In this document: positions 1 through 39,788 of the stretch, one piece after another | Layout of the letters: each line of letters opens with the position of its first letter | How positions within the stretch are numbered: the first letter of the stretch is position 1 | Virus record (IMG/VR): IMGVR_UViG_3300032431_000022 | DNA: 39,788 bases | Source of the DNA: a virus | Strand: one strand, 5' to 3' | The notes under the pieces: model-generated | What the model saw: the letters and a program-made list of their open reading frames with translations, nothing else | Told to the model about the DNA's origin: nothing | Databases searched by the model: none | Position numbers and translations under genes: made by a program

Positions 1-127
1 CTCCCCGGCCCGCAATCGCTCGAGCGCGAAAGCCAGCTCCCCGGCCAATCTGTAACACTCGGCGATTCCAAGTCATGGCTCGTCCCTGCCGCAGTCGAGT
101 ACGACGACGATTTAGTCGTGTCTTGCC
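1..127. repeat. Terminal overlap copy 1, identical to 39662-39788; circular-assembly signature
   Basis: Read directly: bases 1-127 equal 39662-39788 base for base. An ORF is in frame across the join. Confidence 0.95.
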
Positions 128-534
128 GCCTCCCGAGGACGATCGAAATCCAATCTACTGGCGAGTGGATGCTTGGCGATGTCGTGCCAATTTATCGCTA
201 CCTCTGGAAATCCATGCAGGCATACAAGGAGGCAGAATCCGCCGCGATTGGTCGCTCGTTTGTATTTGCACCGCTCAACGATTGGTGTATTGCCGCACTC
301 ACTGCCAATTATTATTTGGGACCATCGGAAAGCCTGCTCCTGGGGCTGCTCGACCAAATGAATCGAAGCCGGATAATCGCCGCGATTATGGACTACGCAA
401 CTGGTATCGAAATCCTGCAAAAAAAAAGGATTGCCCTCGCTACTGGCGACACACCCGATGGGCACGATGTATCGACGCCGGAACCCCCAGCGATTACCGA
501 CCAAGCCACGCCGACTGGTCCCACTACCACCTGA
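1..534 (+). CDS. 3' part of junction-spanning ORF (273 aa in total, starts at 39374); tail assembly chaperone candidate by position only
   Basis: Frame 1 is open from base 1 to the stop at 532-534. It is in frame with ATG 39374 through the 127-bp overlap and sits just upstream of the tape measure gene. Confidence 0.5.
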   Translation, partial: LPGPQSLERESQLPGQSVTLGDSKSWLVPAAVEYDDDLVVSCRLPRTIEIQSTGEWMLGDVVPIYRYLWKSMQAYKEAESAAIGRSFVFAPLNDWCIAALTANYYLGPSESLLLGLLDQMNRSRIIAAIMDYATGIEILQKKRIALATGDTPDGHDVSTPEPPAITDQATPTGPTTT

Positions 535-554
535 CACGAGGGGGATCCTAGCAC

Positions 555-2675
555 ATGGCCGAACTAGTAGTCACACTCACAGGCGACGAGGCAAATCTCG
601 CACGCTCTATCCAGAAGATGGTTACCGAGCAAGCCAAGCTCCAGGCAGGCTTTGACAAGTCCGGCTCGTCAGCGAAAAACGCAGCCGACGAACACGTCAA
701 GGCACACCAAAAAAACCAAGCCGAAATCGCAAAGGTAAACAAGCTCCACGAGGCAACAGTCCAGGCACTCGACCGCGAAGTCGTCGCAATGACCAAGGGC
801 AAGGCCGCAGCCGCAGAGCTTCGCGCAATCCAATCCGGTATGACTCGCGAGCAGGCAGCCGTCATCCGTCTCAGGCACGAAGAAATAGCCACAATCAATG
901 CGACGAAAGATGCCGCGAGAACATCCGCTGACGAGCAGTCTACGCACAACAGCTCTCTGACATCTGGTCTCGCTGGTCTAGCCGCGTCATATCTATCGCT
1001 CAACACCGTCGCATCAGCCTACACGCAAAACCTACGCGATCAAAAAGACCTTGCAAAAGAGGCTTTGGACATAGCAGAGAAACTTGCCAAAGTTCAGTCG
1101 ACAACATCGAAAAACCTAACCGGGCTGTCGTCAAAAGAAAAAGCGATCGCGATCTCAGAATCCGGAGCACTGTCGAAAGAACTCGGCATCGATCGTGCTG
1201 AAGTCGAGAAAGCCGTGGGGGCCGGTTTTAGCGCAGTCGGCAACATCGACGCAACCAAGAATGCAGTGAGAGCGGCTGCTCAGATCACGTCACTAAGCCC
1301 CGAACAACTCTCGACCGTAACGACGGGAGCCCTGGACGTTCGCAAAGCCACGGGCATCGACAATGCCGAGCAGAATCTTTCGTTTCTATTGCAGTCAGGC
1401 AAGCAAGCTCGAATCGAAGATCCAGCCAAACTATCGGCGACGCTCGCGAAAGCCCTTGCAAGCGGTGTCAATACAGTCCAAGGCCAGGACAAACAGGAAG
1501 CCTCTCGCGAACTCGCCGCAACATTCAGTGAGTTTACACAGGCCACTACCGACAAGACCGGTGATAGCACAGCGACCGCTGTCATTACCCTGTCGGCCAA
1601 GCTAAACGAATTCTTTCGCGACTTACCAAAAAGCATCGGGAAGCTCGACGAGCAGATCGCACCGCTAGTCGAAAAGCAAAAAGTCACTGAAATAGAAAAG
1701 GCCCAACTAGCACTTGCCGAATTCGACGTCGTTGAAAAGAAAAAAGACGCCGACCGCGCTGGGACCGGAACGGATGCAAGATCCATACGCGACAGACTGG
1801 AATACGATCAATCGGTTGCACGCCGCGACAAAATGAAAGAAGACGTCGGGCTGTCTGCCGACGAAGAGAAGAAACTCCAGGGGCTCCAGTCGCAGCGAGA
1901 CGGACTCGCCAGCGTCACTGACACGGGAACCTTCTTTGGTCGGCGAGACGCATTACAGAATAACGTCGGTGCTCAGGAAGCATTTTTGGCGAACCCAGTT
2001 GGCGAGGTTGCGTACCAAGGGGCGATCCGCGATTTCGTCCAGGGTGGCGCAGGATCCAAGCGAATCGATGCAAACAAAGGTGAACTTGGATTTGACGCTG
2101 GCGTTTTTAAAACGACGGCTGCCGAAGACGAAACGCTCTCTCCCGAGTTGCGCGTCGCTCGGGCAAGTGCGAGGGCCAAAGCAATCAGCGAGGCAAATAA
2201 AGTCGAAGGCGACAAACCCACGATCGGACTGATTGACGAGATCAAAAAGGATACGCTGCGTCAGAATCGTGGGGGCGTTATCATGGGCGCTGGCCAAGCC
2301 TACATAGAAGAAAAGAATGATAAATATCTACAGGCGGGCAATGACACAGCCGCTGCCGCCAACATCGCTGTTGGGCAACTAGAGAATCGACGCATGGAAT
2401 TGAATCGCTACGAAGGCGGAACCGTGGCAGGTGGTAATAAGATCGCGAAGATCGACGAAGCAATTCAAATGATCCTACAGATCGCATTCGATCAACGAAT
2501 AGGAATAACCACTGCCGGGGTGCGAGGCCGTAACGAGCAAGCAGAACTTCAACGAGAGACAAACGAACTGCTCCGGCAACAACTCAAAAACCGTGCAGCA
2601 GGCAATACCCCACCGGTCTCCGCGAACGCGATCCGAGCCCAGGCCGCTATGCCTCCAGTCGTGGGAGCCAACTAA
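555..2675 (+). CDS. Tail tape measure protein (706 aa)
   Basis: Long Ala/Lys/Glu/Gln-rich coiled-coil-like ORF in the tail module, following the tail tube and chaperone candidates. SD-like gaggggga lies upstream. Confidence 0.75.
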   Translation: MAELVVTLTGDEANLARSIQKMVTEQAKLQAGFDKSGSSAKNAADEHVKAHQKNQAEIAKVNKLHEATVQALDREVVAMTKGKAAAAELRAIQSGMTREQAAVIRLRHEEIATINATKDAARTSADEQSTHNSSLTSGLAGLAASYLSLNTVASAYTQNLRDQKDLAKEALDIAEKLAKVQSTTSKNLTGLSSKEKAIAISESGALSKELGIDRAEVEKAVGAGFSAVGNIDATKNAVRAAAQITSLSPEQLSTVTTGALDVRKATGIDNAEQNLSFLLQSGKQARIEDPAKLSATLAKALASGVNTVQGQDKQEASRELAATFSEFTQATTDKTGDSTATAVITLSAKLNEFFRDLPKSIGKLDEQIAPLVEKQKVTEIEKAQLALAEFDVVEKKKDADRAGTGTDARSIRDRLEYDQSVARRDKMKEDVGLSADEEKKLQGLQSQRDGLASVTDTGTFFGRRDALQNNVGAQEAFLANPVGEVAYQGAIRDFVQGGAGSKRIDANKGELGFDAGVFKTTAAEDETLSPELRVARASARAKAISEANKVEGDKPTIGLIDEIKKDTLRQNRGGVIMGAGQAYIEEKNDKYLQAGNDTAAAANIAVGQLENRRMELNRYEGGTVAGGNKIAKIDEAIQMILQIAFDQRIGITTAGVRGRNEQAELQRETNELLRQQLKNRAAGNTPPVSANAIRAQAAMPPVVGAN

Positions 2676-2677
2676 CC

Positions 2678-3097
2678 ATGCCCGCACCTGTCAACTCAAT
2701 CGGCAGTTTTGAATTCGTTCGATTTTTATCGAACACGCCGCTAACCCGTCCGACATATCAATTCTCTATCGAGACCAAGCCCGGTCGTGATGGGTTCGCC
2801 GCAATCTATGCAGGCCGATGGGGCACGCCAATCACAGTCGAAACCGAATCGGTATTCCCAACGTTTGTACTTGCTCAAACGTTCAAACAAAACTACCAAA
2901 ACGGCCCTCAATTGGATGTCGTCAACGTAGTCCAGGACGATGTTTCCTACCTCGCTCAGGGCGTGCAATTTATGGTTCAAAACGCCGAAGTCCAATCAAT
3001 CCAAGCCATCCCGTTTTACATGACCGCAGATGCTTATTTCATGCCTGCTTTTGTTGTCGTTACCGCATGGACATTGATACCGAGGTTAGTAACTTAA
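2678..3097 (+). CDS. Hypothetical tail protein (139 aa), distal-tail position
   Basis: Tightly coupled to the tape measure stop. Call is by position only. Confidence 0.4.
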   Translation: MPAPVNSIGSFEFVRFLSNTPLTRPTYQFSIETKPGRDGFAAIYAGRWGTPITVETESVFPTFVLAQTFKQNYQNGPQLDVVNVVQDDVSYLAQGVQFMVQNAEVQSIQAIPFYMTADAYFMPAFVVVTAWTLIPRLVT

Positions 3098-3100
3098 TCC

Positions 3101-5374
3101 ATGCCAACCAACATTATCACATTCGGTAGCGCGGTCGCATTTTCGGGTACATATCGGATCTACCGAAAGGCTCGCTGGGCTGATTCCTGGACACTCGACG
3201 AGCGGCTCCTCGTCACGGGCCTATCGATCGCCGCAGCTCCCACCATCCCGACCGCCTCGTTCACCTATCGATATGGCCAGGCTCGCGAATTCAATTCCGC
3301 GACGATGGTCACGCGATCGCGACTAAGCATCGAAGGCCACTTCATAGCGATCGAAGTCGATTGCCCCGAGGCCAGTACGTTCCATAGCTGGGTGGGCTAT
3401 GTCGATGCTGTATCGGAGAGCGAGCGCGGAGCAACACTGGTCGGCGCTAACATGATCGCAACCGGCCTGCAAACTTTTTCATGCGTTGGAATCGTCAACG
3501 CTTTAGCCTTCGAACAAATCGACAGGACGTTTTTTAACAACAACACAACCGGCACACAAAAGGCCGAGATGGCTCTTTCGCCACCGATCTTCAATCGGCT
3601 GATCAAAGATAAACTAACCGACGGAGATGACCGCCCCGAGCAATCGCGAGCAGACTCCAAGATCACCGAACCACCAGCGTCAACGACTGCGTTATCGTTC
3701 CTCCATATCTTCGATCGATTCTACGGACGCAACTCCAACGGCACAGTAACCTACAATAGCTGGTCCACCAAAGACATCGCCGAGCATCTCCTAGACCGCT
3801 ACCAACCACTGGATGCAACCGGAGCCAAAGCGATCAAATTTCGTTGGCGAGCGGGCTCGCTAGATCGTCTACCCACCGCCGACCAACCAATGCTCGATTG
3901 CACCGGAAAGACTCTCCTGCAATCACTCGACGAACTGATCACCGGAGCGAAGCTAATCGGCTACTATGCCGAGCACGTCATAGACGCAGCTGTTCCATGG
4001 ATCGAGCTGGTAACATTCACCTACGCATCAACCGCCGTCGACGTAGGCGATTACACAATCCCAGCCAACGACGACATCGTTGATCTGATCATGTTTGCCG
4101 ACCCAGCCACCGGCTACACAACGCAGTTCAACTTGTCGCAAAAGTACGACCAAGTAATTGCACGCGGAGCCCGCCGCAGAGTCGTCGCAACGCTCAACAT
4201 GAAAGACACCGCAGGCACCCCAGAGCCGAGTGTGATTCGATCATGGCCGACGTCATTACAAACAACTGACCGTCAAGCCAAGCTTGACGCGATTGCCGCA
4301 GAATCGGATGCAGTATCATCGCAATCCGAAAAGACCGAAAAGTATCTTGCGATATACGACTCGCCGCAGTTCTTCCCTGTCGGCTCAAACTTTATTTTGC
4401 GAGTCAATGGATGGACTGGCAACCGCCATTTTCAAATTGCATCGCACAGATTGTTTGAACAACAAAAGGACGCCGAAGGTAACGATCAAGACTACTACCC
4501 ATCTCCGCAATACTTGCGTGTCCTCAACGACCTGCCATTACTGGAGGGGATCAATTACAAAAACGGATTTTCACAATCGGCACTCGGATTACGGCCACGT
4601 CGATACCTGGAAAATCAAGTCTTTTCGCCTGAGTTTACGCAGTCCGGTGCTACGTTCACTGCGCATGCAACGAAAAAAGTTTACTGGGGTGATCGCCATA
4701 AACGAACGTACTTTTGGAAGCCCAGCGAGCCACCGTTTTCGATTAAGGGTGATCCCCTCGACAACGCGTGCGGTGTCGCGTTAAAAATCGAAGGAGCATC
4801 ACAGTACCAATTGCTGTTTGGTGACTTGTCGGTACCATCCAGCCCGTTCGTCCCGCACCTGCCACACATCGCCACGGCGCAATTGCAAGTGACATGCTGC
4901 CTCGAGGAAGATCGCCAAATCGAATCACGCTGGCCAACCGAAAGCACTATCTCCGCAGCCGCTGCTCTGGATGCCGTTCGCCGTCTGATCATCGACGCCC
5001 CGAACTGTCAAAAGAATCGCATCCTCGAGGGCACGCTCCTGTGGACCGATCAAGAAGTGTTCTCGGTCGCATCCACGCAAACGATCCGCGATGACACGGC
5101 AAAGCTCACTTCGCTCGCTAAACGAGCCTCCGCATGGTTCACAGTCCCGCGTCGAGTTCTGCGAGTCAAAACCGCTCGCACAACCTCACTCGTGGGTCTC
5201 GGTAAACTAGTTCGCAACATCGAAAACAGCACCGTCCAATCGCTCGAAATCAACACGGTAATCACGCAATTATCGCTAACCTTTGATTCCACACGCGGAC
5301 CATCCATGGAGATCGAAACCCAGTCCGGTCAAATCGATGCGCTCGCGTTTGTCCCCGCTGGTTGGGAGACCTAG
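3101..5374 (+). CDS. Large tail/baseplate-associated structural protein (757 aa)
   Basis: Long ORF directly after the distal tail candidate. No motif recognised. Confidence 0.45.
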   Translation: MPTNIITFGSAVAFSGTYRIYRKARWADSWTLDERLLVTGLSIAAAPTIPTASFTYRYGQAREFNSATMVTRSRLSIEGHFIAIEVDCPEASTFHSWVGYVDAVSESERGATLVGANMIATGLQTFSCVGIVNALAFEQIDRTFFNNNTTGTQKAEMALSPPIFNRLIKDKLTDGDDRPEQSRADSKITEPPASTTALSFLHIFDRFYGRNSNGTVTYNSWSTKDIAEHLLDRYQPLDATGAKAIKFRWRAGSLDRLPTADQPMLDCTGKTLLQSLDELITGAKLIGYYAEHVIDAAVPWIELVTFTYASTAVDVGDYTIPANDDIVDLIMFADPATGYTTQFNLSQKYDQVIARGARRRVVATLNMKDTAGTPEPSVIRSWPTSLQTTDRQAKLDAIAAESDAVSSQSEKTEKYLAIYDSPQFFPVGSNFILRVNGWTGNRHFQIASHRLFEQQKDAEGNDQDYYPSPQYLRVLNDLPLLEGINYKNGFSQSALGLRPRRYLENQVFSPEFTQSGATFTAHATKKVYWGDRHKRTYFWKPSEPPFSIKGDPLDNACGVALKIEGASQYQLLFGDLSVPSSPFVPHLPHIATAQLQVTCCLEEDRQIESRWPTESTISAAAALDAVRRLIIDAPNCQKNRILEGTLLWTDQEVFSVASTQTIRDDTAKLTSLAKRASAWFTVPRRVLRVKTARTTSLVGLGKLVRNIENSTVQSLEINTVITQLSLTFDSTRGPSMEIETQSGQIDALAFVPAGWET

Positions 5375-5385
5375 TAGTCGACCTA

Positions 5386-5463
5386 ATGAGCCGCAACGCG
5401 ATAGCGTGCGGTTTTTACGAACATAAAAGAAAGGAAACCGCACGCTATCGCGTTGCGGCTCAT
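5386..5463. repeat. Perfect inverted repeat: 29-bp arms (5386-5414 and 5435-5463) with a 20-nt loop
   Basis: atgagccgcaacgcgatagcgtgcggttt and its exact reverse complement, read directly. Intergenic between the 757-aa gene and ATG 5470. Confidence 0.95.
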
Positions 5464-5469
5464 AAAACC

Positions 5470-5925
5470 ATGAATGCCGCACGCGTAGTACGTCTAACCG
5501 GAGCCCGCACCGATACATCTACCGGTCCAGTCATGTGGTCGATCGAGATACCCGACGGAGATCCAATCGAATCCGACGAAATCTATTGCAACGCAGGTTT
5601 TTATTGGATCCTAGTCAACGTCAAAGTCAACTCTATTTCGACCATGACCAACGAACGCAAATTCGAATTTGACTTAGAAACGCTAACTCCTCGAGGCGTC
5701 ACTCTATCGACCCGAGAGCATACGCACCCAGTCCCAGGATTTAGCGCATCGTCGGCAGGTCCGCGATTGGTCTACCAATCACCGTTTCAGTTTTGGTCCT
5801 ACGGCACGATTATTCAGGGCACAAAACTAAAGCTAATCGTCGAGCATCCTTGCAACGTTGAATTGATCGCTGTCCGCCATGCAAACATTGCCAACGAGTC
5901 CATGATGGAATTGGAGCTGCGATAG
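5470..5925 (+). CDS. Hypothetical structural protein (151 aa)
   Basis: The ORF-track start at 5362 would translate the hairpin. The in-frame ATG at 5470 just after the hairpin is preferred. Confidence 0.5.
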   Translation: MNAARVVRLTGARTDTSTGPVMWSIEIPDGDPIESDEIYCNAGFYWILVNVKVNSISTMTNERKFEFDLETLTPRGVTLSTREHTHPVPGFSASSAGPRLVYQSPFQFWSYGTIIQGTKLKLIVEHPCNVELIAVRHANIANESMMELELR

Positions 5926-5928
5926 ATC

Positions 5929-6525
5929 ATGGAAATATGGGCCACGATGCGATCGACGCTGTTTAGTAGTGCGGATTATCCTGATGCCACAACCGGGGCT
6001 TTTGTACCGATACACCAAAACGAGTTTCGCAGATGTGTATTTCGCTCAAGCGGATTACACCTAGTGATTGCGTCGTTTGTTGCTGACGGAGCATTTTTGT
6101 ACCACCAATCGTACACCGTTGGGGTGGAGTCGTTTTATCGAGAACCGATTCATACTAACTTTATCAACGCAGTGTTAGTCGATGCGAATCGTGCTGATGT
6201 TCTTCGCGATGGACAGCCTTACGGAGTATTCCCGCCGTCAATCGAAATCAAATGCGACGCCCATACTCACACCTACGATAGCGGATCGAAAACGGTCACC
6301 GGATTACTTGGACGCGACGAAGTTTCTGCGGGTGGGATGTTTATGGATCGCGCGGGTCGATCGCGTCGGCAACGAGCAACGCAGCAATTATTTTTCATAG
6401 TCGACGCCACGCCCGGCGATACGCTATTTATTTGGTGCGACTACCCACCCGAAACGGCAATCACTTACGAGATGTTTCGCCTCTGCCCCGCATTCCAAAA
6501 CTGGAAGGCAATCGAAATCGGATGA
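5929..6525 (+). CDS. Hypothetical structural protein (198 aa)
   Basis: Tightly packed in the tail operon. ATGA overlap with the next gene. Confidence 0.5.
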   Translation: MEIWATMRSTLFSSADYPDATTGAFVPIHQNEFRRCVFRSSGLHLVIASFVADGAFLYHQSYTVGVESFYREPIHTNFINAVLVDANRADVLRDGQPYGVFPPSIEIKCDAHTHTYDSGSKTVTGLLGRDEVSAGGMFMDRAGRSRRQRATQQLFFIVDATPGDTLFIWCDYPPETAITYEMFRLCPAFQNWKAIEIG

Positions 6526-7583
6526 ACAATATCCAGCCATTCAATTACGTTGGCCATTGGACTGGAACCGGCACCACATCAGGAGCCGCCGTATCGATCA
6601 CAACCGCGCCCTACACACGTTCGACCGTCGACAGCAGCAGCGGCACCACCAGTCGATTCCAGTGGCGACCATCGACCCAAACCGCCGCACCCGACAAACG
6701 CGTTCTGCGCCCCCGAAACCGCATGTCAGTCGCGTATTTAATCACGGTCAGGCCAACAACAGCCACCTGGCAAACACGACTAACGCGAATGGAGATCGCA
6801 ACCAACCCATTCGTAAGACCCGATCATGTGCATTGTGTACCTGGCCTTCCTACCAGTTTTTCTACGGTCGCTTCAGCGTCTGGCACGACATACACCGCAC
6901 ACTACCCTGGTGCGATTGTCGTGCCAAATCCAATACTAGAGTTGTCGTCCGGCAACCCTCGAGTTGTCAGCGATCGAATTGTCGGAAACTCCAGCGGCGA
7001 GGTCCGGACTAACGGTATCAGTGGGGATGTGCAAATATTCGACAGCGAGCGAATATTTGCTACGGGCATTTTTAGCCAGGGTTTTGCACCCTATACGCGG
7101 ATACTTTCGGCGTATCAACTTGTCCACGGACTGACTTCCCCAATCACAACAAACATCTGGCCGCAGGATACATTTACTTCCTGGGGTATGGCTCACATCG
7201 GAGCCAATACCGATTGGTGCCCACCGATCATCGTCGAGGCCAGTGATACAGTAGATTTCGAGGCGTCGATGTCACTCTGGATAATCGATCGACCCGTCTC
7301 GCCATTTACGCAAACCAATCTACGAGCGATTTCCGAGAGCGGTCAGCGATCGCTCACCAATCTAGCCGTCTCGCCACCCACGCCAGCCGCCCCGCCGTTT
7401 GCATTCTCGCGGCACCGCATACTCCCCGCTGGTCAATACTGGCGAACCCTTACCTACCCCGCAACCTACGCCTCCCCGACCGCTCGCTGGTCCGCCGTCC
7501 CAGGATCCTCCAGCACCGGATTCACGCCACCAATCACAGAGCCAAGTTGCCCATTCGTAATCACGCCAGGCGTCCCAGACTAA
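6522..7583 (+). CDS. Hypothetical tail protein (353 aa), Ser/Thr/Pro-rich
   Basis: In-frame ATG 6522 overlaps the preceding stop (ATGA). Last gene of the plus-strand operon. Its stop overlaps the intI stop convergently by 4 nt. Confidence 0.5.
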   Translation: MNNIQPFNYVGHWTGTGTTSGAAVSITTAPYTRSTVDSSSGTTSRFQWRPSTQTAAPDKRVLRPRNRMSVAYLITVRPTTATWQTRLTRMEIATNPFVRPDHVHCVPGLPTSFSTVASASGTTYTAHYPGAIVVPNPILELSSGNPRVVSDRIVGNSSGEVRTNGISGDVQIFDSERIFATGIFSQGFAPYTRILSAYQLVHGLTSPITTNIWPQDTFTSWGMAHIGANTDWCPPIIVEASDTVDFEASMSLWIIDRPVSPFTQTNLRAISESGQRSLTNLAVSPPTPAAPPFAFSRHRILPAGQYWRTLTYPATYASPTARWSAVPGSSSTGFTPPITEPSCPFVITPGVPD

Positions 7584-8590
7584 GCCCGCTTCCGTCGATG
7601 GATCTGCATAGTCGAAGGGTTCGCCATTAGCGTCTCCAGCGGGCTCAAAGCCGCCGTCGCCTGATGTTCGTCCGAGTGTACGTAAATTTCAGTTGTCCTT
7701 ATATCCGCGTGACCCAAAAGTTGCATCAACGTTCGCATCGGTACGCCTTGCTCGTGCGAGTGCGTCGCGTATGAATGCCGTAGCACATGCGATGTTACCC
7801 GCTTCATAATCCCCGCTCGCTCAGATGCCTCCTTGATCATCCTTGCAATATGATCAGGATGGCGATGATGACGACACAAAACTCGCTCGTGCCCAACGCT
7901 AAGGCAGTCGCTTGGAAACAGGAAATACCACATCAGCGACGATGCCGCACGAGGCGATTTCCGCCGATACGCATCGGGCAGCGAAACGCCGTTTGGATTC
8001 TGCGTTTGATCGCATCGGCAAACCACTTCGACCGATTGGATTTGACGCCGAACCGCTTGATGCACAATCTCCGGAAAGACCGTAAACCGCCACTTTTCGC
8101 CCTTGGTTGTTTTGATCGCCAATTGTTTCCGATCGAAGCTAATATCCTTCAGCCTCAACCCAACAGCATCACCAATCCGAAGCCCGCACCCGTACATCAA
8201 TTGAGCGACCAACAGATTCACCCCGTCAAGCTGCGTGAACAACCTACCGACCTCACCGACACTCAGCACCTCACGAGTGTGAGCCTCCCGCTTGGCCCGC
8301 ATCGCGCTAACATTCTCGATCGAGATCCCCAGTATCTCCCGATAGAGATACAGCACCGCTTGCAAAGCAGTATTCTGAGTACTTTTCGACACACCCTTAT
8401 CCGTCGACAACCAAGACAACCACCGCTCAATTTCCACCCGCCCACAATCCTTCGGATGCCGCCACTCACTAGCATTGTACGACCGCACATGCTGCATATA
8501 GTCGACACAATACCCCCAATAAGTCCGAAAAGTATTAGGCGATAAGCCCTGCAACTTAATCTTCCGCTCCATCTGTTCCTCAAGTTTCAT
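7580..8590 (-). CDS. intI: Integron integrase (IntI-type tyrosine recombinase, 336 aa)
   Basis: GVSLPDAYRRKSPRAASSLMWYFLFP...CRHH matches the IntI-specific insertion (IntI1: [26 protein letters not shown]...RRHH). Catalytic set present: GLRIGD, KGEKWR, HVLRHSYAT, LLGHADIRTTEIYVH. SPLE tail is like IntI1 SPLD. Start chosen at MKLEEQ, with GAGGAG upstream. Confidence 0.85.
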   Translation of the reverse strand: MKLEEQMERKIKLQGLSPNTFRTYWGYCVDYMQHVRSYNASEWRHPKDCGRVEIERWLSWLSTDKGVSKSTQNTALQAVLYLYREILGISIENVSAMRAKREAHTREVLSVGEVGRLFTQLDGVNLLVAQLMYGCGLRIGDAVGLRLKDISFDRKQLAIKTTKGEKWRFTVFPEIVHQAVRRQIQSVEVVCRCDQTQNPNGVSLPDAYRRKSPRAASSLMWYFLFPSDCLSVGHERVLCRHHRHPDHIARMIKEASERAGIMKRVTSHVLRHSYATHSHEQGVPMRTLMQLLGHADIRTTEIYVHSDEHQATAALSPLETLMANPSTMQIHRRKRA

Positions 8591-8652
8591 TATCCTGCGC
8601 TCCTCATGTATTATCCGTGTTAAAAATCGACTAATAAGTTGTTCGCAGGGCC
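8591..8652. other. intI-proximal site: attI candidate or short degenerate attC-like hairpin
   Basis: gttcgcagggcc (8641-8652) is the exact complement of 9008-9019. cctgcg (8594-8599) pairs with cgcagg (8644-8649). The arm ttagtcgat resembles the consensus arm ttgaccgat. Overlaps the intI SD. Confidence 0.45.
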
Positions 8653-8999
8653 TACTTGCGGCCTTTTGGTTTTTTAATTGCACTCGGTGACGAATCAAGC
8701 TCGTCTTGGATTCTTGCTTGCCTACGCGATGCCAACTCGCCATACGCATAAGCTGCGATGCCTTCCATATTTTCCGCTGCTCCGTAATGATTGGTCAACG
8801 TCGCCTCGGCTTCCATGCCGTCCTCGCGAATGGCACTAAATCGCATCACGAAGAGTAGATCCCGAATCTTGTACTTGTTCCGTAGTTCATACAATTCATC
8901 ACAAAATTTCACTACTCGCTCATTCGCAACCTCGAATGATTCGTGAGGTATGCTGACTTCGCGGTATTGCTGCATGTCGTTTTTAATTACTGATGTCAT
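8652..8999 (-). CDS. Cassette ORF A, hypothetical (115 aa)
   Basis: Start moved to the in-frame ATG at 8999, because the upstream part of the track ORF lies in the attC-like hairpin. Flanked by a complementary 12-mer pair. Confidence 0.6.
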   Translation of the reverse strand: MTSVIKNDMQQYREVSIPHESFEVANERVVKFCDELYELRNKYKIRDLLFVMRFSAIREDGMEAEATLTNHYGAAENMEGIAAYAYGELASRRQARIQDELDSSPSAIKKPKGRK

Positions 9000-9007
9000 T
9001 TGATTAC

Positions 9008-9104
9008 GGCCCTGCGAACAAAGCGTTGGACCGAAGCACCGGCCAAACATTGATTTGAATTTGAATCGTCAACCGGTGCATCGGTCAACTATTTCGTTAT
9101 CGGG
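9008..9104. repeat. attC-like imperfect hairpin a1 (97 bp)
   Basis: Stem gaccgaAgcaccgg / ccggtgcAtcggtc with a conserved A.A mismatch. Outer boxes end in AAC (9017-9019) and GTT (9096-9098). Confidence 0.8.
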
Positions 9105-9312
9105 ATGACCAACGCTCAACAATGATCGCAACTGTAGCGACGATCCCAAGCGCAATTAAGACCCCTGCAACCAAAGCTAATCCACCCCAGAAAGGGAGAG
9201 TGACCAACCACCATGGCCAATCAATGACTCCGCAAAGCTTTAGCGTGACAAAAACAACTCCAAGTAAACCAGTAACACCTATGCCGCCTGACGAGATTCT
9301 TTTATCTGACAT
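9097..9312 (-). CDS. Cassette ORF B, small membrane protein (71 aa, about 2 TM)
   Basis: Hydrophobic segments GLLGVVFVTLKLCGV and GGLALVAGVLIALGIVATVAIIV. The TAA stop lies inside the ATAAC box. Leader is ttatcgggtgatttATG. Confidence 0.65.
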   Translation of the reverse strand: MSDKRISSGGIGVTGLLGVVFVTLKLCGVIDWPWWLVTLPFWGGLALVAGVLIALGIVATVAIIVERWSSR

Positions 9313-9318
9313 AAATCA

Positions 9319-9412
9319 CCCGATAACAAAGCGTTCGACCGAAGCACCGGCCAAACATTGATTTGATTGTTAAACGTCAACCGGTGCATCGGTCAACTAT
9401 TTCGTTAGGATG
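9319..9412. repeat. attC-like imperfect hairpin a2 (94 bp)
   Basis: Near-identical to a1, a3 and a6. Left box cccgataac, right box gttaggatg. Confidence 0.8.
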
Positions 9413-9524
9413 ACGGAAAATCCAACCTAACAAACATGATGACAAACCATACAGCCACGCTGAACAGTAAGCCACAGCCAAAACCTAGCCAAAAAATCAA
9501 TCCGTTTTCGCCTTGCTTGTCCAT
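9405..9524 (-). CDS. Cassette ORF C2, 39-aa hydrophobic peptide
   Basis: MDKQGENGLIFWLGFGCGLLFSVAVWFVIMFVRLDFPSS, with one TM segment. The stop lies inside the TAAC box of a2. A short ORF, so uncertain. Confidence 0.4.
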   Translation of the reverse strand: MDKQGENGLIFWLGFGCGLLFSVAVWFVIMFVRLDFPSS

Positions 9525-9568
9525 TGTTTTTTGCTGACTAGATGACTGTTTTTTGCTGACTAGATGAC
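9525..9568. repeat. Exact 22-bp tandem duplication (9525-9546, 9547-9568)
   Basis: tgttttttgctgactagatgac occurs twice, read directly. It spans the stop of ORF C1 and the leader of ORF C2. Confidence 0.9.
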
Positions 9569-9934
9569 AACTTCTTCGGTCTTTATTTGCGGGCGAGGCT
9601 GCAAATCCAACGTTGACCACTCAAATTTTATTTGCAACGCCTCGTCGACGAAACTGTACTCTTCAATTCGCCCATCAAGAGGCGTCGTTTTCTTGACCTT
9701 TTGTCCGCCAAAGAGCCGGTTGATGATTGCGTGCTTTTCCGAATCCTTGAAACACAACCAAAGCGAGACGCGAACGCCTGGAGCACTGCGAGGATGTAGG
9801 GTTATTCGAAAGTCCCCTAGATCGTTGCGATGTTCGTATGCCCATTCCGTGGCTCGTAGCATTCCCTCACGCGCAAGAATCCACCCATGATCAATGCTGT
9901 TTTGTACTTCCGTTTCTTCCGCGATTGCACTCAT
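9560..9934 (-). CDS. Cassette ORF C1, hypothetical (124 aa)
   Basis: Start moved to the in-frame ATG at 9934, outside hairpin a3. Confidence 0.6.
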   Translation of the reverse strand: MSAIAEETEVQNSIDHGWILAREGMLRATEWAYEHRNDLGDFRITLHPRSAPGVRVSLWLCFKDSEKHAIINRLFGGQKVKKTTPLDGRIEEYSFVDEALQIKFEWSTLDLQPRPQIKTEEVVI

Positions 9935-9941
9935 AATTCCG

Positions 9942-10035
9942 CATCCTAACAAAGCGTTGGACCGAAGCACCGGCCAAACATTGATTTGAAGCTGAATCGT
10001 CAACCGGTGCATCGGTCAACTATTTCGTTATCGGG
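9942..10035. repeat. attC-like imperfect hairpin a3 (94 bp)
   Basis: Same core as a1. Left box catcctaac, right box gttatcggg. Confidence 0.8.
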
Positions 10036-10264
10036 ACAGATTATTTTCGACCTGTTCCCGCCAATTTTTATTTCTAGCGTCCAGTTCATCGGCAATTACC
10101 CGAAGGTCTTTTGCAGACAATGCGCCACGATCCTTGATCCAGAAATATTGGAACCCGTCATCTAGTGGCCCAATCTCTTTGTGCTTATTCAGACTCGAAA
10201 TCACTTTGCGTCGGTGAATCGCATCGTCAGTATTCTGTCCCCATTCGCGGTTTGAATCACTCAT
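10028..10264 (-). CDS. Cassette ORF D, hypothetical (78 aa)
   Basis: Stop lies inside the ATAAC box of a3. ATG is 14 nt from the GTT box of a4. Confidence 0.6.
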   Translation of the reverse strand: MSDSNREWGQNTDDAIHRRKVISSLNKHKEIGPLDDGFQYFWIKDRGALSAKDLRVIADELDARNKNWREQVENNLSR

Positions 10265-10270
10265 TTACTG

Positions 10271-10365
10271 CCCTATAACAAAGCGTTGGACCGAAGCCGT
10301 CCGCAGCCTTTAAATTGATTGATATTCTTTTGTTGACGGCATCGGTCAACTATTTCGTTATGCGG
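10271..10365. repeat. attC-like imperfect hairpin a4 (95 bp), divergent sequence with the same fold
   Basis: Stem gaccgaAgccgtc / gacggcAtcggtc. The distal stem changes compensatorily relative to a1, and the A.A mismatch is retained. Confidence 0.8.
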
Positions 10366-10385
10366 ACGGTTTCCCGCAAATCTCT

Positions 10386-10649
10386 TTATTCGATTTGCGT
10401 ATTTTTCTTAGCCTCAATGACATGGCTAACAAACGCCCATTCTTTCCAATCTTTCTGTACATCTCGGCATCCACGATTGGCTGCTTCGGCCATCGCCATT
10501 ACGTCGACGGTACAAAGGCATTGGTCTTTTGACGGTTCAAACGCACATCCCGCAAGCAATGCAATCGGCACGCTTAACTCGTCAGATAGTCCACCTGCTG
10601 TTTCTATTTCTTTTCGGTCATCGCCGTCGATAACAACAACATCGCACAT
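10386..10649 (-). CDS. Cassette ORF E, hypothetical acidic Cys-containing protein (87 aa)
   Basis: ORF bounded by a4 and a5, flanked by the unit-specific pair gttatgcgg / ccgcataac. Confidence 0.6.
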   Translation of the reverse strand: MCDVVVIDGDDRKEIETAGGLSDELSVPIALLAGCAFEPSKDQCLCTVDVMAMAEAANRGCRDVQKDWKEWAFVSHVIEAKKNTQIE

Positions 10650-10657
10650 AATCGCCG

Positions 10658-10751
10658 CCGCATAACAAAGTCATGCATCGAAGTCCCCGTCGACGCTTGT
10701 TTTGATGGTAAATCACCGAGCGGGGACTCGATGATGACATTCGTTATCGGG
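10658..10751. repeat. attC-like imperfect hairpin a5 (94 bp), most divergent sequence with the same fold
   Basis: tcat[g]catcga[a]gtccccg pairs with cggggactcgatgatga. Two single-base bulges sit on the plus-strand 5' arm. Confidence 0.75.
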
Positions 10752-10965
10752 ATGAAACGTCCGCGTCGATTGAATTGACGTGAACTTTCAAAATCATCGC
10801 CTCATACCATGGTATATCGATTCCTCTTGTTTCTTTGATCCACCGAGACTTCGCCCGCCCATCCAGGTACGCCAGCGGAGACACCAGCAATCCAACGAAA
10901 ACCACTATCACTATCGTCATGCCAAAGACAGAACAGAGAAACTTAAATACTTCAGACCAATTCAT
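10744..10965 (-). CDS. Cassette ORF F, small membrane protein (73 aa)
   Basis: TM segment FGMTIVIVVFVGLLVSPLAYL. Stop lies inside the ATAAC box. Same leader as ORF B (ttatcgggtgatttATG). Confidence 0.65.
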   Translation of the reverse strand: MNWSEVFKFLCSVFGMTIVIVVFVGLLVSPLAYLDGRAKSRWIKETRGIDIPWYEAMILKVHVNSIDADVSSR

Positions 10966-10971
10966 AAATCA

Positions 10972-11065
10972 CCCGATAACAAAGCGTTGGACCGAAGCAC
11001 CGGCCAAACATTGATTTGAAGTTGAACCGTCAACCGGTGCATCGGTCAACTATTTCGTTATCCCG
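10972..11065. repeat. attC-like imperfect hairpin a6 (94 bp)
   Basis: Same core as a1-a3. Left box cccgataac, right box gttatcccg. Confidence 0.8.
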
Positions 11066-11066
11066 A

Positions 11067-11744
11067 TCAAAACAGCACGCCTTGCGACAGTCGCTTGGCC
11101 GCTATCTCGCAATACTCTTCGCTGATCTCAATCAGCGTTGCCTTACGGCCTTCGGCTTTCGCCGCAACGCCGGTTGTTCCACTCCCCGAAAACGGGTCGA
11201 GGATTGTTTTGACTTCTTCGCCAGCATGCCCTATGCACCACTTCATCAAGCCTAAAGGCTTTTCTGTTGGGTGGCTTTTTCCGTTCGTGTGTGCTTCTAC
11301 CCTGCTCATCCTGAACGTCTTGCACGGCTTATCTAAAGTCGTCCAAGCCGCTTCAAAATCACTGCCACTAAACTCCTGAATCTTGTCCCATGTCAACCAG
11401 CACCTGGACGGCTTTACGCTAAAATAGTTTCCACCCCAAACGATGTGCTTGCCTGCCGCCTCTAAAATCGCATCCATTAACCATTGGCTTGGTGTTGCGT
11501 TATCCCATTGGAAACTATCAAACTCCTTTCGCTTCGCGCCTGCTTGCATTTGCATCTTGCCAACTCCAATCCCATACGGTGGATCGGTCAACAGAAGATC
11601 GAACTTCCCCAGGAAGGGTAAAACCTGCCGACAATCTGCGTTGTAAATCGTCACCGCTTCATCCTGATAGTACGGACGAAAGGGTACTGACGGGATAACA
11701 ATTGCATGAACCGGAGCAACCGGCGGTATTTCATTTTGAATCAT
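11067..11744 (-). CDS. DNA methyltransferase, beta-class N6A/N4C (225 aa)
   Basis: LLLTDPPYG precedes DPFSGSGTTGVAA, the motif order typical of beta-class N6_N4 methyltransferases. Start placed at MIQNEI, preceded by GAGGA. Confidence 0.85.
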   Translation of the reverse strand: MIQNEIPPVAPVHAIVIPSVPFRPYYQDEAVTIYNADCRQVLPFLGKFDLLLTDPPYGIGVGKMQMQAGAKRKEFDSFQWDNATPSQWLMDAILEAAGKHIVWGGNYFSVKPSRCWLTWDKIQEFSGSDFEAAWTTLDKPCKTFRMSRVEAHTNGKSHPTEKPLGLMKWCIGHAGEEVKTILDPFSGSGTTGVAAKAEGRKATLIEISEEYCEIAAKRLSQGVLF

Positions 11745-11772
11745 AATTTTTCCTCGGTTGACCCGGTTATGC
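11691..11772. repeat. Degenerate attC-like site overlapping the methyltransferase 5' end
   Basis: cgggataac (11691-11699) is the exact complement of the a6 right box. The following arm aacaattgcatgaaccggagcaaccgg resembles the consensus arm. gttatgc lies at 11766-11772. Confidence 0.4.
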
Positions 11773-11782
11773 AAAGCGTTCA

Positions 11783-12205
11783 TCAGACCGGTTTAACGTA
11801 TTCGAACTCGATCCGCGTTACCTCTGTTTCAGGACTACATTTCATGTGTCCAGCAAACATTTCAACAAACTCCTTGCCTGTCATGCCGGGAAAACCCTCC
11901 ATCTCGCATTCTCCACGACCGTAGCCAGAGCTTTGGAGCATAGTGTCAAGCGACTCAAACGTAACATCCACAACCCGGATTTGTCCCAGTCGCTGAATCT
12001 GTTCGCCGGGCCTAAGTCCCATGCACTTAACGCACGCGTTTAGAATCTGTCCCGGTTTAAGATTCTTCCATCCAACGCGACGAGTGACGGTTTTGGTCCG
12101 TTTCCGAATTTGGTCTGTCGTTAGGGCAAACGATATATTTCTCGGCACGATGAACAATCCAATGCAACCGAGTTGCGGGTAAAGGTTTTTGAAGTGGAAA
12201 ATCAA
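11783..12205 (-). CDS. ASCH-domain protein (140 aa)
   Basis: ISFALTTDQIRKRTKTVTRRVGW is an ASCH-like N-terminal motif. Confidence 0.55.
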   Translation of the reverse strand: MIFHFKNLYPQLGCIGLFIVPRNISFALTTDQIRKRTKTVTRRVGWKNLKPGQILNACVKCMGLRPGEQIQRLGQIRVVDVTFESLDTMLQSSGYGRGECEMEGFPGMTGKEFVEMFAGHMKCSPETEVTRIEFEYVKPV

Positions 12206-12241
12206 CTGGCCGCAACCGGTTGATTGGAAGCGTTCGTCGTA

Positions 12242-12580
12242 TTACGCAAACTGTTTAGCCGCGTAAATACGTTCGTAATTTGACCGCCTGCGATTCTGAA
12301 AATCCACGACTGATTGCACGCCCTCGAAATCGCACTCGTGAAGCTCATCCATCAGCGCGCCATGACAGTGGCAATGTAAATCGATTTCTTTAATCATGTC
12401 CAGACACGTTTGGCAAGTCCGATAGTCGCTAAAATCACCTTCCCAAAGTCCCTTGGCGTATTCGTGTTGCTCGCCTTTTTCGATAACACGCAAGCACTCA
12501 CTGCATTGATGATCCTTGCGGCCTTTAACGACCTTAGATTCGTAAAATTCTGGTGGGTTGTCCCAGTAGCAATCGCACAT
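12242..12580 (-). CDS. Cys/His-rich hypothetical protein (112 aa)
   Basis: Several CxxC and HCHCH motifs. AGGAG lies upstream of the ATG. Confidence 0.6.
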   Translation of the reverse strand: MCDCYWDNPPEFYESKVVKGRKDHQCSECLRVIEKGEQHEYAKGLWEGDFSDYRTCQTCLDMIKEIDLHCHCHGALMDELHECDFEGVQSVVDFQNRRRSNYERIYAAKQFA

Positions 12581-12665
12581 AACAAACTCCTAAAAGCGAT
12601 GGACCGAAGCCATTGATTAACGTTAATTGCTTAAAACATCTTCTAGCGACGGCATGAGTCATCGC
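12578..12665. repeat. Degenerate attC-like hairpin a7
   Basis: cataacaaa..aaagcgatggaccgaagcc resembles the consensus left arm. The stem 12596-12611 / 12651-12665 keeps the A.A irregularity. No clear right-hand GTT box. Confidence 0.4.
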
Positions 12666-12694
12666 AATCGTCTCCTGATTCATAAACCACGGGC

Positions 12695-13153
12695 CTACCT
12701 CACTTCTGAAATGATTACTGCGAGTTGCTCGTTAAATTCCATTTGCGTTACTTCGTTGTTTTTTAGTTTTTGAGTTAAAGTCACGCCATTGACATATGCG
12801 CGATCGATTCCGTAGTCGAACATTGCTTTTCTTGTTCCGTTAGCTTCGCGTTTTTCGCGGGCTCGTCGTTGCAAATCGGATTCTTGGCGACCCTTGTCGC
12901 GGGTGAACATAGCGGACGCCCGCACCACCAAAGCGATACGATCGTACTCATACGCCTTCGGTGGTTCGCGTCTACCGTGGGTCCAGTCGCCAAGCACGAA
13001 TAAAGCCTCGGAAAACTCAACGCCGCCGAGTACTGAAAACCAAACTTCCATCGTCGCTTTTAGGTCCGGTGATTTGTCCGAAAGCTGGCCAAGGAATGAC
13101 GGAAAAGCCACAAATAATTGCCTCGTAAATTCGGTAAATTGATTGGCATTCAT
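12695..13153 (-). CDS. Hypothetical replication-module protein (152 aa)
   Basis: Position after the DUF1376 gene. Weak resemblance to helicase-loader-type small proteins, not verified. Confidence 0.5.
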   Translation of the reverse strand: MNANQFTEFTRQLFVAFPSFLGQLSDKSPDLKATMEVWFSVLGGVEFSEALFVLGDWTHGRREPPKAYEYDRIALVVRASAMFTRDKGRQESDLQRRAREKREANGTRKAMFDYGIDRAYVNGVTLTQKLKNNEVTQMEFNEQLAVIISEVR

Positions 13154-13905
13154 GCGTCTGCTCCTGCGACAATTGGGATCTTGGGTGGTGATTTTTGAAA
13201 CCTCCCGCCGCTGGGAAACTGCTTCGGTTCCTGAGTTCGATGATCGCCGTTTAGTAGCAAATTCTTCGCGCCCTTAGTCATCGAAAACTCAATGATTTCT
13301 ATTGCTTCTGTCTCGTTTTTGGCGGCCCGGTCGAGGGCCATGATTTGAGATTCCTCAGCGGTCTCGGTCAACGGTTTTTGCTGTTCCGCAAGGTGCTTTC
13401 GCCACCGAGTCCAAGCCTCGGAAAACTTCATCGAATCAAAACCAGCAACCACCCGAGAGTGAGAGAGAGTAATTGAAGAAGAAGATGAAGATGAAGAGCG
13501 GTGTAACATCGGTGTTACATCTGCGTTACAACTACCGTTACTGATATTTTCCTTTCCGTTTTTCCTGTGTTTTGCCACTCTTACCTTTGTGCTCTTGCGA
13601 TCTTCTTCGTCTCGAACCATTCGCCGAGAATAAAAGGCACCGCGTTCATCAACCGAACAAACACACTTTTCAACAAGCTCGACAATGGCCTTCCTCGTAA
13701 CATCCGCGTTACCACCTACAGCCGCAGTCACGTCATCGACAGACCACACACTGGAACCGGTACCGAGAACGCCACGAGGCGAACATTCGAACATAAGGCA
13801 AAGCATATCTACCCACACGCCTCGCGCCGCATGGCTGCAACGACGGACGCATGGATCTTTCATCCAGTCACCTGGATAAAATTGGAACGCTGGCATCTTA
13901 CCCAC
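13150..13905 (-). CDS. DUF1376-family (YdaU-like) phage replication-associated protein (251 aa)
   Basis: N-terminal FQFYPGDWMKD...ARGVWVDMLCLMF matches the DUF1376 pattern. Contains a poly-Ser linker. Confidence 0.55.
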   Translation of the reverse strand: MGKMPAFQFYPGDWMKDPCVRRCSHAARGVWVDMLCLMFECSPRGVLGTGSSVWSVDDVTAAVGGNADVTRKAIVELVEKCVCSVDERGAFYSRRMVRDEEDRKSTKVRVAKHRKNGKENISNGSCNADVTPMLHRSSSSSSSSITLSHSRVVAGFDSMKFSEAWTRWRKHLAEQQKPLTETAEESQIMALDRAAKNETEAIEIIEFSMTKGAKNLLLNGDHRTQEPKQFPSGGRFQKSPPKIPIVAGADA

Positions 13906-14149
13906 GGCTAAATCCTTTTACCGACTCTGAATCAAACCACTTACTATTTTGGTCAGGACTAATAAATGACCCTGACCACCATTGCGATTTCCCGCAAATA
14001 CATTTGAGCCCTTGCTTCGATAACGCTCGCTCATCCTCGGTGTATCGACCACACCGCGAACAACGAGCCATCGCACCCGCATCATGACGAGCCGTCGCCG
14101 CAATGTGCGAGCCTCGTATCGTGATCGTCGTGGTGGGAGTTTCGATCAC
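13898..14149 (-). CDS. Small zinc-ribbon protein (83 aa)
   Basis: CSRCGR...CICGK motif. Coupled to its neighbours. Confidence 0.5.
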   Translation of the reverse strand: MIETPTTTITIRGSHIAATARHDAGAMARCSRCGRYTEDERALSKQGLKCICGKSQWWSGSFISPDQNSKWFDSESVKGFSRG

Positions 14150-15114
14150 GACTTAACCGTCGCTTCCAACTCGGCCTTGCGTTTGCTAAACGCGTTTCGA
14201 ATTGTGACCTTTTGCCCATCGGTAAACGTTCGGTTCTTTGCCTTTTGGTCCCAGTGCTTCCAGTTTCCGGTAAGCTGCGATAAATCGGCTACAGCATCAA
14301 GCGACATGTGTAGATCCGCAGCGATTGATTCCGGTAGAGCCTCGGGGGCCGCGTCGAGTGGGATAGATTGCCTAGGCTTTGTTTTCGTTTGATTCTCGAC
14401 CACCGGCAGCGGTTCCACTGTCGTTACCGTTTCGGCATCTACAGTTTCGTGATTGTCTTGGCTTTCGAAAGACATGCCGGAAACTCGCTCGAAAATCTTT
14501 GCGTACAATTTTCGTTTTGCCTTGCCTTGGATCGCGTCGAAGGTCGTGTAATCTTCGGCCTTTATCGGTATGCGAGTATCTTGCTTTTCGCTTTTCACGC
14601 ACTCGATAAAGCCGTCCCTGCCGTGAAATAACCAAGAGGCTGTCGCACCAACCAACGCGACCTTGGAGTCGAGTATTTCGGGAACCTCAAGATTGATCTG
14701 AAGGTCTCTTAATCCAGGAAAGTTTTGTAGCCTATTTTCATATCCTTCCTTCGTTGGATACAGATTGCCTGCGATTATGTTAATATTGTTTCCGGTTACG
14801 TCGAAGCCTCGCAAGAATGCCTGGATGCAAACATCGCGAACTATTTCAACGGGGTATCCAACAGGGCCATGTTTAGGTTTCTCGCGATCAGTTCGGAATC
14901 CGACAACGGTCCCCTGCAACGCCATCATGTCCTCCATCACCGCAGGGGTGCATAGAGACTGAAGCGTCCTTAAAGCTCTCGCCAAGACCAATGCTTTCGT
15001 TATTAGGTTTCCGTTTTTCGTAGCTTCGTCAAGATGCTTTTGCAATTCTTTTACGACCTTATCAATCAACTCGCTCGCATGTGGTTGATTGGTCGTTGTT
15101 AATTCATTACTCAT
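14146..15114 (-). CDS. Single-strand annealing protein candidate (RecT/Red-beta-like, 322 aa)
   Basis: Position in the recombination module next to the DUF1064 nuclease. Loose RecT-like central region. Not verified. Confidence 0.4.
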   Translation of the reverse strand: MSNELTTTNQPHASELIDKVVKELQKHLDEATKNGNLITKALVLARALRTLQSLCTPAVMEDMMALQGTVVGFRTDREKPKHGPVGYPVEIVRDVCIQAFLRGFDVTGNNINIIAGNLYPTKEGYENRLQNFPGLRDLQINLEVPEILDSKVALVGATASWLFHGRDGFIECVKSEKQDTRIPIKAEDYTTFDAIQGKAKRKLYAKIFERVSGMSFESQDNHETVDAETVTTVEPLPVVENQTKTKPRQSIPLDAAPEALPESIAADLHMSLDAVADLSQLTGNWKHWDQKAKNRTFTDGQKVTIRNAFSKRKAELEATVKS

Positions 15115-15413
15115 TTATTTACTCGACTCCATTGGGAAACAATTGACTGTAATTCTTTTTTGTTGCATGGCTCGAAAGTATGCGGGCATACCTCGGTACC
15201 ATTGCGGCCAGTAATCTTTTTGACGTCGCAGCGACCCGAACATTGTCCGGCCCACCGCACTCGTTCGCGTTGTGATTTGTGGTATTCGACGAGCGCCATA
15301 CACTCGACCATTGACTCGCTATCGAGTTGCCCGGCAGCGACCATCTGTCGACCGATCTCGAGCATCGGGGTGTCTCCCCAATCCTGCCTGAGTGGTGGTA
15401 ACACTCCGATCAC
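15111..15413 (-). CDS. Hypothetical Cys-rich protein (100 aa)
   Basis: Translationally coupled ORF in the early operon. Confidence 0.5.
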   Translation of the reverse strand: MIGVLPPLRQDWGDTPMLEIGRQMVAAGQLDSESMVECMALVEYHKSQRERVRWAGQCSGRCDVKKITGRNGTEVCPHTFEPCNKKELQSIVSQWSRVNK

Positions 15414-15808
15414 TGGGTAGCTCCTCGGTATTGCAAGACAACCGCCGTTTTTCCGTGCCGCGTCTCGCGTCGCATGTCCGTCTCGATGATCATGTAAACG
15501 TCAAGCAACTCACGGACACGACCGCATACCGTTGTTAAAGGCATCACCATCGATATTGATAGCTCGTCCCGCGTCGCACCCATCAAGCCGAGCTGCCGAA
15601 GTCGCTCCAGCACTCGATCACGATCGCCACCATGTCGTGGCTTGGTCGTATCGCGTACCGCGTTACGATTACGCAACCCGGCGTCCTTAGACTCCGCAGG
15701 CACCTCTTTACGAGCGGCATTGCGGGCGAGTGGCTTGTCCGTCTGCTGATGGTCGTAATGACCACCGGAAACCGGAGCCGCATCCATGTCAAAAAGTGTC
15801 GGTTGCAT
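15410..15808 (-). CDS. Winged-helix-like DNA-binding protein candidate (132 aa)
   Basis: C-terminal DRVLERLRQLGLMGATRDELS...TVCGRVRELL resembles a wHTH. Confidence 0.4.
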   Translation of the reverse strand: MQPTLFDMDAAPVSGGHYDHQQTDKPLARNAARKEVPAESKDAGLRNRNAVRDTTKPRHGGDRDRVLERLRQLGLMGATRDELSISMVMPLTTVCGRVRELLDVYMIIETDMRRETRHGKTAVVLQYRGATQ

Positions 15809-15813
15809 AATGT

Positions 15814-16197
15814 CTAGCTCTCCTTAATCTCTATGCCATGTTGTGCGAGCATTAGCCGCTTCTTTTGCTTGTACACCGCTGTCCGGTAGCCCTTGGAATC
15901 CTCGACCACTTCGAGACCTGTTTTAAGATCGACGTACACAAAATCAGCTATGTACTTTGCGTTGATCACAACCGGGAAAGCGACCTGTCGTCGAAGCCCC
16001 GAAATCTTTCCCGCCCGTATTAATAGTTGCAATTCTTTGTATCGCCGAGCCTCTTTTTTCGAAGCAAACCGAATCCCATCTACCTCTGTAGGTTTTGCGT
16101 GGTACTTATGCTCGCGGGATCCTGACCGCTTCGGTCTGGTCCCCTTTGGCTTTCGATCGCTGAGTAGCTTTGCAAGGATTGTTTTTTGGCGTGTCAT
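15814..16197 (-). CDS. DUF1064-family nuclease-like protein (127 aa)
   Basis: KYHAKPTEVDGIRFASKKEARRYKELQLL...ADFVY...VEDSKG matches the DUF1064 pattern. ATGA overlap with the upstream gene. Confidence 0.75.
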   Translation of the reverse strand: MTRQKTILAKLLSDRKPKGTRPKRSGSREHKYHAKPTEVDGIRFASKKEARRYKELQLLIRAGKISGLRRQVAFPVVINAKYIADFVYVDLKTGLEVVEDSKGYRTAVYKQKKRLMLAQHGIEIKES

Positions 16198-16655
16198 AGA
16201 GCACCTGCCTTTCGCTTGGCAACCCAGCACGGCTTTAGCTCTTTTTTGAGTTCGATCGTTTCCAACCGATCGCGACCGTCGCTCACCGTTATCGTTCGAA
16301 ATTTTGGCGGCATACCGTTGTTTGTTCGTTCAATTCTCTTATCAAAAAAATCAGCAGCAAGCACCGCAGCCCGCAGAGGCGTCAACGCCTCGCCATAGAT
16401 CACTTTGAGCATCTCGCGTCGATTCTCCGGCCAGCAATGCCACTCGTTACGCACCGCACTGTTGAGCCCCGCATCAACGCGTTGACGTTGCAGATCCTGG
16501 TAGACTTCCTCACGATGGATCGCAACCCGCATAGGAGCCTCGACACCCACCTTGACCCGTCCGTCCAGGACATCGCAGACCATCACTTGTATATCATCAC
16601 CGATCCGAATTACCTCACCCCGAGAGCGTCCTAGCACTAACATCACAAAGTCCAT
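16194..16655 (-). CDS. csrA: CsrA-domain protein with an approximately 100-aa C-terminal extension
   Basis: MLVLGRSRGEVIRIGDDIQVMVCDVLDGRVKVGVEAPMRVAIHREEVY is a near-canonical CsrA fold sequence. Start is at 16655 or 16643. Confidence 0.8.
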   Translation of the reverse strand: MDFVMLVLGRSRGEVIRIGDDIQVMVCDVLDGRVKVGVEAPMRVAIHREEVYQDLQRQRVDAGLNSAVRNEWHCWPENRREMLKVIYGEALTPLRAAVLAADFFDKRIERTNNGMPPKFRTITVSDGRDRLETIELKKELKPCWVAKRKAGAL

Positions 16656-16749
16656 TCTGTTAAAAAAACTATCCAAAACACACGGCGACCGAACCCAGTC
16701 GCTAACCTGCCAAAACCACTTGAGCAAGCCATCGAACGACGCGTGTTAG

Positions 16750-16817
16750 TACCGGGCGTCGGATTCGAACCAACGGATGGACTTTCAAGATCCACCTAGC
16801 CACCACGGCCACCCGGC
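16750..16817 (-). tRNA. tRNA-like gene, 68 nt, anticodon UGA, atypical D arm and very short variable region
   Basis: Canonical T arm GTTGG-TTCGAAT-CCGAC. Anticodon arm TGGAT-CTTGAAA-GTCCA. 7-bp acceptor with G.U pairs at both ends. No standard D stem. Confidence 0.45.
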
Positions 16818-16897
16818 AAATGATCATTCCTCGTAAATTGCCCAACAAAAATACATCCAAATCCCAACCGCAAACAGCAACGTAACTTCCATTGTTC

Positions 16898-17410
16898 TCA
16901 GACTCCTATGCAATCAAAATCGGCGTTAAATTGACGCAACATCAAATACATCGATTCGTCGACTTCCTCGTAGAAGTCTTTGACAACAACGACACAGCGA
17001 AAGTCCTGCGACTTGAAAAACAACTGGGCTTGCAGGTTGGTTTCTCGGACCTCGACTGTGATTCGCGAACGTAGGTGATAGGACATTTTGAAACTAAGCC
17101 GCTCGATCATCGCTGATCCGCATCCCTTGCGACGATGCTCGGCATCAACCGCGAAGTTGAGCAAATGTAGATGGCTCTTATGTAGCTCGTAGATCATGTA
17201 GCCAACGATCTTGCCACCGACCTCGCACACCATGCCGATACAGTCCCTCTGCCGCAGAGCCCGAGTAAATTCCGCCTCTGTCCAGGGATGCGAAAACGAG
17301 GCCCGCTCCATCGGAATCACGTATTCTAATAGATCGAGGTGATTCATCCAGCGAACGTAAGGAGTGTGATTCGCAGTTGCCTTTGTCGATTGTTTAACAG
17401 TTCCGATCAT
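16898..17410 (-). CDS. GNAT-family N-acetyltransferase (RimI-like, 170 aa)
   Basis: LLNFAVDAEHRRKGCGSAMIERL (acetyl-CoA motif A) and SFSHPWTEAEF. Confidence 0.8.
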   Translation of the reverse strand: MIGTVKQSTKATANHTPYVRWMNHLDLLEYVIPMERASFSHPWTEAEFTRALRQRDCIGMVCEVGGKIVGYMIYELHKSHLHLLNFAVDAEHRRKGCGSAMIERLSFKMSYHLRSRITVEVRETNLQAQLFFKSQDFRCVVVVKDFYEEVDESMYLMLRQFNADFDCIGV

Positions 17411-17604
17411 TGTTTCACCCAGCTTTTCTTTAACTCATAGGCCACACAGGGGACGCGGCGATAGTCTTCACCGGTCTTTGCTAAAAGAGTATCGCACGCG
17501 TTCGAAATCGCGTGCTGCGAATTGATTCCGTTGGTGTAGATCACCATCGAATCGTTACAAAAGACCACCCGAAACCACTTTGGCTTAACTACCAACGCGA
17601 CCAT
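17407..17604 (-). CDS. Hypothetical protein (65 aa)
   Basis: Internal ATG chosen to limit overlap with the upstream gene. Confidence 0.4.
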   Translation of the reverse strand: MVALVVKPKWFRVVFCNDSMVIYTNGINSQHAISNACDTLLAKTGEDYRRVPCVAYELKKSWVKQ

Positions 17605-17822
17605 GATTTCAAATCCTTTGTTTGTTCGATCTTCGGACCTGCGGGCATCTCTGCCCAGAACCGGACATCGACAGCCAAAAAGCCTTCCGCCGATGTCCAA
17701 ACACCACTATCGAGATAACCAAACCAAACCGACTCACCCAAGGAAGTTGTCTTGACCAAGACCATGATGTCCTCGTCGGGCAGCTCTTTATCAACACTCA
17801 CCCATGTAATCGTTTCGACCAT
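17589..17822 (-). CDS. DUF551-like protein (77 aa)
   Basis: WVSVDKELPDEDIMVLV...WFGY...RFWAEMP follows the DUF551 pattern. Confidence 0.5.
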   Translation of the reverse strand: MVETITWVSVDKELPDEDIMVLVKTTSLGESVWFGYLDSGVWTSAEGFLAVDVRFWAEMPAGPKIEQTKDLKSWSRW

Positions 17823-17852
17823 CGTTCGCTCCTCGTTTAAATTCCATTAAAA

Positions 17853-17892
17853 GTCGGCCTCAAGCCCGCATCCGTACCGGCTTGGAGCCGAC
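17853..17892 (-). terminator. GC-rich hairpin followed by a T-run on the minus strand (attenuator/terminator candidate)
   Basis: gtcggcctcaagcc / ggcttggagccgac, a 14-nt stem (10 pairs, central 4-nt internal loop) with a 12-nt loop. The minus strand continues ttttaa. Lies between the first and second early genes. Confidence 0.45.
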
Positions 17893-17926
17893 AGCAATAC
17901 CCGCCACCGTTGACGGGGAAGATCAG

Positions 17927-18238
17927 TTACGCCATCTTTCGAAAAATGCTCCGTGATTTGTAAACACGGGCTTGATTACGACCCAGTACTCGGCCAGCGC
18001 GAATCAGCCGGGCTTCGTAGATAGCGGCCTCGCGAGTAGTCTTTTTGGCTCGCTCGGTTCGGTATGCGTAGTAACAAGATGTGCAAAGTCCAAGCTTAGT
18101 GGCTGGCTTGCTGCACTCACAACCTTTCGAGTCGGTTCCTAGGCAAAGCCCAGTCTCAACACGTTCCCGAACTCGGGTAATGACTCTGGCCGCAGCGCGA
18201 CAATCTAAAACCATGATCAACTCTTCTGTAGGGTCCAT
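17927..18238 (-). CDS. First early-operon gene, Cys-rich hypothetical protein (103 aa)
   Basis: Start at the MDPTEE internal ATG. Divergent from the gene at 18444. Confidence 0.5.
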   Translation of the reverse strand: MDPTEELIMVLDCRAAARVITRVRERVETGLCLGTDSKGCECSKPATKLGLCTSCYYAYRTERAKKTTREAAIYEARLIRAGRVLGRNQARVYKSRSIFRKMA

Positions 18239-18443
18239 TGCTATGCCTTTCAAGTAAGTAACTGAAAAGCATCTTGCATCAATCCATGTCCAAATCCAGG
18301 ACGAATGCAAATGTACGTAGGGTGTGTGCATACGTCAATAACATTTATTCGCAAAACATACAATGTTTGCACACAGAGTGGACGCAAAGCCTTGCACGCC
18401 AAATGCTTATTGACTTTGAAGAATTTTTTGGGAAAGTGTCTGC

Positions 18444-18821
18444 ATGTCTAAACCTAAAGTGCTGATCCCAACACAAAAACTAAACGAACTGGCGGATTTC
18501 CTCGACTTACTTGCTGAGATTGCGAGGAAAGCAACCGGGGATCACGAGGCCGCAGCTACCGGTGGCGTTGATATGGATGGATGGCCGACTTTGATCAGAG
18601 GGCTTGAGTACGTCAAAGACCAGATGATTAAAATCGCTGGTCCGGCAAGCAAGGTTCACTTGTTGGAGCCTGCGGCGTTATTGCTGCCAGATCAGTCAAT
18701 CGAAAAGACTAAAACCAATCGAAAACGGAAGACTGTTAAAGTAGCTACGCAAGCGTTACAGGCTGCGGAATCGAAGGCAAATTACGATTCCAAGCCGCGA
18801 AAGAAGGCTCGCGGCCCGTAG
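18444..18821 (+). CDS. Hypothetical protein (125 aa), first gene of the lysogeny-side operon
   Basis: ORF with a basic C-terminus. No motif recognised. Confidence 0.5.
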   Translation: MSKPKVLIPTQKLNELADFLDLLAEIARKATGDHEAAATGGVDMDGWPTLIRGLEYVKDQMIKIAGPASKVHLLEPAALLLPDQSIEKTKTNRKRKTVKVATQALQAAESKANYDSKPRKKARGP

Positions 18822-19088
18822 GCCACAGAATTGGAACGCACATTTGTAATTGAAGATCATTCGACTTCGCCCATCGATTCCAGACACGCTTTGACTGTGA
18901 TCGAGATAATCCAAAATGGATCGCTGTAAATTGATAGTTTGATGTATTGTAAACCCACAAATCGTAGTTCATGTTTACCCCAAGTTTCAAAGTTGTTACT
19001 AATTAAGAAAGATGGTGCTAGTTTGTTCACTCAATTGACACGTCTGGTCACAACGGTTGCTAATTCTGTGCCGATTGTCGTTAATAAA

Positions 19089-19601
19089 ATGTTGATAGGG
19101 ACTGCGTTAGCTGCGGGATTTGCAGGGTGTAATGCAAAACCGGAGATCTTGCAGAAAAATGAAGTTATTGAGTCATCCTCAACGCTTGCAGATCCAGTTG
19201 CCGCACGAAGTTTTGTAAAGACGAAGCGGCTTGATGGTATTCCAGACAACACATCTATCGCTGTCAAAGGTCAAACACTTGCTGTCGAGCGCGGGTTTGG
19301 AACTTCGACGATTACGTTGAATGTAGTTTTTACAAAGTCGACGTCTGCTCACGCGATTATCGCCATGAGTCCAGATGTTTGGAAATCGGTATCGATTGAC
19401 GGACTGCCCGACTTGTCTGCACAAGTAGAGCGATTGATAAACAACTCAGAATGGTTGCAGCCCGAAAGCGGCACACATTGGACACTGTCAGAACCAAACG
19501 GAGTATGGGTAACCAAGATTGGAATAAACCTTGCGCCAGTATCGTATCCTGGTCCAGTGTTAATCTTTGATTTCGAAGTTTTAGGCGCAAACGAAAAATG
19601 A
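19089..19601 (+). CDS. Lipoprotein (170 aa)
   Basis: MLIGTALAAGFAGC is a signal peptide with a lipobox. The earlier ORF-track start was rejected. Confidence 0.6.
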   Translation: MLIGTALAAGFAGCNAKPEILQKNEVIESSSTLADPVAARSFVKTKRLDGIPDNTSIAVKGQTLAVERGFGTSTITLNVVFTKSTSAHAIIAMSPDVWKSVSIDGLPDLSAQVERLINNSEWLQPESGTHWTLSEPNGVWVTKIGINLAPVSYPGPVLIFDFEVLGANEK

Positions 19602-20071
19602 TTACAGCAACATCAACACAAATCGTCTGTGACAAATGCGGGCACGCTCATACGGTCAAGGGCGATCTCCCTATTGGCCGGATGGCGAGATGTGCGGGAT
19701 GCAAGCAGATGTTTTTAGTCAATGCACCGCGTATTGAGCCAGTTGCGGAAGCTTCACCAGCCATCCAAACACCCAAGCAAATACAGCCGAAAGGCTATCC
19801 GTGGTTGGCTCTAGCGGATTCGGTCGTTTATTTTTGTTTAATGGGTGCATTGGTCGTTTTAATTGGTTTCATGATGGCGAGTCCGATCAACGTCAGTCCT
19901 GATAAGTTCAAGGCAGACAATGCTTACGGTGCCACGGCTAACGCTGTTGAGCGAATTGAAAAAACGATCAGCAAGTTTGTAGGGATTGTTTATTTTATGG
20001 TTAGTGTTTGGATTATTTCGAAGTGGCATAGACATTTGAGTCGTCATCAAATGGACAAGTCGTCCACTTGA
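19598..20071 (+). CDS. Zinc-ribbon membrane protein (157 aa)
   Basis: CDKCGH...CAGCKQ zinc ribbon followed by two hydrophobic segments. Confidence 0.6.
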   Translation: MITATSTQIVCDKCGHAHTVKGDLPIGRMARCAGCKQMFLVNAPRIEPVAEASPAIQTPKQIQPKGYPWLALADSVVYFCLMGALVVLIGFMMASPINVSPDKFKADNAYGATANAVERIEKTISKFVGIVYFMVSVWIISKWHRHLSRHQMDKSST

Positions 20072-20146
20072 CTATCATTGCCGACTCAGCAATACTCCCA
20101 TCAGCAATACCCGCTGCCGCTACTCCTTGGATTGGATTAGCCCAGC

Positions 20147-20374
20147 ATGTCTCAGATCATCGATCACCCACAACTCGTCGATTCGCAAGGATCGACGATT
20201 ATCTACCAATCGATCCAGAAACTCGCGTACACTCGTCGCGAGGCGTCTAAGGTGACTGGCGTGTCTCTCAATCAGATCAAAGAGGCCGTTTCGATTGGCG
20301 AACTCAAAGCCAAAAAGAAGGGCCGCGAATGGATCATCACTGCTGCTGATTTGATCGCCTGGGTGGCTTCGTGA
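20147..20374 (+). CDS. xis: Excisionase-family HTH DNA-binding protein (75 aa)
   Basis: YTRREASKVTGVSLNQIKEAVSIGELKAKKKGREWIITAADLIAWV follows the Xis/MerR-type HTH pattern. Overlaps the int start. Confidence 0.65.
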   Translation: MSQIIDHPQLVDSQGSTIIYQSIQKLAYTRREASKVTGVSLNQIKEAVSIGELKAKKKGREWIITAADLIAWVAS

Positions 20375-21543
20375 CTTGTGTGTACCACGACGCCAACAAG
20401 GACGGTTGGCGGCTGGAAACATGGATCAGAGGCGTAAAGCGTAAGCTGTGGCTTGGGGCGATCTCCAAAGGAGCCGCTGCGAAAGTACGCGAAAACGTAC
20501 ACGCCTTGAAGCTCGCGGCGGAAACTGGCACCGCTCCCGAGCCACACGTTGCCAAGTGGGCCGCTGCAGTTGGTAAGCGATTGGCAGACCAGCTCGCTAA
20601 GTTGGGGCTTATCCTGCCTCGTGGCGAATGTGCTGCGTCGTTCACAGTCGAAACTTTGATGGATCGATACTTAGCGACCGAGCGAAACAAATCTTGGTCG
20701 GCATCGTATCGCGGTACATTCGAAAAGCTCAAGCAAGAGTTTGGGGATTACTTTGGCCAAGTCACGATTGATCGGATCACCGATTCGCACGCTAAAGACT
20801 TTGCCGCGAAAGTATATTCCGAGTTTGCTGAGAGTACCGCTGGAAGCAAGGTAAAGCGGGCTCGGCAATTGTTCGCCTTTGCGATCGACCTGCGATTGAT
20901 CGATAGTAATCCATTCCGCGCGGTTAAGGTAAAGACCGGTATCGACAAGACTAGGAAGGCTTACATCACACTAGACGCTGCCGAATTGATCCTAGACAGG
21001 CTACCAGACCAGCTCTGGCGAACGATCTTTACCTTTGCTCGGTTTGGAGGCGTCCGCATCCCCAGCGAGATCCTAACGCTCAAGTGGACCGCTATTGACT
21101 GGCATAACCACCGTATCACTATCACCTCACCCAAGGGCCGTAACTACGCGCACAGGGCAACTAGGGTAATACCGATGGTCCCAATGCTCAAGGATGCACT
21201 GACTGCATTGCATAGCCTAGCACCCGAGGGGGCTGTCTGGGTGTGCGATCGCTACCGGTCGACTAGCAGTTCCCAGTTCCGTAAGCCCTTGCTCCAGGCC
21301 ATCGAGAAGGCGGCGCTAGAGGCATGGCCCAAGCTGTACGTCAACCTTCGTGCGTCATGTCGTACAGACATGCTGAAGAAATTCGAACCACACATCGTCG
21401 ACGATTGGCTCGGACATGATGGCGCGGTAGGAAGTAAGCACTACGACCGCATCACTGAGGCTGATTTCGCTAAGGCCACCGCCCCCACAATCGCCCCCAC
21501 GTTATCAAAAAGCACTAGAAAAACCAGCAAAAAGCACGAATGA
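20371..21543 (+). CDS. int: Phage tyrosine integrase (390 aa)
   Basis: RFGGVRIPSEILTLKW (Arg box), LRASCRTD and WLGHDGAVGSKHY at the C-terminus. Preceded by Xis. Confidence 0.8.
   Translation: MTCVYHDANKDGWRLETWIRGVKRKLWLGAISKGAAAKVRENVHALKLAAETGTAPEPHVAKWAAAVGKRLADQLAKLGLILPRGECAASFTVETLMDRYLATERNKSWSASYRGTFEKLKQEFGDYFGQVTIDRITDSHAKDFAAKVYSEFAESTAGSKVKRARQLFAFAIDLRLIDSNPFRAVKVKTGIDKTRKAYITLDAAELILDRLPDQLWRTIFTFARFGGVRIPSEILTLKWTAIDWHNHRITITSPKGRNYAHRATRVIPMVPMLKDALTALHSLAPEGAVWVCDRYRSTSSSQFRKPLLQAIEKAALEAWPKLYVNLRASCRTDMLKKFEPHIVDDWLGHDGAVGSKHYDRITEADFAKATAPTIAPTLSKSTRKTSKKHE
21477..21501 (+). repeat. 25-bp direct repeat copy 1 (inside the int 3' end)
   Basis: caccgcccccacaatcgcccccacg, 24/25 identical to 21662-21686. 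Confidence 0.9.
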
Positions 21544-21661
21544 AGTAGCCCCAGTAGGACTCGTAAGGACACCATCAAAACACTCGAAACCCTTGTAATC
21601 GTTGGGTATCGACCACGTTGACAGCACCGACACAGGCCGCTCAAACAGGCTGAAATGGGCT

Positions 21662-21686
21662 CACCGCCCCCACCATCGCCCCCACG
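21662..21686 (+). repeat. 25-bp direct repeat copy 2 (int-terL intergenic, attP candidate region)
   Basis: caccgcccccaccatcgcccccacg. Confidence 0.9.
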
Positions 21687-21796
21687 CCTGCCATTTTGGC
21701 GGGTCCTTCCCCGGATCCCGAGCGCGCGAGGCGAAGCCTGACGTTCGAAGGCTTTTTATACGCACGCTATCCCCGCTGGGGAGGGGGGAAGGAACT

Positions 21797-23794
21797 TTAG
21801 CTCGTGCTCCAGGATTCCGGGTGATCGGAATCGTCGGTGCGAGCACGCTCGGGTGACCATCCGGAGCGGAGAGCGGCTGTCGCGGCGTAGGCTGTCGCGT
21901 CGAGGTAGTGGTTGGCTCCCTTTTTGATCCAGCGTTGGGTGGGCGGTTGGCCGGGGATCTCCTCGGTGATCAGTTGCTCGCTCGTCAGGTGCTTGGCAAT
22001 CCGTTTGTGGACCGAGTGGGGACCGGCGAACAGTGAGAGCGAGCCGGAGGTTGAGAGTGGTAGCCCAAGGCCGGACAGGACCAGCAATTTCATGGCATCG
22101 GAGTCTAGCGTAAGCTGGTCGATGCCCGCGCGACGCACTCGCGAGACGTGCCAACGTCCAGAACGATCGATCTCTCGGACTGTATTCCCGGTCTTAGTTG
22201 GCAACGAATAGCGGCGACGTTCCATCTGTGTCATCCCACGACCCAGAATTGGGAGCATGGCGACCGTGGAATCTAGCTCTCGGCACGCGTCGAAGACCGC
22301 ATCGGGCTGGAATCCGGAGTCAATGTAGGCTGCGTCGAGCGGTATCTTTTGGTTTGTGTTATCTCGCGATACGCCAGCAGCGAATTGTGTCACGATGTCG
22401 ACGATGCACGAACGGATTGCGTCACGAAGCGATCGCTCTTTGGCCGGTACGTCTGCGGTGCCGTAGTCGATGATGTGCAGCGACTGACACTCGCGAAACG
22501 CGGCCAGTACCCAGTGGCATTGCTTCTCGCCGACGTCGACGCCGAGCACAATCTTTATCGTGTCCTCTGGTGCGATGCCTCGGGGTATCTTTAATCGTCG
22601 ATCTTCGACCGCATCGACGCTCACTATGTCGGTTTGCGTATGGATTGGTGGGGTGTATGTGGTCCCAAACACGAATTGGCATAGCTCTTTCTCGGCAGAT
22701 TCTCTCGCTGTTGATTCCGGCTCGAGTTGATTCGCGGCCCAGCAGTCATATCCGATGTCGCCAGCAGTTAAAAATAGATTGTGAAACGCGTTGTACTGGA
22801 AATAAAGTCGCGTCGTTGGGGGTAAATCGCCAGTGATTTCGCCTCGCTTGTTGATTGTTTGCCCGCGATGGATCAGCTTTGCGGCCAGCAACATCTCTCG
22901 TCGGTCGGTCTCTGTGAATGCCTCTCCACATTTGTTGCAGTGCCATGCGGATTTGTCGCGGGCTTGGATTTCGTTTTGTGCGTCTTGCCATCCGTGGAGA
23001 TCGTCGCGAATGGGTAGAATCCACTCGCCACAGTGGAGGCACTCAACGCGGATCTCCGATTGTGAGGATGCCTCCTTAAGCGAGTGGGGCAGCATCTGCT
23101 CTGTGGCGTTGGTCCCCTCCAGGAATATACGCCGCGACTCTCTGGTTGCAGCTCGCAATCGTGCCAGGATCTGCCGTAGAGGGTCGGATTCGACGCTTTT
23201 CGCCGAAGCTTCGGAGAATGCCGCTATCTCCGTGGCACATAGAACGCGGGCCGTGTATCCGGCTTTTGATTGATCGCTACCACCAGCGGCCATAATCTTT
23301 AGCACAGCGCCGTTGGCGAGCGTCACACGATCGCGAATTGTACCACCAGAGGATCCAGGACCGCGTACAGGTAGCAGCCGACGCAACCTTGGCGATGCCT
23401 CCAGCACTGGCCGGATGTCGGCCTCCCATTTGTCAGCAGCCATCTCGTCGATCGGAACCGAGAAGATAAGTTTTTCGTTTAGCTCGCACGAATGATAGAG
23501 CAGCGGAGCAACGTATCCGGCCAGTGATTTCCCCGACTGCGATGGTCCGGTGAAGACATGCTCTACCCAGCGACCGCTATCAATTTCGTCGACCCACAGC
23601 GAGACAATCGGCTGTCGTTCGAATCGGAACTTTTCGCCAACGTAAGGGCCATCGGGGACGCGGAATTCGTCGGTCATCCACTGTCGCATCGTGCGAGGCG
23701 GAGATCCGATACCGGCGCGGATTGCAATAGCGAGCAGTGCCCCCGCGTTGACGGGCGAGTACGAAGTCAATTCAGAGCGAGAGCGATCCACCAT
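21797..23794 (-). CDS. terL: Terminase large subunit, GpA (lambda A) family (665 aa)
   Basis: Walker A FTGPSQSGKS. Zinc-finger pair CLHCGEW...WHCNKCGE, typical of GpA-type terminases. Size and position fit. Confidence 0.85.
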   Translation of the reverse strand: MVDRSRSELTSYSPVNAGALLAIAIRAGIGSPPRTMRQWMTDEFRVPDGPYVGEKFRFERQPIVSLWVDEIDSGRWVEHVFTGPSQSGKSLAGYVAPLLYHSCELNEKLIFSVPIDEMAADKWEADIRPVLEASPRLRRLLPVRGPGSSGGTIRDRVTLANGAVLKIMAAGGSDQSKAGYTARVLCATEIAAFSEASAKSVESDPLRQILARLRAATRESRRIFLEGTNATEQMLPHSLKEASSQSEIRVECLHCGEWILPIRDDLHGWQDAQNEIQARDKSAWHCNKCGEAFTETDRREMLLAAKLIHRGQTINKRGEITGDLPPTTRLYFQYNAFHNLFLTAGDIGYDCWAANQLEPESTARESAEKELCQFVFGTTYTPPIHTQTDIVSVDAVEDRRLKIPRGIAPEDTIKIVLGVDVGEKQCHWVLAAFRECQSLHIIDYGTADVPAKERSLRDAIRSCIVDIVTQFAAGVSRDNTNQKIPLDAAYIDSGFQPDAVFDACRELDSTVAMLPILGRGMTQMERRRYSLPTKTGNTVREIDRSGRWHVSRVRRAGIDQLTLDSDAMKLLVLSGLGLPLSTSGSLSLFAGPHSVHKRIAKHLTSEQLITEEIPGQPPTQRWIKKGANHYLDATAYAATAALRSGWSPERARTDDSDHPESWSTS
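23274..23450. repeat. terL internal segment duplicated at 24393-24569
   Basis: 170/177 identical, read directly. Confidence 0.95.
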
Positions 23795-24392
23795 CTAATT
23801 CAACCGCCATGTTTTCGAGAAATTCATTGAGTGCTAACTGACTTTCGGATCCACCAACACGATGCAACCGAGATCCAAGTGCTTGGAGTTGGCCGGACAG
23901 CCAGCTCAGTCTATCGGCTACATCTTCGCGAGACACAAGTTGATTCATTCGCGTCTTGATGTCGATGTCTAAGATCTCAGATTGACGCTTGAGCTTGACT
24001 ATTTCTTGCTTGAGTTTTTCCCGCTCAAGCTCGATCTCGTCGACGTCATCCAGTTCCGTAGCCGTTGCGGCCAGTTCGATAACTTTAGTGTGCAACGCGT
24101 TGATTGCGGCAAACAAATTGATAACAGGTCCGTTAATTGGTATCGAGTATTTAATACCGAACTCGTCTATGCTTTTATTTCTCCGACCTGCAAGATCGCA
24201 GTAGATTGTCTTTGGGACTTCGCGAAGCAGTTCGTTTCGGTAGGACGCTTTTTGTCGGCTTATGAACGAGTTGACGAACGCGGCTTCTTTGATTGTCAAC
24301 GGCGTCTCCTCAAGCTCTTTAGTGCAAAGCTTGTGGTATCGCAAAGCCTCCTGCTTTAGTTGCTCTTCGTTTTTGTCGGAGTGCGAAGTCAT
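23772..24392 (-). CDS. Terminase small subunit candidate (206 aa)
   Basis: Immediately upstream of terL and overlapping it. Coiled-coil C-terminal half. Positional call. Confidence 0.45.
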   Translation of the reverse strand: MTSHSDKNEEQLKQEALRYHKLCTKELEETPLTIKEAAFVNSFISRQKASYRNELLREVPKTIYCDLAGRRNKSIDEFGIKYSIPINGPVINLFAAINALHTKVIELAATATELDDVDEIELEREKLKQEIVKLKRQSEILDIDIKTRMNQLVSREDVADRLSWLSGQLQALGSRLHRVGGSESQLALNEFLENMAVELDGGSLSL

Positions 24393-24592
24393 TCGCTACC
24401 ACCAGCGGCCATAATCTTTAGCACAGCGCCGTTGGCGAGCGTCACACGATCGCGAATTGTACCACCAGAAGACCCAGGACCGCGTACAGGTAGCAGCCGA
24501 CGCAATCTAGGCGATGCGTCCAGCACTGGTCGGATGTCGGCCTCCCATTTATCAGCAGCCATCTCGTCGTTTTTGTCGGAGTGGGAATTCAT
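24389..24592 (-). pseudogene. Chimeric 67-codon ORF: copy of the terS first codons fused to a copy of terL codons about 115-173
   Basis: MNSHSDKNDE (compare terS MTSHSDKNEE) followed by MAADKWEADIRPVLDASPRLRRLLPVRGPGSSGGTIRDRVTLANGAVLKIMAAGGS. The stop overlaps the terS ATG (ATGA). Confidence 0.6.
24393..24569. repeat. Second copy of the terL segment, bracketed by 28-bp direct repeats (24367-24394 and 24567-24594)
   Basis: Read directly. The bracketing repeats are exactly 200 bp apart and differ at 2 positions. Confidence 0.95.
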
Positions 24593-25017
24593 TCATTCGG
24601 TTCGCTTGGTGGTTGCTCTGGCTTCTTGATCGCGGGCCGAGCAAATTGATGTCGGTCTTGTTCGTCGAGTAACTTTTTGTTGGCTCGTTCTGGGTCGATC
24701 TGTGTCCACGATCGTCTGTAATGCGTTGCTGTGACGACTCGATTGATACCGCTTTCATTCCATCGCGTAATGTACAGCCCATCTCTGTATCGCTTTGCAG
24801 GCCTACGGCCAGCGTTGCCATCGTCGTCTGAAATGATCCACGCACGAACATGGTAACGCGACTGGTCCGGTGCCCACTCGTAGAAGATCACTTGATCGAA
24901 AACGTGTCTGCCGGTGCAGTCGTGGAAGCTATTGAGTTCAACTAAGTCGCAGTGGTCGGAGCAACTGTTCGGCAATTCCGAACAGCTCAACGTCATTAAG
25001 AGTAGTAGAAGAACCAT
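24589..25017 (-). CDS. Secreted protein or lipoprotein (142 aa)
   Basis: MVLLLLLMTLSCSE is a signal peptide with a lipobox-like LSC. Confidence 0.55.
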   Translation of the reverse strand: MVLLLLLMTLSCSELPNSCSDHCDLVELNSFHDCTGRHVFDQVIFYEWAPDQSRYHVRAWIISDDDGNAGRRPAKRYRDGLYITRWNESGINRVVTATHYRRSWTQIDPERANKKLLDEQDRHQFARPAIKKPEQPPSEPNE

Positions 25018-25029
25018 AGGCTCGGCATC

Positions 25030-25338
25030 CTATTCGGTCTCGTATCCAGAAACCTTGACCAGCTTTTCCTTGACGGACTCTTTTAGTTCCGCTCGTTTTT
25101 GATCGGCAAATAGTTTCTTGATGATCGCGAGTTCTTTCTCGTCGAGGCCATCGCTGAAATCGACGTCGCGAACAATCTCGCTTGCACTCGCGATAATGTT
25201 CGCACTTCGCTTGTTACGCTGAAGCACAACGAATCCGACCAACGCGGCAAGCATCAATCCGCCGAGCACAAAGAGCATCAGGCCCGCCAAGCCAACCAGG
25301 GTAATGACATTACTGGAAATACCGTTGAGCAAAAACAT
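25030..25338 (-). CDS. Membrane protein (102 aa), holin-like topology
   Basis: Two N-terminal hydrophobic segments and a charged C-terminus. Confidence 0.5.
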   Translation of the reverse strand: MFLLNGISSNVITLVGLAGLMLFVLGGLMLAALVGFVVLQRNKRSANIIASASEIVRDVDFSDGLDEKELAIIKKLFADQKRAELKESVKEKLVKVSGYETE

Positions 25339-25347
25339 AGTTCAAAC

Positions 25348-25980
25348 CTAGTTCATGAATCGATTGAGAAGCAACACGACACCGAGGGCAATCAGCCCGA
25401 ATATTAAAACAAACCCTAACGCAACCGCGACGCCGACGATGATCATCACCCAGGAAATCGTGTCGGAAAACCAGCCTTCTAACGGGTGCTTGGGCTTTGC
25501 AAAATCAAATGGATTCAGATTCCAGCCCGGTGCGTCGAGTTGGTTTGGCAGCGGACAATCACCGCCAGGACAATCCTCTGTAGACAACTGTTTTGCTGCA
25601 GCGTCGGCTACCTTTGCTTGTTCGTACGCATACTTGATCGCTAAAAAAATTGCATCACTCGAATAAGGCATCGTCGTCATGTCGGATGCCCAGATAACAC
25701 CGCCGCCCGGTCGCTGCAAAAGCACCATCGGAGTGACGCCACTGATCGACGAGGCGTATCGCAATTTATAAAGCGGGTCGCTCAGGCGTAACGGCGTGTA
25801 AAGGCTGTTGTTTCGAATCGTTCGCAGGCCGTCGTGCTGCGCAAACGCTTGCTCAAGCACGTTGCCAGGCTCGCCAATAATGACAAGCTCAGGCCGCTGC
25901 GAATCGTCGGCTGGCTTGTTTGCACTTGCAACCGGACAAAACAGACCGAGGCTAAGAATTACCAACAAAACTAATCGCAT
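25348..25980 (-). CDS. Secreted, C-terminally membrane-anchored protein (210 aa)
   Basis: Start at MRLVLLVILSLGLFCPVASA (signal peptide). C-terminal TM WVMIIVGVAVALGFVLIFGLIALGVVLLL. Confidence 0.55.
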   Translation of the reverse strand: MRLVLLVILSLGLFCPVASANKPADDSQRPELVIIGEPGNVLEQAFAQHDGLRTIRNNSLYTPLRLSDPLYKLRYASSISGVTPMVLLQRPGGGVIWASDMTTMPYSSDAIFLAIKYAYEQAKVADAAAKQLSTEDCPGGDCPLPNQLDAPGWNLNPFDFAKPKHPLEGWFSDTISWVMIIVGVAVALGFVLIFGLIALGVVLLLNRFMN

Positions 25981-26582
25981 CACTTCACCTTGCTGAAAAT
26001 ATCGGGGTAGGTAAAAGCACCGCGAAGCTTGCACGTTCCGTCAGGACAATCTGCCGGAACCGGCTTTGATTCTTTTAACGCAACCGTGCCGTCAATCGAG
26101 CTACTGGGGTCAGTCGCTGGATGGTTTGGGTTCACGGGTTGTGGTGCCCTGATTGCGACTGGAGCGACTACCGGTTTCGGCTGTTGCACTCTGTAAACGT
26201 TGCTGTAAAAGTAGGTTGTCTCGGGCGTGGCTAACGTGTATCGATGTGTCGTTGTAGGTGCGGACTGCCGTGTCGCCACTCGCCGGGAAAAGATTCCGCC
26301 GCATTGCTTGGGCTCTTGGGCCGCGCTCATGTCGACAGGGCCAAATTTCTTTTCGAGTAGTGATTCTTTCGATTCCGGAGATCCAACGCTCGGCCTAAAC
26401 GGCGTTGAATCCGGCTGCAACAACCAAGGCCTCGTCGGAGCGGTCACGCTTGCAGGTTTAGGTTGCGACTCAATGATCGACGTTGTAATCAGCAACAGCC
26501 CAAAGCCAAACGCGATTGCTGAAACTAACGCAACCAGACCGGCGGAAAAAGAGATTACGATTGTCTTTGTTTCGTTTGTCAT
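25980..26582 (-). CDS. N-terminally anchored Pro-rich protein (200 aa)
   Basis: Start at MTNETKT. TM segment VISFSAGLVALVSAIAFGFGLLLI. Confidence 0.5.
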   Translation of the reverse strand: MTNETKTIVISFSAGLVALVSAIAFGFGLLLITTSIIESQPKPASVTAPTRPWLLQPDSTPFRPSVGSPESKESLLEKKFGPVDMSAAQEPKQCGGIFSRRVATRQSAPTTTHRYTLATPETTYFYSNVYRVQQPKPVVAPVAIRAPQPVNPNHPATDPSSSIDGTVALKESKPVPADCPDGTCKLRGAFTYPDIFSKVK

Positions 26583-26584
26583 GA

Positions 26585-27220
26585 TTAGTTTGCTACCGTC
26601 CGGTAGCCCTCGAATGGTAGACGCGGAGCGGGTGGAAGCATGGCAGTACAAGCGAATCCGCCGTACCCTCGCCACGCTGTAAGAAATTGTTGCTTGGGGA
26701 TCCTGATAAACTTTTCAACGCGATTGTTGTCGCAGAGTAAAGCGAAGTCTTGCCCATCGATCCTAGAGAAACCGCAGAAATTTACGCAGTGAGAATCGAA
26801 GTACCAGATGATCGCACCGCGACGCGTTGTCGATGCCCACTCCAAAAACGATGGATCTCCATAAGCCGCTGATGCGGATCGATCATAGGATCTATCGCCA
26901 GTGAAAACAAAAGGGATCTTTGCTTCTGTCCATTTCTTTTTTATTCCCGTGTCGGTCTGACCACCGGCATAAGATTTGCGGAAGTAGTCTGCAATCTGCG
27001 GCTGCCCCATCCAGCGAAAGTGATAGACACTCGATGCGATTACACAACTACCTGCCCCACGGCTATCGACCCAGTTCTTTTGTCGCAATTGCAGCGGCAG
27101 ATTCGACGGAGGAAGCTCCGGCGGTCGATCCGCTAAACGTATCAAACGATCATCCTGGACGCAGCCAGCGGCCAACGACAGGACGAAAACGCCAACGATG
27201 GTTAAGGTTTGCTTGGTCAT
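26585..27220 (-). CDS. Lipoprotein with a papain-fold cysteine-peptidase-like domain (211 aa)
   Basis: Lipobox LSLAAGC. GAGSCVIASS and a later DSHCVNF suggest a Cys/His catalytic pair. Not verified. Confidence 0.4.
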   Translation of the reverse strand: MTKQTLTIVGVFVLSLAAGCVQDDRLIRLADRPPELPPSNLPLQLRQKNWVDSRGAGSCVIASSVYHFRWMGQPQIADYFRKSYAGGQTDTGIKKKWTEAKIPFVFTGDRSYDRSASAAYGDPSFLEWASTTRRGAIIWYFDSHCVNFCGFSRIDGQDFALLCDNNRVEKFIRIPKQQFLTAWRGYGGFACTAMLPPAPRLPFEGYRTVAN

Positions 27221-27235
27221 GCCAACAACCTTAGA

Positions 27236-27697
27236 CTACTCGTCGACGGTGTTTCGTTTTGCGGCGATCTCATCACGCGCAGCACAGGCAACGCATGGCT
27301 TTACCGTGATCCTTTGCTGGCAACGCTCGCAAAACACGGCACGGTGAAACGCGATCGGTGTGAAGTCTATCTCCGGCTCGGAACTATCGGAGGGCCACTC
27401 TTGCGGCTCGTCAGACTTCGCGTCTTCGGTTGCAATTCTCTTGGCAATTCGCAGTATCGCCAACCTTCCACGGTCATACTTTTTGCCGATCTGCGAGTAG
27501 TTTAACTCGCCCGATCTGATCAATTGCTCGATCTCTTTCAACTGCGTTTCTCGCAGGTTTTGTCGTTGGCCCAACATGCCCATACTTACCATCCTTCGGT
27601 ACACGACATAGTAGTTGCACGTCATCTTTCGAGCGATTGCTTTACACGGCAACCCCTCGACAACAGCGAGCCTTCTGACAGTTTCGAAGCGATCCAT
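27236..27697 (-). CDS. HTH plus zinc-ribbon DNA-binding protein (153 aa), late-regulator candidate
   Basis: Two HTH-like segments (GLPCKAIARKM, LNYSQIGKKY) and CERCQQ...CVAC. Flanked by divergent copies of the late motif. Confidence 0.5.
   Translation of the reverse strand: MDRFETVRRLAVVEGLPCKAIARKMTCNYYVVYRRMVSMGMLGQRQNLRETQLKEIEQLIRSGELNYSQIGKKYDRGRLAILRIAKRIATEDAKSDEPQEWPSDSSEPEIDFTPIAFHRAVFCERCQQRITVKPCVACAARDEIAAKRNTVDE
27248..27264 (-). promoter_or_regulatory. Late-motif copy 4 (minus strand), ccgcaaaacgaaacacc
   Basis: Exact 15-nt core cgcaaaacgaaacac, starting 43 nt upstream of ATG 27220. Confidence 0.55.
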
Positions 27698-27772
27698 TCA
27701 AAGCCCTCCAGGTTGACTAATGTTGGACACTTACGAATTGTATTTCACGAATTGAAATAGCTCAATAGTCAC

Positions 27773-27787
27773 CGCAAAACGAAACAC
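27773..27787 (+). promoter_or_regulatory. Late-motif copy 1, cgcaaaacgaaacac
   Basis: Starts 42 nt upstream of ATG 27815. Its downstream leader is shared with copy 4. Confidence 0.55.
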
Positions 27788-27814
27788 ATCCGACGACCTA
27801 ATAAGGTTGATTGC

Positions 27815-28084
27815 ATGTCACTCGTTACGGATTTTAAGAAGGCGATCGCCAACGCAACCAAGGCCGCAGCGTCCCAGGACTACGCGACCGCGATCGTTCA
27901 CGCCCGCGCCGCTCGCATCGCATTGATGGGAATCCCTAACAGCGAACTAGCCCAAGAAAAGATTGAGTTTAATCGCGACGACCTCGACAGCCTGATGAAC
28001 GATCTACGTCAGGCCGCAAGCGAGCAGCAAGCCACCAATACCGGGTTGATCCAAGAGACTCCAATCTACTACACCCGCCACTAG
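27815..28084 (+). CDS. gpW-like head-tail joining protein candidate (89 aa)
   Basis: Small helical protein immediately before a lambda-family portal, as in lambda. Loose similarity only. Confidence 0.4.
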   Translation: MSLVTDFKKAIANATKAAASQDYATAIVHARAARIALMGIPNSELAQEKIEFNRDDLDSLMNDLRQAASEQQATNTGLIQETPIYYTRH

Positions 28085-28098
28085 GACGACCTGCACAC

Positions 28099-29607
28099 AT
28101 GCTAAACAACGATCCAATCTTTGTTGGCGGGTGGTCTGGTAGTTCGCCCGGCGTACCCGCGATTCCCGACCATGCCAGCGACCGCACGACCGAGCGTCGC
28201 TGGGAATCTGCCGAGACGTCTCGTTTAAATTCCGCACATTGGCAATCGGTGCAAGTCACATCCGACATCAACGACGATCTCGAAGAAGACCTACAAACGC
28301 TCCAACGTCGCAGTCGATACGAAGCGCAGAACAACTCGCTTATTGAAGGCGCTATCGAAACGCACGCGACCGACATCGGAGGCGACAACGGCCCATCGCT
28401 TCAGGTCCGAACCGCCGATCCGAAGTTTAACGAGACCATCGAAACCCTTTGGGCCGACTGGTGCCAGAAATGCGAATACCAGCACGGTCTAGCCATGGTC
28501 GATCTCATCCATGGCTGGGTCGGCCAACTCTGGTATACCGGCGAATTTCTTTGCCAAGATATTATCGGCAACTATGCAATGGACTATCGGCTCCTGGACA
28601 TCGGAGCCGATCGTCTCGACTTTACGTCGCGTATGCGAGGCAATGTCGTCATGGGCATCGAAGTCAATAAGACCGGCCAACCAATCGCGTATCACATCAA
28701 AGAAGATGAATACTCAGGCCGTTACAAATCCGTCGCCTCGTCCCTGATCCATCACGGATTTCGCAGGCGTTTTGCTGGTCAATTGCGAGGAATCCCCATC
28801 CTAGCCGGCGGCTTGCAGCCCATCGCCGACCTACGCGATTACGAGACCCAGGTCATGGACGCCGCACGGTCCGCAGCCGACGGAGCAACTTGGCTGGTCA
28901 CCGATCACCCAGACGCCAAATTCGTACCGCTCAAGCCCACCGATACGTGGGTCAACCTGCGTCGCACTGCCCGAGCTGCTGCGCCCGGCTGGAAACCAAT
29001 CAGCGTCGCCGCAACCCAACCAGCCGCCACACATCGCAATTTCAAGGAGGACAAAGAGCGAGACATTGGACTCCCTGCCGAGATGCCTTTGATGATCCTG
29101 CGTCACGACAGCAGCAAGCACAATCTGTCATCCGCACGATATGACGGTGTCCGTTACTCGCGATCCATCACACGTATCCAGTCCTGGTTCAACCGTCGCA
29201 TCCTCGACGGAGCACTCAATCGATTGATCGCACTTTCGCGACTCGATGGGACGCTACGCATCGACAGCCCCAGCCATCTTAATATCCGGTGGTCATGGCC
29301 TAAGCCACCAAGCAACGATCCGTTTAAGGAGGCGATGGCCTCGCGCATCCGGCTCGAGAACGGAACGACATCACTTAGCGAAGAGATTGCATCCACCGGT
29401 GGACGTCCTGATCAAGTCCTCGACCAGCGTCAACGCGACAACGAGACACTCGCCGACATGGGTCTCCCGGTCATCCTCGGTGCTGTGCCCAGCAGTGTAG
29501 AGGACCATCTTTTACTACTCAACGATAACCAAGACACGATCGACGCGGCGATTGGCAACCAACCCCAAGAGGAGGTCGACGACGATGCCACGCAAGAACC
29601 AATATAG
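28099..29607 (+). CDS. Portal protein, lambda (gpB) family (502 aa)
   Basis: RRSRYEAQNNSLIEGAIETHATDIGG and C-terminal HNLSSARYDGV..., like lambda gpB NNGYA.. and SYSTARAS. Size and position fit. Confidence 0.8.
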   Translation: MLNNDPIFVGGWSGSSPGVPAIPDHASDRTTERRWESAETSRLNSAHWQSVQVTSDINDDLEEDLQTLQRRSRYEAQNNSLIEGAIETHATDIGGDNGPSLQVRTADPKFNETIETLWADWCQKCEYQHGLAMVDLIHGWVGQLWYTGEFLCQDIIGNYAMDYRLLDIGADRLDFTSRMRGNVVMGIEVNKTGQPIAYHIKEDEYSGRYKSVASSLIHHGFRRRFAGQLRGIPILAGGLQPIADLRDYETQVMDAARSAADGATWLVTDHPDAKFVPLKPTDTWVNLRRTARAAAPGWKPISVAATQPAATHRNFKEDKERDIGLPAEMPLMILRHDSSKHNLSSARYDGVRYSRSITRIQSWFNRRILDGALNRLIALSRLDGTLRIDSPSHLNIRWSWPKPPSNDPFKEAMASRIRLENGTTSLSEEIASTGGRPDQVLDQRQRDNETLADMGLPVILGAVPSSVEDHLLLLNDNQDTIDAAIGNQPQEEVDDDATQEPI

Positions 29608-32059
29608 TTTCCGTCGGTTACAGCAAAAGCGATCCCGAACCGAAGCTCGTCAAGAGTTGCGATCGTCCGTTCGTACCGCAACCGCCGACGCTCCCGCCAC
29701 TCGCTCCGGCGTCCACCAATCGCGTCGCATGGCAATGCAGCGAGTATCGATCACGCCTCGCTCGATCGATCTCGAATCGCGATCCGTCGTCGCTGTGATC
29801 AGCACTCCCACACCCGTTCGCATCTACGATCGCTACTCAGACAAGATCGTCGACGAAGTGCTGCTTTCTCGTGGATTCCGCTCGCAAAAGCCCACGCTTC
29901 GGATGCTTAACAACCACGACGATTATTCCCTGACGTCTGTCCTGGGGACCGTCAGCGAGATCACCCCGACAGATACCGAAGTAACTGCCAAGCTCACGTT
30001 TTCCGCAGCCGAGGATGTCAATCCGATCTTCACCCGCGTCGCCGAGGGGCACGTCAACGAGGTCTCCGTCCGGGCCGTTTATCTCGAAAAGGACTTCGTG
30101 GAAATCGAGCCCGGTAAGACGCGATCAATCAACGGCGTTACCTATACCGCCGCCGACGTTACCAAGCGAATCGTCAAGCGATGGACAGGCAAAGAGGTCT
30201 CCGTTGTCATCGAAGGTGCCGACGCAAACGCCAGTATTCGATCAAAAGAAAAAACGCAAAACGAAACACCAAAAAAAGGTGATGAAGATAGTCAACTTAA
30301 TCGCTCGCGGCGAACCATCCCCAACACTGGAGCAGAGACTCAGATGCTAAACCGTCGCGCTTTAAAATACCTTTCGCAACGTGGACTCAACCCATCCGCC
30401 AACACAGCGACCGTCGAGACATTCGTCAATCGATTAAGTCCCCTCGAGCAACGTCGCCTCGTACAGCGTGATAGTTCCGCATCCACTCTGCTCGTCCAGT
30501 CCACTACCCACACGACAGCCCGACAGGCTTCCGCGAGCACTGCCGGTGCTGGAGTTGGAGCCGCCCCCATTGATGCCTCCACCGCATCAAATGGAACGGC
30601 TACCGAACCACGATCGACCGTTCGCAGCGAAGCCGAAATCGCCTCGCAAGAACGCAATCGCATCCGATCCATTCGCCAGCTCGCAACCGGTGACGTCCCT
30701 GAAAAGGTCGTCGAAGCTGCAATCGAAAACGGTCTTTCCGCCGAGCAGGCCGGAGCTAGTTTCTACGAAGCTCTGCGAGTTAAATCGCAATCGTCGATCC
30801 CTGGTGGCAACGTAGGCCGAACCGGAATCCAAGTCAAACGCGGAGCAACTATCGAAGCCCTCCAGGGTGCGATGTTGCTCAAGCACGGCCACAAACTCGA
30901 CGACAAGATTTTCCAAGGTGAATCCGGTCAATCGATGCTTGAAACCGACGCACGATGGTTGACCCGTGCTGCTCGTCACCTGGACAACGACCAAGCGATC
31001 AAGGACGAGGACAGCGCGGTCATGGACGACTCGCACAAGTACGCACGACGATCGACTGTCGACGTCATGAGATTCGCACTCAAGGCCGCCGGACGACGCG
31101 TCCCAAGCGACAACCGCGAAGTTATCAGAAACGCCATGTCCAGCAGCATTCTCCCGCGAGTCTTTGGCCCGCTGATCAATGCTCAGGTTTTGCGTGGTTT
31201 CGAGGAGACCCCCGACTCCACAATTGGCTGGGTGCCACGCAAAGACGTTGTCGATTTGCGCGCCACCGAAATGATCATGATCGAGTTTGCTAACTCGCTC
31301 GATGAAATCACACCAGGCGTCGAGGTCAACGATCTCGAACTCGTCGAAAGCGGCGACAGTGTTCGCGTTCGACCATTCGGAAAACGATTTATCCTCGACG
31401 AAGATATGGCCCTTATGGACCAAGTTGGAATCGAATTGATCGCCCCGCTCAAGATGGGACAGATGGCTCGCTCGATGGCTCCTGATTTGGTATACGCGAC
31501 CTTGCTCGCAAACCCAAACATGGCCGACGCTGCTGCACTGTTTAACACTGCCGGAACGCGTAACAACGCACTAACCGGAACCGCCTTTGGGCAAGCCCAG
31601 CTCGCGGTGATGGAAGCCCTCATGGCCAACCAAACACTGACCAACAGTGATGGATCCGTGCGAGCCTTGAACCTGACTGCCCAGTACGTGATCGTTGGCC
31701 GTAACAACCGTTACCTAGCCAAGCAAATCACTGGCTCGGCAACGGTCACCAGTGCCACTGGCGACATGAACCCATACGCAGGTGAGTACATCGTCCGCAG
31801 TGACGCTCGTATCAACACAGGCGTCCGAAACCCAGTCACCCGCGCCGTGGTTGCTGGATCCAGTACGACAACCTTCCTCGCAGCCGCTGGTGGCGAACAT
31901 GGGTTATGTATCGGACAGCTCGCCGGAACCGGTGGAGCACCGCAAGTTCGATCCATGCCGCTAAGTATCCCAGGTCGCTGGGGCTACGGATGGGACATCA
32001 AGCACTACATCGGTATCGGCCTAGCCGGATTCCGAGGACTCGTTCGCAACGTAACGTAA
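29585..32059 (+). CDS. Prohead protease / scaffold-linker / major capsid protein fusion (824 aa from ATG 29585)
   Basis: The N-terminus has an HK97-type prohead protease pattern (LRMLNNHDDYS..LGTV). The linker is low complexity. The C-terminal approximately 400 aa are capsid-like. GGAGG lies upstream of ATG 29585. Confidence 0.7.
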   Translation: MPRKNQYSFRRLQQKRSRTEARQELRSSVRTATADAPATRSGVHQSRRMAMQRVSITPRSIDLESRSVVAVISTPTPVRIYDRYSDKIVDEVLLSRGFRSQKPTLRMLNNHDDYSLTSVLGTVSEITPTDTEVTAKLTFSAAEDVNPIFTRVAEGHVNEVSVRAVYLEKDFVEIEPGKTRSINGVTYTAADVTKRIVKRWTGKEVSVVIEGADANASIRSKEKTQNETPKKGDEDSQLNRSRRTIPNTGAETQMLNRRALKYLSQRGLNPSANTATVETFVNRLSPLEQRRLVQRDSSASTLLVQSTTHTTARQASASTAGAGVGAAPIDASTASNGTATEPRSTVRSEAEIASQERNRIRSIRQLATGDVPEKVVEAAIENGLSAEQAGASFYEALRVKSQSSIPGGNVGRTGIQVKRGATIEALQGAMLLKHGHKLDDKIFQGESGQSMLETDARWLTRAARHLDNDQAIKDEDSAVMDDSHKYARRSTVDVMRFALKAAGRRVPSDNREVIRNAMSSSILPRVFGPLINAQVLRGFEETPDSTIGWVPRKDVVDLRATEMIMIEFANSLDEITPGVEVNDLELVESGDSVRVRPFGKRFILDEDMALMDQVGIELIAPLKMGQMARSMAPDLVYATLLANPNMADAAALFNTAGTRNNALTGTAFGQAQLAVMEALMANQTLTNSDGSVRALNLTAQYVIVGRNNRYLAKQITGSATVTSATGDMNPYAGEYIVRSDARINTGVRNPVTRAVVAGSSTTTFLAAAGGEHGLCIGQLAGTGGAPQVRSMPLSIPGRWGYGWDIKHYIGIGLAGFRGLVRNVT
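30255..30269 (+). promoter_or_regulatory. Late-motif copy 2, inside the protease/capsid fusion ORF at the linker
   Basis: aaacgcaaaacgaaacacc is shared over 19 nt with copy 3. Confidence 0.5.
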
Positions 32060-32154
32060 CCCTGACCTGCTAGTTGCTCAACAACCCAGTCGCTCGCGAG
32101 AGCGACAGGGCAAAATAAACCGACCATATAAGCCATCCAGACAAAGAACAAACC

Positions 32155-32511
32155 ATGCGAACAAACATCATTATTCACGACTCGAGTCCCGAGGCTATGG
32201 TTATGGCGGCTGCCGTAGTCCCTGGCGAAATCATTCAAACGCCTGACGGCTTTGCTGCCATTGTTGGCGGTTTCGCAAACGCAGGTATCGGCGATCTAGT
32301 CCCGGTCGAGTTGCACGTTATTGCCGAAGTGCCTGCCGCATCGGGAACGACCCTTGCCGTAGGTGCTCTGGTCCGATGGAACAACACGACCAAGCTAGCG
32401 GTTGGAACCGGTGGCGGTGATTTTTCGCTAGGCTACGCCGTGTTTCCTAAGACTTCGGGGCAACTGGTTGTGCGAACGCGATTCAATTTCAACAAGCTAC
32501 CAACGTCCTAG
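32155..32511 (+). CDS. DUF2190-type head decoration (cement) protein candidate (118 aa)
   Basis: Gly/Ala/Val-rich beta pattern (AVGALVRWNNTT...LGYAV...VRTRF) right after the capsid gene. Confidence 0.5.
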   Translation: MRTNIIIHDSSPEAMVMAAAVVPGEIIQTPDGFAAIVGGFANAGIGDLVPVELHVIAEVPAASGTTLAVGALVRWNNTTKLAVGTGGGDFSLGYAVFPKTSGQLVVRTRFNFNKLPTS

Positions 32512-32546
32512 TCGACCGTCCACACTCCACCTAGGGATCGTCACCC

Positions 32547-33008
32547 ATGCGTTACCAAATCGTCTCCCCACATCGTATCGACAGCAACGGCCTCAGCATC
32601 CCTGCCGGTCAGAGCATCGCTACGATCGAGAGCGATTTCGACGCCAGCCAACTGGAATCACTCATCCAGTACAAACAGGCTAGCATCGTCGGATTCGTCG
32701 TCGTTGCCCCGCCTGTGGAAACATCGACCCCGGTCACCGAAACGCAAGAGCCAACTGTTGTCGTTGCGACCGACACCGCAGAGGATGCCACCACCGATTC
32801 CGCGATCCGTATTACGATTGCCGAATCGGAATTCCCAGGTCTCGAAACACGTCTCGCTCTTGCCATCATCGACTCAGGAATCGAAAGCCCCGAAGCCTTG
32901 CGAGCCAAGATCGATGACGGCTACGACATCATCGACATCGACGGCATCGGCAAGAAGACCAAGCCCAAGGTACTCGAGTGGATCGACAAGATTCTGCCCT
33001 CCTCCTAA
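32547..33008 (+). CDS. Acidic hypothetical head-module protein with a C-terminal HhH-like motif (153 aa)
   Basis: IDIDGIGKKTKPKVLEWI. Confidence 0.45.
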   Translation: MRYQIVSPHRIDSNGLSIPAGQSIATIESDFDASQLESLIQYKQASIVGFVVVAPPVETSTPVTETQEPTVVVATDTAEDATTDSAIRITIAESEFPGLETRLALAIIDSGIESPEALRAKIDDGYDIIDIDGIGKKTKPKVLEWIDKILPSS

Positions 33009-33033
33009 GACTCTCGCGAGAGGCTGGTGAATC

Positions 33034-33396
33034 ATGTCATGGAGCGAGCTACACGCAGACGCGACCGAGATGCACCAGAGCTTTTTTGGCGACGACGACG
33101 GCGTACAGTATCGAGCCAAATCCGTCGACACCTATCAGCCACTCGCTGCCATTGTCTACCCCGAGGTCATCCGAAACAAACGCGATGCCACTGGTTGGAA
33201 ACGACTCACGACCCGCGACTTTGTGGTGCTCGTTGACGACCTCGCCCAGCCGCTTATTTACTCACAGATCCTCTACGAAGGCCAGACCTACAGCGTGATC
33301 GAATTTACCAAGTCGCGAACATCCCGCTGGGTAATCACCACCACCCGCGAAACGATCGGCGAATCCTCACGCCCTCAATACCGCAGGGGGGCATAA
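33034..33396 (+). CDS. Head-tail adaptor/joining protein candidate (120 aa)
   Basis: Size and position. Loose Phage_H_T_join-like pattern. Confidence 0.4.
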   Translation: MSWSELHADATEMHQSFFGDDDGVQYRAKSVDTYQPLAAIVYPEVIRNKRDATGWKRLTTRDFVVLVDDLAQPLIYSQILYEGQTYSVIEFTKSRTSRWVITTTRETIGESSRPQYRRGA

Positions 33397-33399
33397 CCC

Positions 33400-33903
33400 A
33401 TGCCTGGAATAATCCTTGCCGGTATAGACGCAACCATCGCATCGCTCCAGGCCAATCACGGTTGGGCCGCTTTTTGTGGTGAATCACTCGGTAGCCCGCT
33501 GCGAATATATCGCGACGTCTTGCCACCGCCCGCGTCCGATCAATACACACTCGCCGAGATGGCCGCCTACCGTCCACTTGTGCAATTGTGGATCGATGAA
33601 ACACAAGGCTGGATGGCACGCAAAAACACATCGTCATGCTTCACGCCGACCGGTCGCATACTCATGCGATTCGAACGAGCCGCTGCCGCTAGCGTAACCG
33701 AAAGCGTCGCCTCCCGCGAATTCCTGGACGCACTTTCGGAAGTCTTTTACAACGACAACGGAACCGGTCTCATGCAAGACTCCCAACGGATCAACATGAA
33801 CGAGATCAAGCTCGCCGGTTGGACACGAACCACCGCACTTGACGCCGCCCAGTATGGAGATGCTTACATGGCCGAAGTCGAACTATCGTGGGGGCTCAGA
33901 TAA
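33400..33903 (+). CDS. Hypothetical connector/neck protein (167 aa)
   Basis: Position only. Confidence 0.4.
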   Translation: MPGIILAGIDATIASLQANHGWAAFCGESLGSPLRIYRDVLPPPASDQYTLAEMAAYRPLVQLWIDETQGWMARKNTSSCFTPTGRILMRFERAAAASVTESVASREFLDALSEVFYNDNGTGLMQDSQRINMNEIKLAGWTRTTALDAAQYGDAYMAEVELSWGLR

Positions 33904-34292
33904 TGTCCGCAGCATTACAAATCGGATACTATGGCGAGCGGATGAAACTACTCATTCGCCAGGGCGCAACCCTCGGCCCGTTCTTCGCGACGATGGTCAA
34001 TCCCAACGCCACTCGCGTCAACCTCACTGGTTGCACTATTCGCGGTCAAATCCGAAAGACTGCACTCAATACCGTGATCGTTGAAACCCTCAACGTAACG
34101 ATCACCAACGCGGTGCAAGGCGAATATAACTTCGGACTCACTGACGAAGAAACCGCACTCATCCCCGCCGGTGAAACAATCAAGGATGAAGAGTCGATCT
34201 ATCAATGGGATCTCGAGCTGCAAGACGCAGCCGGTGCCGTCATCCCGCTCTACTACGGCGAATGTATTGTCTTGCGCGAGGTGACCCGATGA
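33903..34292 (+). CDS. Hypothetical beta-rich protein (129 aa)
   Basis: ATG 33903 overlaps the preceding TAA (TAATG). Confidence 0.45.
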   Translation: MSAALQIGYYGERMKLLIRQGATLGPFFATMVNPNATRVNLTGCTIRGQIRKTALNTVIVETLNVTITNAVQGEYNFGLTDEETALIPAGETIKDEESIYQWDLELQDAAGAVIPLYYGECIVLREVTR

Positions 34293-36853
34293 CCCAAATA
34301 ACAACAACGCTCAACCCACCTGCCGCGATCACCACCACCCTCGCAACCGGCCAAGGCCCGAATACCTTTGCGTCCTTACCGGGCCAACCGTCAGACAGCG
34401 CTGGGCTGAATAACGTAACACTCTACGGATCTGGGCACCTACGCAATTACTTCGAGCGACTCCATTCTTTAGCGACAAATCGAACAGGTCATGCTATCCG
34501 GCGTGTCGCAGTCATGCACTGTGGAGACTCGCTTGCTGAACGCATGATGGGCTGGCTATCGATTCGGCTTGAAAAAGAGTTCCCCAACAACATCGGTAAG
34601 GGACTCAGCAACACGACAAACGGACTTGTTTCCGAGCCTAATGACATTTTTCCGTCGACTGGATTACTTGGAGACTCGACAGGCGATGCGTCTAGGTTGT
34701 CAGGTCAATTTGCTTTTTGGCCTGATGGTTTAATTTACGATCTTGGTGCAACCGGACGAGTTACGTTTCCACCTCGTAGGCTTGTGACTCTACAGATTTA
34801 CGGACCTGACACGAGACCCTGGAACACGATAAAAGTAGCCTATATCAAGGACGTTTCAGCCGGTTCGTTTATAATCGAAACCAGCCCGGACGACATAACA
34901 TGGACGACACGAGCAACGGTCAACACGAGCAACGCAACTCGGATAGGTGCAGTCGAAACGGTCTCGGTTACGCTGGGCTCGTATTATGTCCGGCTATCAC
35001 ACTCGGCAGGTGGTCGAGTCAAGGTAATTGGCATCTACGTGGGCTACCCGCAAGCAACTCCAGGTGTTGACTGTTTTGCAATGTCGCAGGGTGGTATTGT
35101 CCCAAGCCAGTTCACGGCCACTCCGCTTGCGATCGTTACTCCGATCCTCACAGACCTTGACCCAGCACTTATCACTTTTCACTTTGCGGACACAATCGCA
35201 GAGTACCAAGCAGAGTTTGATAGCGTGATGGCAATTGCCAGAGCGGGCAACTCTCGCCGATCAGTGCTATGGGTGGCATCTCATAGTTATGCAGGTGCGG
35301 GGACAGACGCAGCCACGCAAGTTATCGCAGAGTTTCTGCGGTCAAAAGTAGACTCAGCCAAGATTGCTTTGTTTGATCTGTGGAGAGCAACGGGAACATA
35401 CGCAAACATCGAATCCCAAGGATGGGAAGGTGATGGAGTGCACATGTCGCATAGGTTATACGCCTACGGCTACACGCTTTTGGAACAACAGCTAGTAACA
35501 ACGCACACCGCAATGTTGCCGTATGATCCGACGAAGATAAACAACCTGCCGCAATTGTTTGGAGCCAATCCAACTAAGCCATTCGGTTCTTTGCTTTCAG
35601 AGATCACAGAGCCAGGAATTAACTTTTGCCTAGGTGCGGGACTGCCTGAGTATCAAGGCGTTGTAATCACGACAAACATTGGACCAGAGGCAACACATCC
35701 GTTTGCGTTATTTGCGGTGCAACTTTTTTACAATGCTTATGAGACTTATGCGAAAATTTATCGGCGTGATCTAAACAACGGCACATGGTCCGCATGGTAT
35801 TTGGCTACAGGTGGTAGTGGACAACCAACACGTCCGCCACTTGACCGACTTGGCAACGGTCGCCACTCAATCCCGATCAGTAATTTCGGCCTTGATTTAA
35901 CCAGCGCAACAAGTGATTGGGTTCGAGCCACTGACCCTCAAAACGAGGGGGAATTATGGGGGATTACAGGGGCAGTCCAAGGCAGCGAATTTACGATTCG
36001 TTTTGACAAAAACTGTCTGCTCGGCCACAACGGACTATTCTTGCTTGCGAGGTCGGTTAGTCGCAATGTTTTAGCCGGTGAAGTAATTGTCATTCGGGCC
36101 GAGTCCGGCGGTATAGTTCGTGAAATATTCAGCAACGCATTGAACGCTTTTCTTTTGGCTCGTGACAATCACACTGGCACGCAAGCAGCGAGTTCAATCA
36201 GTAACTTCGGTGCAGCGGCGAGAACGCATATCGAAGGGTCGCTGACGGCAGGGACCAATATTGTAATTACCCCATCGGGTAGTAGCAATTCGCGTATTTT
36301 TACGATCGACGCAACGGGCTTACCAGCAATCCAGAATAATACATTCTTGGCAAATACAAGCGGTGGAAGTGCCGTACCAGTTTCGACGAATGCAAGTGCG
36401 GCGAGGACGGCTTTGGGACTTGCGACGAATAGCGATGTTGCGTTTGCGGGTGGGACGTTTAGCGGTGCGTTGAATGCTAATACGACAGTGCAAGTTGGCG
36501 GTAACAGCACCTACTTGCTGGCAGTAGCAGACTCAAATGTTCCTCGATTTGTAGCTTATGTTGCAAATAATTATGTCGGTGAATTCGGCATGAACATAAC
36601 GAACACGTATTTAAACAGTGCGTCAGGAAGTGTAAATCTACGAGGCACCGAAACCAGAATAAGAAACTCTGGTGATACAGCCGATGCAAACCTAACAGCC
36701 GCCTCAGCAACTCTTTCCGGCCTACTAACTTTTACCGGCTACACAACTGCTTTACTTCCCTTAGCGGCGTCAAACGCAAGGGCGATTACTTACGACCTTA
36801 CATTAGCCAAGCACGTAGGATGCGATGGCACAACATGGAGTGTACTCTACTAA
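34289..36853 (+). CDS. Tail fibre/receptor-binding protein with an SGNH (GDSL) esterase domain (854 aa)
   Basis: VMHCGDSLAE (block I) and GDGVHMS (block V). The C-terminal third has fibre-like Ser/Thr/Asn/Gly/Ala-rich segments. ATGA overlap at the start. Confidence 0.6.
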   Translation: MTQITTTLNPPAAITTTLATGQGPNTFASLPGQPSDSAGLNNVTLYGSGHLRNYFERLHSLATNRTGHAIRRVAVMHCGDSLAERMMGWLSIRLEKEFPNNIGKGLSNTTNGLVSEPNDIFPSTGLLGDSTGDASRLSGQFAFWPDGLIYDLGATGRVTFPPRRLVTLQIYGPDTRPWNTIKVAYIKDVSAGSFIIETSPDDITWTTRATVNTSNATRIGAVETVSVTLGSYYVRLSHSAGGRVKVIGIYVGYPQATPGVDCFAMSQGGIVPSQFTATPLAIVTPILTDLDPALITFHFADTIAEYQAEFDSVMAIARAGNSRRSVLWVASHSYAGAGTDAATQVIAEFLRSKVDSAKIALFDLWRATGTYANIESQGWEGDGVHMSHRLYAYGYTLLEQQLVTTHTAMLPYDPTKINNLPQLFGANPTKPFGSLLSEITEPGINFCLGAGLPEYQGVVITTNIGPEATHPFALFAVQLFYNAYETYAKIYRRDLNNGTWSAWYLATGGSGQPTRPPLDRLGNGRHSIPISNFGLDLTSATSDWVRATDPQNEGELWGITGAVQGSEFTIRFDKNCLLGHNGLFLLARSVSRNVLAGEVIVIRAESGGIVREIFSNALNAFLLARDNHTGTQAASSISNFGAAARTHIEGSLTAGTNIVITPSGSSNSRIFTIDATGLPAIQNNTFLANTSGGSAVPVSTNASAARTALGLATNSDVAFAGGTFSGALNANTTVQVGGNSTYLLAVADSNVPRFVAYVANNYVGEFGMNITNTYLNSASGSVNLRGTETRIRNSGDTADANLTAASATLSGLLTFTGYTTALLPLAASNARAITYDLTLAKHVGCDGTTWSVLY

Positions 36854-36854
36854 A

Positions 36855-37340
36855 ATGATAATTCCAGAACGATTGATATGGGTAATGCCTTTGAACCTCC
36901 ATAACCTAGTTCGTGGTGGAGCATGGGGGATGACTGGCATCGAAGTCGATGATGCGGGTAAAGTCGTAAAGCAAATGGATATGGTTGATTTAACTGAGGC
37001 TGAATTGGTTGCGTTAGTGCCTCAATTCGATCTGGGTATGTCGCAACGACACGAAGCCGCACTACAAAAGCAAGTCGATGATTCTAAGGCTTTGACAGAT
37101 AAACTCAGCGACGATCTCACAACGCTGCAAACGGACCTTGCAACATCTCGAATTGATCGCGATTTAGCAAAGCAAGAGTTAGCCGACATTTACGACTTGC
37201 TAGGGGCTGATCCTAAAATTGCAGAAATTAAAAAGCAACAAGCAATCGCTAGAATCGAATCGGAGATTGCATCAGCAATCAAACGTAAGGACGACTTAGT
37301 TAATCCAAGGGCTATCGAAGTAGCGGAAGAAATCAGATAA
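36855..37340 (+). CDS. Coiled-coil protein (161 aa), fibre-associated by position
   Basis: ATG 36855 lies 1 nt after the fibre stop. Confidence 0.45.
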   Translation: MIIPERLIWVMPLNLHNLVRGGAWGMTGIEVDDAGKVVKQMDMVDLTEAELVALVPQFDLGMSQRHEAALQKQVDDSKALTDKLSDDLTTLQTDLATSRIDRDLAKQELADIYDLLGADPKIAEIKKQQAIARIESEIASAIKRKDDLVNPRAIEVAEEIR

Positions 37341-37342
37341 TT

Positions 37343-37657
37343 ATGGCATCGTATTGGACCGAACTATACGATCCAAAGGAAGGCAGGCCGTTGCGGGACA
37401 TACCCGAACTCGGCATGTGTCCGAAGTGTAAAAAGTACGACGGACATTGCCTCGACTGCCCGGAAGTAACGATAGAGCAGATGGCACGCATCGTGATCAA
37501 TTCGCAAAAGCAGGAAGAGTACGCAAAGACAAGATCGAAAAGATACTGGGAGCAACTACAGCGAGCGATCGGTAAGGTTGCAGTTTTGCGACACGAAAAC
37601 AATAAGCTGCGAGCGGCAAACGAGAAGATGAAAGCACTGATCAAAGGCAGCGAATAA
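37343..37657 (+). CDS. Cys4 zinc-binding plus coiled-coil protein (104 aa)
   Basis: CPKCKK...CLDCPE. Confidence 0.5.
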   Translation: MASYWTELYDPKEGRPLRDIPELGMCPKCKKYDGHCLDCPEVTIEQMARIVINSQKQEEYAKTRSKRYWEQLQRAIGKVAVLRHENNKLRAANEKMKALIKGSE

Positions 37658-37661
37658 CATT

Positions 37662-38132
37662 ATGATGGGCCTCGTTAAAATCCAAGAACGCGGAATTGTT
37701 GGGCGAAAGATGCTCTCCGGATTCCGTGCTGCGATGGCCGCTTCGTGGTCGGAGACTGGCCGCGATTTCGCCGCCAATAATATCCCCCGGCGATTTACAT
37801 CCGCTCACGCAGTCGAGGCCGGATACAGTCCTCGTGCCGGTCAGAATCTCGCACGCGGGTCGAAGCTATTTTGGGGATCGTATTTTGGCCGAAAGCTTCG
37901 CAAATTCGGACATGCCGACCCCTTTGTTTGGTCCGGCGAAACCCGCCGAAACGCTCGCACCGCCCGGCTAACGGCCAACTCAAAAGGCGTCCGCGTCTCT
38001 CTTCCGGACGCTAGGAAACTAAACTTTAATCCCAAGTACGCTGCCGAGTTCGTCTCGATCACCGCACGCGAAGCAACATCTATCGGAACCGCCTTCGACA
38101 ACCGTCTCAATGACCATCTAAACAGAGGCTAA
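37662..38132 (+). CDS. Virion morphogenesis/tail completion protein candidate (156 aa)
   Basis: Position before the tail tube candidate. Weak pattern only. Confidence 0.35.
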   Translation: MMGLVKIQERGIVGRKMLSGFRAAMAASWSETGRDFAANNIPRRFTSAHAVEAGYSPRAGQNLARGSKLFWGSYFGRKLRKFGHADPFVWSGETRRNARTARLTANSKGVRVSLPDARKLNFNPKYAAEFVSITAREATSIGTAFDNRLNDHLNRG

Positions 38133-38133
38133 A

Positions 38134-38148
38134 CGCAAAACGAAACAC
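38134..38148 (+). promoter_or_regulatory. Late-motif copy 3, upstream of the tail tube candidate
   Basis: The core starts 83 nt upstream of ATG 38217. TTGACT follows at 38169-38174. Confidence 0.5.
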
Positions 38149-38216
38149 CCCCTCTGACGCCCTACTCTTGACTCGCTCCGGATTCAATTCGATCCTAGTA
38201 CAGCGAGCCCAAGATA

Positions 38217-39155
38217 ATGTTCACACTGCATTCGATCCGACTAACTGGTGCGGCTCCGGTCCTTTTAAAATGCGTTCGCGGGCACAATCTGGCGATTAAC
38301 GCAGCCGAAGAAAATAACATCACTGCTGGGTCGATCTACGGTCGGTTTAATTCGATCCTTTCCCAAGATGCCACGCTAACGTTTGACACCCATGCGGTTG
38401 AGCAGGTGATCGGATTGTGTAATCTTTTGGGTTTGCCAATCGGAATCGGGATTACTCCCGCGCCAACCTACACGAGTGCCGAATTGTTCTTCGCAAGGTA
38501 TGACGAATTTGGCCGCGAACGAGCCGCTGGCTCGCACCTCAGTATCACAATCAATCGTGCGTACATGCACTACACGACGATTAACGCGCAGACAAACCAG
38601 GACGCGGTTGTGTCGTGCTCCATGAGCGTTCTGGATCCAGATTCCAGCGGAGTATTGCCACTGGTGATTAATACCGCAGCGACCCTACCGACTGTTGTTG
38701 CAGCGGACGACGAACGGTTTTCCCTTGGGCCAGTCTCGCTAGGGGGAGTCAGTGCCGGTTGCCTGCAATCGCTTGCGATAAATCTAAACCAAACCGTCGA
38801 GTACATCCGGTGCAGCAGCGACGTCTTTCCGAAGTCGCTACGAATCACGCCAATCAAGCCGACGTTATCATTGTCGACTCAGAAAAATACAATGCTCTCA
38901 ACTGCGGATCTTCCCTACGTAGGAAGGGTCTTAACCCATGCCGACACGTCGCTATTCTTACGCAGTCGGCTCAACAACCAGGTCGGATTTAAAACAGGCG
39001 CGACGCACATGCGTATTACCGCCGCAGGCATGGCCCGCGTCGCCTCGCACACTTCGACCGTCAGTGAGCCCGGCGTCATCTCTGTAAACGTTTCAACAAT
39101 TGACGATGGCACTAATGCACCATTAGTATTCACCGCCGGAACCGCCCTACCGTAA
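38217..39155 (+). CDS. Major tail (tube) protein candidate (312 aa)
   Basis: Position upstream of the chaperone-position ORFs and the tape measure. Has its own upstream motif. Confidence 0.4.
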   Translation: MFTLHSIRLTGAAPVLLKCVRGHNLAINAAEENNITAGSIYGRFNSILSQDATLTFDTHAVEQVIGLCNLLGLPIGIGITPAPTYTSAELFFARYDEFGRERAAGSHLSITINRAYMHYTTINAQTNQDAVVSCSMSVLDPDSSGVLPLVINTAATLPTVVAADDERFSLGPVSLGGVSAGCLQSLAINLNQTVEYIRCSSDVFPKSLRITPIKPTLSLSTQKNTMLSTADLPYVGRVLTHADTSLFLRSRLNNQVGFKTGATHMRITAAGMARVASHTSTVSEPGVISVNVSTIDDGTNAPLVFTAGTALP

Positions 39156-39171
39156 GCACCGAAGGATAATC

Positions 39172-39327
39172 ATGAGCAGCGAAGCACCCGCAACACCAGA
39201 CCCCCGCGAAGCCGCCATTGCCAAGCACATGCGACGCGGCCACTCACGCGATGCAGCGATCGCAATCATCGACGCAGACTCCAAACCAGCAATTGCACCA
39301 AAGCCGAAACCGGCCAAAGAATCCTAA
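39172..39327 (+). CDS. Small hypothetical ORF (51 aa), not in the supplied track
   Basis: ATG 39172 preceded by gaagga. Read manually to TAA 39325-39327. Confidence 0.35.
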   Translation: MSSEAPATPDPREAAIAKHMRRGHSRDAAIAIIDADSKPAIAPKPKPAKES

Positions 39328-39373
39328 GTCGCATTTTCTGCCAACTGCCTACTGACGACTGCCAACTTCCCCC

Positions 39374-39788
39374 ATGTTTTCCTACTTCGTCCCAAACCAA
39401 ATCGTCGCAGAAAAGGCTAAGGTCGCCACGTTAGTTCGGCTGACGCCTGATGTATTGGCGCGGCTAGGGCTCTCACACGTCGGCAGCGTCGTTGCGAAAC
39501 AAATCTCGACTGGTCCGACGGGTAGCGGTGGATGGCTCTTGTATCGCGAGGCAGGCGGCCAAGGTGCAGGCCAATGCGATCGTTACCTCACCAACACCCA
39601 GACATGGCAGCCGATGGCATTTCCGTCGGACATTTGGATCGGATACGAAACCGCTCGCGGTCTCCCCGGCCCGCAATCGCTCGAGCGCGAAAGCCAGCTC
39701 CCCGGCCAATCTGTAACACTCGGCGATTCCAAGTCATGGCTCGTCCCTGCCGCAGTCGAGTACGACGACGATTTAGTCGTGTCTTGCC
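39374..39788 (+). CDS. 5' part of the junction-spanning ORF (continues at base 128 of the window)
   Basis: ATG 39374 is 288 nt (96 codons) upstream of the overlap start at 39662, so it is in frame with frame 1 of the window start. Confidence 0.5.
   Translation, partial: MFSYFVPNQIVAEKAKVATLVRLTPDVLARLGLSHVGSVVAKQISTGPTGSGGWLLYREAGGQGAGQCDRYLTNTQTWQPMAFPSDIWIGYETARGLPGPQSLERESQLPGQSVTLGDSKSWLVPAAVEYDDDLVVSC
39662..39788. repeat. Terminal overlap copy 2
   Basis: Identical to bases 1-127. Confidence 0.95.

Follow-up and report, generated by a model that had tools for sequence, protein, structure and literature searches.

Does the window, by which we mean the whole 39,788-nucleotide viral stretch analyzed here, carry an integron that belongs to the phage, and in which direction are its captured genes read? 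A first-pass annotation had described a complete integron carried by a phage genome, with an IntI and an array of attC cassettes, and this reading has survived all of the proposed tests that were run. The region from 7580 to ~12,680 is very probably a complete, functional-looking integron resident in a temperate phage genome, with cassette genes on the bottom strand that read toward attI and intI. The integron is apparently active; its recombination activity, strand choice and direction of transcription are predictions from computation.

The integron forms the end of a phage early operon

The contig contains TerL, portal, protease-capsid, tail and phage integrase genes, and a 127-bp terminal overlap indicates that it is circular. 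The phage integrase gene accounts for the Int of the Int/Xis pair previously attributed to this genome, and only this half of the pair was verified. In the circular genome the replication/recombination genes lie on one side of the integron and the tail genes on the other, and no host housekeeping genes flank it. As proposed earlier, the platform occupies the 3' end of the early operon: intI, which is convergent with the tail genes, is the terminal gene of a leftward operon of ~10.7 kb that runs from ~18.3 kb down to 7.58 kb. Two independent assemblies, L001 (ENA) and L002 (Logan), reproduce positions 554-9046 at 100% identity. Of the integron, this span takes in only intI, attI and the first cassette, as far as attC1 or a part of it; the link in the window from the array to the early genes comes from one single assembly. 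The host is probably a member of the Planctomycetota, as indicated by one MAG. The features of the locus are as follows.

7580..8590, minus strand: intI, integron integrase (336 aa, ATG at 8590; matches TIGR02249 and VchIntIA)
8588..8646, minus strand: attI (conserved core, divergence point of L006/L007, inverted repeat at the first cassette)
8642..9096, minus strand: cassette 1, attI-proximal (attC 9011-9104, 105.6 bits with model R1; ORF F 8652-8999, 115 aa)
9097..9404, minus strand: cassette 2 (attC 9319-9412, 102.1 bits; ORF E 9097-9312, 71 aa, small hydrophobic)
9405..10027, minus strand: cassette 3 (attC 9942-10035, 105.4 bits; ORFs D1 9560-9934 and D2 9405-9524)
10028..10357, minus strand: cassette 4 (attC 10271-10365 with a divergent loop, 85.5 bits; ORF C 10028-10264, 78 aa)
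10358..10743, minus strand: cassette 5 (attC 10658-10751, 82.2 bits; ORF B 10386-10649, 87 aa)
10744..11057, minus strand: cassette 6 (attC 10972-11065, 107.5 bits; ORF A 10744-10965, 73 aa)
11058..11778, minus strand: cassette 7 (attC 11691-11786, 40.5 bits, E 5.6e-7; DNA methyltransferase 11067-11744)
11779..12232, minus strand: cassette 8 (attC 12147-12240; ASCH-domain ORF 11783 to ~12147)
12233..12678, minus strand: probably a ninth, decayed cassette, distal in the array (relic attC 12589-12678; Cys-rich ORF 12242-12580)

The recombinase is an integron integrase

The 336-residue gene model at 7580-8590 is identical in three public gene callers. The encoded protein scores 282.1 bits against the TIGR02249 'integron integrase' model (cutoff 265) and just 95-108 bits against the XerC and XerD models (cutoffs ~330), and thus passes the IntI-specific profile and not the Xer profiles. 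It also has generic Phage_integrase and SAM-like domains. Its best PDB match is VchIntIA (2a3v, E 4.9e-48, residues 39-320), with the IntI-specific insertion included in the aligned region; the segment GVSLPDAYRRKSPRAASSLMWYFLFP...CRHH, which the first-pass annotation had singled out as the extra segment of integron integrases, aligns with this insertion column for column. Residues R138, K163, H268, R271, H294 and Y303 are invariant in an alignment of 22 homologs, and seven sampled members of the clade pass TIGR02249 at 267-313 bits. No close IntI was found in deposited phages or known integrons, where every match is below 38% identity.

On the minus strand, the attI core reads GCG AAC AACTTATT, with the AAC at 8643-8641, and lies 53 nt upstream of intI. 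We infer that crossover takes place between 8642 and 8641 (plus strand G|TT at 8641-8643). The core is followed by two motifs that resemble direct repeats, CACGGATAATA (8619-8609) and GCGCAGGATAATG (8600-8588), of which the second overlaps the start codon of intI. An AACAAyTTATT core is present 50-92 nt upstream of the intI ATG in 12/12 loci.

The array contains eight intact attC sites and a relic

The six palindromes noted in the first-pass annotation are present and are attC sites, but the array is larger, with eight intact attC sites, one relic and a definable attI. Four of the six are mutually 83-100% identical; the repeats at 10271-10365 and 10658-10751 have diverged, with ends and stem kept. 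All six fold as hairpins, five with z-scores of -4.7 to -5.7 and 10271-10365 with -2.6 to -2.8, and on both strands each starts with ..AAC and finishes with GTT... A covariance model (R1), built from the window's own repeats, adds the site at 11691-11786, which was outside the training set; an independent hairpin search located the site at 12147-12240. The array reaches ~12.7 kb, and the DNA methyltransferase and the ASCH gene are therefore also cassettes. The same model finds like sites beside intI homologs at 11 other phage loci, which bears out the integron reading. In a seven-site alignment 85% of the cells are paired and nine pairs have changed on both sides; 0/500 shuffles reach the observed score.

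In the canonical bottom-strand attC (Nivina 2016), the arm opposite 5'-AAC carries G16, then a 6-bp stem, then T23/24. Among 41 parsed sites from 13 loci, a one-base bulge occurs on the 3' arm at position 16/17 in 40 (a C in 38) and a T at about position 23 of that arm in 36; in individually parsed sites the bulged bases are usually separated by a 6-bp stem. These positions, on the arm opposite 5'-AAC, correspond to the canonical bottom-strand geometry. The phage sites are not textbook, because position 16 is C instead of the usual G and the UCS has one extra base on the 5' arm; strand selectivity could differ. Folding of the arms only, on the intI-sense strand, places the extra bases on the 3' arm in 39/47 sites. 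A canonical control of the Vibrio type gives the same outcome (7/9), yet has its genes on the other strand.

Cassette boundaries were examined by comparing the 6 nt after GTT with the reverse complement of the 6 nt that precede the AAC of the next site. The mean match is 5.45/6, with at least 5/6 in 29 of 33 pairs; the match to the site's own flank is 2.43/6, which is the random level. This complementarity supports the boundary of cassette 1, which is bounded by a perfect 14-nt inverted repeat (8639-8652 vs 9008-9021).

ORF F of cassette 1 has no match in Pfam, PHROG or PADLOC. ORF E of cassette 2, with its TAA stop inside the R box of the next site, matches phrog_1374 (E 3.1e-20). The family search returned no match for the two ORFs of cassette 3, D1 (124 aa) and D2 (39 aa, hydrophobic). 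The attC of cassette 4 has a 95.6% identical counterpart in metagenome contig L030 and that of cassette 6 a 98.8% identical one in L032, both with unrelated flanks; ORF A of cassette 6 has a hydrophobic N-terminus. The attC of cassette 5 is divergent in sequence with the same structure: compensatory changes preserve the stem pairing, and the 3' arm has a bulged C and T 6 bp apart. In cassette 7 the attC contains the start codon and first 17 codons of the methyltransferase (N6_N4_Mtase, 9.3e-23; phrog_67, 1.1e-45; PADLOC type II/orphan MTase models), and homologous methyltransferase cassettes occupy array positions 1 and 5 in L033 and L034. The attC of cassette 8 (z = -4.6 and -5.4) has a bulged C at 16 and T at 23 on its 3' arm; the ASCH match is weak (E 0.003). 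The relic site at 12589-12678 scores 26.2 bits with R1 (E 0.002) and keeps the 3' arm GGCTTCGGTCCATCGCTTT, with no clean AAC/GTT and with unmatched R boxes. The Cys-rich ORF beside it matches phrog_19515 (3.7e-13).

Cassette genes read toward attI

The coding of the cassette genes on the recombined strand, pointing toward attI/intI, is the most unusual feature of the locus and had been missed in the first reading. In the coding sense each cassette is built as attC then ORF. In 42/45 cassette intervals the intI strand carries the longest ORF, and in 3/45 an antisense ORF is longer; family matches (MTase, phrog_1374, phrog_19515) confirm the coding strand. Three independent tests show that the cassette genes are on the recombined bottom strand and read toward attI/intI as the tail of the early operon.

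Related phages share the layout and exchange cassettes

Genomic context was examined for 13 of roughly 700 IntI homologs, a sample and not a census. All 13 (41-71% identity) are in phage genomes, so that the clade appears phage-resident in every context sampled. Phage hallmark genes flank intI in L003, L004, L008, L009, L011, L033, L035 and L036. The same layout is found at 11 of the 13 loci: in phages whose structural modules differ, the integron is again the last part of the early operon and its cassette genes are coded in reverse. For L009 and L010, the remaining two, the upstream sequence is missing. The order early genes, array, intI is seen independently in L003, L004, L034, L035 and L036.

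Gene order at these loci is not fixed, and cassettes have been replaced. Over 11,063 bp, L006 and L007 have 99.9% identity, but their arrays show no similarity, the break falling exactly at the attI crossover AAC (...|AACAATTTATT). L011 and L035, whose IntIs are 51.5% identical, have one 869-bp segment in common at 87% identity. This common cassette begins exactly at the AAC of the attC that precedes its ORFs and ends at ...GTCCGTGGAA|C, before an unrelated next attC.

Alternative explanations

Imprecise excision, for example, could have brought part of a chromosomal integron of the host into the phage, which would carry it as unadapted passenger DNA. One of the three complete integrons that were described on phages in 2023, that of Va_90-11-286_p16, arose in this way; beside intI its locus, used here as a control, still has host ribosomal-protein and tRNA-ligase genes. 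A 66%-identical copy of the IntI is found on a 1.7-kb Pirellulaceae MAG contig. The window integron, however, has no host housekeeping genes at its flanks and lies between phage modules of a circular genome. Its placement and reversed coding recur across differing structural modules, its cargo matches phage protein families, and deposited phages and known integrons lack a close IntI, all of which makes this origin unlikely. We consider it very unlikely that a bacterial integron was joined to the phage during metagenome assembly. The array is rich in repeats, and both independent assemblies of the phage end at or beside the first attC, but in those assemblies the tail genes are joined to intI, attI and the first cassette, the contig is closed by its terminal overlap, and the gene order recurs independently in five other loci.

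The array could also have the canonical polarity, ORF then attC, with attI at the far, promoter-proximal end and intI merely downstream of the last cassette. Each hairpin does lie closely 3' of an ORF, TAA stops fall within the ..TAAC box as in ordinary cassettes, and on the plus strand the position-16 bulge is G, the usual base there. Against this, the ORF nearest intI has no 3' hairpin (z = -0.4) and is followed by a motif that is conserved in all relatives, at which the near-identical phages diverge; the cassette common to L011 and L035 includes the attC 5' of its ORFs and excludes the 3' one; in the ORF-sense strand it is the arm opposite 5'-AAC that carries the bulges at 16 and 23; and the distal end of the array has only a degenerate site. 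Canonical polarity was rejected for the window array, contradicted by three independent tests, and carries very little probability. Least probable of all is that there is no integron, and that a Xer-like or phage integrase with another role lies beside terminators, REP-like repeats or RNA elements. The generic domains of the protein would suit such a reading, some hairpins are caught by a terminator-like scan, and Rfam has no match in the window. Yet the protein passes the integron-integrase model and falls far below the Xer cutoffs, and R-box complementarity across ORFs, divergence and homology breakpoints exactly at AA|C, and canonical extrahelical-base positions are all foreign to terminators and REP elements.

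Comparison with known integrons

The window integron shares with canonical integrons (class 1 and Vibrio sedentary chromosomal) an IntI with the integron-specific insertion; an attI directly upstream of an intI that is transcribed away from it; attC hairpins with AAC/GTT R boxes, L boxes and extrahelical bases 16 and 23 opposite 5'-AAC; AA|C crossover; R-box flank co-variation per cassette; and the intI-sense strand as bottom strand. It differs in its position-16 C, where canonical sites have G, and in its location within a phage early operon instead of on a chromosome, plasmid or transposon. In canonical integrons a Pc promoter drives the cassettes, which are read away from attI, whereas those of the window are read toward attI/intI; promoter-facing cassettes were never observed according to Nivina et al. 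2016. In the 'inverted integron-integrase' integrons of Treponema denticola, intI and cassette genes are likewise co-directional. There, intI is transcribed toward attI and the cassettes are downstream of intI (PMC3607928); in the window intI is transcribed away from attI, the cassettes are upstream, and the polarity of intI relative to attC is canonical. The inverted part is the integrase in the Treponema type and the cargo in the window.

The first-pass view that a phage-encoded cassette platform was undescribed is outdated. Integrons on phages as such have been known since 2023 and are no novelty here: Qi et al. 2023 (PMC9892861) surveyed 10,705 phage genomes and reported three complete integrons, one In0 and 17 CALINs, the last including TJE1, P12002L and PH101. 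Their cases also place integron components in phage genomes, where cassette transfer by phage is possible, and DNA methyltransferases recur among the cassettes there as in the window clade. Their complete integrons are nevertheless of bacterial types, namely a piece of a host Vibrio array (V. anguillarum Va_90-11-286_p16), class 1 integrons on a phage-plasmid (E. coli P1 L-II) and a Shewanella-type integron in a cryptic prophage (Shewanella M16-3), with canonical gene orientation and IntIs at most 38% identical to that of the window. By contrast, many phages share the layout of the window integron, and exchange of cassettes from one phage to another can be seen. A variable block of small accessory genes at a fixed site between conserved modules, differing among otherwise identical phages, is likewise found in phage moron and accessory-gene hot spots. 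Unlike in those hot spots, variation in the window array, with its base-precise junctions, is attributed to a site-specific recombinase dedicated to defined hairpin sites, and not to illegitimate or homologous recombination.

Proposed mechanism and implications

We propose that IntI would fold the bottom strand of a cassette attC and exchange it with attI at AA|C, so that a new cassette would be inserted between intI and the array and become the final accessory gene in the leftward early operon. Read-through transcription starting at the phage early promoter, and not a Pc promoter at attI, would drive cassette expression. During early phage development intI would be co-transcribed with the cassettes, and phage DNA in replication could provide single strands. 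Orphan DNA methyltransferases, small hydrophobic proteins and phage proteins without a known function make up the cargo, which resembles a set of exchangeable phage genes with accessory or anti-restriction roles. These loci form a family of phage integrons that had not been recognised before; their captured genes run opposite in direction to those of all integrons described to date.

Identity of the recombinase

The intI gene (7580-8590, minus strand) begins with an ATG at 8590 and encodes 336 aa; three public gene callers predict the same protein (P0001). The first-pass annotation had read this recombinase as an integron integrase, and profile searches agree, with a score of 282.1 bits against NCBIfam TIGR02249 'integron integrase' (cutoff 265). 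A XerC/XerD identity was rejected based on the respective models (TIGR02225, 108.5 vs 329.6; TIGR02224, 94.7 vs 335.15), and Xer proteins in the PDB align to the recombinase over the catalytic C-terminus only. The closest solved structure is the Vibrio cholerae integron integrase VchIntIA (2a3v; E 4.9e-48). This alignment is unbroken across the IntI-specific insertion, so that the extra segment noted in the first-pass annotation is indeed that insertion, and residues W219, H240, and H241 are kept. All related IntIs examined with TIGR02249 passed its cutoff (7/7). At the position of VchIntIA W157 the clade has a lysine (K160 in the window). W157 probably contacts the extrahelical G; the lysine, together with the C present at attC position 16, may represent protein-site co-variation.

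attC sites and extent of the array

Six repeats had been described as attC-like. All six are present, are 94-97 bp long, start with ..AAC, end with GTT.., and fold as hairpins; four are near-identical and two diverged. The array is longer than was first proposed, extending to 12589-12678 on the evidence of a hairpin at 12147-12240 and of matches to R1, an attC covariance model built from seven sites of the window itself.

attC sites in the window
9008-9104: attC repeat
9319-9412: attC repeat
9942-10035: attC repeat
10271-10365: attC repeat, weak hairpin (z = -2.6/-2.8)
10658-10751: attC repeat
10972-11065: attC repeat
11691-11786: site outside the training set, detected by R1 at 40.5 bits
12147-12240: site detected independently as a strong hairpin
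12589-12678: degenerate ninth site, detected by R1 at 26 bits

The hairpins of five repeats have z values of -4.7 to -5.7 relative to shuffled sequences. In the diverged copies the stem is preserved via compensatory changes: in a seven-site alignment 85% of the cells are paired, nine pairs have changed on both sides, and the observed score was reached by 0/500 shuffles. Canonical attC sites contain R''/R' boxes, L boxes, an unpaired spacer, extrahelical bases, and a variable loop within 57-141 bp (Nivina 2016). The window sites share the length, the structure with its covariation, and the bulges at positions 16 and 23. A scan for AAC...GTT hairpins flagged 12149-12238 and missed true sites because the outer R-box bases are unpaired within a site. 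Searching the whole window against Rfam at gathering thresholds returned nothing; Rfam apparently has no attC family. An attC-like hairpin candidate overlapping the start of intI (8545-8655) was ruled out by z values of -0.4 and -1.0. Given the further sites at 11691-11786 and 12147-12240, the DNA methyltransferase and an ASCH-like gene are therefore also cassettes.

The attI site

Upstream of intI is the motif GCG AAC AACTTATT. Its core, AAC AAyTTATT followed by GCGCAGGwTAT-like repeats, is found 50-92 nt 5' of the intI start in 12/12 related loci. In the window, a perfect 14-nt inverted repeat (8639-8652 vs 9008-9021) bounds the intI-nearest ORF, and no hairpin was detected 3' of this ORF (z = -0.4). 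We assigned the motif as attI, with the predicted crossover between 8642 and 8641: it is a conserved core beside intI, and near-identical phages part exactly there.

Polarity of the cassettes

Two landmarks set the orientation of an attC site: the extrahelical base 16, most often G, and, beyond a 6-bp stem, a conserved T at 23/24 (Nivina 2016). Canonical integrons have the intI-sense strand as bottom strand and their cassette genes on the top strand; no cassette oriented toward the promoter has ever been seen (Nivina 2016). When sites from 13 loci were parsed on the strand that is both ORF-sense and intI-sense, a one-base bulge at position 16/17 of the 3' arm was present in 40/41, the base being C in 38 and G in two. 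A T at approximately position 23 was found in 36/41 and both bulges in 35/41, usually with a 6-bp stem between them. Folding the arms only placed the extra bases on the 3' arm in 39/47 sites and on the 5' arm in 2/47. As a canonical control we used the Vibrio-type integron of phage Va_90-11-286_p16. Since full-length folding of its long sites parsed only 4/9, arms-only folding was applied, and revealed the same polarity relative to intI (7/9 vs 0). The annotated genes of the control are on the strand opposite to that of the phage-clade layout.

Two further lines of evidence define the unit. The attI-nearest ORF adjoins attI by its 3' end, with no attC between. In addition, a segment common to two loci with intI homologs, L011 and L035, starts exactly at the AAC of the attC 5' of the ORFs and ends at ...GTCCGTGGAA|C; the attC that comes next in one locus is unrelated to that in the other. 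Taken together, the bulge geometry, the attI junction, and the boundaries of this common cassette indicate that the physical cassette is an attC followed by an ORF in the coding sense. In 42/45 cassette intervals the intI strand carries the longest ORF, which is read toward attI, and methyltransferase and PHROG matches confirm the coding strand. The canonical arrangement of promoterless cassettes pointing away from attI for expression from Pc was not found. The recombination machinery is canonical in layout with its cargo reversed, and this reversed coding makes the element an integron variant rather than a standard member.

Several details of the cassettes are recorded here. The attI-proximal cassettes of L005 (1035-2030) and L006 (1270-1964), two other intI loci, have their longest ORF (205 and 156 aa, respectively) opposite to the intI strand, in contrast to 42 of the remaining 43 intervals; they may have their own promoter, such as toxin-antitoxin-like units. 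At 11691-11786 the methyltransferase start codon and first 17 codons are within the attC loop and 3' arm. In canonical cassettes it is the 3' end of the ORF that often runs into attC, so this site is the mirror image. Most cassette ORFs of the window stop at a TAA belonging to the ..TAAC box of the next site, giving a recurrent C-terminal ..SSR*. Cassette 3, counted from attI, contains a 22-nt tandem duplication (GTCATCTAGTCAGCAAAAAACA, two copies; 9530-9573, minus strand) between ORFs D1 and D2.

Cassettes as exchangeable units

Crossover inside the R box predicts that R-box flanks should match across a cassette and not within a site, and this is what we observe. For the six bases following GTT, agreement with the reverse-complemented six that precede the next site's AAC averages 5.45/6, whereas the match to the flank of the same site is random (mean 2.43/6). 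Pairs matching at ≥5/6 number 29/33 across a cassette vs 2/47 within a site.

Comparison of related genomes, proposed earlier as a check on the integron reading, revealed that arrays vary. Starting 91 nt 5' of intI, the loci L006 and L007 have 11,063 bp in common at 99.9% identity, yet carry unrelated arrays; upstream of this point they have no detectable similarity, and they split exactly at ...CCGACG|AACAATTTATT vs ...CCCGAT|AACAATTTATT. Conversely, the IntIs of L011 and L035 are only 51.5% identical, and the loci have one 869-bp segment in common (87% identical) and no other common DNA. The methyltransferase cassette is at array position 7, 5, or 1 from attI, depending on the locus, and attC sites 96-99% identical to those of the window occur in other metagenomes with unrelated flanks. 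Two of four metagenome 19-mer matches (L029 and L031) were discarded as chance matches inside genes. These comparisons show natural recombination products, precise to the base, with cassettes as discrete units bounded at the G|TT / AA|C crossover.

A probable clade of phage-resident integrons

Approximately 700 homologs of the window IntI were found at E≤1e-20, the closest being 62-71% identical; many already carry the JGI name 'integron integrase'. An exact-peptide-word search of IMG/VR with the single IntI and an attC 22-mer returned nothing, while an alignment-based search found homologs. We sampled the genomic context of 13 homologs ranging from 71% to 41% identity, and phage hallmark genes were detected beside intI in 8/13.

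Phage markers at the loci with intI homologs
L003: portal, capsid
L004: prophage in a 226-kb contig; terminases, portal, protease
L008: capsid-protease, tape measure
L009, L011: terminase, portal
L033: D5-type primase, small terminase
L035: Mu-type portal, terminase
L036: RecT/YqaJ, RuvC, terminases
L034: weaker phage markers only (HNH gene, P22-family protein, weak second integrase)
L005, L006, L007, L010: viral by IMG/VR assignment

Large ORFs tested from L005 and L006 had no PHROG match. R1 detected attC sites 5' of intI, on the intI strand, in all loci with upstream sequence (11/11); L009 and L010 have no upstream sequence and hence no R1 match. No R1 attC was detected in Virus Rctr41k or in the Verrucomicrobia and Gemmatimonadales loci L022, L024, and L027. 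The sole hint to the host is a 66%-identical IntI in a Pirellulaceae MAG, on a contig of 1.7 kb, and from this one MAG our guess for the host phylum is Planctomycetota.

Among deposited phage genomes, 9 of 50,697 records contain any IntI relative, all at ≤38% identity, and six of the nine are those given by Qi et al. 2023. Virus Rctr41k (L038; KX853513.1), a GenBank deposit from an anammox/DAMO enrichment culture, is absent from the phage integrons of that study. Its gene at 4680-5678, annotated 'xerD, integrase-like protein', reaches 383 bits with the integron-integrase model (cutoff 265) and so exceeds the window IntI. This gene is co-oriented with its neighbours and has two methyltransferase-like genes downstream; since R1 finds no attC there, any sites would be of another type. 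In a verrucomicrobial MAG (Chthoniobacteraceae; L021), an R1-type attC at 671-767 is located 5' of a distant IntI (35% identity), on its strand; the region 5' of intI differs in having CTGTCGTGTAGC...GCTACACGAC palindromes. L003 contains two tandem 43-nt repeats, 93% identical, at 6966-7051, inside an HTH_36 replisome-organiser-like gene 5' of the array; these may be origin iterons.

Genome and operon context

The window begins and ends with the same 127 bases, which marks the contig as circular. The genome encodes a large terminase, portal, protease-capsid fusion, tail protein, and phage-type integrase. Of the 'Int/Xis pair' reported in the first-pass annotation, the Int corresponds to this integrase gene and the Xis was not found; Pfam detected neither Xis nor repressor in the switch region. 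On the same strand 5' of the array are genes for a replisome organiser, RusA-like resolvase, CsrA-like regulator, and acetyltransferase. This places the integron, in line with the first-pass annotation, at the 3' end of the early operon, which runs leftward from ~18.3 kb to 7.58 kb and is convergent with the tail genes. The CsrA-like domain is in a 177-aa ORF at 16194-16727 (phrog_9500, E 3e-17).

Two assemblies made independently from the same phage (ENA, L001; Logan, L002) match positions 554-9046 at 100% identity and so confirm how cassette 1, attI, and intI join the tail genes. Each of them ends at or beside the first attC, and the junction between array and early genes rests on one assembly. 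A promoter/terminator scan of the window gave fewer promoter-like sites than in shuffles. Megablast of positions 1-25000 against INPHARED phages returned no match. Between the tail-module ORFs 3101-5374 and 5362-5925 is a near-perfect palindrome of ~70-78 nt (5386-5463; folding energy about -48 kcal/mol for each strand), which greatly exceeds every attC hairpin in strength and is also present as a self-inverted match in L001 and L002.

Cassette cargo

The cargo comprises an orphan type II DNA methyltransferase (phrog_67, 1e-45), small hydrophobic proteins, and PHROG families of unknown function; several cargo ORFs had no family matches. PADLOC detected no defence system in the cargo other than the methyltransferase. 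The orphan methyltransferase recurs as a cassette in L033, L034, and L036, and across five loci the methyltransferases are of the N6_N4, Dam, and C5 types. Methyltransferases have been noted in phage CALINs too (Qi et al. 2023).

DNA methyltransferases, as a cassette or immediately 5' of intI, in five loci
L033: 165-845
L034: 7287-7940
L036: 8219-9938
L035: 3808-4722
Window: 11067-11744

Relationship to known integrons and proposed mode of action

The first-pass annotation held that no phage-encoded cassette platform had been described. This does not stand: in phage genomes Qi et al. 2023 (PMC9892861) identified three complete integrons together with one In0 and 17 CALINs, and they found that phage attC sites recombine with IntI1. 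Their complete integrons are bacterial types with canonical orientation, comprising a bacterial-type IntI and attC and often flanked by host DNA. The window differs on each count: its IntI is ≤38% identical to any across the 50,697 phage records, host genes do not flank the element, and the gene orientation is opposite to that in the Vibrio-phage control. Reversal invites comparison with the Treponema-type inverted integrons (PMC3607928), where transcription of intI runs toward attI and the cassettes follow downstream of intI. In the window, however, attI precedes the intI start codon, the attC bottom strand coincides with the intI-sense strand (the canonical control has the same arrangement), and downstream of intI there are only convergent tail genes. 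Rather than being inverted as a whole, the element has its cassettes coded on the recombinogenic bottom strand, so that, as regards expression, the array would be a mirror image.

The analysis establishes the family membership of the integrase, the structure and polarity of the sites, the position of attI, natural recombination products with exact junctions, and the co-orientation of cargo, intI, and early operon. We propose that IntI would recombine the folded minus strand of attC with attI at AA|C, and that new cassettes would enter between the array and intI. Read-through transcription from the phage early promoter, not Pc, would drive cassette expression. Expression of intI would coincide with that of the cassettes in early development, when replication could supply single-stranded DNA, and the cargo would serve phage needs. 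We consider it likely that these loci represent an integron lineage native to temperate phages, probably of Planctomycetota, in which bottom-strand-coded cassettes are read from the early promoter toward attI, with intI terminal and no need of a Pc. Phages with unrelated structural genes would share one cassette pool of methyltransferases, small membrane proteins, and unknowns, and would thereby possess a dedicated site-specific system for swapping early accessory or counter-defence genes.

In the searchable literature, which excludes subscription journals, we found no prior description of a phage-resident IntI clade, of whole bottom-strand-coded arrays, or of cassette exchange between phage integrons. 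The common view of integrons is that of bacterial devices for whose function the orientation of cassettes relative to Pc is essential. Here a whole clade retains the recombination geometry, with the cargo turned around and the array built into a phage operon. If true, integron logic would have no need for Pc. With attC 5' of the gene, these arrays would provide natural test material for the question of cassette birth, and the attC-then-ORF build would imply that cassette genesis cannot always add attC to the 3' end of a gene. Surveys that assume cassette genes to be co-oriented with attC possibly mis-describe such arrays. The proposed lineage would extend the 2023 phage reports from sporadic captures to a resident lineage, and phages would own a programmable accessory-gene platform, with a bearing on the phage-defence arms race given that orphan methyltransferases turn up repeatedly as cassettes.

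Follow-up and report, generated by a model that had tools for sequence, protein, structure and literature searches.

The window, as we call the whole 39,788-nucleotide stretch analysed here, is a circularly assembled 39.7-kb tailed-phage genome with an exact 127-bp terminal overlap. It contains genes for TerL, portal, capsid-protease and tail tube proteins, and the phage looks temperate. Between the tail genes and the early operon, with early genes adjoining it, lies a locus comprising an integrase gene (intI), an attachment site (attI) and an array of nine cassettes (8642-12670) that are separated by attC hairpins of ~82 nt. The features are:

7580-8590, minus strand: intI, integron integrase of 336 amino acids; ATG at 8590, with AGGAG just before it
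8591-8641, plus strand: attI; crossover between G8641 and T8642
8642-9096, plus strand: cassette c1 (TT...G), attC a1 at 9017-9098; boxes 12/12, covariance model 106.5 bits
8652-8999 or 8652-9050, minus strand: c1 ORF
9097-9404, plus strand: cassette c2, attC a2 at 9325-9406; boxes and covariance model
9097-9312, minus strand: c2 ORF, small membrane protein (phrog_1374, E=3e-20)
9405-10027, plus strand: cassette c3, attC a3 at 9948-10029; boxes and covariance model
9560-9937, with a further small ORF within 9405-9620, minus strand: c3 ORFs
10028-10357, plus strand: cassette c4, attC a4 at 10277-10359; boxes 8/9, fold and covariance model
10028-10264, minus strand: c4 ORF
10358-10743, plus strand: cassette c5, attC a5 at 10664-10745; boxes and covariance model
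10386-10649, minus strand: c5 ORF
10744-11057, plus strand: cassette c6, attC a6 at 10978-11059; boxes and covariance model
10744-10965, minus strand: c6 ORF
11058-11778, plus strand: cassette c7, attC a7 at 11697-11780
11067-11744, minus strand: c7 ORF, N6/N4 DNA methyltransferase (PF01555, E=9e-23; phrog_67, E=9e-46)
11779-12232, plus strand: cassette c8, attC a8 at 12153-12234; covariance model 68.5 bits, boxes 4/6
11783-12205, minus strand: c8 ORF, weak ASCH match (E=0.003, below the cut-off)
12233-12670, plus strand: cassette c9, decayed terminal attC a9 at ~12584-12679, both triplets mutated; covariance model 27.6 bits, E=2.5e-4
12242-12580, minus strand: c9 ORF, Cys-rich protein (phrog_19515, E=4e-13)

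The integrase scores 282.1 bits with the IntI profile TIGR02249 (cut-off 265), the match covering positions 3-315 of the 315 in the profile, and contains the Pfam domains Phage_int_SAM_4 and Phage_integrase. Residues 39-320 align with the Vibrio cholerae enzyme VchIntIA (2A3V), the IntI-specific insertion included (LPDAYRRKSPRAASSLMWYFLFPS in the window IntI versus LPTALKEKYPNAPYEFRWHYLFPS in VchIntIA). By both the profile and this alignment, the window protein has the additional domain that is specific to the IntI subfamily of tyrosine recombinases. The start codon of intI faces attI and abuts it, and the gene is transcribed away from attI. It is intact and lies 50 nt from the first cassette, which rules out a CALIN, an attC cluster without an integrase.

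The attC sites have the expected integron architecture: each is an imperfect palindrome, R''(..AAC)-L''...L'-R'(GTT..), in which some bases are extrahelical, the central spacer is unpaired and the loop varies, and it is the structure that is conserved and not the sequence. Their folds have z-scores of -2.7 to -5.2, and a5, which is divergent in sequence, is unchanged in fold (z = -4.6 and -5.2). The arms of 40 attC sites align to one common architecture, and compensatory changes are present in 15 of the 16 stem pairs across 48 sites. In published sites the bottom-strand extrahelical bases are usually a G (in L'') and a T separated by a 6-bp stem, and the top-strand geometry places the bulges on the AAC arm (PMC5027507). 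The plus strand of the window has its bulges on the AAC arm, matching this top-strand geometry. The second bottom-strand bulge is a T and the position and spacing of the bulges are canonical, but the first is a C in ~90% of sites instead of the usual G, and because of this difference we can only assume that the window IntI recognizes C-bulged attCs. The polarity of attC relative to attI and intI is canonical, with the attC model strand opposite intI in all 12 loci. When applied to a class 1 control, the same covariance model hit attCs immediately after aadA, cmlA and dfrA, on the strand that encodes these genes; its matches in the phage clade are on the strand opposite the genes.

The first-pass annotation had proposed that each of seven ORF units is flanked by its own complementary ends. 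All seven coordinate pairs were re-read and the complementarity holds: 12/12 once, 9/9 five times and 8/9 once. The 12/12 pair (8641-8652 with 9008-9019) continues for 2 bases further outward, and the 8/9 pair (10027-10035 with 10271-10279) had been recorded as such. Outside AAC/GTT, the two ends of one site show little pairing, again as described, for example CCTGCG against ATCGGG in a1. The statement that only AAC/GTT is invariant is too narrow; these triplets are indeed constant, but the inner side of the boxes is also invariant, as AACAA and CGTT. For 30 units drawn from the window and eight related arrays (nine arrays in all), the 6 nt beyond AAC/GTT match at 5.43/6 positions within a unit versus 2.58/6 within a site. 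When partners were shuffled, matches averaged 76/180 (sd 7.3, maximum 111), and the observed 163 was reached in 0 of 100,000 shuffles. Within-unit complementarity of this degree lies well outside what chance produces, and a palindromic consensus common to the sites does not account for it. The rule extends past the range originally described to the c8 unit (11778-12155; 4/6). It fails in c9 (1/6 by eye), whose decayed a9 has AAA in place of AAC and GTC in place of GTT. Related array L012 has three exceptions, two of which are long attCs that the covariance model missed and whose partner boxes lie inside the interval; the third stays an exception.

Complementary ends of this kind are textbook integron biology and not new. 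The first-pass annotation was silent on this, as it was on coding polarity and on the phage setting. By the integron mechanism, IntI would recombine folded single-stranded attC hairpins with one another and with attI. Cassettes are defined as extending from the first T of R' through the next G (PMC2674596), and each window cassette begins with the TT that follows a crossover and ends with the G in its own attC. A cassette therefore has half of one R box at either end, ...xxxxxxAAC (R'') at one and what is left of R' (TTxxxxxx) at the other; the halves would pair in the excised circle, and insertion at G/TT (the slash marks the crossover) would separate them. Because insertion splits the R box, every site in the array is a hybrid of two cassettes; this would account for complementarity between the ends on either side of an ORF and for its absence between the two ends of one site. 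The strand that recombines, the bottom strand, is the minus strand of the window, with the bulged bases on the arm opposite its AAC. The earlier suggestion that the units were inserted as circles at G/TT, leaving hybrid sites, gains support from the integrase, the attC architecture and natural variants joined at G/TT.

Circularizing the units in silico, which had been put forward as a check on this suggestion, stabilized the reconstituted sites by 1-14 kcal/mol, but the gain was equal for a crossover at either box and folding therefore cannot place the crossover. The attI junctions do locate it at G/TT. Up to the G, attI is conserved between the window, L002 and L003 (IntI identity ~70%), and after the G the sequence is cassette-specific. 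The core ...AATAAGTTG/TT is kept in related integrons and reads AATAAATTG/TT in P0043 phages, and every array examined has an attI beside intI that ends in G/TT at the first cassette.

The interpretation that best fits these results, and one that we consider very probable, is that the tailed-phage genome of ~39.7 kb carries a complete integron whose variable part is 8591-12670, with cassettes joined at G/TT and genes on the bottom strand. We infer that the integron is active in recombination in the window phage. It is quite unlikely that the units are instead conventional cassettes (ORF, then attC) with the crossover at the AAC-side box of the plus strand, attI at the far right (~12.7 kb) and intI downstream of the last cassette. 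Such an arrangement would suit the minus-strand ORFs, which, like those of textbook cassettes, start ~10 nt after a GTT box and end in a TAAC box, and the plus-strand bulged base, which is the G usually found on the bottom strand, and an AAC-side crossover performs equally well in the circularization. However, the interval between 8641 and intI is too short for an attC, and the apparent partner box (8547-8556) is IntI coding sequence and is absent from L002. The intI-proximal sequence is conserved up to G/TT and cassette-specific from there on, the same cassette also occurs immediately behind attI, lacking the attC that this arrangement would give it, and bulges on the AAC arm mark the plus strand as the top strand, in agreement with the class 1 control.

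Comparison with related arrays provides the natural variants. Units recur in other contexts, where the first-pass annotation had suggested looking for them: one cassette (TTCACACGACC...) is linked to attI in one contig and lies behind two different attCs in others, with identity beginning at G/TT each time. Another cassette occupies two positions in a single array, one at attI and one distal. Phage relatives with mutually 100% identical IntI carry four different arrays, which diverge exactly after ...AATAAATTG/TT; an identical integrase with four natural arrays would make a ready field system for cassette dynamics. As judged by sequence comparison, cassettes move as G/TT-joined units. The turnover is seen in these relatives and not in the window phage, whose own IntI was found in only two short contigs, both of which stop inside the first cassette or shortly after it.

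Integrons typically, though not by definition, have promoterless ORFs on the attC top strand that each precede their attC and are expressed from a Pc promoter beside intI. This layout is not found here. All cassette genes are encoded by the attC bottom strand and read toward intI, the opposite of the class 1 control; across 12 arrays, every called gene is on this strand, which also encodes intI. Of 40 units, 9 have their longest ORF on the opposite strand. The minus-strand cassette ORFs match phage protein families. Each attC stands upstream of its own gene and often supplies the ribosome-binding site and ATG; 16 of 53 attCs have a Shine-Dalgarno-like motif and an ATG in the loop, opening an ORF of at least 45 codons. 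In c7, a GAGGA ribosome-binding site and the ATG lie inside the a7 loop, and homologous cassettes in L004 and L005 likewise start their gene within their own attC. The TAA stop of a cassette gene is the complement of the TTA in G/TTA. We found no convincing promoter candidate for the window array; transcription would come by read-through from the leftward early operon (replisome organiser, RusA and, as the last gene, intI), which would stand in for a Pc promoter next to intI. The logic in which Pc reads promoterless cassettes is usually presented as essential to integron function, and the reversed polarity suggests that the recombination core is separable from it.

Classical integrons (class 1 and the V. 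cholerae chromosomal integron of VchIntIA) share with the window the IntI-specific insertion, an attI directly adjoining the 5' end of intI, R boxes with AAC/GTT, a 5-6 nt spacer that stays unpaired, a variable loop, a pair of bulges that are separated by 5-6 bp and lie on the arm opposite the bottom-strand AAC, and a G/TT crossover with hybrid sites and complementary cassette ends. The window differs in that its genes lie on the attC bottom strand, toward attI and intI, with attC upstream and often holding the ribosome-binding site and ATG; in having no place for a Pc-driven operon; in the C at the first bottom-strand bulge; and in its host replicon, a phage. The phage setting, the reversed cassette-gene polarity and the C in place of the bulged G look new. 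Treponema-type 'inverted integrase' (reverse) integrons resemble the window in that intI and the cassette genes share a direction of transcription. In Treponema, intI reads toward attI, with its 3' end facing the array, and shares a strand with the attCs (PMC3607928, PMC4889954). The window integron is not of this type because its intI reads away from attI and opposite to the attC polarity, as in classical integrons; the flipped part is the genes inside the cassettes, whereas in Treponema it is intI.

Qi et al. (2023) report three complete integrons among 10,705 genomes, with host-type IntIs: Vibrio IntIA, class 1 IntI1 in P1, and a Shewanella IntI (PMC9892861). These cases resemble the window in having intI, attI and attC arrays in temperate phage genomes and in their methyltransferase cassettes, and they differ from it in that the window IntI lineage recurs in many phage backbones. 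The published phage-associated integrons, with the Vibrio and Shewanella cases as examples, look like host captures (PMC9892861), and the GC content of the window array (47.7%) departs from that of the genome (52.3%), as would be expected of a bacterial chromosomal integron merely juxtaposed to phage genes by an assembly chimera or by a one-off capture through imprecise prophage excision. We nevertheless regard this origin as improbable here. The contig closes through its exact terminal overlap with the integron in place between the tail genes and the early operon, and IntI relatives of 41-71% identity occur in ~12 other contigs that are phage-like or from IMG/VR. Their backbones differ (lambda-type and Mu-type portals), and all have the same layout and attC polarity. 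The IntIs of previously published phage integrons are at most 38% identical to that of the window, and no close relative was found among the 50,697 GenBank phage records searched.

The gene-capture machine appears phage-native and not host-borrowed, and it would give phages site-specific exchange of accessory genes. The chances are about even that the window represents a widespread lineage of integrons native to phages, not described before, whose IntI clade occurs in many tailed-phage backbones from freshwater and other metagenomes. In this lineage genes are on the bottom strand, attC would be a portable 5' module that often brings a start codon with its ribosome-binding site, transcription of the array would run toward intI from a phage early promoter, and anti-restriction and accessory genes would be swapped among phages. 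The cargo comprises DNA methyltransferases, Lar (in a relative), and small membrane and Zn-ribbon-like proteins; several small cassette ORFs had no homologues in the libraries searched. Its predicted functions suggest a swappable set of phage accessory and anti-restriction genes. The methyltransferase and Lar genes point to counter-defence, which would mirror the anti-phage defence cassettes that bacterial integrons have recently been found to stockpile. Phage moron or accessory hotspots, such as the lambdoid nin and b regions, are also located at the distal end of the early operon next to the end of the late genes, with a similar cargo of methyltransferases, restriction alleviation genes and small membrane proteins. 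Unlike these hotspots, the window has dedicated site-specific machinery and defined unit boundaries, and exchange would be independent of illegitimate or homologous recombination.

Hardly tenable is the idea that the boxes are a family-wide palindromic consensus of a repeated hairpin (a REP-/MITE-like element or terminator) and not cassette-specific ends: GTTATCGGG recurs as three of the window's seven right-hand boxes and four sites are 83-94% identical, but the within-unit excess was never reached by permutation, the non-consensus boxes (cgcagggcc, aggatg, atgcgg, atcccg) each have a partner across the ORF, an IntI gene lies beside the array, the stems covary, arrays differ by whole G/TT-joined units, and no T-runs follow the window hairpins.

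Two features of individual cassettes complete the description of the array. Cassette c3 contains a perfect 22-bp tandem duplication (9525-9568). Cassettes c2 and c6 have both termini and the attC in common with unrelated ORF bodies, and pairs of this type, together with attCs that carry a ribosome-binding site and ATG, bear on how cassettes are made.

The ends of the window overlap exactly over 127 bp (1-127 = 39662-39788), and the assembly is therefore circular and represents a complete phage genome of 39,661 bp. Its genes include those for a large terminase of the lambda-gpA type, a portal of the lambda family, a capsid-protease fusion and a tail tube protein; the cassette array is adjoined by genes for a RusA resolvase, a CsrA-like regulator and a replisome organiser. 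The tail genes at the right end run on into large ORFs at the left end of the window. Occupying the distal end of the leftward early operon, the integron supplies the last gene of that operon, intI, and is convergent with the tail genes. The intI product is an integron integrase (IntI) that scores 282 bits over the whole profile of TIGR02249 (NCBIfam), above the curated cut-off of 265, and it aligns with VchIntIA (2A3V), the crystallised Vibrio integrase, through the IntI-specific insertion. Because the phage carries a second tyrosine integrase, IntI is not its chromosomal integration enzyme. An HTH_17 excisionase-like gene is called in two related loci, L002 and L003. The features needed here are as follows.

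7580-8590, minus strand: intI
8591-8641: attI
8642-12670: cassettes c1-c9, with their attC hairpins a1-a9
c2 ORF, minus strand: matches phrog_1374
c7 ORF, minus strand: N6/N4 DNA methyltransferase by family match
c9 ORF, minus strand: matches phrog_19515
12584-12679: a9, the terminal attC, decayed (AAC to AAA, GTT to GTC)
16194-16727 and 16898-17410, minus strand: CsrA-like regulator and acetyltransferase
20147-21543, plus strand: second, conventional tyrosine integrase, preceded by a small ORF (20147-20374)

The first-pass annotation had proposed that each unit between 8641 and 11699 is flanked by its own complementary ends. When every coordinate was re-read, the seven box pairs it listed proved complementary to the extent claimed: 12 of 12 positions for 8641-8652 with 9008-9019, 9 of 9 for five pairs, and 8 of 9 for 10027-10035 with 10271-10279. 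The annotation had also described the two ends of a single hairpin site as not always complementary; past AAC/GTT they do pair poorly. Over 30 units, taken from the window and eight related arrays, 5.43 of the six bases beyond the triplet match across a unit, versus 2.58 of 6 across a site. Because some boxes repeat (GTTATCGGG three times), a shared palindromic consensus was tested by permutation: random re-pairing of boxes gave a mean of 76 matches out of 180 and a maximum of 111, so that the observed 163 was not attained in any of 100,000 permutations. The complementarity extends to 12155, with 4 of 6 matches in unit c8, and is lost only at the last unit, c9, whose attC site has decayed. Complementary ends are a known signature that dates from the definition of a cassette as the stretch between the T of R', the GTT-side box, and the next G (PMC2674596); what the analysis adds is the context, an apparent phage-borne lineage with bottom-strand cassettes.

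A covariance model trained on the eight clear sites a1-a8 finds nine sites in the window, namely these eight and a weak a9, and more than 50 further attC sites adjoining homologous integrases in other contigs. The sites are ∼82 nt long, fold better than shuffles, and have little sequence in common except AACAA and CGTT. Compensatory double changes occur in 15 of 16 predicted stem pairs when 48 sites are aligned; such retention of the fold while the sequence varies freely is the hallmark of attC. The first bulge on the bottom strand is a C in about 90% of sites, and is usually a G in known attCs (PMC5027507). With both triplets mutated, a9 is a fossil site, and where R'', the AAC-side box, would be expected it has the ribosome-binding site and ATG for c9. 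The last cassette thus appears to be a fixed part of the phage genome. A free-energy (MFE) scan over all AAC...GTT pairs was dropped as too noisy because long windows fold well by chance.

Two related loci hold sites of other kinds. The box-partner rule identified attC-like sites in L012, overlooked by the covariance model, with far longer loops of ∼150 nt and possibly ∼520 nt (about 9056-9212 and 9807-10333 in reverse-complement coordinates), at least one of which holds an ORF start. In L005 a lone attC with a good score (14713-14812, 43 bits) lies among phage genes 3.7 kb past intI, on the opposite side from the array, and could be the trace of an off-site cassette insertion.

Because AAC and GTT are mutually reverse-complementary, box complementarity alone fits a crossover at either end of the site. 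The in silico circularisation suggested in the first-pass annotation did yield reconstituted hairpins that gain 1-14 kcal/mol, but the two candidate crossovers performed equally and were not discriminated. The position was settled instead by three independent lines: the attI junction, natural array variants and bulge geometry. In integrons with ∼70% IntI identity, conservation of the ∼50 nt between the intI start codon and the first cassette reaches as far as ...AATAAGTTG. What follows attI is cassette-specific (GTTcgcagggcc in the window, GTTCGCCTG in L002 and GTTATGCGG in L003) and in each case complementary to the box preceding the first attC of its own array.

Natural variants place the junction at the same point. 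At least 24 contigs, drawn from different samples, encode the P0043 integrase at 100% identity; between them they carry four arrays identical through ...caataaattG and unrelated beyond it. A cassette beginning TTCACACGACCTCGCC... stands directly behind attI in L031 and L032, behind an attC ending ...aaaaataagcG in L024, and behind a different attC, ...tgatgggtagcG, in L027. A second, distal copy of the first cassette in L006 is likewise joined at G|TT. Identical units thus do recur in other contexts, in the P0043 phages, with boundaries that coincide with the GTT box as the first-pass annotation had anticipated. Its reading that cassettes were inserted as circles at G|TT, making each site a hybrid, is borne out by sequence comparison.

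The third line identifies the recombined strand. In about 40 aligned sites two bulged bases, 5-6 bp apart, share the AAC arm on the plus strand of the window, and the spacer measures 5 nt on the AAC arm and 6 nt on the opposite arm. According to published work, the top strand of attC carries its extrahelical bases on the AAC arm and the recombined bottom strand carries them opposite AAC (PMC5027507); by this rule the window's plus strand is the conventional top strand. The opposite polarity requires an attC between 8641 and intI. A full site can be drawn at 8547-8652 (gccctgcAAC ... GTTcgcagggcc), but it folds no better than shuffles (z = -1.1 and -0.5), and its left box (8547-8556) is IntI coding sequence (K-L-Q-G) that is not conserved in L002. 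With the crossover at G|TT, each cassette begins at TT and ends with the following G, and attI, intI and the attCs are mutually arranged as in canonical integrons.

The genes inside the cassettes are not. All credible ORFs of the array lie on the minus strand, the bottom strand of attC, and are directed toward attI and intI; the genes called in all related arrays have the same orientation. Their stop codons are the complement of TTA in G|TTA, with the final codons inside the box, so that the proteins end in ..S-S-R-stop in c2 and c6 and in ..L-S-R-stop in c4. Starts fall just past the AAC box or within attC. In 16 of 53 sites, for example a7 (GAGGAAAAATTATG), an SD-like motif and ATG stand at a stereotyped place in the loop, and these starts open ORFs of at least 45 codons that exit through R''. 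Counting the longest ORF favours the minus strand in only 31 of 40 cases; coding strand was judged not by such counts but by the contigs' own gene calls, family matches and stop and start placement. In a class 1 control, a P1 phage record searched with the same model, the attC matches fall on the strand of the genes, immediately downstream of aadA, cmlA and dfrA and opposite to intI1. Control and phage arrays agree in the polarity of attC relative to intI, and the reversal is therefore confined to the cassette genes. The 'inverted' Treponema type differs in that intI itself faces attI there (PMC3607928, PMC4889954).

The locus appears to be one of a lineage of phage-borne integrons with bottom-strand cassettes. 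Contigs that encode relatives of IntI (41-71% identity), several of them IMG/VR entries, also carry genes for a terminase, a portal (lambda-type or Mu-type), a primase or a helicase, and all related loci share one layout, small same-strand ORFs followed by attI and finally intI. The sister contigs found for the window's IntI are short, ending within or just past the first cassette. No relative above 38% identity was found in GenBank phage records, whose matches are the host-derived integrons described by Qi et al. 2023; a scan of one genome per species gave nothing beyond a recombinase of 25% identity in a TM6 MAG, where attC matches were absent. Virus Rctr41k (KX853513.1, 41 kb), the top-ranking phage match in GenBank, comes from a methane-oxidising and anammox enrichment. 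Its product annotated as XerD-like (4680-5678) is 35% identical to the window's IntI and lies downstream of small same-strand ORFs; the virus has no attC matches with this model and no attI gap, and was not counted as an integron. For a phage-specific integron lineage or reversed cassettes, our literature search returned only Qi et al. 2023 and the Treponema type, with subscription papers poorly covered and priority thus uncertain.

Sequence comparison shows that IntI-type recombination acts at G|TT of folded bottom-strand attCs, that cassettes are excised as circles with their own two box halves paired, and that insertion at attI yields hybrid sites. The excised c2 circle, for example, would read ...CTATTTCG|TTATCGGGATGACC, the attC G joined to the TT of its own cassette. 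We infer that the integron is active in the window's own phage. The cassettes and intI are probably transcribed by read-through from an early promoter region near 18.3 kb; a sigma-70 consensus scan of 7400-18600 gave fewer sites than shuffles and no convincing promoter. Directly past attI on the plus strand, a GC-rich hairpin followed by TTTTGGTTTTTT (8643-8672) forms a terminator-like site that would halt transcription running from the intI side antisense into the cassettes. Phage counter-defence, along with other accessory roles, is the probable function of the cargo, because methyltransferases occur in L004, L005, L019 and L020 as well as in the window, and the P0043 phages carry Lar.

Individual cassettes have further features. 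Four attCs of the window are mutually 83-94% identical. At one end, c2 (9097-9406) and c6 (10744-11059) have TTATCGGGATGA in common, and at the other the start codon (CAT) with AAATCACCCGATAAC and the entire attC, while their ORF bodies are unrelated. This pattern suggests a reusable attC-plus-leader module carrying different genes, a chassis that may bear on the origin of cassettes. Where the two ORFs of c3 meet, a perfect 22-bp tandem duplication (9525-9568, two copies of TGTTTTTTGCTGACTAGATGAC) may have shifted or truncated the reading frame.

Follow-up and report, generated by a model that had tools for sequence, protein, structure and literature searches.

The window analyzed here, a stretch of 39,788 nucleotides of viral DNA (IMG/VR record IMGVR_UViG_3300032431_000022), is a circular assembly in which the first 127 nt are the same as the last 127 nt, giving a circular genome of 39,661 bp. 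Among the genes of the window are those for a large terminase of the gpA type, a portal of the lambda family and a second integrase, of the ordinary phage kind, and the carrier of the integron described below is a temperate phage. DNA-level relatives were not found among 50,697 GenBank phages, scans of the window against Rfam and for tRNA genes gave no matches, and GC skew did not clearly mark a replication origin. A long block of minus-strand genes starts at about 18.3 kb and runs leftward; its tail is formed by an array of attC-like hairpins and small genes, followed by intI as the final gene of this early operon. The features of the locus are collected in Table 1.

The start codon of intI is located at 8590-8588 on the minus strand. 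The product scored 282.7 bits against NCBIfam model TIGR02249 (cutoff 265), and an alignment to VchIntIA (PDB 2A3V) over residues 39-320 covered the IntI-specific insertion, with the equivalents of W219 and H240/H241 conserved. The catalytic residues R, K, H, R, H and Y are invariant across the alignment of the clade. We conclude that, as judged from its sequence, this protein is a true integron integrase. The codon usage of intI is atypical for this phage. The closest IntI homologues are 52-71% identical. Searches of IMG/VR with peptides taken from the single IntI sequence returned no matches, and an alignment-based IntI scan of the same collection found three viral genomes. The patterns used for scanning genomes drifted to Campylobacterota integrons (36-40% identity), and the hairpin finder described below was noisy in such AT-rich loci, which were excluded as controls. 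The intact intI lies 51 nt from the first cassette, and the locus is thus not a CALIN, a type defined by having no intI nearby.

Table 1. Features of the phage-borne integron and of the early region leading into it (positions in the 39,788-nt window).
Feature	Position	Strand	Evidence and remarks
intI, integron integrase, 336 aa	7580-8590	-	TIGR02249; alignment to VchIntIA
attI	8591-8643	+	Unstructured; kept in relatives up to the triplet; breakpoint; likeness to Shewanella attI
Two direct-repeat motifs, 21 nt apart	8591-8619	-	GCGCAGGATA (8600-8591); CACGGATAAT (8619-8610)
Cassette 1	8642-9096	-	ORF 8652-9002 (116 aa, without family match) + attC1
attC1	9017-9098	-	Consensus type; bottom strand is the minus strand; -21.1 kcal/mol, z = -3.6; C bulge on 3' arm, T.T mismatch
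Cassette 2	9097-9404	-	ORF 9097-9312 (71 aa, small membrane protein, phrog_1374) + attC2
attC2	9325-9406	-	Hairpin geometry
Cassette 3	9405-10027	-	ORFs 9405-9524 (39 aa) and 9560-9937 (125 aa) + attC3; boxes GTTAGGATG/CATCCTAAC complementary
attC3	9948-10029	-	Hairpin geometry
Cassette 4	10028-10357	-	ORF 10028-10264 (78 aa) + attC4; gene order the same in contig L178
attC4	10277-10359	-	Hairpin geometry
Cassette 5	10358-10743	-	ORF 10386-10649 (87 aa) + attC5; boxes GTTATGCGG/CCGCATAAC complementary
attC5	10664-10745	-	Divergent core; -24.8 kcal/mol, z = -4.6; C and T bulges on 3' arm
Cassette 6	10744-11057	-	ORF 10744-10965 (73 aa) + attC6
attC6	10978-11059	-	Hairpin geometry
Cassette 7	11058-11778	-	DNA methyltransferase ORF 11067-11744 (PF01555, 7.7e-23; phrog_67) + attC7; boxes GTTATCCCG/CGGGATAAC complementary
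attC7	11697-11780	-	Loop holds ribosome-binding site and ATG (11744)
Cassette 8	11779-12232	-	ASCH-like ORF, about 11783-12145 (weak ASCH match) + attC8
attC8	12153-12234	-	Two bulges (C and T) on minus-strand 3' arm
Cassette 9	12233-12672	-	ORF 12242-12580 (112 aa, phrog_19515) + decayed terminal attC
Decayed terminal attC	12581-12672	-	GAC for AAC; half-sites alignable by eye to the attC consensus
Leftward phage early gene block, leading into the array	12695-18331	-	Contiguous minus-strand ORFs

A purpose-written hairpin finder (AAC, spacer, gapped stem, spacer, GTT) returned eight attC-like sites within 3.2 kb (9017-12234) and two elsewhere in the window (36 kb); when the array region was shuffled 20 times, it returned none. 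These eight intact sites fold with z-scores between -2.1 and -4.6. The site most distal to intI is a recognizable two-armed attC remnant in which the cleavage triplet is now GAC; it has no significant fold (z = +0.74), and an 8-nt insertion, TAGGAGTT, supplies a ribosome-binding site. A preliminary description of this DNA, made from the letters alone, had the most distal sites as the most degenerate ones, which is true of this last site, with its altered triplet and its insertion, and does not strictly hold for the others. When the exact halves of an attC were searched for in IMG/VR and in JGI metagenome contigs, neither half was present.

IntI cleaves the folded strand of attC within 5'-AAC-3', and the extrahelical bases lie opposite the AAC arm when the bottom strand is folded and on the same arm as AAC when the top strand is folded, and a stem of 6 bp separates the outer two of these bases (Nivina et al., 2016; PMC5027507). 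In the window, each of the eight intact attCs has extra bases on the 3' arm when the minus strand is folded, as the preliminary description had noticed for the base inside the stem, and seven of them have extra bases only there. Most of these sites have one C or G bulge and a T.T mismatch, and attC5 and attC8 have the full C...T pair. The same polarity was seen across 11 arrays, the window included, where extra bases were confined to the 3' arm in 37 of 39 attCs, occurred on both arms in two and were never confined to the 5' arm. In a set of 49 attCs from 13 arrays, this arm also carried the first bulge, at a distance of 8 nt from GTT in 47 of them, and most bulge pairs, usually C...T, were 5-6 bp apart. 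As a control we used the aadA1 attC of plasmid R100, which lies on the aadA1-sense strand, antisense to intI1; on folding, the intI1-sense strand of this site has a T bulge and a G bulge, both on the 3' arm. For the class 1 set as a whole (the aadA1 site plus qacL, aadA5, dfrA25, qacG2, aac(6')-Ib4 and catB3), the same script, applied to the intI1-sense strand, placed the extra bases on the 3' arm only in seven of eight attCs and on the 5' arm only in none. The cellular Planctomycetota integron L099 gave the same call on its intI-sense strand, and both position and spacing of the bulges in the window and its relatives match those of class 1 attCs. This placement of the extra bases identifies the minus strand as the bottom strand of attC, and its relation to intI is the same as in every classical integron. 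The placement of the canonical bulge as given in the preliminary description is correct according to the R100 site, to seven of the eight class 1 attCs and to the published work (PMC5027507). The consensus attCs of the window have one true bulge and a symmetric T.T mismatch, and their strand bias may be weaker than that of two-bulge relatives. Insertion of canonical cassettes by recombination of the top strand was considered as an origin of the array and rejected; it would have inverted the hairpin geometry too, which is not seen.

The intI-proximal element, 62 bp long (8591-8652), reads TATCCTGCGC...AATAAGTTGTTCGCAGGGCC (in full, TATCCTGCGCTCCTCATGTATTATCCGTGTTAAAAATCGACTAATAAGTT-GTT-CGCAGGGCC). 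As stated earlier, its minus strand has GAGCGCAGG at the place where GTTCGCAGG would be expected. The view that went with this observation, of a decayed attC that has lost its GTT, was rejected, as neither strand of the element showed significant structure in a fold test (z = -0.6 and -0.4), and GAGCGCAGG lies within a conserved direct-repeat motif. Indeed, the GAGCGCAGGATA of the window is one repeat of the GCGCAGGWTAT type and not a mutated R box. The direct repeats are candidate accessory sites to which IntI may bind. A LexA box was also considered and rejected, these being direct repeats and not palindromes. The proximal repeat overlaps the ribosome-binding site of intI, an overlap that had already been assigned to the element. 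The junction motif AATAAGTTGTT at 8633-8643 is conserved. Read in the sense of intI, the relatives show a variable box, then AAC|AAYTTATT, then in most of them GCGCAGGWTAT repeats, and then the ATG of intI. One or two GCGCAGGWTAT-like copies, with a spacing of about 20-21 nt, occupy the same position in most relatives, and in most of those examined the motif is kept irrespective of the first cassette. Conservation in the examined clade loci starts exactly at the triplet, with variable cassette sequence beyond it.

Two phage contigs, L092 and L114, are 99.87% identical over 9,063 nt, a stretch that starts exactly at AAC and takes in intI and the phage genes downstream of it; ahead of AAC, roughly 1.9 kb share no homology, and the two arrays are unrelated. 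The pair L093 and L094 breaks at the same place. A breakpoint at AAC in near-identical phages, which is the comparative cassette boundary that the preliminary description had called for, puts the predicted active crossover between G8641 and T8642 (G8641|T8642) of the plus (top) strand, which is AA|C on the minus strand. In the top-strand orientation, the attI of the window (...CGACTAATAAGTTGTT) resembles the Shewanella attI (...CACTAATAAAATGTT / ...GCGCACTAATAAAATGTT, as quoted in Qi et al., 2023; PMC9892861). We conclude that the element consists of attI (8591-8641, to the crossover G) and the first 11 nt of cassette 1; the array does begin directly upstream of intI, at the classical place of attI, as first described. 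A scan of IMG/VR with a general attI pattern gave ten matches, of which four were chance occurrences in unrelated AT-rich phages and three were attI-like junctions with no intI in the locus.

The eight intact attCs and the decayed one bound nine cassettes with ten ORFs. All of the ORFs are on the minus strand, as had been recognized from the outset, when seven were counted. Each ORF is flanked by two mutually complementary boxes whose sequence changes between cassettes, the five box pairs being GTTCGCAGGGCC/GGCCCTGCGAAC, GTTATCGGG/CCCGATAAC, GTTAGGATG/CATCCTAAC, GTTATGCGG/CCGCATAAC and GTTATCCCG/CGGGATAAC. Cassette-specific complementary boxes are a signature of integron cassettes and, being symmetric, are silent on polarity. 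Those of cassette 1 (at 8641 and 9008) are 100% complementary, and this cassette also occurs in contigs L004 and L005. The arrays of L004, L005 and L178 are identical to that of the window and are thus without boundary information. The cargo is phage-like (a DNA methyltransferase, an ASCH-like protein, a small membrane protein and the product matching phrog_19515). These four minus-strand ORFs have Pfam or PHROG matches, searches of the same collections with the plus-strand ORFs of the array gave none, and codon log-odds favour the minus-strand ORFs, weakly.

In the sense direction, a cassette reads C, hairpin, GTT box, then (with ribosome-binding site and ATG) the ORF, its stop codon and a final ...AA. 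The gene ends at the crossover or no more than 8 nt from it; in four cassettes of the window, cassette 2 among them, the stop codon TAA makes up the last three bases. Four stops had been seen to lie in an ATAAC box, and they do so at 9097, 9405, 10028 and 10744, in a box that reads (A/C)TAAC. Genes start 12-28 nt past the hairpin or within it, and for the ATGs noted earlier to follow the GTT box closely, the distance found was 12-16 nt. A Shine-Dalgarno sequence and an ATG are located in the loop of 14 of 54 attCs, with the ORF continuing through the 3' arm and the GTT box; the methyltransferase of the window is one of these 14 loop-start genes. For a cassette to be self-contained as a gene, its hairpin must therefore be assigned to the gene behind it, which is what cleavage of the bottom strand at AA|C predicts.

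Two readings of this array had been put forward. According to one, intI sits at the distal end of its own array: the minus strand would be the functional top strand, carrying ordinary cassettes with the ORF ahead of its attC, attI would be found near 12.6 kb, intI would follow the last cassette, and the 62-bp element would be a decayed terminal attC. The minus strand does show a conventional-looking order of ORF and then hairpin, with stops in the AAC box, and two shared ORF bodies, each starting at the GTT of the hairpin before it, have different hairpins ahead of them. However, the extrahelical bases would then be on the wrong arm in 37 of 39 sites, by a call that the controls validate, and 14 genes would be severed from their own start codons. 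Moreover, the intI-proximal element is unstructured and conserved across phages up to AAC, exactly where near-identical phages diverge, and the distal-most site, with its two arms, is consistent with a dead terminal attC but not with an attI. We consider this arrangement highly improbable. Hairpin geometry, conservation of the element and the breakpoint support the other reading, that of a classical layout in which the genes are antisense to the usual direction and depend on a phage promoter.

About a dozen related phage or prophage loci, in which IntI is 52-71% identical to that of the window, have the same layout, and their hosts are probably Planctomycetota. All the IntI homologues that could be placed in context belong to phages or prophages (L001, L002/L003, L006, L007, L008, L175, L176, L177 and L183). 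Three of the related loci are IMG/VR viral genomes, and a link to a named host was possible for one locus only, a contig of a Pirellulaceae MAG (66% IntI identity). In 34 of 39 cassette intervals, from 11 arrays, the longest ORF is on the intI strand and runs towards intI, and the gene calls in L001, L002, L006-L008, L175, L176 and L183 all point the same way. In the control, the cellular Planctomycetota integron L099/L072, with an IntI 38% identical to ours, the genes run away from intI and the first start codon abuts attI. With the integrase identified, the polarity of the hairpins, the position and breakpoint of attI and the orientation of the genes established, and the same layout demonstrated across related phages, we think it likely that this is a classical platform in which the cassette genes are flipped relative to attC, in a complete phage-borne integron.

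The decay of the terminal attC, the unusual codon usage of intI and the identity of the array in all three samples with this phage could also suggest a fossil, that is, a fragment of a host integron that a phage acquired a single time and that is now inert, the orientation of the genes being a by-product of the pick-up. The conservation of the locus argues against this. The layout is kept across IntIs that are 52-100% identical and across different phage backbones, intI is intact in every related locus, the complementarity of the boxes is kept in every cassette, and near-identical phages have wholly different arrays with the break at attI. We therefore give very little credence to a captured and inert array. 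Rather, the integron on this temperate phage is probably complete and active, and the different arrays on near-identical backbones are an indirect indication of cassette excision and insertion by IntI.

A separate observation concerns the hairpin cores. Near-identical cores occur between unrelated sequences; examples are attC1, 2, 3 and 6 of the window, and also cores from different phages whose IntIs are distant. We found 16 attC pairs in which the cores are at least 90% identical and the flanks are unrelated on both sides, including pairs from phages whose IntIs are 52-70% identical. Core identity was accordingly rejected as a guide to cassette linkage, core families being common to unrelated cassettes. 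L002 and L007 have a core that is 100% identical, the identity setting in exactly at GAAC, the box changes after GTT, and the methyltransferase behind it is about 78% identical; conversely, L002 and L094, as well as L094 and L114, have the same ORF body and GTT box behind different cores. A single crossover on the bottom strand predicts neither pattern of core swapping and cannot part a core from its gene. Possible sources of this reassortment are top-strand events, a second strand exchange that swaps hairpin tips, repeated genesis of cassettes, and phage mosaicism.

It could be, then, that the polarity is classical and that both ends of the hairpin are exchange points, through recombination of the top strand or a completed second strand exchange between synapsed hairpins, such that cores reassort apart from units of ORF plus box, some of them as portable modules of ribosome-binding site and start codon. 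The 16 core pairs, the breakpoints at both hairpin ends in the three comparisons just described, and the use of only two of the three reading frames by the loop-embedded starts (8, 6 and 0) are consistent with this. The informative pairs are few, however, mosaicism of phages via short homologies could yield the same breakpoints, and homogeneous attCs between unrelated cassettes are typical of chromosomal integrons too; the VCRs of Vibrio are homogeneous with no need for core exchange. On balance, we find exchange at both ends improbable. In a wider form, a lineage of temperate phages, probably of Planctomycetota, would use a private integron to shuffle its early accessory genes, among them those for DNA methyltransferases and for small proteins of unknown function, in cassettes with a coding polarity opposite to that of all bacterial cassettes, the two pools having no useful exchange, and the attC cores would be independent modules of ribosome-binding site and start codon exchanged at both ends, implying top-strand or second-strand exchange by IntI and offering a mechanism for the concerted evolution of attCs. 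We put this forward tentatively, as an unlikely proposal.

For the classical platform with flipped genes, the following working can be proposed. IntI would cleave the minus strand within 5'-AAC-3' at the right-hand end of each site (in plus-strand coordinates), for example at 9096|9097, and new cassettes would enter at G8641|T8642. Each gene would follow its own attC and end at the crossover. The junction of excised circles is accordingly predicted at 9096|9097 and its equivalents, not at 9019, with cassette 1 joined from ...CTATTTCG (9096) to TTCGCAGGGCC (8642).

Read-through of the early operon would express both the cassettes and intI, and the leftward block upstream of the array is the presumed source of this transcription. 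A site resembling a promoter was found at 18338-18310, and the minus strand showed no strong terminator ahead of intI. In the promoter scan, sigma-70-like sites were rarer than expected by chance, and the source of transcription is thus not located by it; the scan found no plus-strand promoter-like site near attI or intI. The position of the array inside the early operon means that a Pc promoter is not needed. As the last gene of the early transcript, intI would have its expression coupled to early phage transcription, and new cassettes would land in a promoter-distal position, directly before intI. The proximal direct repeat, by its position over the ribosome-binding site of intI, could permit autoregulation. 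The recombinogenic strand would be the non-template strand of the operon, and transcription could favour its folding; this placement in a highly transcribed operon allows a link between transcription and attC folding to be tested. The cassette pool may also be private to these phages, because bacterial cassettes would insert antisense into the phage operon, and vice versa, which bears on the isolation of phage and bacterial cassette pools from each other.

The usual rule for cassette orientation is that bottom-strand selectivity puts promoterless genes downstream of Pc. In the phage array, the recombination components are those of an integron, whereas the expression logic, with promoterless genes on the top strand of attC that are expressed from Pc, is not found, the genes being on the bottom strand. 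That the geometry of recombination is kept while coding polarity is reversed across many arrays shows that geometry and expression logic are separable. It also points to integrons as the phages' own device for shuffling genes, located in the early accessory region (earlier, integrons had been seen in phages as passenger fragments only), and bears on the diversification of phage accessory genes, possibly including anti-defence genes.

Classical integrons, both class 1 and chromosomal (such as L099), share with the phage integron the IntI-specific insertion, an attI that abuts the 5' end of intI, AAC/GTT hairpins, complementary cassette-specific R boxes, an intI-sense strand whose extrahelical bases face the AAC arm, and the distances within the stem (a first bulge 8 nt away from GTT, and bulges that are mostly 5-6 bp apart). 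The phage array differs from them in that its genes are on the bottom strand of attC and run towards attI and intI, that each attC is ahead of its gene and often holds the ribosome-binding site and start codon of that gene, that a platform promoter is neither needed nor evident, and that the replicon is a phage. Individual reversed cassettes are known in chromosomal integrons, for example toxin-antitoxin cassettes with their own promoters, as a minority in forward arrays. Their genes, like those of the phage cassettes, are antisense to the top strand of attC; in the phage group, however, the reversed orientation is the rule for whole arrays. Integron components have been seen before on phage and prophage DNA, as fragments of the chromosomal integrons of hosts, as mosaics of class 1 type on a P1-like phage, as an integron of the Shewanella type within a cryptic prophage, and as clusters of attC without intI (Qi et al., 2023; PMC9892861). 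Unlike these cases, the IntIs described here form a distinct group, occupy one fixed position within the early region in several phage backbones, and come with cassettes of uniformly reversed coding polarity. A search of full-text literature returned no description of a phage-borne IntI group or of arrays with genes uniformly on the bottom strand of attC. The older "inverted integrase group" includes Planctomycetes, and such prophages, undissected, may be among its members.

A parallel in gene direction is the Treponema-type integron with an inverted integron-integrase, reportedly described by Coleman in 2004, in which intI and the cassette genes are co-directional, as they are in the phage. 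In the Treponema type, intI is transcribed towards attI and is ahead of the array, and intI is the inverted part (Wu et al., 2013; PMC3607928; Cury et al., 2016; PMC4889954). The phage intI, by contrast, is transcribed away from attI, opposite to the top strand of attC, and comes after the array, and the inverted part is the gene within the cassette. Thus, besides the Treponema solution, the phage arrays represent a third way of making intI and its cassettes co-directional.

Among the 54 attCs of the related arrays, 14 carry a Shine-Dalgarno sequence and an ATG within the hairpin loop, so that the attC 3' arm, together with the GTT box (the cassette-specific box at the 3' end of the hairpin), supplies codons 1 to 13-20 of the gene that follows. 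From these loop starts two of the three possible frames are in use; eight sites read ...P-I-V... and six ...C-S-S/T..., with none in the third frame.

The attC cores, that is, the hairpin part between the flanking boxes, fall into families, and the same core, 92-97% identical, is found between unrelated cassettes in phages that share no more than 52-70% identity in IntI. Half of the intact attCs in the window (four of eight) belong to one such family. Two further features were seen inside the window cassettes. The two ORFs of cassette 3 are separated by a perfect 22-nt tandem duplication (TGTTTTTTGCTGACTAGATGAC, twice, 9525-9568). Just within cassette 1, a terminator-like hairpin with a T-run behind it (8643-8665, plus strand) is directed away from intI; it could stop antisense transcription from entering the array, or could have arisen by chance.

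The codon usage of intI (window 7580-8590) is atypical for this phage, at -0.09 log-odds per codon, whereas the values for the cassette ORFs are mostly positive. In relatives with a longer spacer between attI and intI, a stem-loop lies just before the intI start codon, and its pairing is kept by compensatory changes (GGCTCTC/GAGAGCC, GGCCTC/GAGGCC, GTCTC/GAGAC and GGTCTTT/AAAGACC). This stem-loop, which is absent from the window, may regulate intI in those relatives. Three IMG/VR contigs (L188, 2589-2700; also L189 and L184) have an attI-like junction, CCTAAC|AATTTATTAACCTGCGCGGCGCAGGTTATG, followed by an attC and an ORF in place of intI. No IntI homologue was found in these loci, which may descend from arrays that lost intI.

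Coordinates of attC, intI-associated and phage features in the window and in related loci (L-numbers)
Feature	Locus and position	Strand	Remark
attC with Shine-Dalgarno and ATG in loop	window 11697-11780; L002 7247-7328; L007 125-206; L008 198-281 and 563-665; L094 2350-2432; and others		window site is attC7
Shared attC core	window 9017-11059; L002 8415; L175 6398 and 6757; L176 1998; L183 6563
Stem-loop before intI	L008 2085-2124; L091, L092, L093, L094, L095, L114, L177		20-40 nt before intI ATG
Ordinary tyrosine integrase	window 20371-21543	+	second besides IntI; PF00589 with Phage_int_M
gpA-type large terminase	window 21797-23794	-
lambda-family portal	window 28099-29607	+

Positions 1-127 of the window are identical to positions 39662-39788. 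This terminal identity is an assembly overlap, which implies that the genome is complete and circular, with a length of 39,661 bp. Its two recombinases, IntI and the ordinary tyrosine integrase, are both also present in L002, L175 and L176. Directly upstream of the array of another phage, L001, lies an HTH_36 gene, within which we found five iteron-like repeats (CGACCGTGGGGCCA) at a spacing of 21-22 nt (L001 6966-7065). These repeats are probably a replication origin adjoining the integron.

Follow-up and report, generated by a model that had tools for sequence, protein, structure and literature searches.

Hairpin repeats of a temperate phage as probable attC sites of an integron whose genes read towards the integrase

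The integrase gene, attI and the array

The DNA that we analysed (the window: 39,788 nt, IMG/VR record IMGVR_UViG_3300032431_000022, coordinates on the plus strand) is that of a temperate phage. Its gene intI (7580–8590, minus strand) codes for a protein of 336 aa which, as its profile matches indicate, is an integron integrase with the IntI-specific additional domain. The protein scored 282.7 bits against TIGR02249 (cut-off 265), while the XerC and XerD models reached only 96–109 bits; the Pfam models Phage_int_SAM_4 and Phage_integrase matched as well. The IntI-specific segment GVSLPDAYRRKSPRAASSLMWYFLFPS aligned with IntI1, and the catalytic residues R, K, HxxR, H and Y were conserved.

The attI region (8591–8652) carries a GCGCAGG repeat (CCTGCGC at 8594–8600), the conserved AATAAGTT at 8633–8640, and the predicted crossover triplet GTT at 8641–8643 (G|TT on the plus strand, AA|C on the minus strand). 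The segment GTTCGCAGGGCC (8641–8652) is already the end of cassette 1: it is the reverse complement of 9010–9021, and the left box of the first repeat, GGCCCTGCGAAC, pairs with this attI-side GTTCGCAGGGCC. All 10 loci that had sequence upstream of intI showed RRAAC|AA(C/T)TTATT followed by GCGCAGG-type repeats before the ATG of intI.

Beyond attI, the repeats a1 to a9 alternate with ORFs. Coordinates of the repeats refer to the plus strand (top strand), while the ORFs are on the minus strand; bit scores of the repeats are those of the covariance model R1, which had been built in the plus orientation and from whose training set a7 was left out. Matches of R1 in the window were confined to this intI-proximal array.

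The ORF of cassette 1 (8652–9050, 132 aa) is of no known family, with no match in Pfam or PHROG, and its codon usage scored +18.9 bits on the minus strand versus −5.1 on the plus strand. Repeat a1 (9013–9102; AAC 9017–9019, GTT 9096–9098; 105.7 bits) folds. The ORF of cassette 2 (9097–9312) codes for a small hydrophobic protein of 71 aa (phrog_1374, E = 3.1e-20); its TAA stop lies inside the ATAA|C box and its ATG 13 nt past the box, in GTTATCGGGTGATTTATG. Then come a2 (9321–9410; AAC 9325–9327, GTT 9404–9406; 101.8 bits), where the bulged base is C in a constrained fold, and a3 (9944–10033; AAC 9948–9950, GTT 10027–10029; 106.1 bits), which folds. The ORF of cassette 4 (10028–10264, 78 aa) had codon usage scores of +7.5 on the minus and −11.0 on the plus strand. 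It is followed by a4 (10273–10363; AAC 10277–10279, GTT 10357–10359; 86 bits, fold z −2.5), by the ORF of cassette 5 (10386–10649, 87 aa; codon usage +8.4 versus −4.4) and by a5 (10660–10749; AAC 10664–10666, GTT 10743–10745; 84.5 bits, fold z −5.6).

The ORF of cassette 6 (10744–10965, 73 aa) has the 5′ leader GTTATCGGGTGATTTATG and the 3′ end of cassette 2, and a6 lies at 10974–11063 (AAC 10978–10980, GTT 11057–11059; 107.1 bits). Cassette 7 (ORF 11067–11747) codes for an N6/N4 DNA methyltransferase (Pfam N6_N4_Mtase, E = 9.3e-23). Its ribosome-binding site (GAGGA) and ATG are situated in the loop of a7 (11693–11784; AAC 11697–11699, GTT 11778–11780; 50.5 bits, E = 7.8e-10), with the ATG 47 nt inside the site. 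The ORF of cassette 8 (11783–12205; codon usage +13.1 versus −0.7) had a weak ASCH-like match, below the cut-off of Pfam ASCH (E = 0.003), and is followed by a8 (12149–12238; AAC at 12153, GTT ending at 12234; 37.8 bits, E = 1.2e-6), whose bulges are G and, 6 bp on, A. The ORF of cassette 9 (12242–12580, 112 aa) matched phrog_19515 (E = 3.7e-13). At the far end of the array there is a degenerate attC remnant, a9 (12585–12678; 26.3 bits, E = 1e-3), with the a4-like arms AAAGCGATGGACCGAAGCC / GACGGCATGAGTCATC.

The left box of each site was the reverse complement of the right box of the preceding site, as the ends of cassettes look, and complementary boxes of 8–12 nt surround most of the first seven cassettes. 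For example, the left box of a7, GGGATAAC, is complementary to the right box of a6, GTTATCCCG. In the a3/a4 pair, GTTAT matches and the boxes then diverge (GTTATCGGG vs GTTATAGGG).

Folding and covariation of the repeats

A sequence-only reading of this DNA had described six repeats, a1 to a6, with a common fold. The repeat sequences that it quoted were all found in the window. The arm GACCGAAGCACCGG occurs exactly at 9029, 9337, 9960 and 10990, and its partner arm, with one mismatch (A/T), at 9073, 9381, 10004 and 11034. A search for this arm with up to 3 mismatches gave 15 matches compared to 4.3 expected, a number that none of 100 shuffles reached. The stem arms are GACCGAAGCCGTC / GACGGCATCGGTC in a4 (AAC 10277 to GTT 10359) and CATCGA[A]GTCCCCG / CGGGGACTCGATG in a5 (10664–10745).

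Unconstrained folding of both strands as single-stranded DNA, which the same reading had proposed, produced the same hairpin in six of six sites, with z from −2.5 to −5.6. In the plus strand folds of a1–a6, AAC and GTT are paired, and an extra C stands beside GTT on the 3′ arm. The 5′ arm has a one-base bulge (G; C in a2), then 5–6 bp, and then either an A.A mismatch (a1–a4 and a6) or a bulged A (a5), as expected for an irregular A kept in all six sites. The bulged G described about 6 nt nearer to the AAC box on the 5′ arm is replaced by C in a2. The statement that the helix is rebuilt from different bases was correct for a5, where both stems are rebuilt and the bulges are G and, after 6 bp, a true bulged A. 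In a4 it was true only of the distal 6 bp (GCCGTC/GACGGC); the proximal stem stays of the a1 type. Similarly, the loops, said to be unrelated, are so in a4 and a5, while those of a1, a2, a3 and a6 are nearly identical to one another. The array was also longer than the six sites first counted, since R1 added a7, a8 and the degenerate a9.

For the covariation analysis we used 36 related sites from 11 other loci, none of them included in the training of the model. The alignments were fitted to the structure of the model and thus favour that structure, a bias that independent folds offset; with this in mind, paired cells made up 89.2%, compared to 67.4% in shuffles and 29–43% with the partner slid, and double-change cells numbered 167 versus 60.7. 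The covariation score was 0.564 versus 0.178, a value reached by 0 of 500 shuffles, and the alignment A4 agreed. Compensatory changes were seen in 15 of 16 stem pairs. In folds computed independently, z was ≤ −2.9 for 11 of 12 related sites, and the irregular bases were placed consistently in the minimum-energy folds of 38 sites. Thus, neither of the two observations by which the earlier reading could have fallen, loss of covariation upon addition of homologs and inconsistent placement of the irregular bases, was made.

AAC and GTT were invariant in 33 of 33 and in 36 of 36 aligned sites, and so was AACAA...CGTT among the aligned sites; the wider consensus RYYYAAC/GTTRRRY was followed only loosely (e.g., GTTATCG). 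Sites with E < 1e-5 numbered 48, from 13 sources; each of them was 5′ of intI, on the strand that does not code for it. An inverted-repeat search of two of the related loci (L002 and L003) had missed attC sites that the covariance model recovered. The earlier observation was confirmed: the repeats share one hairpin design that is built from different bases and folds as single-stranded DNA.

Irregular bases, spacer and choice of strand

The first extrahelical base of the plus strand was G in 30 of 33 sites and C in the other three, while the second irregular base was A in 32 of 33, hence T on the bottom strand. The bulge and the irregular A are 6 bp apart, and both are on the arm that carries 5′-AAC on the plus strand. 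The central spacer had n nt on the 5′ side and n + 1 nt on the 3′ side in nearly all sites, in the form of AA/AGC, AAA/AAGC, or an extra C beside GTT. Among 38 folded sites, a one-base bulge on the other arm beside the L box was found in none; the exceptions on that arm were a 2-nt bulge (L013:9294) and a 1-nt bulge within the spacer-side helix (L003:8779). Three sites had a third bulge midway, like VCR2 and attC-oxa2.

In attC sites, the arm with the extrahelical bases is the one that carries AAC when the top strand folds, and the one across from AAC when the bottom strand folds (PMC5027507). By this rule the minus strand of the window is the recombined, or bottom, strand. The plus strand is then the non-recombined top strand although it carries the bulged G, a point absent from the sequence-only reading. 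The first extrahelical base of canonical bottom strands is usually G (PMC5027507); here it was C in 30 of 33 sites and G in three. No single extrahelical base is essential (PMC5027507). The second irregular position in a1–a4 and a6 is a T.T (A.A) mismatch and not a true bulge.

With the same folding script, class 1 attC top strands showed the same geometry. The aadA2 and aadA7-like sites had a 5/6 spacer, 3 bp, a bulge, 6 bp and a bulge on the AAC arm; gcuF had the aadA2-type pattern but 9 bp between the bulges. It is the plus strand of the sites in the window that gives the aadA2-type pattern. The model R1 also matched class 1 attC sites on the ORF-sense top strand (L016, 16778–16843 on plus and 8289–8380 on minus). 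A MAFFT alignment of canonical attC sites, 52–125 nt long, was poor. The sequence-only reading had concluded from compensatory changes and from extrahelical bases at fixed positions that the repeats are attC sites. This conclusion is supported by the geometry, the published rule, the complementary boxes of neighbouring sites, and the integrase and attI-like junction that adjoin the array.

Other strand markers said little. The bottom strand was the more stable one in 24 of 33 sites, by 0.21 kcal/mol on average (p = 0.08). Folding energy, G:T pairs and purine skew agreed in direction, with a weak effect, and Vibrio controls also break the rule.

Strand and start sites of the cassette genes

All cassette ORFs are on the bottom (minus) strand of the attC sites and read towards intI, and an attC is 5′ of each ORF. 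The canonical layout, in which the attC top strand also carries the ORF, the attC follows the ORF and the gene points away from intI and Pc, was not seen. The codon-usage scores summed to +91.9 bits on the minus strand versus −35.7 on the plus strand, and the family matches (the methyltransferase and two PHROG matches) were on the minus strand too. The length of the longest stop-free run was ambiguous as a test of coding strand for short cassettes (25 vs 13). Both the strand of the cassette ORFs and the phage setting are points that the sequence-only reading had not raised.

In at least 11 of 38 sites, the loop carried a ribosome-binding site and an ATG from which the ORF reads through the arm. 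ORFs started inside the upstream attC in differing frames (−41, −44, −47, −48, −58 and −60), which means that an ORF and its upstream attC must travel together. The methyltransferase of cassette 7 is 52% identical to a methyltransferase of another locus (L004), where a homologous attC is found at the 5′ end. Cassettes 2 and 6 share both flanks but their proteins are unrelated, and therefore this pair is uninformative on which attC travels with which ORF.

We found no Pc-like promoter, while the attC orientation and attI are those of a regular-type integron; since the ORFs face intI, an outward Pc is irrelevant. A sigma-70 promoter scan for the array gave fewer matches than in shuffles and identified no promoter.

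Phage context and exchange of arrays

Relatives of the integrase, with 41–71% identity, were present in about 15 other phage-like contigs, and this IntI lineage was in phage-like contigs in every context examined. A scan of genome contigs with IntI gave one distant match, in TM6, at 25% identity. Anti-restriction genes (N6/N4, Dam-like and C5 methyltransferases, and Lar) are common among the cargo of the lineage.

In a sister phage, an identical IntI (P0043) and attI–intI backbone came with three different arrays. From AAC|AATTTATT on, the identity was 100%, while the sequences preceding this point were unrelated; the arrays join the backbone exactly at AA|C. One cassette 3′ end was joined there to two different attC cores, with the identity ending at GAAC(GCT). 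This polymorphism was observed in a relative with 65% IntI identity and not in the window's own phage; the two other contigs with the IntI of the window's phage both break at a1, and no alternative array was found for this phage.

Interpretation

attC sites in general are recombined as folded single-stranded DNA by the integron integrase, and the crossover takes place between A and C of the bottom-strand AAC. Given the structure and covariation of the repeats, the gene content, the cassette boundaries and the exchange of arrays at AA|C in the sister phage, we put the probability at roughly 85% that the temperate phage genome carries a complete integron, with the repeats as its attC sites, the genes on the bottom strand (the recombined one) and an attC in front of each gene.

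In single-stranded DNA, each site would fold into a hairpin where pairing, not sequence, recreates the two integrase boxes, R (AAC/GTT) and L, and the IntI encoded next to the array would bind this hairpin. The strand would be signalled to IntI by the spacer arm longer by 1 nt and by the pair of extrahelical bases that one arm carries at a distance of 6 bp. With the minus strand as the bottom strand, the irregular bases (C, then T) would be on the arm opposite 5′-AAC-3′, and IntI would cleave this AAC at its A–C step, a position that reads G|TT on the plus strand, at each site's right end. Recombination of attC with attC would excise a cassette, and that of attI with attC would insert one at 8641, beside intI. 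In the sense of the gene, such a cassette would consist of C, the attC hairpin, GTTRRRY, (a ribosome-binding site) ATG, the ORF and RYYYAA; with the ORF on the bottom strand, as in no described integron, this layout makes the genes read towards intI. The cassette genes would presumably be transcribed by read-through from the leftward early operon of the phage, not from Pc.

With clearly less assurance, and still on balance, we favour a wider statement, that of a phage-native integron lineage in which the gene is on the recombined (bottom) strand with attC 5′ of it, the loop often supplies the ribosome-binding site and start codon, transcription of the whole array runs towards intI, at the tail of a phage early operon, and the cargo abounds in anti-restriction genes.

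In integron theory, selectivity for the bottom strand is linked to the expression of promoterless genes from Pc. A lineage with genes on the other strand would mean that the recombination machinery and the logic of expression are separable, and its reversed arrays would offer a natural way to test what the extrahelical bases actually select; that the first extrahelical base of the recombined strand is C instead of G is relevant to its reading by IntI. If the statement is true, phages carry a working gene-capture platform of their own with anti-restriction cargo, beyond occasionally captured host integrons. Annotation pipelines that assume cassette genes and attC to share one orientation would assign the cargo of such arrays wrongly.

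Alternative explanations

The first alternative is the mirror choice of strand: the plus strand would be recombined, the extrahelical bases would be on its AAC arm, and the cassettes would be ordinary ones, ORF then attC, read on the minus strand. The ORFs would then have their canonical relation to the recombined strand, and G, the usual first base of canonical bottom strands (PMC5027507), does sit on the plus strand in 30 of 33 sites. This choice, however, leaves the attI-proximal cassette with no attC core between its ORF and the conserved attI–intI segment, and separates the methyltransferase and other ORFs from the upstream attC inside which they start and with which, given the differing frames, they must travel. 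It is also at odds with the sister phage, where the same cassette 3′ end is joined to different attC cores and identity stops at AAC, as well as with the spacer asymmetry and AACAA...CGTT, which match canonical top strands, and with the matches of R1 to the top strand of class 1 sites. We consider the mirror choice improbable.

A second alternative, slightly less probable still, is a decaying relic. The sites would be real attC sites which no longer recombine, and whose structure was kept by past selection or as RNA hairpins at start sites; many loops do have a ribosome-binding site and ATG. The scores of a7–a9 become ever weaker (50.5, 37.8 and 26.3 bits), yet the best sites are in the cassettes nearest to attI, and intI is intact with all catalytic residues present. 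Duplication could explain why a1, a2, a3 and a6 are almost identical, but the boxes are still pairwise complementary across each cassette. Though no alternative array was found for the exact phage, in a related phage three arrays, all beside an identical IntI, have been exchanged precisely at attI. Finally, it is not obvious what the extrahelical bases would do for an RNA hairpin.

The least probable alternative is that the small genes are separated by chance by ordinary hairpins of the intergenic kind, such as REP-like elements, intrinsic terminators or a miniature transposon. The repeats are intergenic, palindromic and repeated, and a simple terminator scan overlapped parts of a2 and a4 (two partial matches only), but no G+C-rich stem precedes a run of T, AAC/GTT is invariant with bulges at fixed positions and an asymmetric spacer, the boxes are chimeric between neighbouring sites, sites in 13 sources occur only 5′ of an integron integrase and in one orientation, and an Rfam scan of the window gave no match. 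The REP and terminator readings were rejected already on the structure and the intI-only location.

Comparison with known integrons

Returning to the reading as attC sites of a phage integron, we compared the array with described systems. Class 1 attC sites (aadA2, aadA7 and gcuF) are, like the sites here, imperfect palindromes bounded by AAC...GTT, with AACAA on the left and CGTT on the right. They share the central spacer shorter by 1 nt on the AAC arm, the bulge a few bp past the spacer, and a second irregular base (A top, T bottom) 6 bp further on the same arm. In both, the loop is variable and structure is kept while sequence varies; the family model matches the aadA7-like top strand. On the other hand, the phage sites are longer (82–83 nt from AAC to GTT compared to 52–62), with spacers of about 6/7 rather than 5/6. 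Their first extrahelical base is G on the top and C on the bottom strand, the reverse of class 1 sites (C top, G bottom), and the second irregular base is often a mismatch where class 1 sites have a bulge. Unlike class 1 cassettes, those of the phage array have the ORF on the bottom strand with attC at its 5′ side.

As in described regular integrons, the 5′ end of intI is beside attI, which consists of a crossover box and direct repeats, the attC array runs outwards from intI, with the attC top strands on the strand opposite to intI, and the R boxes of adjacent sites are chimeric. The cassette genes of those described integrons diverge from intI, whereas in the phage array all converge on it. 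According to one statement in the literature, neither mobile nor chromosomal integrons had ever been observed with cassettes that face the integrase (PMC5027507). The inverted-integrase integrons of Treponema denticola also have intI and cassette genes co-directional. In Treponema, transcription of intI runs towards attI, intI shares its strand with the attC top strand, and the cassettes are of the ordinary kind (PMC3607928, PMC4889954); in the phage integron intI points away from attI, it is opposite to the attC top strand (as in 13 of 13 sources), and what is inverted are the ORFs within the cassettes.

The phage integrons described previously look like captured host integrons (PMC9892861). 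A literature search for reversed cassettes or phage-native integrons returned nothing beyond Qi et al. 2023, and we met with no account of such arrays in the searchable literature. Qi et al. 2023 reported CALINs and attC sites in virulent phages, with DNA methyltransferases as recurrent cargo. Those clusters had no integrase, while the phage integron has intI and attI, and the array varies between isolates of a related phage.

Repeats and hairpin design

Four repeats of a larger set, with AAC...GTT limits on the + strand, lie in the region singled out by the sequence-only reading. Numbered outward from the integron integrase gene intI, the first six sites extend, from AAC to GTT, over 9017-9098 (a1), 9325-9406 (a2), 9948-10029 (a3), 10277-10359 (a4), 10664-10745 (a5) and 10978-11059 (a6), all on the + strand. 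A search with R1, a covariance model in + orientation, showed that the array has nine sites, with a7, a8 and a degenerate a9 carrying it on to position 12678. All the stem sequences quoted in that reading were found in the window. The a1-type arm has four exact copies and its partner arm has four copies with a single A/T difference; a search for the a1-type arm with at most three mismatches produced 15 matches versus 4.3 expected.

Unconstrained single-stranded DNA folds of a1-a6 gave a single hairpin design on both strands, with z-scores from -2.5 to -5.6 relative to dinucleotide shuffles. In the + strand fold, AAC is paired with GTT, an extra C adjoins GTT in the 3' arm, and the 5' arm has a one-base bulge, a G in every site except a2, where it is a C. 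Located 5-6 bp beyond this first bulge is an A.A mismatch (a1-a4, a6) or a bulged A (a5), followed by a distal stem of 6-8 bp whose bases differ in a4 and a5.

Covariation in related loci

The R1 model was trained on the six window sites and two sites of one related locus. It matched 33 sites in the window and nine related loci (E < 1e-5), and 15 further sites from three additional loci. The covariation test used 36 sites from 11 loci, none of them present in R1 training. Standard pairs made up 89.2% of cells compared to 67.4% with shuffled partners, and pairing fell to 29-43% when partners were slid by 1-3 columns. The number of cells changed on both sides was 167 (60.7 in shuffles), the covariation score was 0.564 (0.178 in shuffles, with 0 of 500 shuffles as high), and compensatory changes were seen in 15 of the 16 main-helix pairs. 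Since the alignment was fitted to R1, each site was also folded individually; the same hairpin design was obtained again, with z ≤ -2.9 in 11 of 12 related sites.

The unpaired bases were the most conserved portion of the sites. Among the 33 aligned sites, AACAA on the left and CGTT on the right showed no variation, the first bulge was G in 30 sites and C in 3, and the second irregular base was A in 32. The hairpin design is under selection, as had been claimed from the window alone: covariation was kept once homologs outside the training set were added, and independent folds placed the irregular bases consistently among sites.

Three related sites (L002:9543-9638, L005:556-672 and L011:5129-5245) have three single-base bulges on the AAC arm (G, 3 bp, A, 3 bp, A), which parallels the arrangement of three extrahelical bases described in VCR2 and attC-oxa2.

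Integrase gene and attI

Immediately to the left of a1 is intI, a 336-aa ORF (7580-8590, - strand) that passes the NCBI integron-integrase model TIGR02249 with 282.7 bits at a cut-off of 265; the XerC and XerD models gave about 100 bits. Alignment showed that it has both the extra segment specific to IntI and the catalytic residues. The interval between intI and the array reads AATAAGTT|GTTCGCAGGGCC at 8633-8652, where the right part, GTTCGCAGGGCC, is the exact reverse complement of the left box of a1 (9010-9021). The left box of each site is complementary to the right box of the preceding site over 8-12 nt, and such neighboring boxes have the look of cassette ends left by recombination at G|TT. 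Ten loci include sequence 5' of the gene for an IntI relative; each of them has an AAC|AA(C/T)TTATT junction ahead of the intI start codon, with GCGCAGG-type repeats after the junction. This layout is similar to that of attI1, a simple site with direct repeats. With the adjoining intI, the attI junction, the complementary boxes and the canonical bulge geometry, the repeats are confirmed as attC sites at the level of sequence comparison, in observation and interpretation alike.

Just outside attI, within the 3' end of the cassette 1 ORF, the + strand has a hairpin and T run resembling a terminator (8643-8665); it might block transcription out of intI/attI into the array.

Strand assignment

The recombined bottom strand of an attC site carries 5'-AAC-3' in R' (Nivina et al. 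2016, PMC5027507). Extrahelical bases are situated on the arm opposite AAC in the bottom strand and on the AAC arm itself in the top strand; in the bottom strand the first one is usually G and the last one is a conserved T, with a 6-bp stem between them (PMC5027507). Canonical controls of class 1 (L015, L016), Vibrio type (L014) and Shewanella type (L017) were analyzed by the same fold-walk script as the phage sites. The class 1 top strands (gene sense) showed a 5/6 spacer, 3 bp, a bulge on the AAC arm and a second bulge on the same arm, at a bulge-to-bulge distance of 6 bp in aadA2 and aadA7-like sites and 9 bp in gcuF.

The phage sites have this strand asymmetry as well: the window + strand, opposite to intI, gives the aadA2-type pattern. 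The R1 model in + orientation matched two class 1 attC sites, the aadA7-like one and a dfr-side one, in each case on the gene-sense top strand, and had no match on their reverse strands. Therefore, + is the top strand and - is the bottom strand. The bottom strand here has an extrahelical T, 6 bp and an extrahelical C, compared to T, 6 bp and G in canonical sites.

Cassette genes

Every cassette ORF is on the - strand, the attC bottom strand, in the same direction as intI. Among them are an N6/N4 methyltransferase (11067-11747, -; Pfam E = 9e-23) and two ORFs with PHROG matches (9097-9312, - and 12242-12580, -). The summed codon-usage scores were +91.9 bits for the - strand versus -35.7 for the + strand. 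In relatives, a C5-methyltransferase-like ORF and conserved proteins are on the intI-sense strand, antisense frames look non-coding, and gene calls agree on the cassette strand in every related locus.

At least 11 of 38 sites carry, on the bottom strand, a strong ribosome-binding site and ATG within the hairpin loop, and the ORFs started there read on through the 3' arm and the box. The window methyltransferase starts in the a7 loop; its homolog in L004 (52% identical) has a homologous attC at the 5' end. In other sites the ATG is about 13 nt past the box (GTTATCGGGTGATTTATG), and for many ORFs the stop codon is the TAA within the ...TAA|C box that comes next. Because ORFs start in or just after attC, each attC is the 5' part of its own cassette.

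Cassettes 9097-9312 and 10744-10965 code for unrelated proteins and have an identical 18-nt leader, GTTATCGGGTGATTTATG, with the box, a ribosome-binding-like GGGTGA and ATG; their 3' ends also match exactly over 13 nt (GTTATCGGGATGA on +). It seems that the extended boxes are homogenised regardless of the cargo. Cassette 3 has a perfect 22-nt tandem duplication, two copies of TGTTTTTTGCTGACTAGATGAC at 9525-9568, located at the stop of a 150-aa ORF (9560-10012, -) that is overlapped by a 71-aa ORF (9405-9620, -); the duplication may have split one gene.

Array exchange in a sister phage

An IntI relative of a sister phage, P0043, is 65% identical to the window IntI, and the identical protein is encoded on at least 24 contigs with a common phage backbone, to which three different arrays are joined. 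The contigs are 100% identical from AAC|AATTTATT onwards, 91 nt before the intI ATG, and their sequences upstream of this point are unrelated. Two of the arrays have a common cassette 3' end up to GTGTGAAC(GCT), then different attC cores. Since identity ends there, with different cores beyond, the arrays were exchanged at AA|C of the gene-sense strand, on the 5' side of each attC. The gene-sense strand is thus confirmed as the bottom strand, and each attC as moving with the ORF downstream of it. The same exchange point argues against the mirror-image assignment, recombination of the G-bearing + strand, which we consider very improbable.

Many assemblies stop within or just before the array (L021 and L022, two other contigs with the window's exact IntI; L005-L007, L009, L010 and L012), and the L022 contig end falls inside an attC. 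The pattern points to the near-identical attC repeats, or to arrays that differ within the population, as the cause of broken metagenome assemblies at the array.

Possible recombination and expression

With - as the bottom strand, the established integron pathway would have IntI bind the folded - strand and cut the R' AAC between A and C. Recombination of attC with attC would lead to cassette excision, while recombination of attI with attC would lead to insertion at 8641, resolved by replication. More speculatively, phage early promoters could drive the cassettes and intI by read-through (the scan for promoters gave no useful information), and loops with a ribosome-binding site and ATG could hold start sites single-stranded in an mRNA hairpin.

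Comparison with known integrons

Two integron types are known by intI orientation relative to attC (PMC13323075). By this orientation the window integron is of the regular type and not of the Treponema inverted-integrase type, where intI reads towards attI (PMC3607928). It departs, however, from the known regular type in its cassettes; according to Nivina et al. (PMC5027507), promoter-facing cassettes had never been observed in mobile or chromosomal integrons. Qi et al. 2023 (PMC9892861) reported complete integrons in just 3 phage genomes out of 10,705: a Vibrio case described as captured from the host's chromosomal integron, the P1 case, described as a mosaic of class 1 integrons, and a third in a Shewanella prophage that is inactive. 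A literature search, with coverage incomplete and absence not being proof, gave no description of this phage-integron lineage or cassette orientation. What is new, as judged from sequence, is a phage-borne integron with bottom-strand cassettes and with C instead of G as the first extrahelical base.

Phage context and cargo

The window is a temperate phage or prophage. It encodes a gpA-type terminase large subunit (21797-23794, -), a lambda-family portal (28099-29607, +), a tail tube protein (38217-39155) and a replisome organizer (13150-13905, -). Beside the terminase gene is a second, ordinary tyrosine integrase of 390 aa (20371-21543, +; Pfam Phage_integrase and Phage_int_M), probably the phage's own lysogeny integrase; one genome would therefore have two integrases with different jobs. 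The array and intI are the tail of an unbroken - strand gene block beginning near 18.3 kb. The divergent region 18310-18450, between the - strand block (ends 18331) and the + strand block (starts 18444), has three weak promoter-like matches on the - strand and is likely the control region that would drive transcription of the array and intI.

All IntI relatives with 41-71% identity were in phage-like contigs (with portal, capsid, terminase, RecT or RuvC) or IMG/VR viral contigs; GenBank phage records had no IntI relative above 35% identity. The environmental virus record KX853513 (Virus Rctr41k, GenBank) has at 4686-5642 an IntI-like protein annotated as xerD, with 45% identity to IntI1 and 35% to the window IntI, and may be another overlooked phage integron.

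The recurrent cargo includes N6/N4, Dam-like and C5 methyltransferases and a Lar-type restriction alleviation protein. In related phage loci, anti-restriction functions are frequent among genes upstream of intI (L020 8177-9938; L019 7082-7894; L018 3808-4722; L024 111-590; L008 6933-8059), with C5 DNA methylase in L020 and L008, Dam-like MethyltransfD12 in L020, L019 and L018, and Lar_restr_allev in L024. Both methyltransferase genes of L020 begin inside an attC loop; the L018 MethyltransfD12 gene, upstream of the attC sites found by R1, may not be a cassette.
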